Positions 1-64,000 of a stretch of 64,000 bases of DNA are shown here, piece by piece. Location of the stretch: assembly GCA_965207735.1 (NCBI GenBank), contig OZ242296.1, forward strand, positions 4,512,001 to 4,576,000, written 5' to 3'. A program made the translations under genes and the position numbers. Source of the DNA: Candidatus Versatilivorator sp. (GTDB lineage Bacteria; Acidobacteriota; Terriglobia; Versatilivoradales; Versatilivoraceae). Below the pieces are notes generated by a model, which was not told the origin of the DNA, ran no database searches, and saw only the letters and a program-made list of their open reading frames with translations. Every line of letters starts with the position of its first letter. The first letter of the stretch is position 1.

Positions 1-192
1 CAACTCTATTCTGCCATTGGGGTGGCCATTCCTGCGGGAAGGGTACAATGAAGACATGGACCCAAATCATTCCAGTCAACCTGGCCTTGACGGCCGTGGG
101 CCTTCGGGTGTGGCTCCATCCCTGGCGCGCTTTGGGAGAAGTTTCCTAGCTTGACTTGGTTCACGCCACCGATCCCTTGGGCCTAACTACTC

Positions 193-729
193 TCAGTCCA
201 GATCCTCTCCCGACCCCTGGGCCAGGTAACGCGCCCAGTCGTCCATCAGGACACGCCGGCGCTCGAACAGGTTCGAGCGAGCATAGGCCGCCTCGATCCG
301 GTTGCAGACCACATGCGCCAGGGCCGCCTCGATCACTTCTCGGGGATCATCCGTCTCTTCGGCCGCCCAGTCCCGGAAGCTGAATCTGAACCCGCGCGGC
401 ACGGCCGCAATCCCCTGCTCGCGGACCGGCCACCGCAGCTCCTTGTCATTGAGCGGCTTCCCTTGCCCGCGGGTGAACACCAGAGGACCGGCTCCTTCGC
501 CCAGAGTCCGTGCCGCTTCGAGAACCCCCAACGCTCGGCCACGGACGACGAGGCGTTGAATCCAACTGCGGGTTCCGCTGGGCTGGACGAAGAGGTACAA
601 TCCGTTTCCATCGGCGTATCTTCCGGGCGGAGCGGAGCGCAGGAAGGCAGCCGAGAGGACGTTGCTGGGGTGGCAGTCGGTGGGTTTGGTTTTAGGTCGG
701 GCAGGAGCGAAGTCCGTTACAGTATTTAT
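193..729 (-). pseudogene. P4-type tyrosine integrase remnant with in-frame internal deletion and lost start codon
   Basis: Colinear with 55488-56720 (GRYADGNGLYLFVQPSGTRSWIQRL, then jumps to RALGVLEAA...LAH...AYARS). About 229 codons are missing, the ATG-equivalent is ATA at 727-729, and HxxR has become RGFR. Confidence 0.9.
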
Positions 730-890
730 CCCCCCATATTATGGGGGATGGCAATGGATTTCAGGGGACGTTGGTAGCAAGTCAACCCACAGTAGAACCG
801 GGATAAGACACTCATAACTAAGACAGTTATAGACTCTACTGGACGACGATAGACATCACTGGATTTTGTAGGGACGTTGCGGCGGCGACA
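730..890. mobile_element. Integrase-proximal end (att arm region plus core GGCGGCGACA at 881-890) of an integrative element extending left of the window
   Basis: Homologous to 56721-56880: CCCCCAT-N3-ATGGGGG palindrome, 10-bp periodic ACTGGA/GGAC repeats, homology stops at CGTT+2 nt, followed by a REP half-site. Confidence 0.75.
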
Positions 891-1040
891 GCAATCTTCC
901 CTGGTGTTCAATTCCGCACAAGCCAGACCGCTGCCGGAGTAGTCCGTGCCCTAAGGCTCCCCTGAGAAGCGCTGCAAGATGCTATGGACGGCCGATGGCT
1001 CGGCCAAGGAATGAGATATGAGGGCTTGGGAACAGGTCCG

Positions 1041-2612
1041 TCACTGCAGCACTGGAAGCTTGAAGGCAGCAGCTTCCTGGTGATTCCGGACCAGCAGAAG
1101 GTCCCCGCTGAGGGCCGGCGTGTTCCAGGTGATTCCCTCGAGGGCCGGAAAGCGGGCGACTTCCTTGTACCGCTCGGGATTGGCCTCCACCAGCGCCACC
1201 TCGCCTTGCTCCGAGGTGATGAGCAGCAGGTCCCCCACCAGAACGAGTTGGCCGTGTCCGTAGCGGCCCCTCTTCCAGCGGCGCCGGCCCGTCTCCGGGT
1301 CCAGGCAAACCAGGATTCCCTCGTCCAGACCGTAGATCGAACCCTTGTGCAGCACGGTGTTGGTGAACTTGGTTTTGAGTCCCCTGCTTTCCCAGACGGT
1401 TTCTGAACGGTACTTTCCATCCTCGCCGGCACTGATCCGAAACAGCTTGCTGCCGATTCCATAGCCGCTGGAGACGAGCACCAGGTCGTCGGCTATGGCC
1501 ACCGGTTGGGAGCAATGAGGCTGACCGCTGGGAAAGGCCTGCTCCCAGAGGACGCTGCCGTCGTCGGGCGAATGGGCGCTGACCATCTGTTGATTCACCA
1601 TGACGATCTGAGGCCGGTCCAGCAGGGTGAGCAGCGTCGGTGAGGCGTAGGAAGTGACGGCGTTTCCTGCGATCCAGACCAACTCACCGCCGAGTTGGCG
1701 ATAGGCAGCCAGGGAACGATGGGGGGAACCGCCGGGGTTGACCACCACCAGGTCGTCGACCAGCAGCGGGGAAGAGCTGCGACCCCAGCGCAAGCCGCCG
1801 GCCGCGTTCTCGGTCTCGATATTGCGTTGCCAAAGCAGCTTGCCGGTTTCAAGTTCCAGGCAGTTGAGCAGGCCCCTGGGGCTCAGGGTGTAGACTCTGC
1901 CCTCACGAGAAATGGTGGGAGTGGCTCGCGGGCCGTCTCCCCCCAGGGCGCTGTGGAATGTGGCCTGGTCGGTGTGAACCCAAACGACCTTGCCGGTGCG
2001 CAGCTCGTAGGCGACGACGAGTTGCCGGGAGCCGCGTTGTTCCTGGGTGAGGGCCAGCTCGCCGGCAATGGCGAAGGAGGACCATCCCAGCCCGATAGGC
2101 TGTTTCCAGAGCTGCTCGGGAGGGTGTCGGGTCCAGTCGGTGACCAGCCTGGGTCCGGGCAGCCGCGCATCCCGGTTGGGGCCCAGAAACTGGGGGAAGT
2201 CGGTCGCGGCGCCGGCTACCGTAACCGTGTGGGTTCCCGAAGCGGTGCCGGGGATGTCCGGGACAGTCCGCGAGGTCCAGCTCCAGCTCAGAATGGGAAC
2301 CAGGTTGCCGTCCACTCCTTCGTAGACCAGCACGCTCCGCAGCAGGAACCCGAACAGGACCACCGCCGCCAATCCCAATCCCTTGGCTTTCCAGCTCAGG
2401 CCCGAAGCCAGCAGCCACCACAGGGTCAGCAGCAGCGTGGAAACGATCAGGACCAGGGCTGTCCGGATAGTTCGGGTCGCCTCCTGGCTCACCTCGGCCG
2501 ACCAGATCCAGGTCAAGGCGACCAGGGCGGCGATCCCGATGACCGCCGCCGGCCACCAACGGAGCCGGCGCCGCCTTTCGGTCTTGTGTGATTCGGATTC
2601 GGATGGACTCAC
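1041..2612 (-). CDS. Membrane-anchored PQQ-like beta-propeller repeat protein (BamB-like)
   Basis: N-terminal hydrophobic helices, FPQFLGPNRD motif, repeated G-x-x-x-W propeller motifs (TGKVVW, TGKLLW, DGSVLW). Confidence 0.85.
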   Translation of the reverse strand: MSPSESESHKTERRRRLRWWPAAVIGIAALVALTWIWSAEVSQEATRTIRTALVLIVSTLLLTLWWLLASGLSWKAKGLGLAAVVLFGFLLRSVLVYEGVDGNLVPILSWSWTSRTVPDIPGTASGTHTVTVAGAATDFPQFLGPNRDARLPGPRLVTDWTRHPPEQLWKQPIGLGWSSFAIAGELALTQEQRGSRQLVVAYELRTGKVVWVHTDQATFHSALGGDGPRATPTISREGRVYTLSPRGLLNCLELETGKLLWQRNIETENAAGGLRWGRSSSPLLVDDLVVVNPGGSPHRSLAAYRQLGGELVWIAGNAVTSYASPTLLTLLDRPQIVMVNQQMVSAHSPDDGSVLWEQAFPSGQPHCSQPVAIADDLVLVSSGYGIGSKLFRISAGEDGKYRSETVWESRGLKTKFTNTVLHKGSIYGLDEGILVCLDPETGRRRWKRGRYGHGQLVLVGDLLLITSEQGEVALVEANPERYKEVARFPALEGITWNTPALSGDLLLVRNHQEAAAFKLPVLQ

Positions 2613-2703
2613 GGGGTCTCCCGGGGCTCACGACCTCGGCTTCATGTCGCTGCGACCTCCGCGGGTCAGCTCGAAGCCCGAGTGATGTCTACAATAATCA
2701 GCC

Positions 2704-4074
2704 CTACTCGTTCTGCAGCACCATGGCCTCGGCTTCCAGGCGCTTCATCATGGACTGGAACTCGGGAGAGCCGTCGTTGTCCCAGTACTCGGTAGAGAGG
2801 GGTGCGTCGAAGGCCATGGGAATCAGACGCCATCGGTGGGGCAGGACCATCAGATGCCGAGTCTCGGGAGGCTTCATCAGGTTGTACATCACGGCCCCGT
2901 TCTTGAAGCGGGTCCTCAGAATGAAGGGAGGTTGCTGGGGCGGCCGGTTGTGCTTGAGCGTCTCCAGGGCTTCCCGATCCAGGGTCACCCCCAGGCCGGG
3001 GCTCTCCGAGACGCGAACGAAGCCGTTGGTGGGCCGGAAGCGTTCATTGGTCACGTCACCGGCCAGGGTCTCGGCCGCGGTGGTGATATGGAAGTCGGCG
3101 GTCTTGAAGGCGGCCTGCATGTGGATCAACATGGCCTGGGTGATGCCGCCCCCGACCCATTGGACGGTGAAGGGTACACCCGCGGCCGCGAACAGTCCGG
3201 CTCGCTGCATGACCAGACCCAGCTTGCTGTGTCCGATGATGTACCCGTCGGCGGCCCGACGCAGCACCTCGAAGCTGTGCTGGATCCTGCTGCCGTGGAT
3301 GAGGATGGGCAGCCGGATTCGCTTGCGCAGATCGATGTAGGCATCGATGTCGGTGGTCTCCAGCGGGTCCTCGAAGCAGCCGGCAATGGGAGAGCGAGCC
3401 ACCCGCTCCACCAGGTCGGGGTTGTGGCCGTAGTGGTGGAAGCGGGTGAGGTCGAAGTGCAGCTTGAACCCCTTGGGGGCCACCTGCTCCATGGCCTCGA
3501 GCTGATCGAAGACGTTCTCGAAGGGCGAGAGGTGATACTTCATCCAGTTGTAGCCCATGGCCGAGTATTTCTGGACGGCTTCCACCATGTGGGGCGGATG
3601 GGTGGAGACCGTCCAGGACGAGACGGGCACCCAGCGCCGGTAGCGCTGGCCGAAGAGCTTGTAGACCGGGACCCCGGCTGCCTTTCCCATCAGGTCGTAG
3701 GTGGCCTTGGCCATGGGAATGGAGGTCTCGTCCCCGACCCAGTCGAAGGGGCTGGTGCCGATGTATTTCTCGAGCACCTCATCCGGCTCGTCGCTCCCTT
3801 CGCCCAACCCCTGAAGGCCCTTGTCGGTGTGAACCACATAGACGCTACGCTTGGTGGGACCGTAGAAGTGATTCAGCTCGTAGTGGAGCCAGTCCACGTA
3901 GTCGGGATGGATCTCGTGTTTCTCGATGTCGGTGATGGTGATCCGACCGCGGACCGAATCGGCGGTCTTCTTTGCCGCCAGCGCCAGCCAGGGCTGTTGC
4001 AGCGCCGCCGTGGCCAACAGTCCTCCCGCGCCGGTCGCCAGGAACTGTCTCCGGCTCTGTATCTTCTTCCCCAT
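2704..4074 (-). CDS. Mandelate racemase/muconate lactonizing (enolase superfamily) enzyme with Tat signal peptide
   Basis: Start MGKKIQSRRQFL with RBS GAAGGA; VHTDKGLQGLGE, YDLMGKAAGVPVYKLFG and PGLGVTLD motifs. The ORF-track extension to 4284 overlaps the tRNA and is rejected. Confidence 0.85.
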   Translation of the reverse strand: MGKKIQSRRQFLATGAGGLLATAALQQPWLALAAKKTADSVRGRITITDIEKHEIHPDYVDWLHYELNHFYGPTKRSVYVVHTDKGLQGLGEGSDEPDEVLEKYIGTSPFDWVGDETSIPMAKATYDLMGKAAGVPVYKLFGQRYRRWVPVSSWTVSTHPPHMVEAVQKYSAMGYNWMKYHLSPFENVFDQLEAMEQVAPKGFKLHFDLTRFHHYGHNPDLVERVARSPIAGCFEDPLETTDIDAYIDLRKRIRLPILIHGSRIQHSFEVLRRAADGYIIGHSKLGLVMQRAGLFAAAGVPFTVQWVGGGITQAMLIHMQAAFKTADFHITTAAETLAGDVTNERFRPTNGFVRVSESPGLGVTLDREALETLKHNRPPQQPPFILRTRFKNGAVMYNLMKPPETRHLMVLPHRWRLIPMAFDAPLSTEYWDNDGSPEFQSMMKRLEAEAMVLQNE

Positions 4075-4119
4075 GTCCTTCTCCCAGTTGATGGTATCGT
4101 GTAAGGCGTGGACAACATG

Positions 4120-4206
4120 TGGTGCGGAAGGGGGGACTTGAACCCCCACGACCTTGCGGCCACTAGAACCTGAATCTAGCGCGTCTGCCAATTCCGCCAC
4201 TTCCGC
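4120..4206 (-). tRNA. tRNA-Leu (CAG)
   Basis: GCGGAAGTGGCGGAATTGGCAGACGCGCTAGATTCAGGTTCTAG...GGTTCAAGTCCCCCCTTCCGCACCA; long variable arm; encoded CCA. Confidence 0.97.
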
Positions 4207-4361
4207 TCGGGTGGGCCGTCTGAAAGTTAACACGCCCGCCAGCCCTTGTAAAGAGGCCGCCAACCCAAGGGGCCGCCAACCCAAGCTGCCCGCCGAACAG
4301 AGCCTGCCGCCAAATGGGATCGTCCGGTCGCCGGGCGCCCAGGATCATCGAGAGACCCGAC

Positions 4362-6647
<2,286 letters not shown>

Positions 6648-6694
6648 CGATTGCAACAAGGTTTCTCGTCCCGCGCCGCTGGTATTCACTCGCG

Positions 6695-6950
6695 GGGGGC
6701 CGCGTTTGCCCCCCACCGGCTCGACTGCGGGCTCCTCCGCCGACTCCCCCTCGAGGGGGGAGTGATACTTGAGGCTTGCACAAGGCTCCTTGCCCGATTG
6801 CTGGGCGGGATGTAAACCATGTTCCCGGTCTACCGAATAAACTCCGTTCCCACTTCATAACACGGATATCACTCCCCCCTTGAGGGGGAGTCGCAGAAGC
6901 CGAGCCGAATGGCGAAAGCTGATGCGGAGGGGGGCCAACGCGGCGCCTCC
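6695..6950. repeat. REPIN/MITE-like element: inverted CTCCCCCT(C/T)(A/G)AGGGGGAG-TGATA arms around a conserved ~100-bp spacer, copy 1
   Basis: Near-identical copies at ~34840-35135 and ~39895-40260; partial copies at 25462-25605 and 57110-57197. Confidence 0.85.
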
Positions 6951-7067
6951 GAACGGTAGCGCCGAATGGCGAAGACTTGTGCGCCGTGAGGGGGGCGCAC
7001 AACCCCAGCCGCCAGGCGAAGGCTGATGCGGTGGGGGGTAAGACGCCGGCTTGTGTCCTCCAGGAAC

Positions 7068-7120
7068 AAATCCACGAAAAAGAGTTATCCACGAAGAACA
7101 ACGAAGGTCCACCAAGGGGT
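7068..7120 (+). repeat. CACGAAG-type short tandem interspersed repeat
   Basis: ATCCACGAAAAAGAGTTATCCACGAAGAACAACGAAGG; same family as the intron flanks and 29976-30021. Confidence 0.7.
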
Positions 7121-7152
7121 TGGAGGAGGTTCGAGAGGAACTGCCAAGGGAA

Positions 7153-7186
7153 AAGGATGCGGGCGGGACGCCCGCGCTCCCGGGGG
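7153..7186 (+). repeat. REP-like palindrome GCGGGCGGGACGCCCGCGCTCCC
   Basis: Further copies at 16346-16395 (-), 25391-25446 and 25743-25796. Confidence 0.85.
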
Positions 7187-7203
7187 TGTCAACCCGCAAG
7201 AGG

Positions 7204-7212
7204 TGCTATACT
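7204..7212 (+). promoter_or_regulatory. Putative extended -10 promoter (TGnTATACT) for tRNA-Met
   Basis: TGCTATACT lies 13 nt upstream of the mature tRNA 5' end. Confidence 0.45.
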
Positions 7213-7225
7213 TTGAGTCCCGAGT

Positions 7226-7301
7226 GGCGGGGTAGCTCAGTGGTTAGAGCGAAGGTCTCATAATCCTTAGGTCGGGGGTTCGAGTCCCCCCCCCGCTACC
7301 A
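7226..7301 (+). tRNA. tRNA-Met (CAT), probably elongator (Ile2 not excluded)
   Basis: GGCGGGGTAGCTCAGTGGTTAGAGC...CTCATAA...GGTTCGAGTCCCCCCCCCGCTACCA; 76 nt; encoded CCA. Confidence 0.93.
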
Positions 7302-7496
7302 GTTCTCCTTCCAACGAAGTCCAAGAAAGTCTGGAATCTGCTAATTTTCAGATACTTAAGCTGTATGCCGTCCCCGATTTCCTGGACAGATTAGACCCAC
7401 CATGCTCAAGCCGCCGGTTTCAGCGCAAGGCGTTGTCTTGTCTTGCCTGAAACAACCGACAAAAGACAAAGAAAAAGACTTATCCACGAAGGGGCA

Positions 7497-9491
7497 GTGC
7501 GCCGTGAAAAGGCGTCTTCTTCTGGCGGGTGCGAACCCCGCCCAACAACTGTCGCTCCGGTTGGTAGCAGCCAGGGCGGATCATGGAGGCAACGAAATGG
7601 TCTGAAGCACTCTGGCGTCAAGGGCCGCCAAGGGCGGCTCAGCGAGCATGCGGGCCGGAACGCGAGTGAACGTCGAGCAGGCCTCGAAACGGACAATACG
7701 GAAGCCGACCCTCCTGTCTTTAGGGGAAGGCCGCTGGCGGATGGGGAAGAGAGCGACGCGGGCACCGATCCGCTTCCGTCGGGGTAGTGACGCTGGCACG
7801 CATGGAAGGGGAAGAAGGCAGCAACACGGGAAGCCCTGGGGGAGATGCGGCACACATCAACCGGGACCCCGCGAGGGGCAGGCCGGGCCGTCAGGGTGGC
7901 GGATGGGTCCGTAGTACCGGAGAAGCCGGGTAACGCCGGTGGAGGGAAGGGACCCTGAGTTGAGAGCAGCATGGAAAGGAGGCAAGGCGTGGCCACTGAC
8001 AAGAGTCTAACAGGGTCAGAGGGGGTTCGGAAATTCCAGACCATGCTACATGCGAAAGCGAAGGAGGACCCCAAGCGGCGGTTTCATGCGCTGTCGGACA
8101 AGGTGTGGCGAGAGGACTTTCTGAAGGAAGCCTGGGCACAGGTACGCCGAAACGGCGGGTCGGCCGGGGTGGACGGGGAGGGCTTCAAGGACATCGAGGC
8201 GTATGGGGTGGAGGGCTGGCTGGGGGAACTGGCGCGGGATCTGAGGGAAGGAACCTACGTACCGAAGCCGGTGCGGCAGGTGCTGATCCCGAAGAAACAG
8301 CCCGGCAAGTTCCGGCCTTTGGGCATACCCTGCATACGGGACCGGGTAGCGCAGACGGCGGCTTTGCTGGTGTTGGAGCCGATCTTCGAAGCGGACCTGC
8401 AACCGGAGCAATATGGCTATCGGCGGGGGCGGAGTGCCAACGACGCGGTCAAACGCGTGCATGAACTCCTGCAAAGGGGTTACCAGGAGGTGGTTGACGG
8501 CGACCTGTCCAACTACTTCGGCGAGATTCCGCATGCGGAGCTGATTCGGAGCATTGCCCGGCGCGTGAGTGACGGGAGGATGCTCAAGCTCATCAAGGCA
8601 TGGCTGGAGATGCCGGTGGAGGAGGACGACGGGAAGGGTGGCAGACGCCGCCGGAACCGAGGGCGCCGGGAGCGGAAGGGGACACCGCAAGGAGCCCCGA
8701 TCTCACCGTTGCTCAGCAATCTCTACATGCGGCGCTTCGTTTTGGGCTGGAAGGTGCTGGGTTATGCCCGGCGCTTCTGTGCGGAGATCGTCAACTATGC
8801 GGATGACTTCCGTGTACTCGGCAGGGCACCGGCGGCAGAGATGCTGACGGCGGTCAAGCGGATCATGGAGGAGCTGAAGCTACCGGTCAACGAGCGGAAG
8901 ACCCGATGCTTGCGGTGTCCGGAGGAACCGATGGGGTTTCTGGGATATCGCATCGGACGCAACTATCGCCCCAAAGGGAAAGGAGCCTACATCGGCACAC
9001 GACCCAGCCAGGCGAGCGTCCAGAGCATCTGCCGCAAGATCAGCGAGTGGACGGCGCCGAGGAACGGGACGCTGCTTCGAGGACAGATGGTAGAACACCT
9101 GAACCGGGCGATGACCGGGTGGGCGAACTACTTCGTTCTGGGGCAGGTGAGCCCGGCCTACCGAGCGATCGACCGCCACGCGGGCGGGCGGCTGCGTCAG
9201 TGGCTCTGTCGGAAGCACAAGGTGAGGACCGGGGGGAGTGTGCGCTTCTCGGACGAGAGACTATGGAAAACCTATGGACTCACTTGCCTGGGGTCGAAGC
9301 CACAGAGCCTTCCGAGGGCGAAGGCATGATCTTGACTGAAAGCCGGATGCGGGAAAACCGCACGTCCGGTTTGACGAGCGGGGGCGAGGAAACGCAGCGA
9401 GGAACGAGATTGAGGCACCGGCGAGTGGCGAAAGCCGCCGGCAACAGCGACTCCCTCGATCTAAGGCCGGCGCGCCTCCCCTCGACTCTAC
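7497..9491 (+). mobile_element. Group II intron (retroelement)
   Basis: 5' GTGCG at 7497; domain V GAAAGCCGGATGCGGGAAAACCGCACGTCCGGTTTG at ~9338; 3' end CTCTAC at 9491; the flanks rejoin into an intact repeat. Confidence 0.92.
7971..9329 (+). CDS. ltrA: Group II intron reverse transcriptase/maturase (no endonuclease domain)
   Basis: GSAGVDG, RPLGIP, GTPQGAPISPLLSN, YADD, FLGY and GWANYF (domain X); no HNH C-terminus. Confidence 0.95.
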   Translation: MERRQGVATDKSLTGSEGVRKFQTMLHAKAKEDPKRRFHALSDKVWREDFLKEAWAQVRRNGGSAGVDGEGFKDIEAYGVEGWLGELARDLREGTYVPKPVRQVLIPKKQPGKFRPLGIPCIRDRVAQTAALLVLEPIFEADLQPEQYGYRRGRSANDAVKRVHELLQRGYQEVVDGDLSNYFGEIPHAELIRSIARRVSDGRMLKLIKAWLEMPVEEDDGKGGRRRRNRGRRERKGTPQGAPISPLLSNLYMRRFVLGWKVLGYARRFCAEIVNYADDFRVLGRAPAAEMLTAVKRIMEELKLPVNERKTRCLRCPEEPMGFLGYRIGRNYRPKGKGAYIGTRPSQASVQSICRKISEWTAPRNGTLLRGQMVEHLNRAMTGWANYFVLGQVSPAYRAIDRHAGGRLRQWLCRKHKVRTGGSVRFSDERLWKTYGLTCLGSKPQSLPRAKA

Positions 9492-9784
9492 CGAAGGACC
9501 ACGAAGGGACACGAAGGCGCTGAGGTTAACCGAGACGGGATACCAAGTTCGCGAAGGGATTGTCGATTTCCGATTGTTTCACTCTCGAATGATCCGCACA
9601 CCAGGGCGGGGGTCCGGCTTGCCTGAACCGGAGGCGCCGGCTCGCCAAGCGGAATTTGGCGTTGATGAATCAGGATGGCCAGGGGAGGCGCCGCGCTCGG
9701 TGGCCCGAAATCGACTGGAGTTACCGATATAGACAGGCCCGGAAGACCGGACAGCCTTCCGCGCCGCTCACAGGGGGGCGAAGC

Positions 9785-10726
9785 TCATTGTCTGTCATGA
9801 GATTCCCCTGCAAGGTCTACCTTCTCCGCGGGATAGGGGGCACTCTCAAGGATCCATTCCCGGAATGCCTGGACCTCCGGCTTGCGCCGTGCGGCGGCGG
9901 TGGTCATCATGCAGCACCGCGTCGGCACATCGTTGTGCCGGTCAAACAACGGTACCAGCGTCCCCTCTTCCAATTCCGGCACAATCGTCTTCGGGCGTCC
10001 GACGGCTGCCCCCATGCCCTTCAAGGTCCCGTGCAGTAGCAGGCTGCACAAGCGGAAGCTCGATGAATGCGACAAGTCCGGCGGGGGGGCACCCTGGGAG
10101 GCGAACCAGTGAGCCCAGTCGGAAGGAAATCCCAGATGGTAGAGCAGGGGCCAGGAATACAGGTCCCTCATTTTGCGGGGCCGTCCATGGGTTTCGAAAA
10201 GAGCCGGGCTGCAGACAGCAAGCAACGTATCTTCGAACAGCGTCTCCCGCAGGGCCACCTCCTGGCTCGGCGCCTTGGTCCCGCCGTCATAGGTGATCCA
10301 AATGTCGAAGTCGTGCCGGTTGGGGTCGACGCCGAGGTGATCAGTCTCCAACTCGATGGCGATGTCTGGCCGGACAGCGTTGAAGTCCGCGATCTTCGGC
10401 ATGAGCCACCGCTCGGCGACGGACTCGACCACGACGACGCTCAGGCGCCTCATCCGTGGCCCGTTCCGATAACGCTCAATGACTTCCCCGATCTCGGCGA
10501 GGATGCGTCGCACGTCCCTCAAACAGGCCTTGCCACGCAGGTTAAGCGTGACGCTGCGGTGTTTGCGGTCGAAAAGGGTGTGGCCGAGGTGGGTTTCGAG
10601 CATCTTGACGCGGTGGGCGACGGCGGCGGCAGTGACCTGGAGCTCCTCCGCGGCCCGGACGAAGCTCTGGTGTCGGGCAGCGGCATCGAAAAAGCGCAGA
10701 CACTCAAGCGGCGGTAGCGGCGGCAT
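9785..10726 (-). CDS. LysR-family transcriptional regulator (GcvA-like)
   Basis: LPPLECLRFFDAAARHQSFVRAAEELQVTAAAVAHRVKMLE HTH followed by a substrate-binding domain. Confidence 0.93.
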   Translation of the reverse strand: MPPLPPLECLRFFDAAARHQSFVRAAEELQVTAAAVAHRVKMLETHLGHTLFDRKHRSVTLNLRGKACLRDVRRILAEIGEVIERYRNGPRMRRLSVVVVESVAERWLMPKIADFNAVRPDIAIELETDHLGVDPNRHDFDIWITYDGGTKAPSQEVALRETLFEDTLLAVCSPALFETHGRPRKMRDLYSWPLLYHLGFPSDWAHWFASQGAPPPDLSHSSSFRLCSLLLHGTLKGMGAAVGRPKTIVPELEEGTLVPLFDRHNDVPTRCCMMTTAAARRKPEVQAFREWILESAPYPAEKVDLAGESHDRQ

Positions 10727-10861
10727 AACTTGGTTAACGGGAAGCTACTGACTGTAGACATAACATATTTTTGTCATGGTGTCATGGCAAAACCGTTTCT
10801 GCTCAGGCTCGAATTGTTGCACTGACGAGAGGCGTGCCATTGGCATAAGTATATTAAGTCT

Positions 10862-12348
10862 GAGCCTTTTGCAAAATTCGCAGATAGCGGGAATTTTCAC
10901 GTGGGGAAAGATCAAGGAGGGCAGGTGGAAGGAGGGGCAAGACCACTGTCTGTTGTATCATGAAGGTGTCTGAACCACATGATGAACGGAGGTGGAACTT
11001 GCCCCTTAGGGAAACCCTATCACGACACTGGTTCCGGTTTCAACGAGAGCTGTTTCCCCTGCTGGAGGAAGTTTTGGGGCCTCTGGGAGAGCGTTACCAG
11101 CGGCTGGTGCAGGTATTGGAGTTGGTGCGGGTGGAGGAGTTGCTGCCTTACAGTCGGGGCTGGCGTGGCCGGCCGCTGGAGGATCGGGCAGTGCTGGCGC
11201 GAGCCTATCTGGCGAAGTCGATGCTGGAGGTGGCGACCACGCGGGGATTGGTGGAGCGGCTGAGGAGTGAGGGGAGGCTGCGGCGGCTGTGCGGCTGGGA
11301 GAGGGCGTGGGAGGTACCGAGCGAGTCGACCTTCTCGCGGGCCTTTGCGGAATTCGCTGAGAGCGACCTGCCGGGGCGTTTGCACGAGGCATTGCTGGAG
11401 GAGACGCTGAAGGGCCACTTGGCGGGGCATGTGTCGAGGGACTCGACGGCGATTGCGGGACGGGAAAAGCCAGCGGCCAAGGCTGCGCCGGAGGCCAAGC
11501 GGAAACGCCGGCGGGGCCGGCCGCCGAAGGGCGAGCGACGGCCCAAGCGGTTGAGCCGGCTGGAGCGGCAGGGGTCGATGACGCTGGAGGAAATGTTGAA
11601 GGAGTTGCCCAAGGCCTGCGACATCGGCGTCAAGCGCAACGCCAAGGGGCATCAGGAGAGCTGGACCGGCTACAAGCTACACCTCGACGCCATTGACGGC
11701 GGGATTCCGGTCAGTTGTCTGCTGACCTCGGCCTCGGTGCATGACTCTCAGGCAGCCATTCCGCTGGCGACGCTGACGGCAAGGCGGGTCGAGAGTCTCT
11801 ACGACTTGATGGACAGCGCCTACGATGCGCCGGAGATCCGGGCCTTCAGTGAGAAGCTGGGGCATGTGCCGATTATTGACGTCAACCCCCGCCGAAGAGC
11901 TACCTTGAAAGCCGAGCGGAAGCGGGAGGCACTGGCCCGGCGCTGTATCGGCCAAGTGACTCCCGAGGCGCGGCGCTACCGGGAACGCTCGACGGTGGAG
12001 CGGGTCAACGGACGGCTCAAGGAGGAGTTTGGCGGGAGGCAGGTGAGGGTTCGCGGCCCCGACAAGGTGAGGTGCCACCTGATGTTCGGCATTCTGGCCC
12101 TGACGGTGGATCAGTTGATGCGCCTGACGCTCTGAAGACCGGGTTGCCACCCCCAACCGCACAGCAGGTTCGCCCGCCTCAAGGCCGGGAGAGGGTAAGC
12201 TGTGCCTGCGTCCGGCGACCGCTGGCCATCCGGCCATCAGATTCGGGCTTTTTCCTTCAAAAGGGTCTTTGCAGCTGGGTAGTCACCGCCGGAACATCAC
12301 TGTTGCCAGCCCAATGTCATGCCCGATTCCGAATTTTGCAAAAGGCTC
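10862..12348 (+). mobile_element. Insertion sequence (DDE, IS5/IS1182-like), 1487 bp, copy 1
   Basis: 19-bp TIR GAGCCTTTTGCAAAATTCG; 4-bp TSD GTCT (10858-10861 and 12349-12352). Confidence 0.93.
10960..12135 (+). CDS. DDE transposase
   Basis: PSESTFSR, RDSTAI, GYKLHL, MDSAYD and RSTVERVNGRLK motifs. Confidence 0.93.
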   Translation: MKVSEPHDERRWNLPLRETLSRHWFRFQRELFPLLEEVLGPLGERYQRLVQVLELVRVEELLPYSRGWRGRPLEDRAVLARAYLAKSMLEVATTRGLVERLRSEGRLRRLCGWERAWEVPSESTFSRAFAEFAESDLPGRLHEALLEETLKGHLAGHVSRDSTAIAGREKPAAKAAPEAKRKRRRGRPPKGERRPKRLSRLERQGSMTLEEMLKELPKACDIGVKRNAKGHQESWTGYKLHLDAIDGGIPVSCLLTSASVHDSQAAIPLATLTARRVESLYDLMDSAYDAPEIRAFSEKLGHVPIIDVNPRRRATLKAERKREALARRCIGQVTPEARRYRERSTVERVNGRLKEEFGGRQVRVRGPDKVRCHLMFGILALTVDQLMRLTL

Positions 12349-12621
12349 GTCTACCAAAAATGGTATTTGAATAATGATGGCGAAGCATTATCCTGGCGAA
12401 GCATTATCCTTAGGTGACCGTGGTCACCGGTAAACCAAGATCGATCGACGGAGCAAGAACGCGCGGTGAGCAGCACGAGATTCCCATCCGTCACGATCTC
12501 GACCCAGGGGTTGGGAGTTCGATAGCCGAGTTGCCAAGTATCCCCGGGAAGTCCGATGGCCTGTATGCCAATCAGTTGCAAGGGTCTGCCTGACGTTGTG
12601 ATTGCGATTGAGGATCATGCC

Positions 12622-12765
12622 ATGCAGATTCCATCTCTGGATGTCCCGTCCTGGGTGCTAGGCGTCGGCGCTTTCTTGCTTGCGCTGTGGGCTTTCTGCC
12701 GGATCGGATTGTGGCTGGTAGCAAACGTCGCGCGTGATGTCCGGGAGCAGATTGAGGGCGAATAG
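12622..12765 (+). CDS. Small single-pass membrane protein (hypothetical)
   Basis: GAGGA RBS; one hydrophobic segment followed by a charged tail. Confidence 0.4.
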   Translation: MQIPSLDVPSWVLGVGAFLLALWAFCRIGLWLVANVARDVREQIEGE

Positions 12766-12911
12766 GCGCAATCCGGCCTGGCGCCACGCGGTGAGGCTCG
12801 AAGGCGCTGAGAGTGTTTCGATGCGCGGTTTTGAGGTATCCGGCAGGTCGGGCACCGGGAAACCCCAGCTTGGCCGGCAAGGTGCAAGTTCCGAGGAAAC
12901 CGGGAGAGGCA

Positions 12912-13322
12912 ATGCCGAGTGAACTAATCCTCCGCGTACTTGAAACCGGGCAGGAACGCCTCTTGTCGTCGGATGTGGTGTCGCAGTCATCGCTTGATTC
13001 GCTCGAACCCAGCCTGACCGAGGCCCTTGAAAACGACCTGCCGGTTTCGGTCCGAGGCAGGTTCTGGATCCGGGGCGGTTTCTGGCTTCGGGCCAAGGTC
13101 GAACAGGGCAGGATGCAGGCCCGCGTGTGGCATAGCGAGGAGGCATCCGGGATATCCCTGATAGTGATGAGCGTCAGTCGGACATGCGGTGAGGGGATGC
13201 CGCTGCTTGAGGTGAGCCTGGCAGGCATGCACACGGCTGTTGTGGCGCGCGAGGTGACCCTGGAGTTGGGAGACCTGATGTCGCAAATTGCCTGGTGCTG
13301 GCTGCTGAGGAGCGTCAGCTAA
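12912..13322 (+). CDS. Hypothetical protein, paralog of 16635-17072
   Basis: Shares RVLETGQERLLS, EALENDL, GGFWLRAKV, LEVSLAGMHT and AWCWLLR with the paralog; RBS GGAGAGG. Confidence 0.75.
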   Translation: MPSELILRVLETGQERLLSSDVVSQSSLDSLEPSLTEALENDLPVSVRGRFWIRGGFWLRAKVEQGRMQARVWHSEEASGISLIVMSVSRTCGEGMPLLEVSLAGMHTAVVAREVTLELGDLMSQIAWCWLLRSVS

Positions 13323-13917
13323 GGGAGGGACAGGGAGCAACCCCTCCCGGGAATGCGCCGGTTTGCTTTTGCTGTTGTGCGTCGCTATGGCCCGAATTGT
13401 AGGTGGGATTTTGAACTTAAGAGCACATCGAAGGAGAAGATAGAGAAAATAGATTTTTGTAATGCCCCAATTATATCAAGTCCATGCCATTGCAGTATTT
13501 GCAGTATTGGAATGAATTACGCCTTCCTTCCTGGCCAAAGCGAATCACCCATTTACCGAAACTGCTCATTGGCCTCATCGCCCCGACAGCCAAACTCCCA
13601 CTCGGTGTTTATACCGTGCAAGTCGTGTGTACGGTCAATATCCCCCGCCTTGCCATTTCTTGGGACAGTGATGTGAGAGACGGTATGCGAAGCTGCAGGA
13701 GAGGTCGATCCCTCTTTGTCCGGAGGAAGGAATGGAGCATCCGGGGACACGAATTGAGCCTGTGGTATAAACTGTAGGCAGAGACTGAGTGTGAAAATGA
13801 CGCAACATCCAGGGGGCGCGGGTCTGTCCTGCTCCCAAGAGGTTTCCGACAACCAGGCCGCGCTTCTCGAGCGCATGCACCGCTTCGATGTATTCCGAAT
13901 CCAAAGGAGCAACTCAG

Positions 13918-16137
13918 ATGCTTAGACGAACGATATCCATAATCACCCTGCTGGCGATCGGGATCTCTCCGGTCGCGCCGATCAGCTTGGCAGGCGCCAA
14001 GGACAAGGCGCCCGACAATGACTACTGGTGGCCTAACCGGCTGAGCCTCGAACCGCTGCGCCAGGCGTCTCGGGAATCCGGACCGGTCGGCAACGGCTTC
14101 GACTATGCCAAGGCGTTCAAGAGTCTCGACCTGCATGCGTTGAAGGCGGATCTCACCAAGCTGATGACGACTTCCCAGGACTGGTGGCCGGCGGACTATG
14201 GCCACTACGGACCCTTTTTCATTCGCATGGCCTGGCACAGTGCCGGCACCTATCGAACCATCGACGGACGGGGTGGCGGTGACGGTGGACTGCAGCGCCT
14301 GGCTCCGCTGAACAGCTGGCCCGATAACGCCAACCTGGACAAGGCGACGCGATTGCTCTGGCCGATCAAGGAGAAGTACGGCCGCAAGATCTCCTGGGCC
14401 GACCTGCTGATCCTGGCGGGTGACGTGGCCATGGAATCCATGGGCTTCAAGACCCTGGGTTTCGCTGGCGGTCGTGTCGATGCCTGGCATCCCGAGGACG
14501 TGAACTGGGGACCTGAGGGCGAGTGGCTCGCCTTCGATCGACGCGACAAGGACGGCAAGCTGCGTCCTCCTCTTGGAGCCTCCCAGATGGGCCTGATTTA
14601 CGTGAATCCTCAGGGTCCGGGCGGCAAACCCAATCCTCAGGCGTCCGCTCAGGCCATTCGAGAGGCTTTCGGTCGCATGGGGATGAATGATGAAGAGACG
14701 GCTGCGCTGATTGCCGGGGGCCATACCTTTGGCAAGGCCCATGGCGCCGCCGATCCGTCCAAGTACGTCGGTGTGGAGCCGGAGGCCGGCGATATCGAAG
14801 CCCAGGGGTTCGGTTGGAAAAACAAGTACGGCAAAGGCAATCGCGGCGACACCATCACCAGTGGTCTGGAAGGTGCGTGGACGCGGAACCCGGCGGCCTG
14901 GACCCACAACTTCCTGGAAAACTTGTACGGCTATGAGTGGGAGCAGACCCGGAGCCCCGGCGGGGCAATCCAGTGGAAGCCGGCCGGCGGCGCCGCGGCC
15001 GACCTGGTTCCGGATGCCCACGATCCGTCCAAGCGGCATGCACCCATGATGCTCACCACCGACATCGCCCTGAGGGCCGACCCGGCCTATCGCGAGATCA
15101 CCTCACGCTGGCTCAAGAACCCCAAAGAGTTCGAGGACGCTTTCGCCCGGGCCTGGTTCAAGCTGATTCACCGCGACCTGGGTCCGAGGTCGCGTTACCT
15201 CGGCGATTTGGCGCCTGACCGGGAATTCGTATGGCAAGACCCGATTCCTGCAGTCGATCACGCCTTGATCGATGCCAAGGACGCGGCCGCGCTGAAGGCC
15301 GAGATTGTGGGCTCCGGGCTGTCTACCGCTGAATTGGTCAGGGCCGCCTGGGCCTCGGCGTCCACTTTCCGCGGCACCGACATGCGCGGCGGCGCCAACG
15401 GGGGACGTATCCGCCTGGCGCCCCAGAAGGGTTGGGCTGCAAACGATCCGGCCGAGCTGGGCCGCGTGTTGAAGACCCTGGAGGGAATCCGGAGCGGTTT
15501 CAACGGCGCCCAGTCCGGCGGCAAGCGGGTCTCTCTGGCCGACCTGGTCGTCCTCGGCGGCGCCGCTGCCATCGAGAAGGCGGCAAAGAAGGCCGGGATG
15601 GATGTGGATGTGCCCTTTGCACCCGGCCGTACCGACGCCTCGGCGGAGCAGACCGACGCGAGCTCCTTTGCCCTGCTCGAACCCACCGCGGACGGGTTCC
15701 GCAATTACTTCGCCGGCCGCAACTCCCGATCTCCGGTGGAGAGGCTGGTGGAGAAGGCGGCTATGCTGAAGCTGACGGTCTCTGAAATGGCAGTGCTTGT
15801 CGGTGGCATGCGAGCGTTGAATGCCAATTCGGGAGGCTCTGGTCACGGAGTGTTCACCGACCGTCCCGGCACTCTGAGCAACGACTTCTTCGTCAACCTG
15901 GTCGACATGTCAACCCAGTGGACCAAGTCCTCCACCGCGGGCATCTACGAAGGTCGTGACCGCGCCACGGGTGAGGTCAAGTGGACGGCTACCCCGGTTG
16001 ACCTGATCTTTGGTTCCAACTCCGAGCTGCGCTCAGTGACCGAGTTCTACGCGGCCGGGGACGCCAAGGAAGACTTCGTGCAGGACTTCATTGCAGCCTG
16101 GACCAAGGTGATGACCCTGGACCGCTTCGACCTGTAG
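13918..16137 (+). CDS. katG: Catalase-peroxidase with N-terminal signal peptide
   Basis: [33 protein letters not shown] and [10 protein letters not shown]; RBS AAAGGAG; signal [15 protein letters not shown]...AGA. Confidence 0.97.
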
Positions 16138-16244
16138 CGGTAAGGTCGTAGCCAAATCAACGGCTCCGGAGCCGCTGAAAGGCGGCTCCCACCGAGCGCC
16201 CGGTCGGGGAGTCCACACGAACTGTCCCTGATCCGGAAAAACGC

Positions 16245-16279
16245 AAAACGGCGGCATTCCCCATGCCGCCGTTTTTTTT
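16245..16279 (+). terminator. Rho-independent terminator downstream of katG (potentially bidirectional)
   Basis: AAAACGGCGGCAT-tcccc-ATGCCGCCG-TTTTTTTT. Confidence 0.8.
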
Positions 16280-16345
16280 GCCCGCTGGCGCGCACATGCC
16301 AATCACTCCACCGTGTAGCGGAAAAGCAATGCCGTAGGTTGACGG

Positions 16346-16395
16346 CCCCCCCCGGGAGCGCGGGCGTCCCGCCCGCATCCTTATTCCTGCAATCA
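16346..16395 (-). repeat. REP-like palindrome GCGGGCGGGACGCCCGCGCTCCC
   Basis: Reverse copy including the TGATTGCAGGAATAAGGAT leader shared with 25391 and 25743. Confidence 0.85.
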
Positions 16396-16634
16396 TCCCG
16401 CGGTCCACGCCACTCCCTTACAATGCCTCGGCCTATCACTCCGGCTCCAACCAATCGAGAACGCCACCCTCCCCGGCTGCTTTTGTAAACGATGTATGCG
16501 GTTTGTATCGTTACCCGTCCCTCTCCCCCGTGCCTATCGAGCGTCATTTAAGGAGCGCTTCCGTCACTGGCTCCAATCCTTGCATTGACACGCTGAATCA
16601 GGTTACGCGGAATATTTTCCAGAGGTAGCTCCGT

Positions 16635-17072
16635 GTGAGTTTTCTCTGCGCAGTCCCGGCAAGTGCCAACCGGAAGCCGGAAAAACTTTTTTTCGTCCGC
16701 CGCGTCCTTGAGACGGGACAGGAGCGTCTCTTATCGGCTGATGACGTGTCGCGGGTAACGCTCGACGAACTGCAGCCGAGACTTGCCGAAGCCCTTGAGA
16801 ACGATCTGGTGGTAACGATCAAAGGTGGGTTTTGGCTCCGGGCCAAGGTTAACCATGGCAGGCTGCACGCACGCGTGTGGCATGGCAACGGGCCTCAGAG
16901 GACAACCCAGATAGCGATGGCCGTGAGTCGGACAAGCTATGAGGGGGTGCCGGTGCTTGAGGTGAGCCTTGCTGGAATGCACACCACCATTGGCGAGCCT
17001 GATATGATCCTGGAGATGAGTGACCTGGTCGAACGCCTTGCTTGGTGTTGGCTGCTGAGATTCGCCGGCTGA
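16635..17072 (+). CDS. Hypothetical protein, paralog of 12912-13322
   Basis: Colinear amino-acid similarity with synonymous divergence; start codon uncertain. Confidence 0.7.
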   Translation: MSFLCAVPASANRKPEKLFFVRRVLETGQERLLSADDVSRVTLDELQPRLAEALENDLVVTIKGGFWLRAKVNHGRLHARVWHGNGPQRTTQIAMAVSRTSYEGVPVLEVSLAGMHTTIGEPDMILEMSDLVERLAWCWLLRFAG

Positions 17073-17176
17073 TCCGTTGCTGTTGTTTCAACAGCAGTCA
17101 TCCCGCGAGTTCGATCTCAAGCAGGCCCCGGCACGCCCGGCGCAGAACGCCCAGCAAGCCGCCGAGAATCCCCCCC

Positions 17177-18022
17177 TCAATCCATCCCCAGCACCTTCAA
17201 AGAATCCCGATCCAGCAACTCCTCGATAAAAGCCTTCGGGACCGGCGGCAGACCGGCCCGCTCAGCCATGCTGGACGCGTGATAAAGAGCGCGGACGCTG
17301 TCGTCCACTCCGACATAAGGGTAATCCGAGCCGAAGAGAATCTTGTGGGCCACGTCGTATTCGATGGCCGTGACCAGCGCCTCGTAGAAACGCAGAGGCC
17401 GGATGCAGAACCCCGACATGTCGGCATACACGTTCTTGTGCTTGCGAACGATCATCACGGCATCGGTGTGCCAGGGGTGCCCGATGTGGCAGATCATCTG
17501 CCGCAGCTTGGGGAACCGTTGGGCGACCTCATCCAGCAGAATGGGTTTCGACCAACGCAAGGGGGTAATGGCAAAGGGAGTCGTGCTCTGATGCCAGAAG
17601 ACGGGAATGTCGAGCTCCTGGGCCTTGCGGTAAAGCGGGTCGTGGCAGGGGTCAGCCGGGTTGAAATCCTGGTAGGCGCCGCTCAACTTGACCGCTCGAA
17701 AGCCGAAAACCCTGACCGCATGCTCCAACTGCTCGATACAGCCGGGATCGTTGGGGTCCACGCTGGCCACGCCCACCAGCTTGTCCGGGTGCTGCCGGAC
17801 ATACTCATGGACATAATCGTTGGGAACCACCAGGCCGGCGGCATTCATCATCATGGCGAAAACGGCCGCCCGCTCCACTTTCTGCGCCACCTGTTCCCAG
17901 TGCTCCTCGGGCGGACAGTGGCACTTGTTGGTCTTGCCGTAGCTGGCCTCGACCTCCGCGATGGTCCTGTCGGCCCAGTGACGCCGTTCGTAGATATGGC
18001 TGTGGATATCGACTTTGATCAT
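17177..18022 (-). CDS. Amidohydrolase-2 family protein
   Basis: DIHSH metal motif, ICHIGHPW, VYADMS and ILFGSDYP; RBS AGGAGG. Confidence 0.92.
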   Translation of the reverse strand: MIKVDIHSHIYERRHWADRTIAEVEASYGKTNKCHCPPEEHWEQVAQKVERAAVFAMMMNAAGLVVPNDYVHEYVRQHPDKLVGVASVDPNDPGCIEQLEHAVRVFGFRAVKLSGAYQDFNPADPCHDPLYRKAQELDIPVFWHQSTTPFAITPLRWSKPILLDEVAQRFPKLRQMICHIGHPWHTDAVMIVRKHKNVYADMSGFCIRPLRFYEALVTAIEYDVAHKILFGSDYPYVGVDDSVRALYHASSMAERAGLPPVPKAFIEELLDRDSLKVLGMD

Positions 18023-18494
18023 CCCGCCTCCTCCTTTCCGGTTGTAAAAAAGGCCTATCCTATGCCGCTTGTCCCGAAGCGGACACTTCACTTGCTACTT
18101 ACACCGGACACTTCACTTGCTACCGACCCGTTCCCAACCACCCCTTGAGCTACCGGACGGAATCCACTAGGCTTGACAGCATCGTCCCCGAAAAGCAGTC
18201 GTCGAAAGCCCTGCTTGCGGCTTGCCGGTAATGCGACCGGCTCGACTGTCCTCCCGGGGGCTGCAACTGAGCTGTCAAGGCAGGGAAACTTGCACACAAG
18301 CCCGCGAATACAGAATCTCCCGACCTGGATACAACGCCGGGCAGTGCCCATAAACCGGTAGGATTCAGCCACCCGGCCATGACGTTAATCCCTTTCCCGG
18401 GGATTGTACAGGGGCGGGCCGCCCGCCGCCCAGGAACCTTCCGGGCAGGCGCGGACCCGGCCAACCGAAAAAGGAACCAGACCAAGGAGGCATC

Positions 18495-19667
18495 GTGATT
18501 CGAAGCAAACCCGTCAACCGCCTGCTCAAGGCTTCCATGGCGATCATGATTCTCGGCATCGGGTGCGGACCGTCGCCCGAAATACAGGTGTCTCCCCCCG
18601 GCCCCAGCCAGGCTGACCTGTTTGTGAGCGGGGAAGGCGGCTACCACACCTACCGGATTCCGGCCCTGATCGTCACCCGGCAGGGCAGTCTGCTGGCCTT
18701 TTGCGAAGGTCGAAAGAACAATCGCCGCGATCACGGCGACATCGACCTGCTGCTCAAGAGGAGCACCGACGGCGGTCAGACCTGGTCGGATCAGCAGATT
18801 GTGTACGAGGAGGGAGGATCGGAAGAAATCACCATCGGGAATCCCTGTCCCGTGGTGGACCGGGAAACCGGCACCATCTGGCTCCCCTTCTGCCGAGACA
18901 ACAAAGACGTTCTGATGACCAAGAGCATCGATGACGGTGTCAGTTGGTCAGACCCTGTCGATATCACCGCTAGCGTCAAGAAACCCGAGTGGACCTGGGT
19001 GGCAACCGGTCCCGGGATTGGAATTCAGCTTCACCAGGGACCCTACAAGGGCCGCCTGCTTATCCCCAGCGATCATGGAGTAGGCAGCGGCGAGGAGGGC
19101 GATGAAAGAGTTCAGTACTCTTACGTCTTCTACAGCGACGATCACGGCGAAACCTGGCAGCGTGGCGGCAGCGTCGCTCCCCACACGGACGAGTGCCAAC
19201 TGGTCCAGACAGACGACGGAAACCTCCTGATCAACATGCGCAACTACTGGGGGCGGCAAGGCGGCCGGCCCGACCGCGGAGGCATGCGGGCCCTGGCAAC
19301 AAGCCAGGACGGCGGTGCAACCTGGTCCGAACTCGCCTTCGACCCAACCCTCATCGAGCCCATCTGCCAAGCCAGCCTGATACGCCACTTGGGACACGGC
19401 GCTACCGACGAGTCACCCTCCCGGGTACTCTTTTCCAATCCGGCCAGTCCAACAGACCGGATCGACCTGACGGTGCGGCTCAGCTACGATTCGGGAAAGA
19501 CCTGGCCTGTCTCAAGACTGCTAAACGCCGGCCGCTCAGCCTATTCCAACCTGGCCATCCTCCCTGACGGGTCCATCGGCTGCCTCTACGAGCGCGGAAA
19601 GTCGATCCCTTACGAGACGATTACGTTCGCGCGGTTTACCATGGATTGGCTGGTGGGGGGAGGGTGA
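18495..19667 (+). CDS. Exo-alpha-sialidase (GH33-like), probable lipoprotein
   Basis: YRIP motif; Asp boxes STDGGQTW, SIDDGVSW, SDDHGETW, SQDGGATW and SYDSGKTW; lipobox-like LGIGC. Confidence 0.9.
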   Translation: MIRSKPVNRLLKASMAIMILGIGCGPSPEIQVSPPGPSQADLFVSGEGGYHTYRIPALIVTRQGSLLAFCEGRKNNRRDHGDIDLLLKRSTDGGQTWSDQQIVYEEGGSEEITIGNPCPVVDRETGTIWLPFCRDNKDVLMTKSIDDGVSWSDPVDITASVKKPEWTWVATGPGIGIQLHQGPYKGRLLIPSDHGVGSGEEGDERVQYSYVFYSDDHGETWQRGGSVAPHTDECQLVQTDDGNLLINMRNYWGRQGGRPDRGGMRALATSQDGGATWSELAFDPTLIEPICQASLIRHLGHGATDESPSRVLFSNPASPTDRIDLTVRLSYDSGKTWPVSRLLNAGRSAYSNLAILPDGSIGCLYERGKSIPYETITFARFTMDWLVGGG

Positions 19668-20099
19668 AGTGCTCGGCCCTGATTGAGGTTAGAGAACAAG
19701 TTAGGGTCGGTTGAACGAAAGGCGGGAAGTCACTGGCTGAGTGAGCTAAAGACTGGGGAGGGCAGGTCCCAAGCCGAGTTTTTCACTGAACGCACTCCCA
19801 GGCAGACATCGCAGTGGCCTGCCGCCTGGTGGCCGAGACGAAGGACAGCTCCCTGAACCCGAAGACCGGGGGGAAAAAAGGGGACGTTGTTGAATTACTG
19901 GAATAACTCTCCCAGTTTCTTATTCCTGACTGACCAAAACGGCGAAGCATATGCCTTCCCGAGCGCTTCGGCACGCTCGCAGGCACAGACACGGCGATTC
20001 GTCCTCAAAATGCGACCGAGTGGTCGCACCAAGCAGTTCCTCCAACGGTATCCTGGACTTTTCCTCCCTCTTGTCCTCTCTCTAGGCGTCGACAGAAAC

Positions 20100-20266
20100 G
20101 CCAGATAAGCGTTTTGGAGAAAAAGCATTCCGTCGAAGATACTGCTCTTGCCACAGCCGTTCGGGCCAACCAAAGCGACAATGCGGGAGGGGTTGTCGCC
20201 GAGATCAATTGTAAGGTCCTTGAAGCGCTTGTATCCGTTCTTCAATCTGATGGATCTGATTAACAT
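20100..20266 (-). pseudogene. Truncated AAA/ABC-type ATPase (N-terminal ~54 aa only)
   Basis: MLIRSIRLKNGYKRFKDL...LVGPNGCGKSSIFD Walker A, then similarity is lost. Confidence 0.75.
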
Positions 20267-20328
20267 GGCTCCTATAGGCGATTTTGCGAAGAATTAAGCT
20301 GCATTTACCGTACACTTTGAGCCGCGCC

Positions 20329-21207
20329 CTAAACACTGGCTCGCCGATCATAAGCTAGCCTTGACAACTCCTGCAGAACCTCTGGCTTCGTCTTAATGTC
20401 TTTGGTGGTCAGACGAAGGCGGTAGAGCCCCCATTTCTTGTTGTACTCAAACGTGTCGAGGCCTGCTTCGTCGATCTTGGCGTCAAGATTATTGGTCTGG
20501 GAAAGCTTTAACTCGAAATTGAGCGTGTTCTTCTTTGGCCTGAACGTCACAAAATTGTAGGGTTGCCCATCCTTCTCGACGCCGATATAGAACTTGTTGT
20601 ACTTCAGATTCAGAGTCGGATCGAAGCTGCGAAGAATCTCGAGCATCTGATCGGTCAGACCGACCGTTGCTTTGGTGGCACGTTTCTCCCAGTATGCACG
20701 ATCTGTAGGTGCCGCCTTGGCGTCCTCATCTTCGTCAATAAGTCCCCGCGAAAGTTCGTCCATGACCTTTGTAAAGACAATCGTAAGGTGGTCGCCTACC
20801 TTGAGAGCCTGCATCTGAATGGCGATCAGTGGAAGTGTTCCGTTGAAAAGCGAGACGACATTTAAAAAACGGCTTGTGATGTCCTCTGCGATGAGGACGG
20901 CGCAGTGCTCATATTGTGGGTAGCGCTTTTTCTCAATATCCCAATACTCGATCGTGCGGATGATATGGGCTTCATCCGTTGCCCCGAGTTGCAGTTCCAC
21001 TTCGTATCTTCGGTTTGTGTCAGTGTCTTGAAGCAGAAGATCGAGACGGCCTGCGCGCGGCTGTATTCGCTCCACGTCCCTAAGTACTAGGTCTCCAAGC
21101 CCGAGGATCGAAGGATCGTTTGCAATGAGGTCTTGCACCCATTTTTCGTTAAACTCAGGATGCCCTTTTAGCGGTATGGGTTCGGACTTCACGTACTTGT
21201 TACTCAT
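20329..21207 (-). CDS. PD-(D/E)xK nuclease (NucS/DUF4268-like N-terminus, DUF5655-like C-terminus)
   Basis: EKWVQDLIA...GRLDLL...YEVELQ motif pattern; LKYNKFYIG C-domain; lower GC than flanks. Confidence 0.75.
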   Translation of the reverse strand: MSNKYVKSEPIPLKGHPEFNEKWVQDLIANDPSILGLGDLVLRDVERIQPRAGRLDLLLQDTDTNRRYEVELQLGATDEAHIIRTIEYWDIEKKRYPQYEHCAVLIAEDITSRFLNVVSLFNGTLPLIAIQMQALKVGDHLTIVFTKVMDELSRGLIDEDEDAKAAPTDRAYWEKRATKATVGLTDQMLEILRSFDPTLNLKYNKFYIGVEKDGQPYNFVTFRPKKNTLNFELKLSQTNNLDAKIDEAGLDTFEYNKKWGLYRLRLTTKDIKTKPEVLQELSRLAYDRRASV

Positions 21208-21583
21208 ATTCACCTTTCACAATTGGTAAGCATTTCCAGTTGATGAAAATAGAACACATCCGTCGGTGGCGTGTTGTCCGACGCCTCATGGTGCCAGCGG
21301 TGTTGTAGTTTACACGAAAGGGACAATCTTCCATTGCGGGTCTCACGGACGGCAATAGTGTTGTAGCTGGACCACAGTTTTTGGATCAGCACCGTAAATT
21401 CATCCAGTAGCCGGCATTGGCAGTAGTCGGCACCATTGCTGCCTGCTGAGCGTTCTACTCTCACACCAGTCCAAACACCATCCGGACCGCAGGTTCCCGC
21501 GCTTCAGCGGAATATGGAATCGGTCTTCCCAGGAGGACCACAACCCTCTCAACGAACAGGATCCCTGCAAAACCCCGTGCGGT

Positions 21584-22285
21584 TCACTCAGCCATGGTGT
21601 GGATCAAGACGAGCGCCGCCAGGAGTCCAAGCGCGGTCGCGATTCCGGCCATTTGGTGGTCGCGGCGGTAGGCTTTGGGGAAGATCTCGGTGGCGAGGGC
21701 TGCGATGATTGCGCCGCCGGCGAAGACGCGCATCAGCACCAGGTACTCTTGTGGCGCGTGGCGAAACAGCAGGTTGCCGGCCACCGCGGCTACGACCAGG
21801 AACAGCGCCGTTCCGAGCCAGATCGCCAATATCCGGCCGCGCGGCCAGCCGATTGCGCGCATGCCCTTGGCGCCGCTGGCGCCTTCGGGCACGTTGGAGA
21901 GGAAGATGGCCCCGGCGAGGCCCGCGACGTCCCAGAAACCGGTGCCGACCAGAGCCACTCCCAATGCGAGATTCTCCGGCACGCCGTCCAGGGTTGCCGC
22001 GGCCAGAAAGCCGACGCCGCCCTCATCGCCCCAACGCTTGTCGATAAGATAGTCGATGAGGGCGAAAGTCCCTGCACCGATCATCAGCGTTAGTCCCGTC
22101 GCGGTCAGGCTAATGAACTCCTGAGCGGGCACGATCAGTTCGAGAACCGCGGAGAACATCAGGGCCCCGCCGCCCGCGGCGAGGACAAACCCTTCGGTAC
22201 GGTCGCCGAGACGGCCGTAGAGCGCCCACAGTGCGCCAAGCACAAGCGCCAGGGAGACGGCAGCGGCAACGGCAAGCAGGGTCAC
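21584..22285 (-). CDS. ZIP-family (GufA/ZupT-like) metal transporter
   Basis: Multi-TM protein with LDGVPENLALG and IFLSNVPEG motifs. Confidence 0.88.
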   Translation of the reverse strand: MTLLAVAAAVSLALVLGALWALYGRLGDRTEGFVLAAGGGALMFSAVLELIVPAQEFISLTATGLTLMIGAGTFALIDYLIDKRWGDEGGVGFLAAATLDGVPENLALGVALVGTGFWDVAGLAGAIFLSNVPEGASGAKGMRAIGWPRGRILAIWLGTALFLVVAAVAGNLLFRHAPQEYLVLMRVFAGGAIIAALATEIFPKAYRRDHQMAGIATALGLLAALVLIHTMAE

Positions 22286-22675
22286 GGGATCTCCCAACTA
22301 CGGGATGGATGTAGGTTTGGCAACGGTTCGGGCGGTCCAGCTACTCTCCAACCTTCTTCCCCTTCGGTCAGGGTCTCCAGCGGACGGCCTGCAGGGTGTA
22401 GCGGCGGCCGGTGGGGCGGCCCACCCGGCTCAGTTGGCCGTCGCCGGCCAGGGTGACTATGGTGCCGTCCTTCAGCACCACCGAGCCGGAATTGCCGTGG
22501 CCCCGGCTGAGCTTGTAGAGTTCGGGTTCCCAGGTTTGGCCTCCGTCCCAACTGACCCGAGCCCGCATGACGCCCCCGTCGGTGTAGGGGTAGCGGTTCT
22601 CGAAGGTGGCCACCGTGCCTCCTCCCGGCAGGGCGGCCAGGTCCCCGTGAGCCTGGCCGTGGATGCGGGTGAGGG
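22141..22675. repeat. Diverged direct duplication, copy B (BNR-gene 3' fragment plus ZIP 5' end)
   Basis: Colinear with 23828-24364. Confidence 0.9.
22368..22675 (-). pseudogene. 3' fragment of the BNR/sialidase-like gene
   Basis: HGQAHGDLAALPGGG...LQAVRWRP matches the C-terminus of 24030-25271. Confidence 0.85.
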
Positions 22676-22986
22676 TGAGGGGATGTTCTCCGTCTCCTTG
22701 CTCCGCTGCGGCAGGTCGTCGATCAGCACCTTCGGATTCACCTTCTCTTGGTTGAATAGAGGCGGTCCCTGCACCCCGGATCCGACCAGTCCTGGTGGTC
22801 CTTGCCGCGCCAGACGAGTTGCGGGTCGAGGTTGCGGCGCTCATAGGCTACCTGGATGGGATTGCGGTCGTCCTCCGCAATCGCCGCTTGGTGCTCGGCC
22901 CCGGAGATGTTGGTACGTTTGGCCTTGCCGTGGGTGATGGTTGCGACGATCTTGGATTTGCCGGTTTTTGGAGTTTGCGCCAACAA
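22676..22986 (-). pseudogene. N-terminal remnant of a type III-like DNA methyltransferase (mod), frameshifted
   Basis: RNLDPQLVWRGKD and PLFNQEKVNPKVLIDDL resemble Mod N-termini as recalled from the family; not searched. Confidence 0.6.
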
Positions 22987-22991
22987 TCAGC

Positions 22992-23411
22992 TCATGTTCT
23001 GAACGGGTTTGTGATGGTGACTCCGTCAATTTGCTGTCCGTGCTGCAGGTCTTCGCTGTAGAGGGTCTTGCAGCCCGCTTCGAGCGCGGCGGCAACGATC
23101 AGGCTGTCGTAGAAGCTGAATCTGTAGCGGGTTTGCAAATCGAGGCCGCGTTGGTAAAGCGTCCGGGTCGGGTTGACCCGCCAAAGAGGTGTCAAGATGT
23201 GGTTCAATAGCTGTCGAGCTTTCTCCGGCGGTGCATTGAGTTTCCGGGTAATGACGCTGATGGTCTCCTGGACGACCTGATAACTGATGCAACCGGTTTC
23301 GCTGTGCAAGGCTTGTTGGACCAGATGCTCAGCGGTCTCGCGTTTTTCGTTATCGACTTCATCAAACAAGTAAACAAGGATGTTGGTGTCGAGGAAGTTT
23401 TCAACGCTCAT
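22992..23411 (-). CDS. PIN-domain (VapC-like) toxin
   Basis: FLDTNILVY, QVVQE, SFYDSLIVAAAL and LYSEDLQHG. Confidence 0.92.
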   Translation of the reverse strand: MSVENFLDTNILVYLFDEVDNEKRETAEHLVQQALHSETGCISYQVVQETISVITRKLNAPPEKARQLLNHILTPLWRVNPTRTLYQRGLDLQTRYRFSFYDSLIVAAALEAGCKTLYSEDLQHGQQIDGVTITNPFRT

Positions 23412-23631
23412 TCATTTCGTCCCGAGTGAACTTTCGCCCTCCGGTAAATATGCTGCCCTGCAGCTCACGCATGACTCTCACGGCTTCGGCAGCCTGCTGT
23501 TCGCGCCGAACGTAGCTCTCGAGCCACAACCGAAATTGCTCGTTCAATGTCGTGTGCTCCGACACAGCCCTTCGTCGCGCCGCTTCTATCAGATTCTCGT
23601 CGGCACTCAGAGTAATGTTTTTCACGGTCAC
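23401..23631 (-). CDS. Cognate antitoxin (VapB-like)
   Basis: KNITLSADENLIEAARRRA...GRKFTRDEMNER; overlaps the PIN gene start. Confidence 0.85.
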   Translation of the reverse strand: MTVKNITLSADENLIEAARRRAVSEHTTLNEQFRLWLESYVRREQQAAEAVRVMRELQGSIFTGGRKFTRDEMNER

Positions 23632-23679
23632 CTCCGTATTGGCAAGTGTACACTTGTGTAGTGTACACTATTTTCGTGT

Positions 23680-23828
23680 TCAGATTGGGTGTTTCCGCCG
23701 CCGGCCGCTATTTCGAACATCTGCTTGAACGCCGCTTCCACTTTGGCCTCGAAGTCCGACTGCATTACGTAGATGTCCGCAAACCCGGCAAGAGCCCAGC
23801 GGCCATAGCTGCCGTGATTGTTCACCCC
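23680..23828 (-). pseudogene. C-terminal remnant of a type III-like restriction subunit (res)
   Basis: GVNNHGSYGRWA...F..I resembles the Res C-terminus as recalled from the family; not searched. Confidence 0.55.
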
Positions 23829-24364
23829 GAGCACCGCGGAGAACATCAGGGCCCGCCGCCCGCGGCGAGGACAAACCCTTCGGTACGGTTGTCGAGGCGA
23901 CCGTAGAGCGCCCATAGTGCGCCGAGCCCAAGCGCCAGGGAGACGGCGGCGGCGACGGCAAGCAGGGCCACGGGATGGCCCTCCAAATATGGGATGGATG
24001 CAGGTAACGGAATGGCTCGGGTGGTCTGGCTACTCCCCGGCTCTTTTCCCCTTCGGCAACGGTTTCCAGCGCAGGGCCTGCAGGGTGTAGCGGCGGCCGG
24101 TGGGGCGGCCCGCCCGGCTCAGTTGTCCGTCGCCGGCCAGGGTGACTATGGTGCCGTCTTTCAGCACTACCGAGCCGGAATAGCCGTGGCCCCGGCTGAG
24201 CTTGTAGAGTTCGGGCTCCCAGGTTTGGCCTCCGTCCCAACTGACCCGGGCCAGCATGGCGCCCCCGTCGGCGTAGGGGTAGCGGTTCTCGAAGGTGGCC
24301 ACCACGCCTCCTCCCGGCAGGGCGGCCAGGTCCCCGTGTGCCTGGCCGTACATGCGGGTGAGGG
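23828..24364. repeat. Diverged direct duplication, copy A (intact BNR 3' end plus frameshifted ZIP 5' fragment)
   Basis: Colinear with 22141-22675. Confidence 0.9.
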
Positions 24365-25271
24365 GGCGACGGCTGTGCCAGGTGCGCCCTCCGTCCTCCG
24401 AGTCGGCCAGCTGCACCGTCTTGCTGTCGTGTTTCCCGCTTTCGTTGCGAAAGGCCGCCAGCATCCGCCGGCCGCCCAGGTGCAGGAAGCCGGTTTCGGC
24501 GATCTTGGGCAGGTAGGAGTCAAACTTCCAGGTCTTTCCGCTGTCGGTGCTGCGGAAGATCACCATGCCGCCCTGTTCCGGGACGTTCGGGTCCAGCGAT
24601 CCTCCATATCCATCCAGGTTGGCCAGAAGCTCGCCGCCGCCCAGGCTGACGATGTGATTGCCGTCGCCCCCGGCTTTCTTGAAGGGATGTTTCAAGGGAT
24701 CGCCGGCTTGCCAGGTCCGGCCGCCGTCGTTGGATCGGGAGATGACCGCCGGGTAGGCCGGGTTCTCCGACTCCGGGTCGATGGGGAGCAGCCCCCGGTG
24801 AGCGTGGGCCAGGAAGATGTACTCGTCGTTGCTTCCGAAGGCGGCGGTGCTGACCGGTTGGCCCTCCCGGGCGCCGGCAAGGTTGTCCAGCTTCCTTCCC
24901 TGCCAGCTTCGGCCTTCGTCGGTGGAGTGGTAGAGGTAGCGGCCGAATGCGGCGTAGAGGGTGCCGTCGCCCGTCCGGCCGACTCGCCCCGTCAGCTTCC
25001 AGGGCGACTTGGGAACCGGCAGCCGCAGCCGCTGGGCGGGCAGGGTTCCCAGCTTGCGATAGATGGCTCGCATGGCTCCCAGGGTGGTCAGGGGAGATTC
25101 CAGCGCCCACTTGCCGGCCGATTGCCAGTAGGGATCGGCCTCCAGCACCTCGATCGGATAGTCGAGCGACGGGTCCTCACGGCTCTCGAGGGTTTGGGCC
25201 CGGCCGGGGGAGGCGGCAATGGTGAAGACCAGTGCGCCAAGGAAAATAGCAAGGATAGTTTGGTGTCTCAT
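24030..25271 (-). CDS. Secreted BNR/Asp-box (sialidase-like) protein
   Basis: Signal peptide MRHQTILAIFLG...GRA; Asp boxes STDEGRSW, SNDGGRTW, STDSGKTW, SEDGGRTW and SWDGGQTW. Confidence 0.88.
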   Translation of the reverse strand: MRHQTILAIFLGALVFTIAASPGRAQTLESREDPSLDYPIEVLEADPYWQSAGKWALESPLTTLGAMRAIYRKLGTLPAQRLRLPVPKSPWKLTGRVGRTGDGTLYAAFGRYLYHSTDEGRSWQGRKLDNLAGAREGQPVSTAAFGSNDEYIFLAHAHRGLLPIDPESENPAYPAVISRSNDGGRTWQAGDPLKHPFKKAGGDGNHIVSLGGGELLANLDGYGGSLDPNVPEQGGMVIFRSTDSGKTWKFDSYLPKIAETGFLHLGGRRMLAAFRNESGKHDSKTVQLADSEDGGRTWHSRRPLTRMYGQAHGDLAALPGGGVVATFENRYPYADGGAMLARVSWDGGQTWEPELYKLSRGHGYSGSVVLKDGTIVTLAGDGQLSRAGRPTGRRYTLQALRWKPLPKGKRAGE

Positions 25272-25390
25272 GGGGGAACATTTTTCAGAATGCAGTGATA
25301 TTGTCAAGTGGGAGGGGGAATGGGAGGTGGAACCATTCCTTGCACAGTGATATGGGAACGGCGCCGTTGTCGGTTCATCGAGGTGGGCTA

Positions 25391-25796
25391 CAGGCTGATT
25401 GCAGGAATAAGGATGCGGGCGAGACGCCCGCGCTCCCGGGGGGGGGCATCGTCCACATATTAAACCGGGAACATGGTTTACATCGTGCCCGGGAATCGGG
25501 CAAGGCGCCTGATGCAAGCCTCAAGAATCACTCCCCCCTTGAGGGGGAGTCGGCAAGACAAGGGCGGAGCCCGCCGTCGAGCCGGAGGGGGGCCAACGCG
25601 GCGTTCCGAAAGTGAGAGTCAGCGTTGCGTCGGTGGTGCAGGGCGCCAGCCCGGGCGTCTGGCCCGCACAAGACCCGGCATGATGGAAGAGATCCCCGTA
25701 AAGGCGGGTTCGGTGCGCATTGTAAGGGTGTGCCGTGGTCCGCAGGCTGATTGCAGGAATAAGGATGCGGGCGGGACGCCCGCGCTCCCGGGGGGC
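25391..25796. repeat. Repeat cluster: two GCGGGCGGGACGCCCGC REPs around a partial REPIN/MITE-like element (25462-25605)
   Basis: Direct repeat CAGGCTGATTGCAGGAATAAGGATGCGGGC at 25391 and 25743. Confidence 0.8.
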
Positions 25797-25886
25797 GTCA
25801 TCTCATGCGGCGCTTCTCAAGGGTTGAGTGGTTGTGGGGTATAGACTGGAATCATCCCTTACACCGAGGCTGATGGAGGCGTCACT

Positions 25887-27383
25887 GTGAACATCGCCAG
25901 GCTTCCGAGGGATCGGCCGGCAGTTTTTTCTTTCAAGAGCGTCTTGGTTTCGCTTGGGCTGGTTTTCTGCTGCGTCCGGATGATGTTTGCTCCCGATCCT
26001 CCCCTGTCCATTGGACAGGAGAAGCAGTTGCTGGTCGATGACCATGTCGTGGCTTTCACCTCGGGGCTCGATCGCCGGCTTGGGGAGGTGGTCAAACATC
26101 CCCGACCGGTGCTGCTGCCGGACCGGCGCTGGGATAATCCCTCGGCCTTTGGCGGTTACTTGACGGTTCTGCGCGACCAGCCGGGCGACAGGTTTCAGAT
26201 GTGGTATGGGGCCGGGGAAGAGAAGGGGATCGGCTATGCGGAGTCCGAGGACGGAATCCATTGGACCAGGCCTCGTGTCTCTTCCGACGGCAAGTCGAAC
26301 ATTGTCTTCGACGCCAGGGGGCACATGAGTGTCTTCATCGATCCCCATGAGACCGACCTGCGCCACCGTTACAAAGCGGCCTACTATGGTCCTGGAGTCA
26401 GGGCCGCCCTGGCCCACTCGGCCGACGGCATTCAATGGAGCAGCTATAACCAGGGCCAACCGGTCACCGGCAGGGCGGCCGACACCCACAACCAGATCCT
26501 GTGGGATCCGCTGGCGCGGGTGTACCGTCTCTACACCCGCAGCGACTTCGGAGACGATGACGTCAATGAGTGGAGGGGCACCCGCTCCATGGTCAACCCC
26601 GACGTGAAGGCCGACCCGACCGGCTGGACGACGGTGAGAAGCTGGAAGTTCGACCGTGAGGGAGCGAGTGAGCGGTGGCGCCGCCAGATCTACGGGCTGA
26701 CCGACTGGATTTACCAGGGGCTGCATTTCGCCCTGATGAGCGTCTACGAGTTTCCGCCCAGGGCGATTCCGCCGCCCTACGCCGACAAGCCCGACTACCG
26801 CACCCGCCACCAGCGGGACATCATGAACTTCTACATTGCGACCAGCCGGGATGGCGACGACTGGGACCTCGGCTGGGTCTACGACGGCAAGCCCATGGTC
26901 CGGCGGGGTCCGGAGGGATCGTTCGACAAGGACATGATCATGCCGGCCTCCCAGGTTGTGACCTGGAAGGATCGTCATTGGATCTATTACGGCGCCGGCA
27001 ATGAACGCCACTGGTGCCTGAAGCGATGGAATGTCATCGGATTAGCCACGCTGCCGCTGGATCGATGGGTGGCTCTGGCTGCCGCCGAAGAGGGGGGCGA
27101 GCTGGTCACCAGGCCGTTCCGGCTGGAGGGAGATCATCTCGAGGTCAATGTGGATGCGCGGCACGGCGAATTCCGCGCCGAAGTGCTCGACCCGAATCGG
27201 GGGGCTATCGAGGGCTTCGGGCGGGATGAGGCCAAGCGATACGCCGGGGTGGATGAGTTGCGGCTTCGGCCCGGTTGGAAGCGGTTTCCCGACCTGAAGC
27301 GACTGCGGGGCAGGGTGGTCCAACTAAAGTTCCACCTGAGGCAGGCCAGGTTGTACGCTTTTCAGATTCGAAGTGACGGGTGA
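25887..27383 (+). CDS. Five-bladed beta-propeller glycoside hydrolase-like protein (GH32/GH43-like)
   Basis: QLLVDD, YAESEDGIHW, HSADGIQW, SRDGDDW, IYYG and C-terminal L(E)VNVDA...LYAF; start uncertain. Confidence 0.8.
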   Translation: MNIARLPRDRPAVFSFKSVLVSLGLVFCCVRMMFAPDPPLSIGQEKQLLVDDHVVAFTSGLDRRLGEVVKHPRPVLLPDRRWDNPSAFGGYLTVLRDQPGDRFQMWYGAGEEKGIGYAESEDGIHWTRPRVSSDGKSNIVFDARGHMSVFIDPHETDLRHRYKAAYYGPGVRAALAHSADGIQWSSYNQGQPVTGRAADTHNQILWDPLARVYRLYTRSDFGDDDVNEWRGTRSMVNPDVKADPTGWTTVRSWKFDREGASERWRRQIYGLTDWIYQGLHFALMSVYEFPPRAIPPPYADKPDYRTRHQRDIMNFYIATSRDGDDWDLGWVYDGKPMVRRGPEGSFDKDMIMPASQVVTWKDRHWIYYGAGNERHWCLKRWNVIGLATLPLDRWVALAAAEEGGELVTRPFRLEGDHLEVNVDARHGEFRAEVLDPNRGAIEGFGRDEAKRYAGVDELRLRPGWKRFPDLKRLRGRVVQLKFHLRQARLYAFQIRSDG

Positions 27384-27464
27384 GAGATTGCTTTTTAGGA
27401 AACGCTTCAGGGTACAGGCTGCGCTGGGTCCGTTCGGGCCTGTTTGAGACCGAACGCCGGGTGT

Positions 27465-27899
27465 GATTGCTGCCGCCGCCTACGCGGCTCGGGGTTGGGA
27501 TCCGTTTTCCATGGGCTTACGCCCACGGCTACCTGCTGACGCCGCTTCGCGGCTCGATTGGAATCCCCGGGCTGGCGCCCGGGGATCAAGTATTCTTTCC
27601 TGAGGAAACACGGATACACAGGATAGATAGGATAAACAGGGCGAGAAGCCGCTGCACGCGAAGCTGGCTCGAAGCACTGCGGGTGCCCGGGATTACGGGA
27701 CAACCGGCTCCCAGGAATAATCCTGTAAATCCTGTTTATTCATGTAAAGAATTCATGTCGATAAGGGATCGACGCATGCTCGACGCGGAAACCGAGCGCG
27801 GCGTCGGGGTATCGGGCGTAGCGGCCCCACGTGCTGTCGCCGCCTACGCTGCTCGGAGGGAGGGGCACTCGTATCCATGGGCTTACGCCCACGGCTAAG
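27465..27899. repeat. REP cluster (GCCGCCTACGCGGCT / CCATGGGCTTACGCCCACGGCTA / CCCGGGCTGGCGCCCGGG) with CAGGAT-type short repeats
   Basis: The same units recur at 29829-29964, 41995-42033 and 56871-57545. Confidence 0.8.
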
Positions 27900-29828
27900 C
27901 CGAAGTTCCTCCCATTTTACACCCAAAAAATCGCCTTAAGCCATTTGTTTTCTTGGGGAAGAGGATTGAGGCGTGTGGAGTGTTGTTCCCATGTATATGA
28001 TTAGCATTTATCTTGACATGATAGTTGTATGTGATATCGTAGTCCCATGTACGTCGAAACCGTCCCCAACCGCAACTCTCCCCCTGCCATCCTCCTGCGC
28101 GAAGGCCGCCGTGAGGGTAAAAAGGTCCATAAACGCACCCTGGCCAATCTCTCCCATTGGCCCAAGGACAAGATCGAGCGCCTCCGGCGCGTGCTCAAGA
28201 ACGAACCCCTGGTCCATCCCGACCAACTCTTCGCCATCGAACGCTCCCTGCCTCATGGCCACGTCGAGTTGCTGCTGGAAGTGGTGCGGCAGCTGAAGCT
28301 GCCGGCGCTGATCGATTCCCGACCCTCTCCCCAACGGGACCGGGTCTTGGCCATGATCCTGCAGCGTCTGCTCTATCCGGCCTCCAAGCTGGCCACCACC
28401 CGTCTTTGGCACACCACCACGTTGGGTGAGGAACTGTCCCTTGAGGACACCGACGAGGACGATCTCTATGAGGCCATGGACTGGTTGCTGGAGCGTCAGG
28501 ACCGGATTGAGCGCAAGCTGGCCAAGCGGCACCTGGCGGAAGGGGATGCGGTGCTCTATGACGTCAGCAGCAGTTACTACGAAGGCCAGACCTGCTCGCT
28601 GATGCAGTTCGGCCACAACCGGGACGGCAGGCGGGACCGGCCCATGGTGGTCTACGGGGTGCTGGCCGACCAGATGGGGCGGCCGCTGTCGGTGCAGGCC
28701 TATGCCGGCAACACGGGGGATCCGACCACGGTGGGGGATCAGGTGGAGAAGGTGCGGGGTCGGTTTGGTCTGGAGCGGGTGGTGCTGGTGGGGGACCGCG
28801 GGCTGCTGACCGAGACGCAGATCAGCCATCTGAAGCGTCATCCGGGAGTGGGGTGGGTCTCAGCCCTGCGCCACCACCAGATACGCCGTCTGGTGGAGAG
28901 CGAGGCGGTTCAGCTCTCCCTGTTCGACGAGCGTCATCTGGCCGAAGTCCGCAGCCCGGACTATCCGGGCGAGAGGCTCATCGTCTGCCACAACCCGCTG
29001 CTGGCCGAGCATCGGCGGCGGAAGCGGGAGGCTTTGCTGACAGCCACCGAGGAGGCGCTGGCCGGAATCGCCCGCCAGGTGGCCAGACGGACCCGCACGC
29101 CCTTGTCGGCGACCGAGATCGCCGAGAAAGTCGGCCGGGTCAAGAACCGCTTCCAGGTGGCCAAACACTTCCGGACCCAGATCGCAGACGGGTCCTTCCA
29201 CTATGAACGGCGCACCGACGCCATCATCCGGGAGGCGCAACTGGACGGGTTCTACATGCTGAGGACCAGCGAGCCAGCCGATCGCCTGCCAACAGCCGCG
29301 GTGGTGCGCCGCTACAAGGACCTGACGCGGGTGGAGCGGGCCTTCCGCTCCCTCAAGACCGTCGACCTGCACATCCGCCCCATCCGTCATCGGGTGGAGA
29401 GCCGGGTGCGGGCTCATCTGTTCCTGTGCCTGCTGGCCTATTACGTTCAGTGGCATCTGCGGCTGGCCCTGGCTCCGTTGCTGTTCGATGACGAGGAGTT
29501 GGAAGCGGAACGGGCACGGCGAGACCCGGTGCTGGCGGCCCAGCCGTCGGACTCCGCCAAACGGAAGAAGAGCAAACGCCTCACCGAGGACGGCTTGCCG
29601 CTGCAGAGCCTGGAGACGTTGATGGCGCAGATGGCGACGCGGGCCCGCCACCAGTGCCGATTGCCCTCCGAACCCGATGGTCCGCGAGTCCAGCGATTGA
29701 CCGAGCCGACCCCGCTACAGCAAAGGGCCTTCGAGCTCATCAGGATGTTCCCAGGCAAGACAACCTGAGATTCCTGATTGATGATTGAAGATAAAGGAGT
29801 TATCTTGTCGGTGGGTCAGGAACTTCGG
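27900..29828 (+). mobile_element. IS1634-family insertion sequence
   Basis: TIR CCGAAGTTCCT/AGGAACTTCGG; 6-bp TSD GCTAAG (27894-27899 and 29829-29834). Confidence 0.9.
28047..29768 (+). CDS. IS1634-family transposase
   Basis: MYVETVPNRNSPPAILLRE, LYDVSSSY, VGDRG, VERAFRSLK and IRPIRHR. Confidence 0.93.
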   Translation: MYVETVPNRNSPPAILLREGRREGKKVHKRTLANLSHWPKDKIERLRRVLKNEPLVHPDQLFAIERSLPHGHVELLLEVVRQLKLPALIDSRPSPQRDRVLAMILQRLLYPASKLATTRLWHTTTLGEELSLEDTDEDDLYEAMDWLLERQDRIERKLAKRHLAEGDAVLYDVSSSYYEGQTCSLMQFGHNRDGRRDRPMVVYGVLADQMGRPLSVQAYAGNTGDPTTVGDQVEKVRGRFGLERVVLVGDRGLLTETQISHLKRHPGVGWVSALRHHQIRRLVESEAVQLSLFDERHLAEVRSPDYPGERLIVCHNPLLAEHRRRKREALLTATEEALAGIARQVARRTRTPLSATEIAEKVGRVKNRFQVAKHFRTQIADGSFHYERRTDAIIREAQLDGFYMLRTSEPADRLPTAAVVRRYKDLTRVERAFRSLKTVDLHIRPIRHRVESRVRAHLFLCLLAYYVQWHLRLALAPLLFDDEELEAERARRDPVLAAQPSDSAKRKKSKRLTEDGLPLQSLETLMAQMATRARHQCRLPSEPDGPRVQRLTEPTPLQQRAFELIRMFPGKTT

Positions 29829-29975
29829 GCTAAGTGCTGCCGCGGCTTCGCCGCTCCACTCGATCCCGGGCTGGCGCCCGGGAATCATTCAAGAATTCCT
29901 ATCCATCCGGAGTGACGTGGTTTTTGGGAGGGAGACCTATCAGGCCCCGGGCTGGCGCCCGGGGTTTTCTTTTTG

Positions 29976-30021
29976 GTTGTTCTTCGTGGCCCTTCGTCGT
30001 CCTTCGTGCCCCTTCGTGGAT
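29976..30021 (-). repeat. CACGAAG-type repeat; intron-free equivalent of the group II intron target
   Basis: Minus strand reads ATCCACGAAGGGGCA-CGAAGGACGACGAAGGGCCACGAAGAACAAC. Confidence 0.85.
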
Positions 30022-30034
30022 TTCTCTTTTTCCT

Positions 30035-31405
30035 TTACCTGACCCCGGTGACGATCTCCTTGACCACTTTGCCGCCGACGTCGGTCAGGCGGAAGTCGCG
30101 GCCGCTGTGGCGGAAGGTGAGCTTGGTGTGGTCCAGGCCGAGCTGATGCAGCAGGGTGGCGTGGAGATCGTGCATGTGGACCGGTTTGTCGGCCGCGGCG
30201 AAACCGAAGTCGTCGGTGGCGCCGTAGGCCATGCCTCCCCGGAAGCCCCCGCCGGCCAGCAGGACCGTAAAGCCGCGGTTGTTGTGCCCCCGGCCGTAGT
30301 AGACCCCGTCCCGGGTCGGCAATCTGCCGAATTCTCCGCCCACCATGACGATGGTGTCCTCCAGCAGTCCCAGCGTCTTGAGGTCGCCGATCAGGGAAGC
30401 GATGGGCCCGTCGGATAAAGCCGCCAGGTCGCGTTGGTCGAAGATGTTGGCGTGGCTGTCCCAGGGGTTGCGGTTCCCGAAGAACACCTGGACCACCCGC
30501 ACCCCTCGTTCCAGAAGTCGCCTGGCCATCAGGCAGCCGCGGGAGAAGTAGCCGTCTCCGTACCGGTCCCGGGTGGCCTGGCTCTCCTTGCGCACGTCGA
30601 AGGCGTCCAGGGCCTCGGTCTGCATGCGGAAGGCCAGCTCCATGGACTGGATGCTGGCTTCCAGTTCGGGGCTCTCTCCTTCCCGGGACATGTCCAGCCG
30701 GTTGAGGCGGGACAAGAGATCGAGCTGGCGGCGCTGCTCCGGGTGGCCGTGCCGGCTCCCCTGGATGTAGTGAACGAGCTTGGCCGGGTCCAGCTCGTCC
30801 CGATTGCGCAGGTGAGCCCCCTGGTGGATGGCCGGAAGGAAACCCGACGTCCACAACTGGGCTCCCATGACCGGCAGGCCGGGGCAGAGGACGATAAATC
30901 CGGGCAGGTTATGGTTGTCGCTGCCCAACCCATAGGTGATCCAGGATCCCATGGAGGGATGGCCGGCGGTCAGGTGACCGCTGTTCATCTGCAGCAGGCT
31001 GATGCCGTGACCCGAGCTGTCGCCGTGCATGGAACGAACGACGCAGCAGTCGTCGATCAAGCGGGCCAGCTTGGGAAAGATCTCGCTGACTTCCAGTCCG
31101 CTTTGGCCGTGGGGCTGGAATCGAAAGGGCGATTTCATCAGGATGCCCTTGGCGTTTTCCAGCTTCATGCTTTCGGGAACGGTTTGCCCGTCGTACTTGG
31201 CAAGCATGGGCTTGGGGTCGAAGGTGTCCACGTGGGAGGGCCCGCCGTTGAGGCACAGGTAGACCATCCGCTTGGCCTTGGCGGGAAAGTGAAGTCCTGG
31301 AGCGGCCCCGGCCTCTCGGACAAGGCCTGTCCTGGACAGCAGATGGGCCAGCGAAAGCAGGCCGAACCCGCTTCCCAGATTCTTCAGTGCCTGGCGACGA
31401 TTCAT
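30035..31405 (-). CDS. DUF1501 domain protein (Tat-like N-terminus)
   Basis: MNRRQAL, GGPSHVDTFDPKP, WDSH, GEFGR and RDFRLTDVGG. Confidence 0.92.
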   Translation of the reverse strand: MNRRQALKNLGSGFGLLSLAHLLSRTGLVREAGAAPGLHFPAKAKRMVYLCLNGGPSHVDTFDPKPMLAKYDGQTVPESMKLENAKGILMKSPFRFQPHGQSGLEVSEIFPKLARLIDDCCVVRSMHGDSSGHGISLLQMNSGHLTAGHPSMGSWITYGLGSDNHNLPGFIVLCPGLPVMGAQLWTSGFLPAIHQGAHLRNRDELDPAKLVHYIQGSRHGHPEQRRQLDLLSRLNRLDMSREGESPELEASIQSMELAFRMQTEALDAFDVRKESQATRDRYGDGYFSRGCLMARRLLERGVRVVQVFFGNRNPWDSHANIFDQRDLAALSDGPIASLIGDLKTLGLLEDTIVMVGGEFGRLPTRDGVYYGRGHNNRGFTVLLAGGGFRGGMAYGATDDFGFAAADKPVHMHDLHATLLHQLGLDHTKLTFRHSGRDFRLTDVGGKVVKEIVTGVR

Positions 31406-31438
31406 GGCAATCTCCCGCACCGGCAGACGCCGGCGTCC

Positions 31439-34201
31439 CTACTTCACATAAAGAAACTCGTTGGAGCTCAGCAGCACCCGGGCGTATTGGGGCCAGCCCT
31501 TGTCGTTTTCCCGGAGAAACTTGACCCCGAGCCGCAGCTCCTCGCGGTTGGGGTCGCGGCCGAACAGGATGTGGTAGATCCGGCGGATCCGGGCCGGGTC
31601 CGCCGCCCCGCTGTCCAACCGGTCGACCAGCGCCTCCGACAACCGGGTCAGAAAGGCGCTGTTGAGAAAGAACAGCCGCTGCAGGGGCGTGGAGGTCTCG
31701 AATCGGGTTTCGCTGATGGCGGTCGGATTAGGGAAGTCGAACAAGGTCATGGTCTTGTCCGGACGCCGCCGACTGACGAAGCCGTAGAGGGTGCGCCGGT
31801 TGGAATCGGTGAGGATCCACTCCGCCGGCTGGCTGTACTTGTCGGGCTCCCCGTCGGGGCCCTTGCGCCAGGCCAGGTTCTCCGTCAACCACATCGGGGG
31901 GCCTCCCAGGGCTGGGTCCAGTTTCCCCGAGACGAAAAGCAGGCTGTCGCGCAACGCCTCGGCATCCAGCCGCCGCCGATTGGACCGCCAGTAGAGGCCG
32001 TTGTCGGGGTCCAGCTCGGCGTTTCGGTCGGAGCCGGCGCTGGAGAGGGCATAGGTGGCCGAAAGCATGATCTCGCGATGGAGCGACTTCAGCGACCAGC
32101 CACTGGAGATGAGCCGGGAAGCCAGGTAGTCCAGCAGTAGAGGATGGGTGGGTCGGTCGCCCAGTCGGCCGAAGTTGCTGACCGTGCCCACGATGCCCCG
32201 TCCGAAGTGGTGGAGCCAGAGGCGATTGACCATCACCCGGGCCGTCAGGGGGTTGCCGGGATCGGCGATGGCTTCGGCCAGTTCCAGCCGGCCGCTTCCC
32301 TTTTGGAAGGGTGCGGGTTCTCCTTCCGACAGGATCTGCAGGAAGCGCCGCGGGGCCGTATCTCCCAGGTTGTCCTTGCTTCCGCCGATGTGAACTTTCA
32401 GGTCGGTAGGCTTTTCCGAGTCCCGGATGGCGTGGAGGAAGGCGTACTTGGCCGGTAGGCTTTCCTTCAGGATTCGGATCTCCTCGAAGACCCCATCCAC
32501 GTAGTCCCGGCGCTCGCCCTTCAGGAAGGGGATCACCTTCTTTTCCATTCCGGGATACTGGTTCACTTCGCCGTAGTAGTAGATGCCCAGCGGAGGGCGA
32601 TAGGGCAGGTCGGGTCTGGGGGTGGAGAAGTAGAAGGCGTTCCAGAAGCCGGCCTTGTCGGCTTCCATCACCTCGGGCGGCTTCCCCTTGGGAGCGCTCT
32701 GGTTCTTCCGGTCCAGCTCCTTGCGTTCCCGGGCCACCGAGATCACCCGGGCTTGAAACGCCTCCGCCCATTTCCGAAAGTCCTCCTCGGATGCCTGGAG
32801 CCGCTCGGGCCAGTCGTTCAGCCAGGGATGCTCCTTGGGCCAGGTCTCCAGGTGTTTGATCCAGCGCTGCAGGGTCTCGCCGTCCAGACCGGCCTGCCGG
32901 GCGGCGTCGGCCACCGGCAACCGGGATTCACCCAGCACTTGCCGGGCAGCCCCCAGGTACCTGGCCGTCTGGCTGGCCAGGATGTCTCCCAGTTGCAGGG
33001 TCTCCCGCTTCAGGAACTCCTTGAGGTCCGTTTCCAGGTTGCCGATGCGCTTGGCCTGCTCCTGATACTTGGAGACCACCGCCTCGGCAGCCAGGGGGAA
33101 CTCGTGGGATTGGGTGCTCTGAAAGACGCCCTGCAGCGAATAGAAGTCGCGGGTGGGAATGGGGTCGTACTTGTGGTCGTGGCACTTGGCGCAGGCCACC
33201 GTCAGCCCCAGAAAGGTCCGAGCGGTGACGTCCACCCGATCGTCCGGTAAGCGGGGGCTCAGACCGTAGAGGCCGAGACCGCCCGCGAATCTCTCCGGCG
33301 CCTCCGGCTCCATCAGGTCTCCCGCGATCTGGGCCTTGGTGAAGACATCGTAGGGAAGATCTTCGTTAAGGACCCGCACCACCCAGTCCCGGTAGCGATA
33401 GGCGTTGGGATAGGGATCGTCCCTGGTGTCGTTGAGCCGGTCGTCGGCATAGCGGGCCAGGTCCAGCCAATAACGTCCCCAGCGCTCCCCGTAGTGGGGC
33501 GAGGCCAGCAGGCGGTCGACCACCCTGGCGAAGGCCAGCGGCGAACGGTCGCGGACGAAGGCCTCCACCTGCTCCGGGGTGGGCGGCAGTCCGATCAGGT
33601 CCAGGCCGGCGCGCCGTATGAGCACCCGCCGGTCGGCAGGTTTCACCGGCCGCATTCCCTCCGACTCCAGCCGGGCCAGGATGAATCGATCGATGGCCGA
33701 TCGGGGCCATTGACTGCCTGTGGTCGCGGGCGGCGCCGGCTTGCGGATGGGCAAGAAGCTCCAGAAGGACCGCTGCTCCGGAGTGATGCGGTAGGGGTGG
33801 CCGTTCTCAGTCTTTGCCTTAGCCGCCTGGTCTTGGGCCTCCGGCCAGAAGGCGCCCGTGCGGACCCAGGTCTCCAGGTCGCGGACCTGGCCGGGGTGCA
33901 AGGGATTTCCGGGCGGCATCTTGATGCGCGGATGGGTGCGCCGAACCGCCTGGATCAGCAAGCTGGCCTCCGGGTCGCCGGGAAGGATGGCCGGACCCGA
34001 TTGGCCGCCCTTCAGGATCGATTCCCGAGAGTCCAGGCGAAGGCCGCTTTGAGGCGAATCGGTGTGGCACGTAAAGCAGTGTTGAACCAGCAGCGGACGG
34101 ACGCGCTCCTCGAAGAAATCGGAGGGGTTCTCCGATGCAGGCAGACCCTGCACCCAAAGCATCAGGGCCGCGACCGCTGCTACTGCCCGTTGAGGTTTCA
34201 C
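31439..34201 (-). CDS. Planctomycete cytochrome c plus DUF1549/DUF1553 protein
   Basis: CFTCH and CAKCH heme motifs; YGERWGRYWLDLARYAD; ARVMVNRLW; HPLLLDYLA. Confidence 0.93.
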   Translation of the reverse strand: MKPQRAVAAVAALMLWVQGLPASENPSDFFEERVRPLLVQHCFTCHTDSPQSGLRLDSRESILKGGQSGPAILPGDPEASLLIQAVRRTHPRIKMPPGNPLHPGQVRDLETWVRTGAFWPEAQDQAAKAKTENGHPYRITPEQRSFWSFLPIRKPAPPATTGSQWPRSAIDRFILARLESEGMRPVKPADRRVLIRRAGLDLIGLPPTPEQVEAFVRDRSPLAFARVVDRLLASPHYGERWGRYWLDLARYADDRLNDTRDDPYPNAYRYRDWVVRVLNEDLPYDVFTKAQIAGDLMEPEAPERFAGGLGLYGLSPRLPDDRVDVTARTFLGLTVACAKCHDHKYDPIPTRDFYSLQGVFQSTQSHEFPLAAEAVVSKYQEQAKRIGNLETDLKEFLKRETLQLGDILASQTARYLGAARQVLGESRLPVADAARQAGLDGETLQRWIKHLETWPKEHPWLNDWPERLQASEEDFRKWAEAFQARVISVARERKELDRKNQSAPKGKPPEVMEADKAGFWNAFYFSTPRPDLPYRPPLGIYYYGEVNQYPGMEKKVIPFLKGERRDYVDGVFEEIRILKESLPAKYAFLHAIRDSEKPTDLKVHIGGSKDNLGDTAPRRFLQILSEGEPAPFQKGSGRLELAEAIADPGNPLTARVMVNRLWLHHFGRGIVGTVSNFGRLGDRPTHPLLLDYLASRLISSGWSLKSLHREIMLSATYALSSAGSDRNAELDPDNGLYWRSNRRRLDAEALRDSLLFVSGKLDPALGGPPMWLTENLAWRKGPDGEPDKYSQPAEWILTDSNRRTLYGFVSRRRPDKTMTLFDFPNPTAISETRFETSTPLQRLFFLNSAFLTRLSEALVDRLDSGAADPARIRRIYHILFGRDPNREELRLGVKFLRENDKGWPQYARVLLSSNEFLYVK

Positions 34202-34271
34202 GATGCCTGAAGTGTCTCACCAGTTCCCGGTCAGGTCAAGGGGGGACGGCGCATGGGTGATCCCACGGTGC

Positions 34272-34341
34272 CGGAAATGATGAATGATGAATGAGGAGTA
34301 ATGCCGGAAATGATGAATGAGGAGTGATGAATGATGAGTGA
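34272..34341. repeat. Low-complexity (GAATGAT)n tandem repeat with duplicated TGCCGGAAATGATGAATGA
   Basis: Directly visible in the sequence. Confidence 0.7.
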
Positions 34342-34412
34342 CTCTCGGCTCCGGCGTGGTTCCACGCTCCCGGAGGTCACAACCCTTCCCGGCAATTAAT
34401 CCCGCTTGCTGA

Positions 34413-34431
34413 CGAATTTTGCAAAGGGCTC
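34413..34431. mobile_element. Solo terminal inverted repeat of the 1487-bp IS family
   Basis: CGAATTTTGCAAAGGGCTC matches the right TIR at 18/19. Confidence 0.6.
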
Positions 34432-34459
34432 CGGGGATAACCGGGCGAACGCGAACAAG

Positions 34460-34486
34460 GGGCAACCACAAGGGTTTGCCCCTACA
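34460..34486 (-). repeat. GTAG-type REP
   Basis: Minus strand reads TGTAGGGGCAAACCCTTGTGGTTGCCC. Confidence 0.65.
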
Positions 34487-34554
34487 GTGGGGGCAGCCTG
34501 GGATCGTCTTGCAGGTAGAAAGGGTGCGATGGGGCAGGGCGCGTCACTCGGACC

Positions 34555-34767
34555 TCAGTCTTTGGCGGAACGCTCCTGGGCGGAGGCGATCACGTCGAAA
34601 AGGCCATCCTTGGCGGCCTCCCGCCGCACTTCGCGAGTCTCGATGTAGAAGCGGAGCGCTTCCCTGAAGAGTTCGGACATGTTGCGGTACTCTTCCTTTG
34701 CGACCTTTTCGGCTTCCTTCAGCAGGGGCGGCGGCAGGGAAATGGTGACCAGTTTTCTCGAGCGCAT
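34555..34767 (-). CDS. Ribbon-helix-helix (CopG-like) protein, orphan antitoxin-like
   Basis: VTISLPPPLLKEAEKVAKEEYRNMSELFREALRFY; RBS AAGGAGG. Confidence 0.85.
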   Translation of the reverse strand: MRSRKLVTISLPPPLLKEAEKVAKEEYRNMSELFREALRFYIETREVRREAAKDGLFDVIASAQERSAKD

Positions 34768-34839
34768 GGGTGCCTCCTTGGTGTCATACATTGTAGCACC
34801 GGCGTCCAATGGGGGTACGCTCGATTGTCACCTATGGGG

Positions 34840-35135
34840 CGCCGCGTCTGCCCCCCTCCGGCTCGACAGCGGGCTGGCGCACCTTCGGGACGCCGAGTTT
34901 GCCCCCCTCCGGCTCGACAGCGGGCTCCGCCCTCTCGCCGACTCCCCCTCAAGGGGGGAGTGATACTTGAGGCCTGTAGAGGGCTTATTGCCTGATTGCT
35001 GGGCGGGATGTAAACCATGTTCCCGGTCTACCGCATAAACTCCGTTCCCACTTCATAACACGGATATCACTCCCCCCTTGAGGGGGAGTCGCAGAAGCCG
35101 AGCCGAATGGCGAAGGCTGATGCGGTGGGGGGCCG
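34840..35135. repeat. REPIN/MITE-like element, copy 2
   Basis: Matches 6695-6950. Confidence 0.85.
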
Positions 35136-35269
35136 ACTCGGGGTCGCTAAGCTGCGCCGGGCTGTCGCACCAAGTCGTTTCAGCGCCGTTCCAATACGCA
35201 CAGCCTTACCAGAACCACGCCGACCGTCCACCTGTTCTCATGAGTGCAGGCTTGGTCGGAAACGCCCGG

Positions 35270-36097
35270 CTAAGCCGGCTTGGCGCTCCCCCGCCGGCGC
35301 AGCCATTCCACCACCAGCATCAAAAGCAGGGCGAAGGCGATGAGCAGGGTGGCCACGGCCAGGATGGCCGGGCTGATTTGCTCGCGGATGCCCGACCACA
35401 TCTGGCGCGGTATGGTGCGCTGGTCCAGCCCGCCGATGAAGAGCACGGTGACCACTTCGTCGAAGGAGGTGGCGAAGGCGAACAGGGCGCCGGAAATCAC
35501 GCCGGGTGCGATTAGAGGGAACTGCACCCGCCGGAAGGTCCGCACGGGTCCCGCTCCCAGGCTGGCGGCGGCGCGGGTCAGGTTGGGATCGAAGCCGCTG
35601 AGGGTGGCGGTGACGGTAATCACCACGAAGGGAGTGCCCAGCGCCGTGTGGGCCAGGATCAGCCCCGGGTAGGTCTGCGCCAGCCCCAGGTCGGAATAGA
35701 AGAAGAACATGCCCGCCGCCGAGATGATGACCGGCGTGACCATGGGCGAGATCAGCAGGCCCATGGCCAGGGAGCGCCCGGGCATGGCGGGGTTGGAGAG
35801 TCCCAGGGCAGCCAGCGTGCCCAGCGCCGTGGCCAGGGCTGTGGCCGCGAAACCGATGACCAGGCTGTTGGCCAGCGCCCGCAGCCACTGCGGGTCTTCG
35901 GCCACGGTGCGGTACCAGCGCAGCGAATAGGCCTGGGGGTCCAGGCTCAGCATTCCCTCGGTGAAGGTGAAGTAGGGCTCGACGTTGAAGCTGAGCGGCA
36001 CGATCACCAGGATGGGCGCCGTCAGAAAGAGGAACACCGCCGAGCAGTAGGCCAGGTAGCCGAGTCGTCCAACTCGTCCCCAGGAATTGCCGGACAT
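35270..36097 (-). CDS. potC: Polyamine-type ABC transporter permease (PotC-like)
   Basis: AAASLGA EAA-like loop, FATSFDEV and SLRWY. Confidence 0.88.
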   Translation of the reverse strand: MSGNSWGRVGRLGYLAYCSAVFLFLTAPILVIVPLSFNVEPYFTFTEGMLSLDPQAYSLRWYRTVAEDPQWLRALANSLVIGFAATALATALGTLAALGLSNPAMPGRSLAMGLLISPMVTPVIISAAGMFFFYSDLGLAQTYPGLILAHTALGTPFVVITVTATLSGFDPNLTRAAASLGAGPVRTFRRVQFPLIAPGVISGALFAFATSFDEVVTVLFIGGLDQRTIPRQMWSGIREQISPAILAVATLLIAFALLLMLVVEWLRRRGSAKPA

Positions 36098-36104
36098 CTT
36101 CGCC

Positions 36105-37277
36105 TCACCCCAATCGCATACGGTCGACTCCGACCAGCCGGTTAAAGACAAGATAGAGAAGGAACACTCCCCCCAGCAGGACGCCGCCCAGCGCGGCGGC
36201 CAGCCCCCAGTTGAGAGACTGTTGCATGTGGTAGGCAACCATGTTGGAGATGAGTTGGCCGCTCTGGCCGCCCACCAGCGCGGGAGTGATGTAGTAGCCG
36301 ATGGCCAGGATGAACACCAGCAGCGAGCCGGCCGCCACCCCCGGCAGTGTCTGCGGCCAGTACACCCGCCGGAAGGCCTGCAGGAAGCTGGCTCCCAGCG
36401 AGGCGGCCGCGCTCATGTAGAGCGGTGGGATGGTGCGCATGACCGAGTAGAGGGGGAGCACCATGAAGGGCAGCAGCACATGGGTCATCGCCACCACGGT
36501 GCCGGTCATGTTGTAGATCATGGAGATCCTCTGGTCATCGCCGATCAGCCCCACGGCCGCCAGCAGGTCGTTGATCACCCCCTGGGTCTGCAGCAGCACG
36601 ATCCAGGAGGTCGTCCTGACCAGCAGCGACGTCCAGAAGGGAACCAGCACCAGCAACAACAGCAGGTTGGCCCGGTGGGGCGGAGCATTGGCGATGAGAT
36701 AGGCGATGGGATAGCCCAACAGCAGGCACAGCAGGGTGATGCCCAGACTCACCCCCAGCGTGCGGCTCAGCAGCGGCAGGTAAATGCGCAGGTCGGGCGG
36801 TTGCCTGACGATGCCTCCGCCGGGGGCCTGGTCCAGGTCCAGGGCATGGAGGTAGTGGCGCAGGGTGAAGCGCTCTCCCGCACGGCGGATAGCATGCCAG
36901 GTTCGGGTCTGGCCCCACTTGGGATCGATGGCGATCATGGCCTCGCGCCAGGAGTCGGGGCGGGGGGCCCCACGCAGCTTGCGCACGCTCCTCAGCAGGG
37001 CGCTGCGCAGCCCGGCCTGCACGCGGTTGACGCGAGTGGCGATCCGCCCCAGGGTCCGCTCCCGGCGCGCTTTCAGCAACTCGCCCCCGATGGCCTCGAA
37101 GACCGACTCCGGCGGGATGCGCTCGCCGTCCCACTCACGCAACAGGCGGAGGGTCTCGGGAAGCGCATCGGCCACCAGCGGGTCGTGGACGCTGCGCCCC
37201 AGCATGACCACCAGCGGAGCCACGAAGGTCACCAGAATGAAGGCTGCCAGGGGCAACACCAAGGCGGCCGGACGCAA
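36105..37277 (-). CDS. potB: Polyamine-type ABC transporter permease (PotB-like)
   Basis: PFWTSLLVRT, LPFMVLPLY and AAASLGA; start uncertain (ORF open to 37355). Confidence 0.87.
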   Translation of the reverse strand: MRPAALVLPLAAFILVTFVAPLVVMLGRSVHDPLVADALPETLRLLREWDGERIPPESVFEAIGGELLKARRERTLGRIATRVNRVQAGLRSALLRSVRKLRGAPRPDSWREAMIAIDPKWGQTRTWHAIRRAGERFTLRHYLHALDLDQAPGGGIVRQPPDLRIYLPLLSRTLGVSLGITLLCLLLGYPIAYLIANAPPHRANLLLLLVLVPFWTSLLVRTTSWIVLLQTQGVINDLLAAVGLIGDDQRISMIYNMTGTVVAMTHVLLPFMVLPLYSVMRTIPPLYMSAAASLGASFLQAFRRVYWPQTLPGVAAGSLLVFILAIGYYITPALVGGQSGQLISNMVAYHMQQSLNWGLAAALGGVLLGGVFLLYLVFNRLVGVDRMRLG

Positions 37278-37288
37278 GCGGGGACTTC

Positions 37289-38446
37289 TCAGCGCAGCAG
37301 CCAGGCGATGAATCGCAGGTTCATCTCGTCGATGTGATCGCTCCACCATTCCCAATCGTATTGCAGGCCGCTAGCCACGTTTTCGGGTGTGGTGGGCATG
37401 TGCGGCTTCATGTCCACCCCCGTCTCCAGGTGGGTCGAAATCAGCGCCGTTCCCGAATGCCGAGCGGGACTGTAGGAGATATAGCGGCCCACCGCCACCA
37501 TGGACCGGGCGGTGGTGGCGAAGGAGAGGAATTTCCGTGCCGCTTCCAGGTTCGGGCTTCCGGCCACGATCACCAGTTGGCCCATGTCCAGCAACTGGCC
37601 GTCCCAGACGATGGCGAAGGGTTGATTTTCCAGCACCTGGGCGTTGAAGATGCGGCCGTTGTAGGCCGTGGTCATGGCCACTTCGCCATCGGCCAGCATC
37701 TGAGGCGGCTGGGCGCCGGCTTCCCACCAAACGATGTGATCCTTGATGCTGTCGAGCTTGCGGAAGGCCCGGTCCAGTCCCTCCTGGGTGTTGAGGATGG
37801 CGTACACCTGGTCCAACGGCACCCCGTCGGCCATCAGCGCGAACTCCAGATTGACCTGCGGGGTCCGCCGCATGCCGCGGCGCCCCGGGAATTTTTTCAG
37901 GTCGAAGAAGTCGCCGATGGTGGATGGCCTGGCCTCGGGAAATTTCTCCAGGTTGTAGGCGTAGATGGTGGAATAGAAGAGCGTTCCGACCCCGCACTCG
38001 GTGAGGGAACCGGGGAAGAAGTCCTCCTCGGCGGGCGTGCCGTCAGCCCCCGGCGCCAGGTCGCCGGGGCTTATGGGTTCCAGCAGTCCTTCGTCGCAAC
38101 CCCGCACCGCGTCCGCCATTTCCATATCGACCATGTCCCAGTGGACATTGCCGGTTTCGACCTGGGCCCGAATCTGGGCCAGTCCGCCGTTGTAGTCCTC
38201 CAGCCGTATCTCGATGCCGCTTTCGGCAGTGAAGGGTTCGTGATAGGCCTTATCGCAGGCCCGGGCGTAGGAACCACCCCACGAAACCATGGTCAGAGAT
38301 TCGGCCAGCGCCAAGGGGCGGCCCCCGGTGAGAATGGCCAATAGCAGGAGCAGCGCGGCAGGGTTTGGCCGTCCGTACCGCCTGTCCGTACCCGGGGCTC
38401 GGACAAGAAGACCGAGGCTGAAGCGTCCCGAACGGTTCAGAATCAT
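37289..38446 (-). CDS. potD: Polyamine-type ABC transporter substrate-binding protein (PotD/PotF-like)
   Basis: SWGGSY, DFFDLKKFPGRRG and QMLADGEV; signal peptide present. Confidence 0.87.
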   Translation of the reverse strand: MILNRSGRFSLGLLVRAPGTDRRYGRPNPAALLLLLAILTGGRPLALAESLTMVSWGGSYARACDKAYHEPFTAESGIEIRLEDYNGGLAQIRAQVETGNVHWDMVDMEMADAVRGCDEGLLEPISPGDLAPGADGTPAEEDFFPGSLTECGVGTLFYSTIYAYNLEKFPEARPSTIGDFFDLKKFPGRRGMRRTPQVNLEFALMADGVPLDQVYAILNTQEGLDRAFRKLDSIKDHIVWWEAGAQPPQMLADGEVAMTTAYNGRIFNAQVLENQPFAIVWDGQLLDMGQLVIVAGSPNLEAARKFLSFATTARSMVAVGRYISYSPARHSGTALISTHLETGVDMKPHMPTTPENVASGLQYDWEWWSDHIDEMNLRFIAWLLR

Positions 38447-38532
38447 GGTTAGCCCCGCCCCCGCCCTGCCGTGCGGACCCTACAGGGTGAAACCGGGTGT
38501 TTCAGGCAGATGCTTAACGTGTCGATCAATAA

Positions 38533-38562
38533 ACTCTCCACTCTCCACTCTCCACTCTCCAC
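38533..38562. repeat. (ACTCTCC)4 heptamer tandem repeat
   Basis: Directly visible between potA and potD. Confidence 0.8.
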
Positions 38563-38620
38563 CTGGCTGCGCCGCCATTCCATACGACGGGGCGGCTCAC
38601 AAGGGGCAAAACAGGAGTGT

Positions 38621-39760
38621 TCAAGGCAAGCCTTCCTCGGGTTCGTCGGGCTCCAGCGCCCGGCCGTCGGTCAGGGTCCAGCCGACCCGGACCCGATCCC
38701 CCGCCAGCACGGCTCCGTGGCCCACGATGTTGGGTATCTTGGCGATGAAGTCCGGGCTGTCGCACACCGTCATGCGCAGCCTGAGGTGATCGCCCAGGAA
38801 GGTGATGTCGTCGATCCTGGCATCGAACTCGTTGCCGTAGAGGCCCGGCTCGGGGGCCACGGCCACCCGTTCCGGGCGGATGGCGACCGAAACGGAGTCG
38901 CCGACCCGGCAGGGCGCCACCCGGAAGGCGGTGACGATCCGGCCGCCGGTCTCCACCCGGCAGAAGTCGCCTTCGATCCCGACGACTCTTCCACGCAGCA
39001 GGTTGTTGTCTCCGATAAAGCGGGCCACGAACTCCCGCTCGGGCTCTTCATAGAGCGCTTCGGGCGGCGCCACCTGCTCGATTCGGCCCCGCTGGAAGAC
39101 GGCCACCCGATCCGACATGGCCATGGCCTCCTGCTGGTCGTGGGTGACGTAGACGACGGTCACTCCCAGCTTCCGCTGAATGCGCCGCACCTCGTACTGC
39201 ATCTCCTCCCGCAGGCGGCGGTCCAGGGCTCCCAGGGGTTCGTCCATCAGCACCAGGGCCGGCTCGAACACGAGCGCTCGGGCGATGGCCACCCGCTGCT
39301 GCTGGCCGCCGGAAAGCTGGCCCGGTCGCCGCCCTTCCAGCCCTTCCAGGCGCACCAGTTCCAGCGCGCCGCGGACGCGTTCCCGAATCTGGCTCGGGTC
39401 CATCCCCCGCACTTCCAGGGGAAAGGAGAGGTTTTCCCCGACGGTCATGTGGGGAAACAAGGCATAGTTCTGGAAGACGACGCCGATGTCGCGTTTACGC
39501 GGGGGGAGATCGTCTACGGCGCGCCCGCCGATGCGGATGGTGCCCGAGGTGGGTATCTGAAAGCCCGCCAGCATCATCAGGCAGGTGGTCTTGCCGGAAC
39601 CGGAGGGCCCCAGCAACGTCAGGAACTCGCCCTCGTAAGCCACCAGGTCCAGGTCCCGGACCACGATGGTGCGACCGTCATAGCTCTTGCTGACGCCTTC
39701 GAACTCGACGTGGACCTTAGAGGATGAATCCATCGGGGGACTCGTTCCGTGTTCTGCCAT
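38621..39760 (-). CDS. potA: Polyamine-type ABC transporter ATP-binding protein (PotA-like)
   Basis: [26 protein letters not shown] and TOBE domain. Confidence 0.92.
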
Positions 39761-39781
39761 TCGACCGGCCTGTCGCCGGCA

Positions 39782-39820
39782 GACGACCGGATCGACGACC
39801 GGATCGACGACCGGATCGAC
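39782..39820. repeat. (GACGACCGGATC)3 tandem repeat upstream of potA
   Basis: Directly visible in the sequence. Confidence 0.8.
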
Positions 39821-39894
39821 GTCCGGCCCCTGCCAACAGGGGCGAGTATAGCAGCAGCGTCAATTGAGGGTCGGCGGTTCCGCTGATGGGGACT

Positions 39895-40260
39895 CACGGG
39901 GCGCCGCGTCCGCCCCCCACCGAATAGCCAACGGGCTGCGCCAATGGGACGCCGCGTTGGCCCCCCACCGGCTCGACTGCGGGCTGCGCCCTGTGGTAGT
40001 CGCTCTCGGTGCGCCGAGTATGCCCCCCTCCGGATCGACTGCGGGCTTCGCCCTTGTCTCTCCGACTCCCCCTCAAGGGGGGAGTGATACTTGAGGCCTG
40101 CACAAGGCTTCTTGCCCGATTCCTGGGTAGGATGTAAACCCTGTTCCCGGTCTACCGCATAAACTCCGTTCCCTCTTCATAGCACGGATATCACTCCCCC
40201 CTTGAGGGGGAGTCGCAGAAGCCGAGCCGAATGGCGAAGGCTGATGCGGTGGGGGGCAGA
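39895..40260. repeat. REPIN/MITE-like element, copy 3, with extra partial arms
   Basis: Matches 6695-6950. Confidence 0.85.
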
Positions 40261-40527
40261 CGCCGAGGCCCCAGCCAGGATCGCCCGCAGCCCAAGGCCG
40301 CCAGGAGTCGCAGAAACCAGCGCCGCCAAGCGAAAGCTGCTGGGCCAAAACCACGCCGACTCGGCATCTACATGCCAACCGCTCCCCAAAAACGTTAAAC
40401 ACCCACCGCCCTCGGGGATTATCCTTATTCGGAAGCGCTGCCCCGGCGGCGCTTGGCTATTTTCGAGACAGCGGCGGCGACGGATGGATCGCCTGCGTCG
40501 ACCCATCTCCAGCAGACGTCAATTCCC

Positions 40528-41967
40528 ATGTTCGATAGCAGCCGCATGGTTGAACTGACCACCCTGATTGCCTACTTGGCGGTTCTGTTGTGGATCGGGC
40601 TGGGCAGCGCCCGCCGCATCCGCACCTCTACCGACTACACGCTGGCCGGAAGAAACGTCCCTTGGGTGGTGCTGCTGGCCACCACCGCGGCCACCCTGAT
40701 CGGAGGCGGAGCCTCGGTGGGCACTGTCTCCCGCGTCTATGAAATTGGTGTGGCCGCGGCGCTGGTCACTTGCGCCTGGCACCTGCAACTGATCTTTACC
40801 GGCCTGTGGGCGGCCCCCCGCCTTCGGGGGCTCAACCTGGTCACGGTATCGGACTTCTTCGAGCTGAAGTTCGGCCGGGTGGCCCGGGCCCTGGCCACGG
40901 CTCACTGCCTTTTCTTCCTGGTGGGGGCGCTGGTGGCGCAGATGGCGGCCATGGCCACCATCACCGCAGCCACCGCCGGCATACCCTACGGCGCCGCCCT
41001 GCTGATCGGGGCCACGGTCACCATTTTCTATTCCACGGTGGGCGGAATGCGGGCGGTGGTGGCCACCGATGTCCTGCAGTTCGTGATTCTGGTGGGTGGA
41101 TTGGCTGCCGCCTCGGGCATGCTGATTTTCCAGCATGGCGGTTTTCTTCCCCTGGCTGAGCAGCTCGGGCCGGCTTACTTCCAGATTACGGGGCACTGGT
41201 CGGTGACGGGGGTCGTCAGCCTGTTTGTGGCTTTTCTATTGGGAGAGATGTTCATCCCCACCTACACGGTTCGCTGCTTCATTGCCCGCGACGCCCGCCA
41301 GGCCAGGCTGGGAGTTGCCGGAAGCGGCATCTTCCTGCTGCTGTTTCTGCCCATCGCCACCTGCGTGTTGGGGCTTTCCGCGGCCGTCCAGCCCGAAGTG
41401 CAGCAGGCAGCCGCGGAAGGGGTTCAGCAGGTCTTTCCCGCCCTGGTTCGAACCACTTTTCACCCGGTCTTTGCCGGTGTCATGATCGCCGCCATGGCGG
41501 CCGCCGCCATGTCCTCGGCCGACAGCGTGCTCTCCTGCAACGCCACCGTGGTGATGCAGGACATCTATCGCCGCTACATCAATCCTGAGGCCGGGGACCG
41601 GACCTTGCTGCGGGTGGCCGAGTGGACCACCCTGGGCACCGGAGTGGCGGCCGCCCTATTGGCCTATCTCTACCAGGACATCATCGCGGTGCTGGTGTTC
41701 GTCTACGATTTCTGGGCCCCGGGCATGGTGCTGCCCTTTCTGGTGGGTCTGTTCTGGTACCGCGCCGAACGCGCGCCCGCCGTGGTGGCCTCCATGGCGG
41801 CCGCTACGGCGGCCACCATCCTCTGGCTGTGGCTGGATCCCCCGGGAGACCTGGGCGCAGCCCTGTTCGGCGTCGGCGTGGCGGTAGTGGTGTTCCTGGC
41901 GGCCCTTCCGTTTACGCGGCGGCGCGGGCCTCATACGCCCCCGAGCTTCCGCCCGGTAGGTTCTTAA
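40528..41967 (+). CDS. Sodium:solute symporter (SSS) family
   Basis: DYTLAGR, YSTVGGMRAVVATDVLQF and AAAMSSADS; about 13 TM segments. Confidence 0.92.
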   Translation: MFDSSRMVELTTLIAYLAVLLWIGLGSARRIRTSTDYTLAGRNVPWVVLLATTAATLIGGGASVGTVSRVYEIGVAAALVTCAWHLQLIFTGLWAAPRLRGLNLVTVSDFFELKFGRVARALATAHCLFFLVGALVAQMAAMATITAATAGIPYGAALLIGATVTIFYSTVGGMRAVVATDVLQFVILVGGLAAASGMLIFQHGGFLPLAEQLGPAYFQITGHWSVTGVVSLFVAFLLGEMFIPTYTVRCFIARDARQARLGVAGSGIFLLLFLPIATCVLGLSAAVQPEVQQAAAEGVQQVFPALVRTTFHPVFAGVMIAAMAAAAMSSADSVLSCNATVVMQDIYRRYINPEAGDRTLLRVAEWTTLGTGVAAALLAYLYQDIIAVLVFVYDFWAPGMVLPFLVGLFWYRAERAPAVVASMAAATAATILWLWLDPPGDLGAALFGVGVAVVVFLAALPFTRRRGPHTPPSFRPVGS

Positions 41968-42503
41968 CGTTCCTTTGAGGAGGCCGCGGGTTCCCGGGAC
42001 GCGGCTCTTAGTCCGCCGCCTACGCGGCTGAGGTGTATCGATTGTAACGCAATAATTATAAAAGACTTACTCTGGAATAGCCCGCTTCATTCCCCTCATT
42101 GAATCCCCCTAATTGAACAGGAATCCATTGGACCATTCGGGACGTTGACGGACGGTAACTGTTTGGTCAGGCCGTGATGGCTTGGACCTGGAAGAGATTG
42201 GAGGTGCCTGTAATCACAGGCGATCCGTCGGTTCTGCTCGCTACGCCTCCCCCGGACGGCGGATGGACTCCACAGCTTGGCCGAACGCTTACTGGCGGAC
42301 AGGTCAGCCGAGGATCAACCCTGAATCCGAGGCTGTCAAGCGGGGTGGCACGCAGCCGGTGCTGCCGATCGGAGATATCGGGTTGTGCGCATCCTCCAGC
42401 CTTGCCCCTCTCGGCCCCCTGGGCATCTGTGGTCGCCTGCAGGCGCGTCGTCTCATTCAATGCAGGAACGGCGCCACCCTCCAGGAATAGGCAACTTCTT
42501 CTT

Positions 42504-43766
42504 TCATCGAAACTGAACAGAGCTTCCGAAAACGTCCATTCCCAAGAATCGTAGACCCTTCATGGTTCGGCCGTTAAATGGCGGAACACCGTCCTTGTTG
42601 ACCCAGCCAAACAACTCCAGTGTGCAGTTCTTTCCCCAGTCAGATAACCTGTACTCGGATTCATAGATACAATCGTATGCCCGTTGAACGTAATCGCCGG
42701 GTCCAAATGCTAAATGATGAAACGATTTCCGGATTCGTTCGATCCGGTTTTTTTGTTTGAACCCCTCAATGAAACTCTCAAGTCCTCCCTCGGTAAAGCG
42801 GCGCATCTCGACGAACGCCGCACACGCCTGAATCATGTCCACAATCTCGTCAATCCCAACAGATCCCAGGGACCGTTCGTCACCGAACAGACGTTCCAGT
42901 CGGTCAATGCGGTCGACTCGATCCGCATAAATGGTCAAGTTATCCTTCATCTTCATCCATTCCGTGACGTATTTGTAGATATTGTTCTTCAAATCGTCTC
43001 CGGAACGGAGTGGTTTCTGATGGAGAAGCTCATCCGTCGTTTGGCCCTTCACCCAATAGAGAAAGCGGTCAATCTCGTACTTGGAGGAAAATTTCGTAAA
43101 GGCTGGGTGTCGGTTTGGTGCTTCCGAGTAGGTTGTTTCTACCGACCGGTAGGCAGGGATCAGCCCTTCCACATAAAAGGCGCGAAATGTCTCAAGATAG
43201 GTTCTTGTGCGATTTACGGCCTGGGAGCTCACTCTGATCGTCGGAGGAGACCATGAGTCGATTCCTGGGATGGAAGGAAATGACCGAGGCTTGTTGTTTC
43301 GTCGCCATTCCCGGAAACAATTCAGCGTATGGTCTGTTAGAACGCTTGCCGAACTCCACAATTCACCAAACAGCGCGGGAATGTCGTCAAATACCGGATC
43401 TTCGGACCGGACGGATACAGATAGTTCTCTGTTTAACCTGAGGCCAGGATCTGTAAGGTTGGCAGACCCGACCAAGGCAACATTGTCCAGAATGTAGAAC
43501 TTTGCATGAAAATCATCTGTAAAAAACCGGATATCCACGTTTCCAGATGCTCTGGCTTTCTCCAGAGCTTTCGTTGAAGTGACTTCACATAGGCGCACCA
43601 ACAAGAGAATCTTCCCGCAACCAGCTGATACCAGAATTTCTATTGGTTCGGAATCAGTGAAAAAGGGACAGGCAAGGTATGCCGTTCTAACATTCTTCGC
43701 ATGCCTGCGAAAAAAGTTAATCGTCAAATCCCCGGCGCCAGGTCGATTTGTAAACGATTCATTCAT
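42504..43766 (-). CDS. Phospholipase D-like (HKD) nuclease-domain protein
   Basis: Single HKD-type motif FHAKFYILD...VGSANLT...NRE; lower GC. Confidence 0.85.
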   Translation of the reverse strand: MNESFTNRPGAGDLTINFFRRHAKNVRTAYLACPFFTDSEPIEILVSAGCGKILLLVRLCEVTSTKALEKARASGNVDIRFFTDDFHAKFYILDNVALVGSANLTDPGLRLNRELSVSVRSEDPVFDDIPALFGELWSSASVLTDHTLNCFREWRRNNKPRSFPSIPGIDSWSPPTIRVSSQAVNRTRTYLETFRAFYVEGLIPAYRSVETTYSEAPNRHPAFTKFSSKYEIDRFLYWVKGQTTDELLHQKPLRSGDDLKNNIYKYVTEWMKMKDNLTIYADRVDRIDRLERLFGDERSLGSVGIDEIVDMIQACAAFVEMRRFTEGGLESFIEGFKQKNRIERIRKSFHHLAFGPGDYVQRAYDCIYESEYRLSDWGKNCTLELFGWVNKDGVPPFNGRTMKGLRFLGMDVFGSSVQFR

Positions 43767-43947
43767 AGTCCCGTGACCGGCAACCTGGGAGGGATTTTGG
43801 CCGCGTTGGTTGACCTCCCCCCAAAACGCCTTGATGACCTTTCTTAAGCCTTATCTACAAATCCTGGTAAAACATGCGGCTTAGTGCCCAAGCCAATGAG
43901 GAGGGCCCCAGAAGGCTGCGGGGGACAATCAGGGATCACTGTACAAC

Positions 43948-44637
43948 CTACTTCCCACCGAATGTGTTGAACAACTCAAACGAATACTGCCTAAAGAATT
44001 TAAGATAGCGATAGAAGAGCATCAAGCACACAACAAGGGCTGTGTACCCATACCTTGTCAGCATAGGTTCTTCCGCTCCGCCAATAGCAAATTTCATCAG
44101 ACATCCTATACCAACCACGCCAGTTGCGAATGATAGATTACGGCTGAAACCATATTTGTTGAGGAAACTATCAAGCCGTCGGAGAAGACGGTCGTCGGAC
44201 CTAATTTCTTCACAGAATCTCACATGTAAAAACAGATCCTCCCCCAACACTGTGATGCCTTGAAGACGAGCTTTCTCCTGAATCCTTTTCCTTCTTTGGA
44301 TAGGCAAAGCCACATAAAATCCAGAAAACAAAAATCCACGAATTCTGGGTCTTCTTTCGCGAAACAGATTTACACTTGGTTTCTCAAGTACTCTACGAAC
44401 GATACCGTCTTCCAGCAGAGCCTTTGCCGGTGTTGCCGCGATCTGCCCGGCCACGTAGATTCCGAGAAGTAAGACGGCACTATCGACGACCCCGAATTCA
44501 TGACCGATCACTTCAGGAAACCCTAAGACTATCTGCATCCCAACGACAAGAACCAAGCCGGAGGCTAAATGGCCGAAGAAGTCGTATGGATCAAATGGTA
44601 TGCGTTCCATGGAAGATATTTTAGATCGATCAATCAC
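43948..44637 (-). CDS. Hypothetical membrane protein (about 4 TM)
   Basis: Two N-terminal and two C-terminal hydrophobic helices around a basic soluble loop; lies 25 bp after the MBL stop codon. Confidence 0.75.
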   Translation of the reverse strand: MIDRSKISSMERIPFDPYDFFGHLASGLVLVVGMQIVLGFPEVIGHEFGVVDSAVLLLGIYVAGQIAATPAKALLEDGIVRRVLEKPSVNLFRERRPRIRGFLFSGFYVALPIQRRKRIQEKARLQGITVLGEDLFLHVRFCEEIRSDDRLLRRLDSFLNKYGFSRNLSFATGVVGIGCLMKFAIGGAEEPMLTRYGYTALVVCLMLFYRYLKFFRQYSFELFNTFGGK

Positions 44638-44924
44638 TCAATCGGTGGTGTGCAACACATACCTATACGTTCCACGATACCGAGCCGTCTTTACGCGTCG
44701 ATATCACGTGTCGCCGTTCCCCGTTGAAATTCACTCCAGAAGCATGCCTCCCATAAATTGATGCCATTTCTTGAGTTGCATATTTGATTGGACTGTCTGA
44801 GAAAACAACGACGTCTGGACGACAGATTCTAAACACTTCTGCACAGTAGCCGTTCTCTCTACCGTGGTGTGAGGCAAGAAAAACATTGACATTAGACAGT
44901 TTGCTCTTGAATTGATTGTTATTT

Positions 44925-46411
44925 GAGCCTTTTGCAAAATTCGCAGATAGCGGGAATTTTCACGTGGGGAAAGATCAAGGAGGGCAGGTGGAAGGAGGGG
45001 CAAGACCACTGTCTGTTGTATCATGAAGGTGTCTGAACCACATGATGAACGGAGGTGGAACTTGCCCCTTAGGGAAACCCTATCACGACACTGGTTCCGG
45101 TTTCAACGAGAGCTGTTTCCCCTGCTGGAGGAAGTTTTGGGGCCTCTGGGAGAGCGTTACCAGCGGCTGGTGCAGGTATTGGAGTTGGTGCGGGTGGAGG
45201 AGTTGCTGCCTTACAGTCGGGGCTGGCGTGGCCGGCCGCTGGAGGATCGGGCAGTGCTGGCGCGAGCCTATCTGGCGAAGTCGATGCTGGAGGTGGCGAC
45301 CACGCGGGGATTGGTGGAGCGGCTGAGGAGTGAGGGGAGGCTGCGGCGGCTGTGCGGCTGGGAGAGGGCGTGGGAGGTACCGAGCGAGTCGACCTTCTCG
45401 CGGGCCTTTGCGGAATTCGCTGAGAGCGACCTGCCGGGGCGTTTGCACGAGGCATTGCTGGAGGAGACGCTGAAGGGCCACTTGGCGGGGCATGTGTCGA
45501 GGGACTCGACGGCGATTGCGGGACGGGAAAAGCCAGCGGCCAAGGCTGCGCCGGAGGCCAAGCGGAAACGCCGGCGGGGCCGGCCGCCGAAGGGCGAGCG
45601 ACGGCCCAAGCGGTTGAGCCGGCTGGAGCGGCAGGGGTCGATGACGCTGGAGGAAATGTTGAAGGAGTTGCCCAAGGCCTGCGACATCGGCGTCAAGCGC
45701 AACGCCAAGGGGCATCAGGAGAGCTGGACCGGCTACAAGCTACACCTCGACGCCATTGACGGCGGGATTCCGGTCAGTTGTCTGCTGACCTCGGCCTCGG
45801 TGCATGACTCTCAGGCAGCCATTCCGCTGGCGACGCTGACGGCAAGGCGGGTCGAGAGTCTCTACGACTTGATGGACAGCGCCTACGATGCGCCGGAGAT
45901 CCGGGCCTTCAGTGAGAAGCTGGGGCATGTGCCGATTATTGACGTCAACCCCCGCCGAAGAGCTACCTTGAAAGCCGAGCGGAAGCGGGAGGCACTGGCC
46001 CGGCGCTGTATCGGCCAAGTGACTCCCGAGGCGCGGCGCTACCGGGAACGCTCGACGGTGGAGCGGGTCAACGGACGGCTCAAGGAGGAGTTTGGCGGGA
46101 GGCAGGTGAGGGTTCGCGGCCCCGACAAGGTGAGGTGCCACCTGATGTTCGGCATTCTGGCCCTGACGGTGGATCAGTTGATGCGCCTGACGCTCTGAAG
46201 ACCGGGTTGCCACCCCCAACCGCACAGCAGGTTCGCCCGCCTCAAGGCCGGGAGAGGGTAAGCTGTGCCTGCGTCCGGCGACCGCTGGCCATCCGGCCAT
46301 CAGATTCGGGCTTTTTCCTTCAAAAGGGTCTTTGCAGCTGGGTAGTCACCGCCGGAACATCACTGTTGCCAGCCCAATGTCATGCCCGATTCCGAATTTT
46401 GCAAAAGGCTC
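44925..46411 (+). mobile_element. Insertion sequence (DDE, IS5/IS1182-like), 1487 bp, copy 2
   Basis: Same length, TIRs and protein as copy 1; TSD ATTT (44921-44924 and 46412-46415). Confidence 0.93.
45023..46198 (+). CDS. DDE transposase (identical protein to 10960-12135)
   Basis: Identical translation in the ORF track. Confidence 0.93.
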   Translation: MKVSEPHDERRWNLPLRETLSRHWFRFQRELFPLLEEVLGPLGERYQRLVQVLELVRVEELLPYSRGWRGRPLEDRAVLARAYLAKSMLEVATTRGLVERLRSEGRLRRLCGWERAWEVPSESTFSRAFAEFAESDLPGRLHEALLEETLKGHLAGHVSRDSTAIAGREKPAAKAAPEAKRKRRRGRPPKGERRPKRLSRLERQGSMTLEEMLKELPKACDIGVKRNAKGHQESWTGYKLHLDAIDGGIPVSCLLTSASVHDSQAAIPLATLTARRVESLYDLMDSAYDAPEIRAFSEKLGHVPIIDVNPRRRATLKAERKREALARRCIGQVTPEARRYRERSTVERVNGRLKEEFGGRQVRVRGPDKVRCHLMFGILALTVDQLMRLTL

Positions 46412-47149
46412 ATTTAGCAATCGCTTCCATCCGACCACCTCAAGATCACCCGGAATGATGAGCCGAACAGTTCCAAACTCAAGGAACGTCACAAGACTGA
46501 TGTTGTTGGTGTCGCTAAAATCAGTTCTATAGTTGTTGCAGAAAGTTGAATACTGCACCCCAGGAAATTCGGGATAAGCGGTTGGGCTACTCGTATATGT
46601 TCGAATCATATCGAGCATTGAACCCATCGCTACGGAAATCGGTCCAGATTGCTGTTTCAACCTCTTCAGTTGCTCCCCTGAGATGCTTCTATTTCGACAA
46701 AGAAGTCGGATACTCATTTCCGTGCGAAGATTGGGAAGATCACTTATGTGGTCTTCGTCGTAGTTAGTCACAAAGAAGTAATCAATCCGCTGAATCCCCC
46801 TATCAGGCAAGAATACGGATGGTCGATTCTGCTCATGGTGTCCACAATCCCAGAGCATTACGTTTCCGTTATCGTGGACAAGTGATATGCACAAGCCATG
46901 CCCTACATCGTTAATTGTCACTTTCATAGATCTGACTGCTCCAGTTGACCTCCCCCCCAATTTAGGTCCACCCCCAGAGTGAGGAATTGGGTATATTATC
47001 GCCGTCGTCGAGGCTGTGGGAAAGTGGGAAACTCGCGTCCAGTGACGTTTTCCGGCACAGTCTACACCACAACGGCGGGAGCACCGCCCTCTGCGAGGGG
47101 GGAATACGGGGCTTGTCTGCGCAACTGGTCCGCACAATTCGACAATGAC

Positions 47150-47470
47150 TTTCTAATTGCGGTCATTTGGCGCCACGAGTTTGTCCCCGGAAACGTAAGT
47201 CGTCGATCATTCCTGCGCCGTTGGAGGCTGGCGTGTCCTGCCCTATTGGTAGATCTTCTCCATGATGGCATTGAGGCCGCCATGGCGTTCGACCATCGCC
47301 CAATCGGCATCGGCGATGGCGTGGCGGAGAAAGTCGCTTCCTGGGCAGCCGGTCGACTGTCGCTGGCTCCCCAGAACCCGAGTGCCCGCCCGCCGGGTTC
47401 GAGATGTTTCTGCTGTCAGGCCATCGCGACCACCTCGACGCGGCGGCCCCTCTGCCGGAGTTTTTCCCAA
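47150..47470 (-). pseudogene. Degenerate C-terminal remnant of the Rep-like gene
   Basis: LRHAIADADWAMVERHGGLNAIMEKI matches LRWAVSSADWETVERYGGLNAALKKI of 54384-55379. Confidence 0.75.
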
Positions 47471-47532
47471 TGGTTCCGGCGCGTAGCGCGCGTACTCGTC
47501 ACACTGTTGATCGTCAAATCGCCCTGATCGTT

Positions 47533-50136
47533 CTAGTAGTCGGTGGCCGTGTCGCTGCGGTAAAGGGCTTCGGCGTTGGTGGCTTCTGCGATGTCCTTGC
47601 GTGTGGAAGCATCCATGAGATCCAAGACACGCAACGTGCCTTCCGTCATGCGCGCAACCGATTCGATTCGGTGGAATCTCTCGCCGTAGGTGGCGGCGAA
47701 GTCAGCCAGGCCGCACAGCTTGGGAATCGCGTCGGCGAAGTGAGGGCCGTGGGGGTCGACAATCGAGACCTTTGTCTTCTGGCCACCGCCGTGGAAGAAC
47801 AGGAAGTCGGGGCACATCCGGCGCCAATTGTCCCTAGCATTCTGGTACGCGATTGCGAGTGCATCGCCTGACGGGCGTGGAGGGTTCCGATACCAAGCCT
47901 GGAACCCCGGGCGTCCCATCTCCTTGTCGAGGACTTCGATTTCCCACTTGTTCAGTGAGCCGACGGGGAAGTTCCCGTTGCTGTCGGACATTAGATGGCC
48001 TGTCCGGGTCTCCAACTCGTTGCCGTCGGCGTCCTTGGTTTCTTCGGTGCGGACTCGGGGCTGCTTGACCTCGATCACCTGTGGCTCGGCCGACATGCCC
48101 TTGATCTCGTCGTATACGGCCCGGCGATCGTCTGTTAGGCCCTTGATGGCAACCCGGTACTCACCGAACCACCGTTTGGCAATCCTGTCGGCTTCCCGGT
48201 CGAGCTCGTCCGATACGCTGTCGATCTGTCCTAGAGCGGCGACCTTGACATGGGCGTCAAACAGACCGTCGTCGTGTTCGTCCCCGCTCGCGAGGTGGTC
48301 AGCGTACTTGCGTGCCAAGTCCGCAGTAAAGGTACGGCAAGCGGCCCTGAAGTCCTCCTCGACGGATTGCTCATCAGCGACTGCCACGAACGGCTGGTAC
48401 CCAAGAACCTCACCGTCGATGACGCGGGTGACGACAGTCTCGCCCTGCACCTCAAGGATTCCCTTGCTGGCGGCAGCCACCTCTACTCGATGCTGGGCCA
48501 GCAGGCCGTCAAGCTTGGCGAAGAGCCTCTGATAGGCATGCTTGCGTGCATTCGCCCTCAGTCCATCTCGCGACAGTGCTTGGCCCAGTGCAGCTAGTCT
48601 TCCTACTGGGCGCGCGGCCCTCCGCGGCAATGTCTGGGAGGGCACTCCATCAAGCGCATTCCACACTTCCTCCGAAATCGCTTGGTTGACGTTCATGTCG
48701 ACTGGTGCCAGGAGGACGCGGCGTCCAGTTCCACCCCCTGTTCCGTCGGCGTCGTGCTCGCGGTCGCCCATCATGGCCCTCGCAACTCTGTTGGCAGTGT
48801 TCCGGTCAAAGCACGGCAACAGGCACGCGACGGAGTTCAGCACGTCGTCGCCCGGCACCCGTCTGGCCAGCGGCGTCCGGACCATTCGCCCAAGTAGTTG
48901 GGTGATATGGGTCTCGTCCTGAGCTGGGCGAAACGACACGAGCACCTCAGCGCGCGGACAGTCCCAACCAGTGGAGATTGCGTCCTTTGCGAAGAGCACC
49001 CGGATGCTGGTGCGGTCCTGCACAGTCTCTGGTCGAATGTGGGGGACATAGAACCCGCCGACCTTGATCGCCGCGTGGTCGCCGAAAACATGGGCCATCG
49101 CGTGTTCGGCGATTTCCGGCCACGTCTGGCGGACCGTGGTGAACGCAGACTGAAGCAACTCATCCGAGGGCATGTTCGGCACTTGGACGACCAAGAGCGG
49201 CACCACCGCGTCCGCCGACATGCCTTCCCGCTTAGAGTATGCTCGCCATCGATCTGTGGCCTCCTTCACTTTCTCGGTGGCGCGGGCGAGCAGGACAGTG
49301 TTGAACTGACCGATCTCGGCGGGGAAATCCAATCGGATGTTGTCCTTGAGCAGTCCGGATTCCTGAATCCGCGCGGGGTCAACCACCACATGTGGATAGG
49401 TGGTCCGCCCTTCAGCCCTTTCCATCGCCTCATCAAAGCGTTGTACGGTCGCCGAGATTCCCCAGACGATTGGCACCGGCGGGACACCGTTTGCACCATT
49501 GATGAGCCGCTGCACGATCGTTGCCTTCTCCGTCCGGTCGTTCTGCTCAGCTCGGGCGCTTTGGTTCGGCGGCCTCATGCCCCGGTGGGCTTCGTCGAGG
49601 ATGAGGTATAGGGTAAGCCTTTTGTCGGAGATGGTGTTCGCCAGCGTATCCCACAGCGTATAGGCTCGCGCGTCCGGCATCGGCAGGAGGTCACGCTGTG
49701 CCTTTTCCGCAGCATCCTCTGGTGCTCCCCTGACCAGCAGGGACTTCCTCGCCAGCTTCTGGCGATTGAGGAAGTAGACCTTGCCCGCTTCGAGTTTCGC
49801 TCGGTTGAAGGTGTTCTGGATGACCACGAAGCGTGAATGAGCGAGACGATCGGAGGCATCTAGCAAGCGGAACCGGGTCTGCTCATTGAGCGACGGGTCG
49901 TCTGTGAACCACAGCACGACAGCGCCGGGGTCGGAATCGAACTCGTGGGTAGAATTGCCGTTGAACAGCGCCTCGATCACTGCTGCTGCCATCACGGTCT
50001 TACCCGCGCCGGTCGTTGCCGTCAACGAGAATGCTACCGGCGACCGCCATCGATGCCAGTCGTCCCGCGCGCGAGCGAGAAGCCCCAGCGCATCGGCGAC
50101 AGCGTCCTCCTGGTATTCCTTGAGCGTGTAGCGCAC
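47533..50136 (-). CDS. res: Type III restriction-modification restriction subunit (helicase plus PD-(D/E)xK nuclease)
   Basis: TTGAGKT, ILDEAH, SAT, ISTGWD, QLLGRMVR, WYRNP and PDFLF...IVDPHG; GTG start just after the mod stop. Confidence 0.88.
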   Translation of the reverse strand: MRYTLKEYQEDAVADALGLLARARDDWHRWRSPVAFSLTATTGAGKTVMAAAVIEALFNGNSTHEFDSDPGAVVLWFTDDPSLNEQTRFRLLDASDRLAHSRFVVIQNTFNRAKLEAGKVYFLNRQKLARKSLLVRGAPEDAAEKAQRDLLPMPDARAYTLWDTLANTISDKRLTLYLILDEAHRGMRPPNQSARAEQNDRTEKATIVQRLINGANGVPPVPIVWGISATVQRFDEAMERAEGRTTYPHVVVDPARIQESGLLKDNIRLDFPAEIGQFNTVLLARATEKVKEATDRWRAYSKREGMSADAVVPLLVVQVPNMPSDELLQSAFTTVRQTWPEIAEHAMAHVFGDHAAIKVGGFYVPHIRPETVQDRTSIRVLFAKDAISTGWDCPRAEVLVSFRPAQDETHITQLLGRMVRTPLARRVPGDDVLNSVACLLPCFDRNTANRVARAMMGDREHDADGTGGGTGRRVLLAPVDMNVNQAISEEVWNALDGVPSQTLPRRAARPVGRLAALGQALSRDGLRANARKHAYQRLFAKLDGLLAQHRVEVAAASKGILEVQGETVVTRVIDGEVLGYQPFVAVADEQSVEEDFRAACRTFTADLARKYADHLASGDEHDDGLFDAHVKVAALGQIDSVSDELDREADRIAKRWFGEYRVAIKGLTDDRRAVYDEIKGMSAEPQVIEVKQPRVRTEETKDADGNELETRTGHLMSDSNGNFPVGSLNKWEIEVLDKEMGRPGFQAWYRNPPRPSGDALAIAYQNARDNWRRMCPDFLFFHGGGQKTKVSIVDPHGPHFADAIPKLCGLADFAATYGERFHRIESVARMTEGTLRVLDLMDASTRKDIAEATNAEALYRSDTATDY

Positions 50137-50138
50137 GG

Positions 50139-52247
50139 CTAAACCTGACCCGTGTTGATCATAAAGTTGGTGAGATACGACTCGTATAGCCGCACGGCTT
50201 CCACCCTTGCGGGCAGTTCGCCACACACCGTTTGGAACCCGCGGTCATCGTCCGTCACAACGAAAGCCATTCGGACGGTTTGGGCTCGGCGAACGGTGGA
50301 GAGGAACCCCCCGGAAGCGTCCAGATCGAAAAGTACACCGTACGTGTCCGCCACGTCGTAGTCATCACAGGCCACTTCGATTCGGCGTCCGTGCGACCCG
50401 GCCCTGATCCAAAGCAGCGGCGCTATCGCCTCGAACGCCCGGTTGTGGGCCACGGGTCGGGGTGCCTCGTAGGTCATGGTGAAGAACTCCACATTCTCCT
50501 CGAACCCGTCGGCAATTGGGAGGTCGTACATGTAGTATCCTTCGACCGGCACTCCGCTTGGGGTCTTCCCGGTCACGGCAGCCGCTACGCGGGGCTTCGT
50601 AATGTGCTCACAGATCCCCAGCGCCTCCCAATGGGGGTCGCCTGGCCGCAAACCCTGCTTCCAGAGTCTCTCATGTTCGTCCGCCGACACCTCATTGTTG
50701 GTTACAAGGACGCATTGTCGCCGTCCACTGTCTTGCTGATTGAGGCGCATCACGGCATGTGCGGTGGTCCCTGAGCCAGCGAAGAAGTCGAGAACCACAG
50801 CCTGAGGCTTAGCGGCGACGAAAGTCGACAGGGCATCCTCGACTGCGTAGAGAGACTTCGGAAACGGAAACGATCTATCCGGGAGCAGCGAGCGCAGGAT
50901 CGACGTGCCGTAAGCACCCGCGTCATGACGACCATCTCGCCATACCGTACTGCGCCGCCCTGGTTTACCGCCCGAAAAGACGACGATCTTAGAGCCGTCT
51001 GGGCGCGTACCTATGACCCGAAGCTCCCTACCGGCCTCAACGAGCTTGATGTTCGTGGTCGTCAGGTAGGAGATCGTGTACGGTTGAGGCCCCTTCCCTG
51101 CCGTCACACGAACGTAACCGCCTTCCAGCGCCGCTCGAAGCGTCGCAGGCGTGAGGCCCCATATTTTCTCAAGGCCATCCGGATCCATCGGAAACACCGG
51201 CACAGCGCCACGAACATCAGGCACACTCGCCAGAGGCTCATCGGTCTTCATCGGTGATCCGATCTTGACGATCCGCTCACTCTGAATATCCACGTAGATC
51301 GGGTAGAACTGATTCGGACGCGACGCGCGAACCAACGTCTTCTGCCCACGCCGAAGGTACTGCCAGCGCACCTCCTGTTCGTCCCCGTCGAGCGGAGTCG
51401 TTGCCTGGACCGCTGCGGATCCGAGGAATACGAAGAAAGCGTACTCGTCGACGCGCGAAAATTCACTGGTCCTATTGGTTCCCCGGGGACTAATAGTGAT
51501 GCTCACCATCTGGACACGACTGGCCTCGAACACCTGCTTCAGCAACAGTCCCAGCCTCAGATACTCCTTCTCGTCGATCGTGATAATCAACACGGAGTTG
51601 TCGGGGTTGAGTAGCCGCTTGGCGAGCTTGAGTCGCCTTTCCATCATCGCCAGCCACTTCGAGTGGCGGTAGGCGTCCTCGCTGTCGACGTAGTCGTTAT
51701 TGTATTTCCAGTCCCTCGCGCCGGAGTTGTAGGGCGGATCGATGTAGATCGCATCGACGCGCCCTTCGTGGGTGTAGAGCAGGACCTGAAGCGCGTGGAA
51801 ATTCTCGGCGTTGATGACGGTGTGGAAGGGTCTGTCGCCACCCCGCTCCACCTTGCCGGTAGATACCAGCCCAGGGAACACCGGATCGCGGAACTCGACT
51901 ACAACGACCAAGTCCTCAACAGTCCGGCTCGTGGCTCCCGCCTGCTTGTCGCGGTGCGGGACCAAGTTGGCCACCCGCTTCCCGCCTGCGATTCGGCGAA
52001 TCCGCGTAACCCTCCACAAGCGACGGTCAGCGCTTTTCGGCTTCTCGCCCCGCCCGGCCAGGAACCTGACCTTGTCGCCTTTGCGCACTTGGCGGCCTGG
52101 CAGTTCCACCGTCTCGGGAATATGTCGCTCGAAGTTGAGGCCAAACGCACGCCGCCCGGACAGCGCATCCACCTCCCGCTTCAGGTCGGCAGCTAGCTGC
52201 GGGTCTTTCGTCTCTACCTGCCGAAGCAGGTTGCTCAACCTCGACAC
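50139..52247 (-). CDS. mod: Type III restriction-modification N6-adenine methyltransferase
   Basis: IYIDPPYN before DFFAGSGTT (beta order); FPFPKS. Confidence 0.9.
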   Translation of the reverse strand: MSRLSNLLRQVETKDPQLAADLKREVDALSGRRAFGLNFERHIPETVELPGRQVRKGDKVRFLAGRGEKPKSADRRLWRVTRIRRIAGGKRVANLVPHRDKQAGATSRTVEDLVVVVEFRDPVFPGLVSTGKVERGGDRPFHTVINAENFHALQVLLYTHEGRVDAIYIDPPYNSGARDWKYNNDYVDSEDAYRHSKWLAMMERRLKLAKRLLNPDNSVLIITIDEKEYLRLGLLLKQVFEASRVQMVSITISPRGTNRTSEFSRVDEYAFFVFLGSAAVQATTPLDGDEQEVRWQYLRRGQKTLVRASRPNQFYPIYVDIQSERIVKIGSPMKTDEPLASVPDVRGAVPVFPMDPDGLEKIWGLTPATLRAALEGGYVRVTAGKGPQPYTISYLTTTNIKLVEAGRELRVIGTRPDGSKIVVFSGGKPGRRSTVWRDGRHDAGAYGTSILRSLLPDRSFPFPKSLYAVEDALSTFVAAKPQAVVLDFFAGSGTTAHAVMRLNQQDSGRRQCVLVTNNEVSADEHERLWKQGLRPGDPHWEALGICEHITKPRVAAAVTGKTPSGVPVEGYYMYDLPIADGFEENVEFFTMTYEAPRPVAHNRAFEAIAPLLWIRAGSHGRRIEVACDDYDVADTYGVLFDLDASGGFLSTVRRAQTVRMAFVVTDDDRGFQTVCGELPARVEAVRLYESYLTNFMINTGQV

Positions 52248-53541
52248 GAGTCGCTCCTGGTTGGTCTGATCCGAGTTCCCATTGACTCTACAGCGCTTCG
52301 TGCCGGGGCCAAGGGGTATGGAACGGCCATTCTCCTGGCCGTGGGGTTGGCCTTCGTTGGGGAGCGCCCATCACCGCTGCCCGAACTATCTTGGTGAGGG
52401 CATCGGTTGCGGTATTCTTGCGAGTCGTGGATTGACTTTTGTAGGCCTGCGCCATAATCAGCAGCGGTCAGAAACTCAGTATGCAGTCAGCCCGTTGATG
52501 CGCCGGCCTAGTCGGCCGTCGTATCAATCGCAGCCAAATTCTACCGGTGACCATACCTTCATTTCAGAGGCGCTAACGTCAATCAGCGCCTCGTAGACTT
52601 CGCTGACCATGATTCCCATCAGACACCCGCTGTCGTGGAGCACTTTGCCGGGCGGCTGCGTTTTTCCGGTCCCTAACGTACCAGAGATACCCCGGAAGCC
52701 GTCACAGCTCCGACTTTCTTCTCAGAGGCGGATCTCTCTCCCTGTGGGCAAGATCCGATATTTCGGGTTGATCGAGCGAAACAAAGCCCGTATTTGCCCT
52801 GTGCTGCATCTTCTCGGGGGCCGGCGACCCGCAGTATCTGGGATTTCAGAGGACTGCGGGATCTTATCAGTATCATGAGCAATGGTTACGATGCTGTAGC
52901 ATGAAGCAGGAAAGGAGAGCGGCATAGCGATCTGCTTCCACTTTAAGAATCACTCTCTCATGGTCCTACCTTGGAGTCCCACCTCTCAAACATTCTATGG
53001 TATCTCAAATCACTGACTACAGGAATGTCGCACTAAAATGCACCTCGAAGCCGGTCCAGTAGAGGGGTTCAGCTCTAAGAAATCACGACCCGGGAGCTAC
53101 GTGAAAACATCGATGTCCAAAGCACCACCATCCCCGGACTTATTGAATTGCTTTTGGCCTCACGAAGCTTCGGCTCGATGTCTACTCCTGTCGTTTGGAT
53201 GCCCCGCTGTATGTCTTCGGATGAGCTGTTTTTTGCATACCGAACCTGATTCGGCAGGTGTGCATCGAGCCAAACTGGTTCACCGCGTGCAACTCTTCGG
53301 TTAGGGAATTGAAATAGCGAGGGGCTGTTGACTGTCCATAGCTCGTACAGCCTACACTCGGGCAAAGAGGTGCGACAAGTTACGGACCATCTTTCAATAC
53401 CAGCAGCCACCGCGAGTCTAGAGGGAGAGCAAATCCGGTGTGCTGGAGTATGCTGGACCCCAAGAAAGTCGATTTTAGAGCAAGTGTGGGCCTTGGTGTG
53501 GTGCGGAGCCGGCCTAAAAATTCCGGTCTAGGTGGACAGGC

Positions 53542-53949
53542 TCATTGATTGAGTCTCTGGGTACGGACGAGGGTGCGGTCGGGGGAGCGCTCGACGACCT
53601 CGGTAATGGTGGCGTTCCAGGAGTCCCCGGAGCTGGCCGTCACAGAGATAGTGAGGCCATCGAGGTCAAGAGGGAGGGTGCGGGTATCGCCCTGGAAGCG
53701 AGCGCCCCAGGCGCCGCCCTTGATCCTGGCGGGGGTCCATCCAGGCAGGGGGACAGGGGGCGCGGCCTTGACCGGCGCGACCGGCTCATTCGCGTCCGTG
53801 GGAGCGGGACCGAACTCGCGGTCGAGGGCCTCGTCGATGAGGGCGCGCAGCCAGGCGCCGACGTTGAGGTGTTGCTCGGTGCGGAGGCGCTGGAGACGTT
53901 GACGGGTTTTGGGAGAGACGCGGATATGAAGTGGAACACGGTGCAACAT
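53542..53949 (-). CDS. Small RHH/CopG-like DNA-binding protein of the element core
   Basis: LHIRVSPKTRQRLQRLR...NVGAWLRALIDEALD beta-alpha-alpha pattern; conserved in 57674-57949. Confidence 0.7.
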   Translation of the reverse strand: MLHRVPLHIRVSPKTRQRLQRLRTEQHLNVGAWLRALIDEALDREFGPAPTDANEPVAPVKAAPPVPLPGWTPARIKGGAWGARFQGDTRTLPLDLDGLTISVTASSGDSWNATITEVVERSPDRTLVRTQRLNQ

Positions 53950-54383
53950 AGGACACACATTAACACATAGAGCAACAAGAAGGTTACAACGCTACACGGA
54001 GACACACGCACCCACTGTGAGCGCGAAAAGGTGCTCGATGGCCTTCCCGCCAGGGATCACTGTGGAGGGAGCGACCCCGAAAAGGGGAGGGGAGGTGGTG
54101 GATTTTGGCGTGCGCCACCTCCCCCTGCCCGGTGGCGCACCAGCGCCAAAAACCAGGGGGTCGCTCCCTCCACTTCCTCCCCCTCCAGTCGCGGCGCACC
54201 GGCCGACGCGGGGACACGCCGGGCGCCGGCCCGCCACGGTTGTCGCAGCCGACGCGGGGAATCCGTGCCAACCCGCTTCCCATAAGGCTTTCCAGGCAAG
54301 GCCTCGACCACAGCAGCGAGGACGCGCCCTCTGAGAGAGAAGCGTTGTGGTGGTCAAAAGCGTGCGCCACCTAAGTGAGCCAC
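53950..54383. other. Conserved structured non-coding region (candidate origin or ncRNA)
   Basis: 17-bp inverted repeat GTGGAGGGAGCGACCCC/GGGGTCGCTCCCTCCAC enclosing nested hairpins; second copy at 57950-58407. Confidence 0.6.
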
Positions 54384-55379
54384 CTACGTGAGCCGCCCCC
54401 CTTTTGAAAGGTGGCCACCCATACGACGGCATCTGCTTGACCCCCAGAGGCGGAAATCGTCGATCATTCCCAGGCGCTGGGGCTCCGGCGCTGCCTGCTT
54501 CAATTGGTTGATTTTCTTCAGGGCGGCATTGAGCCCGCCATAGCGTTCGACTGTTTCCCAGTCGGCGCTGGAGACAGCCCACCGGAGATTGAGAAGCTCT
54601 CTGCCGGCCTCGGTCAGGTCTCCGCCTACCCAGGATCGCATCACCCGCTCGGCGCGGTCCAGCAGTTCCTGCTCCCAGGCGACCGCAACCACCTCGACCC
54701 GCCACCCTAACTCTCGGAGCATCTGCCAGAGCGGCCGGTGGGCCTCTCTCCAGGAGTCCAGCTCCGTACGGGTTCCCATGCCGGGGTCGATGTAGACGAA
54801 CAGAGCCGCCTCCGGCCCCATGGCAACCGGCATCCTGAGGGGGAAATACTGAACCCGCCCCTTGGCATGGCCGGCGTAGATCGTGCGGGGCAGCATGAAT
54901 GGCTCGATCCCGAGCTGCTCAAAGCAAGCGAGCTTCTCCCGCTCTGTCGGCAGCCAAGACAACTCCGGATGATCGAGCACGAAATCGAGCGATAGCAGTC
55001 GCCGCCGGGTGACTTCAAGCGAGGTCTCCCGGCGGTGACGGATGGGGGGGATCTCCAGCTCCCGGTAGATCTGCTTGCCGAAGATCCGGCAAATCCGGCG
55101 GCCGTCGGTGACGGTCTCCGACGCTATCGGCTTGTGGGATATGCGTGTGCGGAGCAACGCCCGGATAAAGCGGTTGGCGCTGGACTTGGCGAATCCGAAG
55201 AAGGCCTCGACCTGGTCCCGGGTGAACAGGCCCGAGTGCAGGCAGACCAGGGTGATCCATTCGGCCTGTTGGGGGGTGAAGCCCAGAGGCCTCAGCAGTT
55301 GTTCCCGTCCCTTCAGGTGAGGAAACTGCGCCGGTTCCTTGGGCCGGCCGGCCTGGAGAAAGGTCATCAGGATTCCCAT
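54384..55379 (-). CDS. Hypothetical protein, possibly replication-relaxation-like (wHTH N-terminus)
   Basis: Open 331-aa ORF directly after the integrase; three degenerate copies elsewhere in the window; the family call is by resemblance only. Confidence 0.7.
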   Translation of the reverse strand: MGILMTFLQAGRPKEPAQFPHLKGREQLLRPLGFTPQQAEWITLVCLHSGLFTRDQVEAFFGFAKSSANRFIRALLRTRISHKPIASETVTDGRRICRIFGKQIYRELEIPPIRHRRETSLEVTRRRLLSLDFVLDHPELSWLPTEREKLACFEQLGIEPFMLPRTIYAGHAKGRVQYFPLRMPVAMGPEAALFVYIDPGMGTRTELDSWREAHRPLWQMLRELGWRVEVVAVAWEQELLDRAERVMRSWVGGDLTEAGRELLNLRWAVSSADWETVERYGGLNAALKKINQLKQAAPEPQRLGMIDDFRLWGSSRCRRMGGHLSKGGRLT

Positions 55380-55487
55380 GGGGTTCCACAGGGGGAAATA
55401 CGGGGGTTCAGCGGGAAGCTGCGTTTCACCGCCAAAGAGCAGGGAGATGTCAATGGATCGTTCCAGAACCGATCCGCTTGGACCTCT

Positions 55488-56720
55488 TTACTTTCGGGGC
55501 TCCCGGTCCTCCCCCATCCCCTGGTACAGGTAACGCGCCCAGTCGTCCATCAACGTGCGCCGGCGCTCGAACAGGTCCGAGCGGGCATAGGCTGCCTCCA
55601 CCCGGTTCCGGACCACATGCGCCAGGGCCGCCTCGATCACCTCCCGGGGATGATTGGTCTCCTCACCTGCCCAGTCACGGAAACTGGAGCGGAAACCGTG
55701 CGGCACGGCTGCAATGCCAAGCTCGCGCAGCATCCACCGCAGCTGCTTGGCATCGAGAGGCTTCCCGCCCCTATAGGTGAACACCAGCGGACCGTCGCCC
55801 TCTCCGAGTGCCTGGGCCTCCTCGAGAATCTCCAGGGCACGTCCGCACAGCGGCACCCGATGCTGGCGGTTGGTCTTCATCCGCCTGGCCGGAATGGTCC
55901 ACACCCTCCCGCTGCGATCGATCTCCGCCCACTCCGCCCACCGCACCTCGCCCCACCTGGCTGCCGTCAGCACCAGGAGCTCGAAGGCCAGCTTGGCGGC
56001 CTCCAATGCCGTCGATCCCCGCACCGTCCCGATAGCGGCAGCCACCTCCCGATGCGGTAAGGCCTTCATGTGCCGGGCAACGTGTTGTTGGACACCCAGA
56101 ACCGGTCCGATCCGGTCGCAGGGGTTGTCGAGGCGGTACTCCATGGCCACGGCCCATTCCAGGACCGCACGCAGGCGCAGGCGCACCCGCCGGGCCGTCT
56201 CCGCCTTCCGGTGCCAGATGGGCGTGAGGATCTCGAGCACGTCGGCGCTGCTGACCTCGGAGACCGGCACCTTGCCGATGCGCGGGAAGGTCACCCGCCT
56301 CAAGCTCGACAGCCACTCGCGGGCGTGGTCCCGACTGCGCCAGCCGGCCTGCTTCTGTTCCAGCACAAGCGAAGCAGCTTCGGCGAACGTAGGGATACCC
56401 TCCGTCCGTCGCCTCTCCGCCAGAGGGTCTCCGCCCTCACGGGCGAGCTTGCGGTTGGCGAGCGCCTTCTCCCGGGCCTCGGCCAGGGGAACGAGGGCGA
56501 GGCTGCCGAGTCCGAGCTCACGGCGGCGGCCACGGATGACGAGGCGTTGAATCCAGCTGCGGGTTCCGGTAGGCTGGACGAAGAGGTAGAGGCCGTTGCC
56601 GTCGGCGTGTCTTCCGGGCGGAGCGGAGCGGAGGAAAGAGGCCGAGAGGGCCTTTTGGGGATGGCGGCCGGTGGGCTTCATCCCGGTTAACGGTCGGTGT
56701 GAGTTGTTTACTGCATCCAT
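55488..56720 (-). CDS. P4-like tyrosine integrase with arm-DNA-binding domain
   Basis: DGNGLYL/ELGLG arm domain; catalytic R (TAARWGE), K (MKT), HGFR, LAH and Y (AAYAR). Confidence 0.95.
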   Translation of the reverse strand: MDAVNNSHRPLTGMKPTGRHPQKALSASFLRSAPPGRHADGNGLYLFVQPTGTRSWIQRLVIRGRRRELGLGSLALVPLAEAREKALANRKLAREGGDPLAERRRTEGIPTFAEAASLVLEQKQAGWRSRDHAREWLSSLRRVTFPRIGKVPVSEVSSADVLEILTPIWHRKAETARRVRLRLRAVLEWAVAMEYRLDNPCDRIGPVLGVQQHVARHMKALPHREVAAAIGTVRGSTALEAAKLAFELLVLTAARWGEVRWAEWAEIDRSGRVWTIPARRMKTNRQHRVPLCGRALEILEEAQALGEGDGPLVFTYRGGKPLDAKQLRWMLRELGIAAVPHGFRSSFRDWAGEETNHPREVIEAALAHVVRNRVEAAYARSDLFERRRTLMDDWARYLYQGMGEDREPRK

Positions 56721-56870
56721 TCCCCCATTATATGGGGGATGGTAGTGGATTACAAGAGATGATGCAGGAGGGTAAAGCCGCTGGAGTTCAGAGATAAACT
56801 ACTGATAAAAAAACCGTTATAAACGTTACTGGACGCCGATAGACCTTACTGGAATATGAGTGACCGTTAA

Positions 56871-57545
56871 CTACGCGGCTAAGGCAGTGCAGAGCTCACA
56901 CGACCCCGGGCTTCCACCCGGGGCTACACGAGACCGCAGCTACGCTGCTCTAAAAGGATGGCTTGCAGGTGAGGTTTCCTCGGACGACCCACGCCAACCG
57001 CCGCATACGCGGCTCTCCCCTAACCCACGACACTGCCGGTGGATAGGATTTTTCAAATGATTGTCTCCGGGCGTCCGCTCCCCAATTCCGCAAAACGTCG
57101 TTCAAGAAACTCAAGTATCACTCCCCCCTTGAGGAGGAGTCGCAGAAGCCGAGCCGAATGGCGAAGGCTGTTGCGGTGGGGGGCCAACGCGGCGCCTGCG
57201 AGTGGGAGCGCCGTATATAGGGGACGAAGCTCTTAATCCGCCGCTGGGGCGGCGCAGCACTCACACGACCCCGGGCTTCCACCCGGGGCTACCCTGAGCC
57301 GCAGCTACGCTGCTCTATAAGGATGGCTTGCAGGCGACCTTGTCTCAGGCATCCCATGCCAACCGCCGCATTCGCTGCTCTCCCCTAACCCACAACACTG
57401 CCAGGGGGTAAGAATTTTTCGGTTCATTATCCCCGCGCGCTAGCCAGAGGGTCAATGCGAGCCGCGAAGCGGCGGCAGCAGGTAGCCGTGGGCGTCAGCC
57501 CATGGAAACGGGTAGCGAATCTCCCGAGCCGCGTAGGCGGCGACT
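56871..57545. repeat. REP cluster: two ~190-bp direct units (56871-57060 and 57221-57420), one REPIN arm, and an inverted REP unit (57459-57545)
   Basis: Shared CTCACACGACCCCGGG...GCAGCTACGCTGCTCT...CCCCTAACCCAC. Confidence 0.85.
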
Positions 57546-57673
57546 ACATCAGAAAACTTGTAACTGCTCATTATAATAGACTTATTGTGGTTTGTCCTGT
57601 TGTAATCCCCTCATTATATCCCTCTATTTGAACGGGAATCCACTGGACTTTTCGGGACGTTGGTGGACAGGTC

Positions 57674-57949
57674 TTACGATGTTGCAACCCCCGAGACTCT
57701 GCCTCCGAGACCGTCGAGCCGGGTGGTAGGCTGCCCTTGGGTTCGGATCGGAGATATCGGGTTGTGAGCATCCTCCAGCCTTGCCCTTCTCGGCCTCTGG
57801 CCATCTGTAGTCTTCTGTTCTTCGAGGGCTTCATAGACGAGGGCGCGCAGCCAGGAGCCGACGTTGAGGTGCCGCTGGATGACGAGGCACTGGAAACCTT
57901 GACGGGTTTCGGGAGAGACATGGATATGAAGCGGTACACGGTGCAACAT
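57674..57949 (-). pseudogene. RHH gene copy fused to the element-end sequence
   Basis: MLHRVPLHIHVSPETRQ...LVYEALE is homologous to 53542-53949, then diverges. Confidence 0.65.
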
Positions 57950-58407
57950 AGAGACACACAACAACACATGGAGCGACAAGCAGGTTACAACGCTACACAA
58001 CGCTACATGGAGACACACGCAGCCACCGTGAGCGCGAAAAAGTGCTCGATGGCCTTCCCGCCAGGGATCACTGTGGTGGGAGCGACCCCGGAAAGGGGAG
58101 GGGAGGTGGTGGATTTTGGCGTGCACCACCTAACCCTGCCCGGTGCCGCACCAGCGGCAAAAATGAGGGGGTCGCTCCCTCCACTTCCTGCCCCTCCTGT
58201 GCGACGCCACGACGTGCCATGCGAGGCGGGGACGCGCGGCGCCGGCACCGCACTGCGCTTTACCGTAGAGGAGTCGGGGAATCCGTGCCAACGCGGGTCC
58301 AATAAGGATTTCCAAGCACAACCTGGACCACAACGGCGAGGGCTACACCCTCCGAGAGTGGAGCGTTGGAGTGGTCAAAAGCGTGAGCCACTTGGTGCGC
58401 CACCTGT

Positions 58408-58700
58408 GTGAGCCACCCCCCATCGGAAAGGTGGCCACCCATACGACGCCACGTCCTTGACCCCCCGAGGCGGAAAACGTCAATCATTTCACGGCCGTTG
58501 GAAGCCGGGCTTTCCTGCTCCTATTGGACGATATTCTCCATGATGACATCGAGGCCGCCATGGCGTTCGACGGTGTCCCAACCGGCATCAGCGATGGCTT
58601 GCCGCAGCCCGGTCGCGTCTGTCTTGGCCGCTGCCGGGTCTCGGGTTGTCCAGGCCTGGAGAACGCGCTGGGTGAGTCGAGGTGTTGCTGGCCCCAAGCG
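58408..58700 (-). pseudogene. Rep-like gene C-terminal remnant with internal stop
   Basis: LRQAIADAGWDTVERHGGLD...*...MIDVFRLGGSRTWRRMGGHLSDGG. Confidence 0.8.
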
Positions 58701-58828
58701 ACCGCAGAGACTTCGACAGTCCGGCTTGCCTTGCAATCGGCTGCTTGAATATAGTGGGTCTTATCCGTTCAAGAAATCGGGGGCGGTACAGCCTGTCGCG
58801 GCAGCGATATCTACGACCTAATGCCGAG

Positions 58829-59050
58829 TCAAACTACATCACGAGGCCACTCTGGAAGGTAGTTGTGTTTTTGAACAATGGCAAGTTCTGTGGATGCGAA
58901 AAACTGACTACAATGCAGTTCGTTATTTGGCCCCTGTGACCATTTGCACAGCACGGATCCATCACATCGGACTTCAGCCACTATCATAATGGGTTCCTTC
59001 TGATCCTTTTTCTGAACTGAATCGCCGACTTGGAATTGTTCTGTGCTCAT
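58829..59050 (-). CDS. Small DUF2158/YodC-like protein
   Basis: FQVGDSVQ.K...P.M.V......V.C.W pattern. Confidence 0.6.
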   Translation of the reverse strand: MSTEQFQVGDSVQKKDQKEPIMIVAEVRCDGSVLCKWSQGPNNELHCSQFFASTELAIVQKHNYLPEWPRDVV

Positions 59051-59343
59051 TGATGTCTCCGTGAATTTGCCTCCTAATTCACGAGAATTCCTGTCCTTTT
59101 CCGGATGGGTGTTCTGTGGCCGCCCCCTAGTCCGCACCCGAAGAGCCGGCGACGAGACTGTCGCATCCAAGACAACCTCTTGACATAACGACGTGATGGA
59201 AGGCCCGTGTGTCTCTATTCTATCTCTTCCGCAGCTGATACTCCCTTGCTCTCTCAAGGAAAGCGGGTTGAAACGTTAGCTGTTCCTTGTCAAGCAATAT
59301 CGCCTCTGCTCTTCGGGCTTGTCCGGCAGCCGGGACTACTCCG

Positions 59344-59988
59344 TCAGCGGGTCGCCTTGCCGTTGCCAATCTCCCTACACTTCCTGATCGCCTCTCTTGC
59401 TCCTGCCAGTGGAAAGACAAAGTAGGTTTCGCCCAATCCAGACCATCTAGTTTCCAATCGAAACTCCTGGTGTTTCGACAGCCGGCGCCAGAAGTCTTTC
59501 TTGCTTAAAATTCCCCTGAAACGCCTTCGTAGACCCGCCGTTAAATCGCCTGCTTCAAGTATCCCTGGAGGACTACCACACTGAACAAATCGTTCTCCAG
59601 GGCCATGGTAGAACAGCATTGTTTTTACGTCACCGTCCCACCCACTCCGAAAATAATAATAGACCATTCCAGCGAAACGTTGGCTATTCTTACCCCCAAC
59701 AAAATTAGGCTCTTGATTGAAGCGGATTCGGATTCTGGTTCTTCCACGATTGCAGTGTATCGCAATCTGGCTTTCCACCTCTCCGTATGACTCCGCCGGC
59801 ACCATTGGAGAGAGTGCAATGCCAGTAATGACTCCCGTCAGTGGATGGGGCTCTGCGGCAACTCTCCATCGCTCCATTGTCCGTCCTTCACTGCCACCCC
59901 CGGCCGCAGCCGTCAGAGCCAACACGGATGAAGTCAGGAAAACCCCTGCGATGGCTACCCTGACCAGTTGCTTGCTATTCATCGTCAA
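59344..59988 (-). CDS. Secreted hypothetical protein
   Basis: Signal peptide, RBS GAGGAGG, lower GC. Confidence 0.65.
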   Translation of the reverse strand: MTMNSKQLVRVAIAGVFLTSSVLALTAAAGGGSEGRTMERWRVAAEPHPLTGVITGIALSPMVPAESYGEVESQIAIHCNRGRTRIRIRFNQEPNFVGGKNSQRFAGMVYYYFRSGWDGDVKTMLFYHGPGERFVQCGSPPGILEAGDLTAGLRRRFRGILSKKDFWRRLSKHQEFRLETRWSGLGETYFVFPLAGAREAIRKCREIGNGKATR

Positions 59989-60269
59989 AACCCTCCTCTT
60001 TTTCCCACTACCCCTACAGATGGAACGTCTCAGAGCGCCTGGAGCGGTTTCCGAGGTAATCTAGTATGCCGGGTCCGGGAAAGTCCAGCCTGACCCCCAA
60101 AGCGCAAGGATTGAAGGGACGCCACTCACCCCGTGAATCGGCAGAATTGCACGCTTCCGGGCCACGATTGAGACCCTGAACCGATCTGCGGCCCGGACGT
60201 GACGCGGGGTCCGGATCGGCATCGTTTTCCGGGGTGCTACGGGTCGCGCAGCCTTGCCGCAGGGGACGA

Positions 60270-60660
60270 AGGAAGCGGAAGTGATGGGATCGCCGTCGTA
60301 CGCCACGGCGGCCTCGATGCCGTCGTAGATAGGATCGACCAGGCGAAGGAGGAAACGGCGGCTGCGGCCGGCGGGATGGGTCGACGCTTTCCGCCTCTGG
60401 GGGTCAAGCAGATGCCGTCAGATGCCGCCACCTTTCCGACGGGGGGGTGGCGGTCTGACTTGGCGGCGATCCTGATACGCACAACGCCTTTCTCTCAGAG
60501 GGGCGAAGACCTCGCCGTTGTGGCGGGGGACTTCCCTGAAGCGCTGTACCAGACGTGGGACAACACGGATTTCCCGCGTCCGCTACGGAAAAGCGAAGCG
60601 AGGCTGCGCCTCGCGCGTTCCCCCTCGCACGGCCCGGTGGCGCGCCGTGCGAGGCGGGGA
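60270..60660 (+). pseudogene. Inverted relic of the Rep-like C-terminus plus downstream non-coding region
   Basis: VVRHGGLDAVVDRIDQAK and CCGCCTCTGGGGGTCAAGCAGATGCCGTC match 54384-54560 on the opposite strand. Confidence 0.75.
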
Positions 60661-60696
60661 CAGCGGGGCCGGCGGCGCACCGCGTAGTGCCGGGGA

Positions 60697-60733
60697 GCCA
60701 GCCTACCCAATGTAATACATTGGGTAGGCTGGC
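60697..60733. repeat. Perfect 18-bp-arm palindrome
   Basis: GCCAGCCTACCCAATGTA-A-TACATTGGGTAGGCTGGC. Confidence 0.9.
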
Positions 60734-60848
60734 GAGGGGCTCCGGCCCCTTCGAACCCCCGACCGGGGGGAACACCCCCCTGCCCCCATCATCCCCGTCG
60801 CTCCCTTTTCCCTCTCCCGGGAACTTCGATCCTGACTCTCACCCTGGC

Positions 60849-61095
60849 TTACCCCGGGCAACCGATCCCCGGGGCCAGGTAACGCGCCTGGTCGTCCATC
60901 AGGACACGCCGGCGCTCGAACAGGTCCGAGCGGGCATAGGCCGCCTCCACACGGTTGCGGACCACATGCGCCAGGGCTGCCTCGATCACCTCCCGGGGAT
61001 AATCGGTCTCGTCGGCTGCCCAGTCCCGGATGGTAGAGCGGAAGCCGTGCGGCACCACCGCAATCCCAAGCTGGCGCAGCAGGCGGCGAACCGCG
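60849..61095 (-). pseudogene. C-terminal remnant of a P4-type integrase
   Basis: VPHGFRSTIRDWAADET...LAHVVRNRVEAAYARSDLFERRR. Confidence 0.88.
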
Positions 61096-61118
61096 CTGTC
61101 ATGTAAAGCTTTGTCCCG

Positions 61119-62483
61119 CTACAAGGCATCCTTTCCACTGACTCTGTCGAATTCGATCTCCGCCAGCTTGGACGCAGCTTGTAACTCAAGCAAGCGTAGT
61201 GCGGCATCCAGCGCTGCCCGAACGGCATTTAGCAGGTTCGTTTCATCCATCTTTCCGGCCCGATACTCGGTCAATGCAATTTCATTGAGTTCGTCGAGAC
61301 TCACCAGGGATCGAGACCGGTAGTCTTCGACAACTTGGCGGCGGATGCGTAAGGTATGGTGAGCTGCACGAACCTCTGAAAGAATCCGATGCCGAAGCCT
61401 GTTCAGACGTATTCGCCGGTCGCTTTCCACCGCGCTCGCCGATGTCTTGAGCTGCCGTCGTTGGCCGGAGACCGACAAGGGAATCGATACGGCAAAATAG
61501 GGTCCTACGGCATAGCGGTCGCCCAGGTCCGCTCTCTTGATTCCCCCGAGGATCTTTGGGTTGGGGAGGCGCCATCGGTTAGCCGCCTCGGCTTCGAGCC
61601 GGGATAGCTGCAGCCTTTCTGTCGCTGCCTGGAAATCGTAACGGGACGAGAGTGATTCGGCGAGTGCTGCCCCGAGAGGCGGCAACTCGTACCTCGGGTC
61701 GAGAGTTCCCGACGCGCGAAGCTTTTCCGGATCGGCACGCCCACCCAAGAGTCCGGCCAGCAGCGCCCGCATTTCCACGATTGCGATATCGGATTCGGCT
61801 CCCGCGACGCCAAGTTCTGCGTGTGCCTCTTCGGCGAGGAACCCGTCGAGGCGTGATGCCATGCCCTTGACATGAAGCTCTTGTACGACACTGACAATCT
61901 TCTCAAGTACGGTGATGGCGTGCTGTATGATTTCCTTTCGTTTCTGTGCGCGTATGAGTTGATAGAATGCTTCGAGCATCCGGGATTCCGTCTGGCGCAA
62001 CTCATGAATTGCATCGGCCGTATCGGCAGCGGCAGCCGATTGTCCAGCGCGCCGCAAGAGCCTGCGCTGTCCGTTTACAGCGATCTCCTGCTCGATACCA
62101 TAAATGTCAGTTCGACCGGCGCCTTCGAACGATAAGCTCAGAATGGGGCCAGGATTGGCCGGGGATCGCACGACTGACGCCTCGGCCGCTGCAGAGTTTA
62201 CCGGTGCTTCCATTTGCGAAAAGCTCTTGCGCAGGTACTGCAGTGCCAGGGAATGGGTCAGTTCTTGGGAGTTGGCTCCCGCTCCCCAGAAAATCAGCAC
62301 AAGACCGATGGGGATGCCGATGCAATGCCGACGGAGACATGTCTGCCACTTCAGGAGGATTCCCGGCGGTGCTAAATCGTGCACCGATTGCCCTCTGTTC
62401 CCTCGGGTTCGGTCGCGTTCCCATGGCTTGCGGCCTACCCTCCGTCGCTCGTCCCTCATGATAGGAGCGTCACCGGGATTCAT
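61119..62483 (-). CDS. TolC-family outer membrane efflux protein (CzcC-like)
   Basis: Helical repeats, LPNP, SIPL and EYRAG motifs; ATGA overlap with the upstream gene. Confidence 0.8.
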   Translation of the reverse strand: MNPGDAPIMRDERRRVGRKPWERDRTRGNRGQSVHDLAPPGILLKWQTCLRRHCIGIPIGLVLIFWGAGANSQELTHSLALQYLRKSFSQMEAPVNSAAAEASVVRSPANPGPILSLSFEGAGRTDIYGIEQEIAVNGQRRLLRRAGQSAAAADTADAIHELRQTESRMLEAFYQLIRAQKRKEIIQHAITVLEKIVSVVQELHVKGMASRLDGFLAEEAHAELGVAGAESDIAIVEMRALLAGLLGGRADPEKLRASGTLDPRYELPPLGAALAESLSSRYDFQAATERLQLSRLEAEAANRWRLPNPKILGGIKRADLGDRYAVGPYFAVSIPLSVSGQRRQLKTSASAVESDRRIRLNRLRHRILSEVRAAHHTLRIRRQVVEDYRSRSLVSLDELNEIALTEYRAGKMDETNLLNAVRAALDAALRLLELQAASKLAEIEFDRVSGKDAL

Positions 62484-63721
62484 TCTTCACCTCCGTTCCC
62501 TTGAGAGACATGAATCCGAATCAGTTCGGCGCGACCGTACTTCTCCTCGACGACCTCCACCGTGGCACCCCTGAGTTGGACACGGTCACCTGCTTTCACC
62601 AAGCGGCCGAGGTGACTGACCAACAGGCCTGAAAGGGTCTCGACGTCCGCTGAGTACAGGTCGAGACCGCACTCCCGATTCACCCGTTCGATCAGTACCT
62701 GGCCCTTGACCTTGAAGGTGAGCGGACCCTCCCGAGCGATGTCCGGTGACTCTGAATCGAACTCGTCTTGAACAGCGCCAACGATTTGTTCCATGACGTT
62801 TTCCAAGGTAACGACGCCCACGACGGTTCCGTATTCGTCGTCCACCAGAGCCATATGTTGACGGGTGCGCTGCATCTCGCGTAAGAGTCTGCTGATCGGT
62901 AGCGTTTCCGGCACATGCCAAGGGGGTCTTGCGATCGAACGGATCTCGAATTCCGGGCCTTCAGTCACTCCAAGAAGATCCTTGACGTGGATGATGCCGA
63001 TCGCCTCATCCAGAGAGCCGTGGCATAGGGGGAATCGTGTGTGTCGAGTATGTTTTGCGACTTCGAGGCTCTTGGTGAGAGACCAGGTCGCACCAAGAAA
63101 TTCAACGTCCTTGCGCGAGACCATGATTTGTCTGACCGACAAGTCGTCGAATTGAAACACTGCGTTTAGCAGTCGAAGTTCCGTCCCCGATAGTTCGCCT
63201 TCCTTGCGGCCGAGGCGGATACTGGCCTGGATTTCATCCTCCGTGATCGTGGCGGAGTTGTGACTTCCCGTGAAGAAGTTGGCAAACGCCTGAGTCACCT
63301 TTATGATCGGAGCAAGTACCCTCTGCATAATGGTCAGGGGCCAGACGGTGAGATGCCAGAGCGTGCGCCAACGAGTGGCTCCGTACGTCTTGGGCAGGAT
63401 CTCGCCGACAAACAGAATCGCCACCGTCAGGATCACAGAAACGGCCGGCACAAGGGAGGAACCCAGAATCTCGGTAGCGTACATGCCACAGAAGGTTGCT
63501 CCGGCCGTGTTGGCTATGGTGTTCAGCACCAGGATGGCGGAGGTCGGTCGGGCGATGTTTGATTTCATGTTCATGAAACGCTCGGCCAAAGCGGAATGCC
63601 TGCCATCGGCCCTCTCTGCTTCCAGTGCTCCCATCCTGGTCGAGAACAGGATGGACTCGAACAGGGAGCAGATACTCGATGTCAACACCGTCAGGCTGGC
63701 GGCAACCAGTAGCAGAATCAT
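62480..63721 (-). CDS. CNNM/hemolysin-family protein (DUF21 + CBS pair + CorC/HlyC)
   Basis: ILVLNTIAN, GEILPKT, HTRFPL, VDDEYG and TLENVMEQIVG. Confidence 0.92.
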   Translation of the reverse strand: MILLLVAASLTVLTSSICSLFESILFSTRMGALEAERADGRHSALAERFMNMKSNIARPTSAILVLNTIANTAGATFCGMYATEILGSSLVPAVSVILTVAILFVGEILPKTYGATRWRTLWHLTVWPLTIMQRVLAPIIKVTQAFANFFTGSHNSATITEDEIQASIRLGRKEGELSGTELRLLNAVFQFDDLSVRQIMVSRKDVEFLGATWSLTKSLEVAKHTRHTRFPLCHGSLDEAIGIIHVKDLLGVTEGPEFEIRSIARPPWHVPETLPISRLLREMQRTRQHMALVDDEYGTVVGVVTLENVMEQIVGAVQDEFDSESPDIAREGPLTFKVKGQVLIERVNRECGLDLYSADVETLSGLLVSHLGRLVKAGDRVQLRGATVEVVEEKYGRAELIRIHVSQGNGGEE

Positions 63722-63750
63722 GCGAACCCCTCACAGTTTGAGGTAGAATT

Positions 63751-64000
63751 TCAGATGAGATCGGCAAACACCACGGCCAGTCCAAGAAAGCTGAAAAAAC
63801 CGACGACGTCGGTAACCGTGGTCAGCAGGATGGATGACGACTGTGCGGCGTCTCTGCCGGCCGCCGTGAGAAGAAGCGGAATGATGGCGCCAGCAATGCC
63901 TGCCACGGCCATCGAGAGGACCATTGCGATGCCAATGACCAGCACAAGTCCGATCGAGCCACTCCATAAGTACACGCTGGCACAAGTGACGACCCCCACG
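63751..64000 (-). CDS. mgtE: Magnesium transporter MgtE (C-terminal part; gene runs off the window)
   Basis: IIPLLL...DAAQSSSILLTTVTDVVGFFSFLGLA. Confidence 0.85.
   Translation of the reverse strand, partial: VGVVTCASVYLWSGSIGLVLVIGIAMVLSMAVAGIAGAIIPLLLTAAGRDAAQSSSILLTTVTDVVGFFSFLGLAVVFADLI

Follow-up and report, generated by a model that had tools for sequence, protein, structure and literature searches.

A genomic island with a P4-like integrase that interrupts a REP hairpin in Candidatus Versatilivorator sp.

Elements that integrate into repeated DNA are known from several bacteria. The repeat REP13E12, occupied by phiRv1 in M. tuberculosis, is present in few copies, and the recombinase of the Neisseria elements Nf1/MDA is Piv/IS110-like, unlike a tyrosine integrase. 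Insertion sequences described to target REPs include IS1397, IS621, ISKpn1, ISPa11, ISPpu9/10 and ISPsy8 (PMC1525189), and in the literature searched REP targeting was found for insertion sequences alone. Integrases of the IntSXT subgroup are described from genomic islands, ICEs and P4-like phages (PMC8138268). Island finders that are anchored on tRNAs, or that filter out multi-copy attB sites as is stated of the method in PMC12884075, would miss or drop islands that land in repeats.

Such an island is present in Candidatus Versatilivorator sp. (Acidobacteriota; Terriglobia; Versatilivoradales; Versatilivoraceae), in a window of 64,000 nt, the whole stretch of DNA analysed (assembly GCA_965207735.1, contig OZ242296.1, positions 4,512,001-4,576,000 of the forward strand). 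The source genome is designated G000, and G005, G011 and G012 are relatives. The island has precise ends, orthologous and paralogous empty sites and an intact integrase, and is one of 23 sister islands with clade-specific targets. The position at which it breaks the REP hairpin is fixed, and we consider it probable (roughly 0.85) that a P4-like integrase placed it there by site-specific recombination over a 7-bp overlap. The island and its flanks comprise the following features.

41967..42029, + strand: left part of the interrupted REP composite (about 250 bp), closed by the hairpin at 42015-42028 (5-bp stem, 4-nt loop)
42020..42029, + strand: left att core, 10 bp identical, with the presumed 7-bp overlap at 42020-42026
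42030..42160, + strand: conserved left end of the element, with an IHF-like site (42057-42069) and CCCC-rich repeats near 42090-42115
42504..43766, - strand: PLD-domain protein, cargo, with weak DrmC/DpdK-like matches
43948..44637, - strand: hydrophobic protein of 229 aa, cargo, without family match
44925..46411, + strand: IS, a later insertion (DDE transposase 45023-46198, 16-bp terminal inverted repeats, 4-bp duplication)
46346..47137, - strand: metallo-beta-lactamase-fold protein, cargo (PADLOC PDC-M48B), split by the IS
47533..50226, - strand: Type III restriction subunit (Res), cargo
50139..52247, - strand: Type III methyltransferase (Mod), cargo (PADLOC E 6e-243)
53542..53958, - strand: small ORF, backbone, ribbon-helix-helix-like by eye, without family match
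54062..54173, no strand: nested palindrome of about 110 nt, backbone, part of a module of about 430 bp
54384..55379, - strand: OrfB, 331 aa, backbone, with a predicted winged helix and a weak restriction-endonuclease-like domain
55488..56720, - strand: tyrosine integrase, IntSXT/P4-like, clade A (PF13356, PF22022, PF00589), intact, 410 aa
56712..56870, + strand: conserved right end of the element, with CCCC-rich arm-like repeats near 56720, an IHF-like site (56795-56807, - strand) and phased TGGAC/TAGAC words
56871..56880, + strand: right att core, with the presumed 7-bp overlap at 56871-56877
56881..57080, + strand: right part of the interrupted REP composite, an Acido-Lenti-1-like double hairpin
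57221..57440, + strand: neighbouring composite copy, its target hairpin carrying a 9-nt deletion
57455..57545, + strand: REP doublet, with Rfam Acido-Lenti-1 at 57460-57505

The sequence-only reading had proposed that two 14-mers bracket 14.85 kb with an intact integrase at one end, and both 14-mers (42020-42033 and 56871-56884) as well as the integrase ORF were located; the 14-mers are identical over 10 bp (42020-42029 and 56871-56880). This 10-bp core has four copies in the window, against 0.10 expected, and 87 in the whole genome, and the region exchanged is likely the 7 bp at 42020-42026. The left IHF-like site differs by one mismatch from the IHF consensus, and the CCCC-rich repeats near 42090-42115 are likely arm-type sites. 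No tRNA-derived att arm was found at the island ends, where the longest common word is 7 nt. A contig of run X13/X14 is identical to positions 40500-42241 (0 differences), which rules out the assembly artefact that had been a concern for the left junction; the right junction is bridged by no contig among those listed from the runs. No attP or circle junction was found in run contigs, 14 genomes or JGI metagenomes, contigs and assemblies being forms of data in which rare forms are dropped.

A contiguous empty site, which had been expected in related genomes, is present in run X1 (a related strain from another study). There, the symporter gene, the core and 34 nt matching the right flank follow one another on a single contig of 1,597 nt; this 34-nt word, which is unique in G000, is all that the bridge has on its right side. 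In addition, the flanking genes are adjacent in 5 of 10 congeners, 145-566 bp apart, versus 45,070 bp in G000. With a short direct repeat at both ends and a precise empty site, the element is an integrative genomic island. Paired clade-A islands of 8.5, 12.5 and 16.1 kb are found in G011, G012 and G005, respectively, at unrelated loci and with unrelated cargo; the G000 orthologues of these three sites lack both the element and the hairpin, and because the hairpin is missing too they are not clean empty alleles.

The integrase contains the arm-binding domain PF13356 (DUF4102; E 1.5e-17, above the cut-off) and PF00589 with the catalytic R-K-H-R-H-Y set in motifs at 255, 282, 341-344, 368 and 378, and CP4-like integrase domains were matched in the PDB. 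These domains and catalytic residues place it in the IntSXT subgroup (P4-like); its best phage matches are 35-42% identical, and an integrase from a tRNA-Ser island is 43% identical. Insertion into a tRNA, which characterizes the P4 cluster proper, was found in 0 of 23 paired elements, and none of the 23 has a tRNA within 3 kb of its ends; among 80 related loci a single one contains a tRNA, away from the element end, and left-end loci contain none (0/30). In a quick integrase tree, which contained no reference P4 integrases, the target groups A, B and C are clades (SH-aLRT 99, 100 and 99), with one clade-C row placed outside its clade. Residues diagnostic of the clades are scattered through all integrase domains without a clear signal. 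In every copy, a constant 150 bp separates the integrase from the core.

When the outer flanks of the island are joined by script, the resulting junction is matched by intact copies of a dispersed repeat of about 250 bp, the best at 90.5% over 253 nt, and 19 intact composite copies span the joined junction by at least 15 nt on each side. A second clade-A island interrupts another composite copy at the same base. The neighbouring copy at 57221, earlier put forward as the match to the empty site, does lack 9 nt of the hairpin and is for that reason a poor model of that site, better copies existing elsewhere. It had also been said that the hairpin is found throughout the window, which was overstated, since its exact form occurs only three times there; the whole genome has 64 exact copies. 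Hairpins counted in the genome number 161, versus 6-7 in three trimer shuffles, and the target is thus a short palindrome in high copy number, as REPs are. The sites are largely extragenic, with 54 of 63 outside stop-free stretches of at least 250 codons, which make up 86% of the genome; judged by this position, such landing sites would be harmless. Flanking Y1/RAYT(-like) transposase genes, another mark of REPs, are observed in the congeners: the 9 best-scoring of 30 Y1_Tnp loci fetched (8 congeners) bear the hairpin, eight of them on both sides. In G000 the only Y1_Tnp match is a gene flanked by another repeat, and no RAYT clade matching the hairpin was found there. Within the composite, the 5' GTAG foot is found on the adjoining palindrome, and the hairpin that is targeted is the accessory one. 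Hairpin-bearing repeats are patchy among the congeners.

Genome-wide, the 23 islands with paired ends (the focal one included), of 2-44 kb, amount to 6.8% of the genome; each of the 23 right ends has a left-end partner, and of the 26 left ends three lack one. For 21 of the 23, the rebuilt site matches intact copies; the other two have no intact paralogue. The 7-bp overlap, scored in a fixed register with two offsets allowed, is the same at both ends in 20 of 23 pairs and differs by one base in three; the clade-C variants agree end to end. Clade A (that of the focal island) and clade B target the same hairpin, on opposite strands and in 7-bp windows that lie side by side; a 29-kb clade-B sister that extends past the window has the hairpin at 57525-57543 as its left att. 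Clade C targets a GxxExxY-relic (gene-relic) repeat, and the remaining clades target sister elements or integrase genes, those of D and E being genes of other mobile elements. The earlier view that the family uses a multi-copy REP as attB therefore applies to clades A and B (17 of 23 elements), but not to the other clades, which use other targets; as anticipated, the family ends adjoin repeats and not random DNA or tRNAs.

An unlikely alternative is that the integrase is loosely specific, needing a 7-bp match and weak flanks, and that REPs, although unrecognised, dominate the surviving insertions by being abundant and extragenic. The core is indeed short, REPs make up 63 of the 87 ten-mer matches, related clades use quite different targets, and the ends of some relatives lie in degenerate contexts or outside REPs (10 of 32 unclassified by script); the apparent specificity could also be inflated if insertions that disrupt genes are selected against. 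However, the bare 7-mers have 418 (A) and 4,575 (B) copies, yet 17 of 17 A/B elements in G000 lie in the hairpin in one register and orientation. Clade A moreover favours an A/T-rich upstream subfamily of the REP composite (about 13 of 63 hairpin sites), and since it is mostly confined to this subfamily its sites are fewer than the 60 strict hairpins.

A good deal less probable still is that insertion into a repeat took place on only one or a few occasions, the islands thereafter multiplying passively along with the mobile repeat by RAYT/REPIN-type movement or recombination between repeats. The patchiness of the repeats between congeners and the RAYT-like genes flanked by the hairpin in the genus would fit such copying, as would four copies of about 2 kb with a deleted integrase, 90-97% alike at different loci, three of which share the flanking repeat subtype. 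The fourth differs in repeat context, however, so that near-identical small copies occur in different subtypes; the integrases diverge by 7-45%, cargo differs wholesale, the flanks are unrelated beyond the repeat, and G000 lacks a detected matching RAYT clade. For autonomous islands passive copying is largely refuted. That the direct repeat is a transposase target-site duplication, or an assembly artefact at the repeat, is hardly credible: a duplication would also give identical ends of 7-10 bp and an IS does lie inside the island, but the island lacks terminal inverted repeats, its ends, which bear arm- and IHF-like sites, are asymmetric, the integrase keeps its 150-bp distance, the IS is bounded by ends of its own and missing from X2, and the left junction recurs in independent contigs.

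Site-specific recombination by the integrase would proceed across the 7-bp overlap common to the attachment site of the island and the hairpin, with a requirement for homology within the overlap, through a circular intermediate whose attP may depend on IHF and arm sites; retargeting would involve changes in the overlap and in core-binding residues. With a target that is mobile as well as multi-copy, newly arriving islands would not compete for one site, and dozens could accumulate per genome. The 110-nt palindrome with its module of about 430 bp is conserved in 23 of 23 paired elements and is a candidate transfer or replication origin; its pattern had no match among viral contigs. OrfB is a candidate relaxase/Rep, as a lead only: it has no Pfam or NCBIfam match and no Foldseek match at E 0.001, is weakly relaxase-like (Atlas lead Replic_Relax 0.85, the family on 41% of members), and its predicted structure resembles an endonuclease fold weakly (Z 7.6, rmsd 4.0, 124 aligned). 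Spread between cells might rely on OrfB and on the palindrome, acting as oriT, together with helper machinery that is provided elsewhere; no mating-pair or virion genes are among the main ORFs of the focal element, and no VirB4 family match was found in G000. Ten of 11 genome matches of the small ORF at 53542..53958 fall inside paired elements. Restriction and defence genes are present, in line with the defence cargo first proposed, but the islands also carry large surface or secreted proteins. An IS-free form of the site at 44925..46411 occurs in run X2 (runs X2-X12 contributing small shares).

A site-specific integrase lineage thus acts like a targeted transposon, with many sites, dozens of copies and 6.8% of the chromosome, and REPs serve directly as docking sites for large islands; as these sites are mobile in their turn, the hot spots of islands shift. 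By using different multi-copy targets, an enzyme family that normally is limited to a single site can probably distribute cargo widely. Clades that are close (about 80% identical) yet differ in their 7-bp targets form a natural series on specificity change in tyrosine integrases, and multi-site integration tools for a phylum that is hard to engineer could come from such enzymes. More tentatively, and with the odds somewhat against it, these islands may belong to an undescribed, phylum-crossing family of repeat-landing elements in sponge symbionts, in which P4-like integrases freed from tRNAs retarget via the 7-bp overlap (to both arms of the REP hairpin, gene-relic repeats, Ig-like coding repeats and each other's integrase genes) and in which a new relaxase and a palindromic origin would serve intercellular movement. 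If so, repeat-landing elements would be among the principal means for these symbionts to acquire and reshuffle both defence genes and large surface proteins.

With the IntSXT elements described in PMC8138268 the island shares the N-terminal DUF4102/PF13356, central and catalytic domains, an integrase adjoining one att, a short core repeat and cargo, but the clusters described there insert next to essential genes of single copy (tRNA for the P4 cluster, guaA, prfC), whereas here the sites are multi-copy repeats and one genome carries at least 23 copies. Like the insertion sequences of PMC1525189, it occupies a fixed position and orientation in REPs, with many extragenic sites; those are small elements with IS3/IS110 transposases, whereas here a tyrosine integrase accompanies 2-44 kb. 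phiRv1 likewise pairs a site-specific integrase with an attB in a repeat, REP13E12, but is described as a prophage with a serine recombinase in a long repeat without a REP hairpin (PMC9317374). Nf1/MDA integrate into an abundant short intergenic palindrome, dRS3, but are filamentous phages (PMC3898611). In helper-embedded satellites an integrase clade repeatedly hits genes of other mobile elements, a habit shared here by clades D/E and distant relatives, although the targets described are prophage late genes and not repeats (PMC10111431). Finally, integrative mobilisable and oriT-only islands resemble the present ones as integrase islands without mating apparatus whose minimal derivatives retain a cis site, the difference being that here the palindrome and OrfB are the candidate oriT and relaxase (10.64898/2026.01.13.699239).

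Two short repeats at positions that the sequence-only reading had placed correctly bound the island: ten bases are identical (42020-42029 = 56871-56880), and this core occurs four times in the window against 0.10 expected. They enclose, as was also claimed, 14.85 kb ending in an intact integrase, a 410-aa protein with domains PF13356, PF22022 and PF00589 and all six catalytic residues. PF13356 (DUF4102) is described in PMC8138268 as the defining domain of the IntSXT subgroup, with the P4 cluster within it. The closest integrases among named records belong to Ca. Versatilivorator and related Acidobacteriota, and the best independent run holding the element is labelled sponge metagenome. Both tRNAs of the window are >34 kb from the island. 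The window is contained in one 5.26-Mb contig, and against an assembly artefact at the left junction, contigs of runs X13/X14 span it with 0 differences. The elements concerned, with clades A to D denoting integrase subgroups, are as follows.

G000 (source genome) 4505278-4512866, right end at window 866: clade-B element with deleted integrase, 7.6 kb
42020-56884: focal island, clade A
54384-55379, minus strand: OrfB, 331-aa backbone protein
55488-56720, minus strand: integrase of the focal island
57545-64000: left part of a 29-kb clade-B sister, with a module copy and small ORFs
near 60860-61110: integrase fragment in the 29-kb sister

Also encoded in the window part of this 29-kb sister are an efflux protein of the outer membrane and, labelled by eye, a CNNM-like membrane protein.

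When the outer flanks of the island were joined by script, the product matched, across the junction, uninterrupted members of a dispersed repeat of ~250 bp (best 90.5%, 253 nt). The neighbouring unit at 57221, which had been proposed as the matching uninterrupted site, does lack 9 nt of the hairpin, but it is intact copies elsewhere that the joined flanks match. The suggested search for an empty site was answered by run X1, from a different study than X13/X14 and ~94% identical across the symporter gene: a contig of 1,597 nt passes from this gene through the core into 34 nt matching window 56885 onward, with one difference in 30 displayed nt and a word unique (1x) in G000. The contig is the orthologous site in its empty form, although its right side is short. 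The gap between the symporter and the downstream gene is 145-566 bp in 5 of 10 congeners with enough sequence and 45,070 bp in G000, where it also includes the 29-kb sister after the focal island. At this locus a further clade-A left end lies in a hairpin of congener G002, and in G010 an inverted copy holds a right end. A separate X1 record (2,504 nt, on window 42059-43774) carries the PLD cargo and a similar left end with a different flank, so that the same cargo is located elsewhere in this empty-site strain.

G000 contains 25 integrase matches of >300 residues (identity 55-100%). Of element ends there are 26 left and 23 right, and every right end is paired. For the paired elements (2-44 kb each, 356 kb summed, 6.8% of the genome) no tRNA was found within 3 kb of any end, and the rebuilt site matches intact copies elsewhere in 21 of 23. 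Located by its constant spacing from conserved end motifs, a 7-bp word is the same at the two ends of 20 of the 23 elements. It is CTACGCG, the loop and right arm of the hairpin, in the two clade-A elements, and GGCGGCG, the left arm on the opposite strand, in the 15 of clade B. Five clade-C elements lie in a repeat that translates as a decayed gene start, of a gene family that we take to be GxxExxY, and one element is inserted in a sister integrase gene. The proposal that the family uses a REP as attB holds for clades A and B (2 + 15 of 23), but not for the clade-C repeat or the integrase gene. Clade D consists of four integrases of more distant relationship; their ends are unpaired and adjoin a word present in the backbone of the sisters. 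A quick tree of 53 rows recovered the clades as groups A, B and C (SH-aLRT 99, 100 and 99), with one C row unplaced.

The target hairpin, with a 5-bp stem and a 4-nt loop, occurs in 161 copies versus 6-7 in three shuffles, and 54 of 63 full-core copies are outside long open frames. It is part of composites containing the Rfam motif Acido-Lenti-1 (124 matches in 150 candidates scored), given as a candidate RNA in PMC2864571. The hairpin is present at the 9 best of 30 Y1-transposase loci fetched from the genus, on both sides in 8; the only Y1 match of G000 is flanked by another repeat. High copy number, mostly extragenic location and Y1-gene flanking make REP a fair name, the targeted hairpin being the accessory one and not the GTAG-footed palindrome. 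Acido-Lenti-1 (window 57460-57505; related loci L139-L146 and L150), an Rfam "sRNA", acts as a REP module beside Y1 transposase genes, and because of this behaviour may be a DNA repeat rather than an RNA gene. A different repeat, in tandem copies, flanks a second family of RAYT-like genes at locus L001.

That the REP-targeted island is real is well supported by the comparative evidence; the mechanism is inferred. A 7-bp spacing is that of tyrosine-recombinase strand exchange, and the integrase would exchange strands across a 7-bp overlap. The clade-C variants of the word agree between the two ends of an element, which fits a requirement for overlap homology, with three exceptions. Since bare 7-mers are common in G000 (CTACGCG 418, GGCGGCG 4,575), the flanks must matter; clade A favours a subfamily with A/T-rich upstream sequence (~13 of 63 sites). 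Both focal ends have an IHF-like site (one mismatch to the consensus) and CCCC-rich repeats, IHF sites and arm repeats being expected of a lambda-type attP. Mobilisation in trans is implied by four ~2-kb copies with internally deleted integrase, 90-97% alike, at separate loci. No circle (attP) junction was found in the run contigs, genome assemblies or metagenome assemblies searched.

A module of ~430 bp, lying at the 3' end of OrfB, is conserved in all 23 elements. It contains a nested palindrome of 110 nt, which occurs at window 54062-54173 and ~40 other places in G000 and is retained even in 2-kb mini-elements. Over 41 hits, the outer stem has one perfect version in 23 and a doubly compensated version in 6, and the inner hairpin is highly variable (37 distinct sequences); the palindrome has no Rfam match at gathering score. 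OrfB is predicted to contain a winged helix and a weakly endonuclease-like domain, and Atlas points weakly to Replic_Relax. Palindrome and OrfB may be read as a candidate oriT and a candidate relaxase; no VirB4 was found in G000. The presumed defence cargo is borne out by the Type III Mod and Res of the focal island. The island further encodes a PLD protein and a hydrophobic protein, and a later IS divides its MBL-fold gene. Defence genes are one class among several: clade-A sisters carry, by labels assigned by eye, surface-looking proteins of 1,634 and 2,423 aa, secreted proteins, or a DUF262-like pair. The IS (window 44925-46411) interrupts a PDC-M48B MBL-fold gene whose IS-free form is in run X2, and its summed contig depth in X13/X14 is ~400 against 10-15.

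The family is present in 12 of 13 congeners. By eye, 11 of the 25 pattern matches were judged to be clade-A right junctions, which come from six genomes. The paired clade-A islands of congeners G005, G011 and G012 have only backbone and ends in common with the two of G000, and no match over 200 bp was found between their flanks. By script, 32 left ends at 30 loci were classed as 13 A, 5 B, 4 C and 10 unassigned; some of them have an ATTC-loop variant. Among 80 related loci, which extend to Gemmatimonadota and further phyla at identities of 68-72%, one contains a tRNA, away from the end. Right ends (one end examined) lie against Ig-like coding repeats, intergenic repeats of other kinds, or integrase genes. 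In L091-L116 (Gemmatimonadota, ~70% identity) the integrase-proximal ends fall on TVTVT, an in-frame motif in surface proteins with Ig-like repeats; a repeated coding motif is apparently the target of this integrase. Family members are inserted in further integrase genes, some of them belonging to the family itself, at L112, L118, L128, L135-L138 and G000 3871659-3885264. A tRNA-Ser(GGA) island (G000:C1 632916-654830; integrase 43% identical) shares the palindrome module, has arm-like repeats of a similar kind, and is possibly a tRNA-targeting relative of the family.

In PMC12424338 intergenic sites account for 22.8% of mapped islands, so that non-tRNA sites are ordinary; multi-copy REP attachment sites, in contrast, are not. 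A REP attB for a tyrosine-integrase island did not turn up in the literature searched, which takes in few subscription papers. Published work describes an attB within repeats for phiRv1 (PMC9317374) and Nf1 (PMC3898611), and REP targeting for insertion sequences (PMC1525189), which share the kind of target, whereas here it is a tyrosine-integrase island that occupies it.
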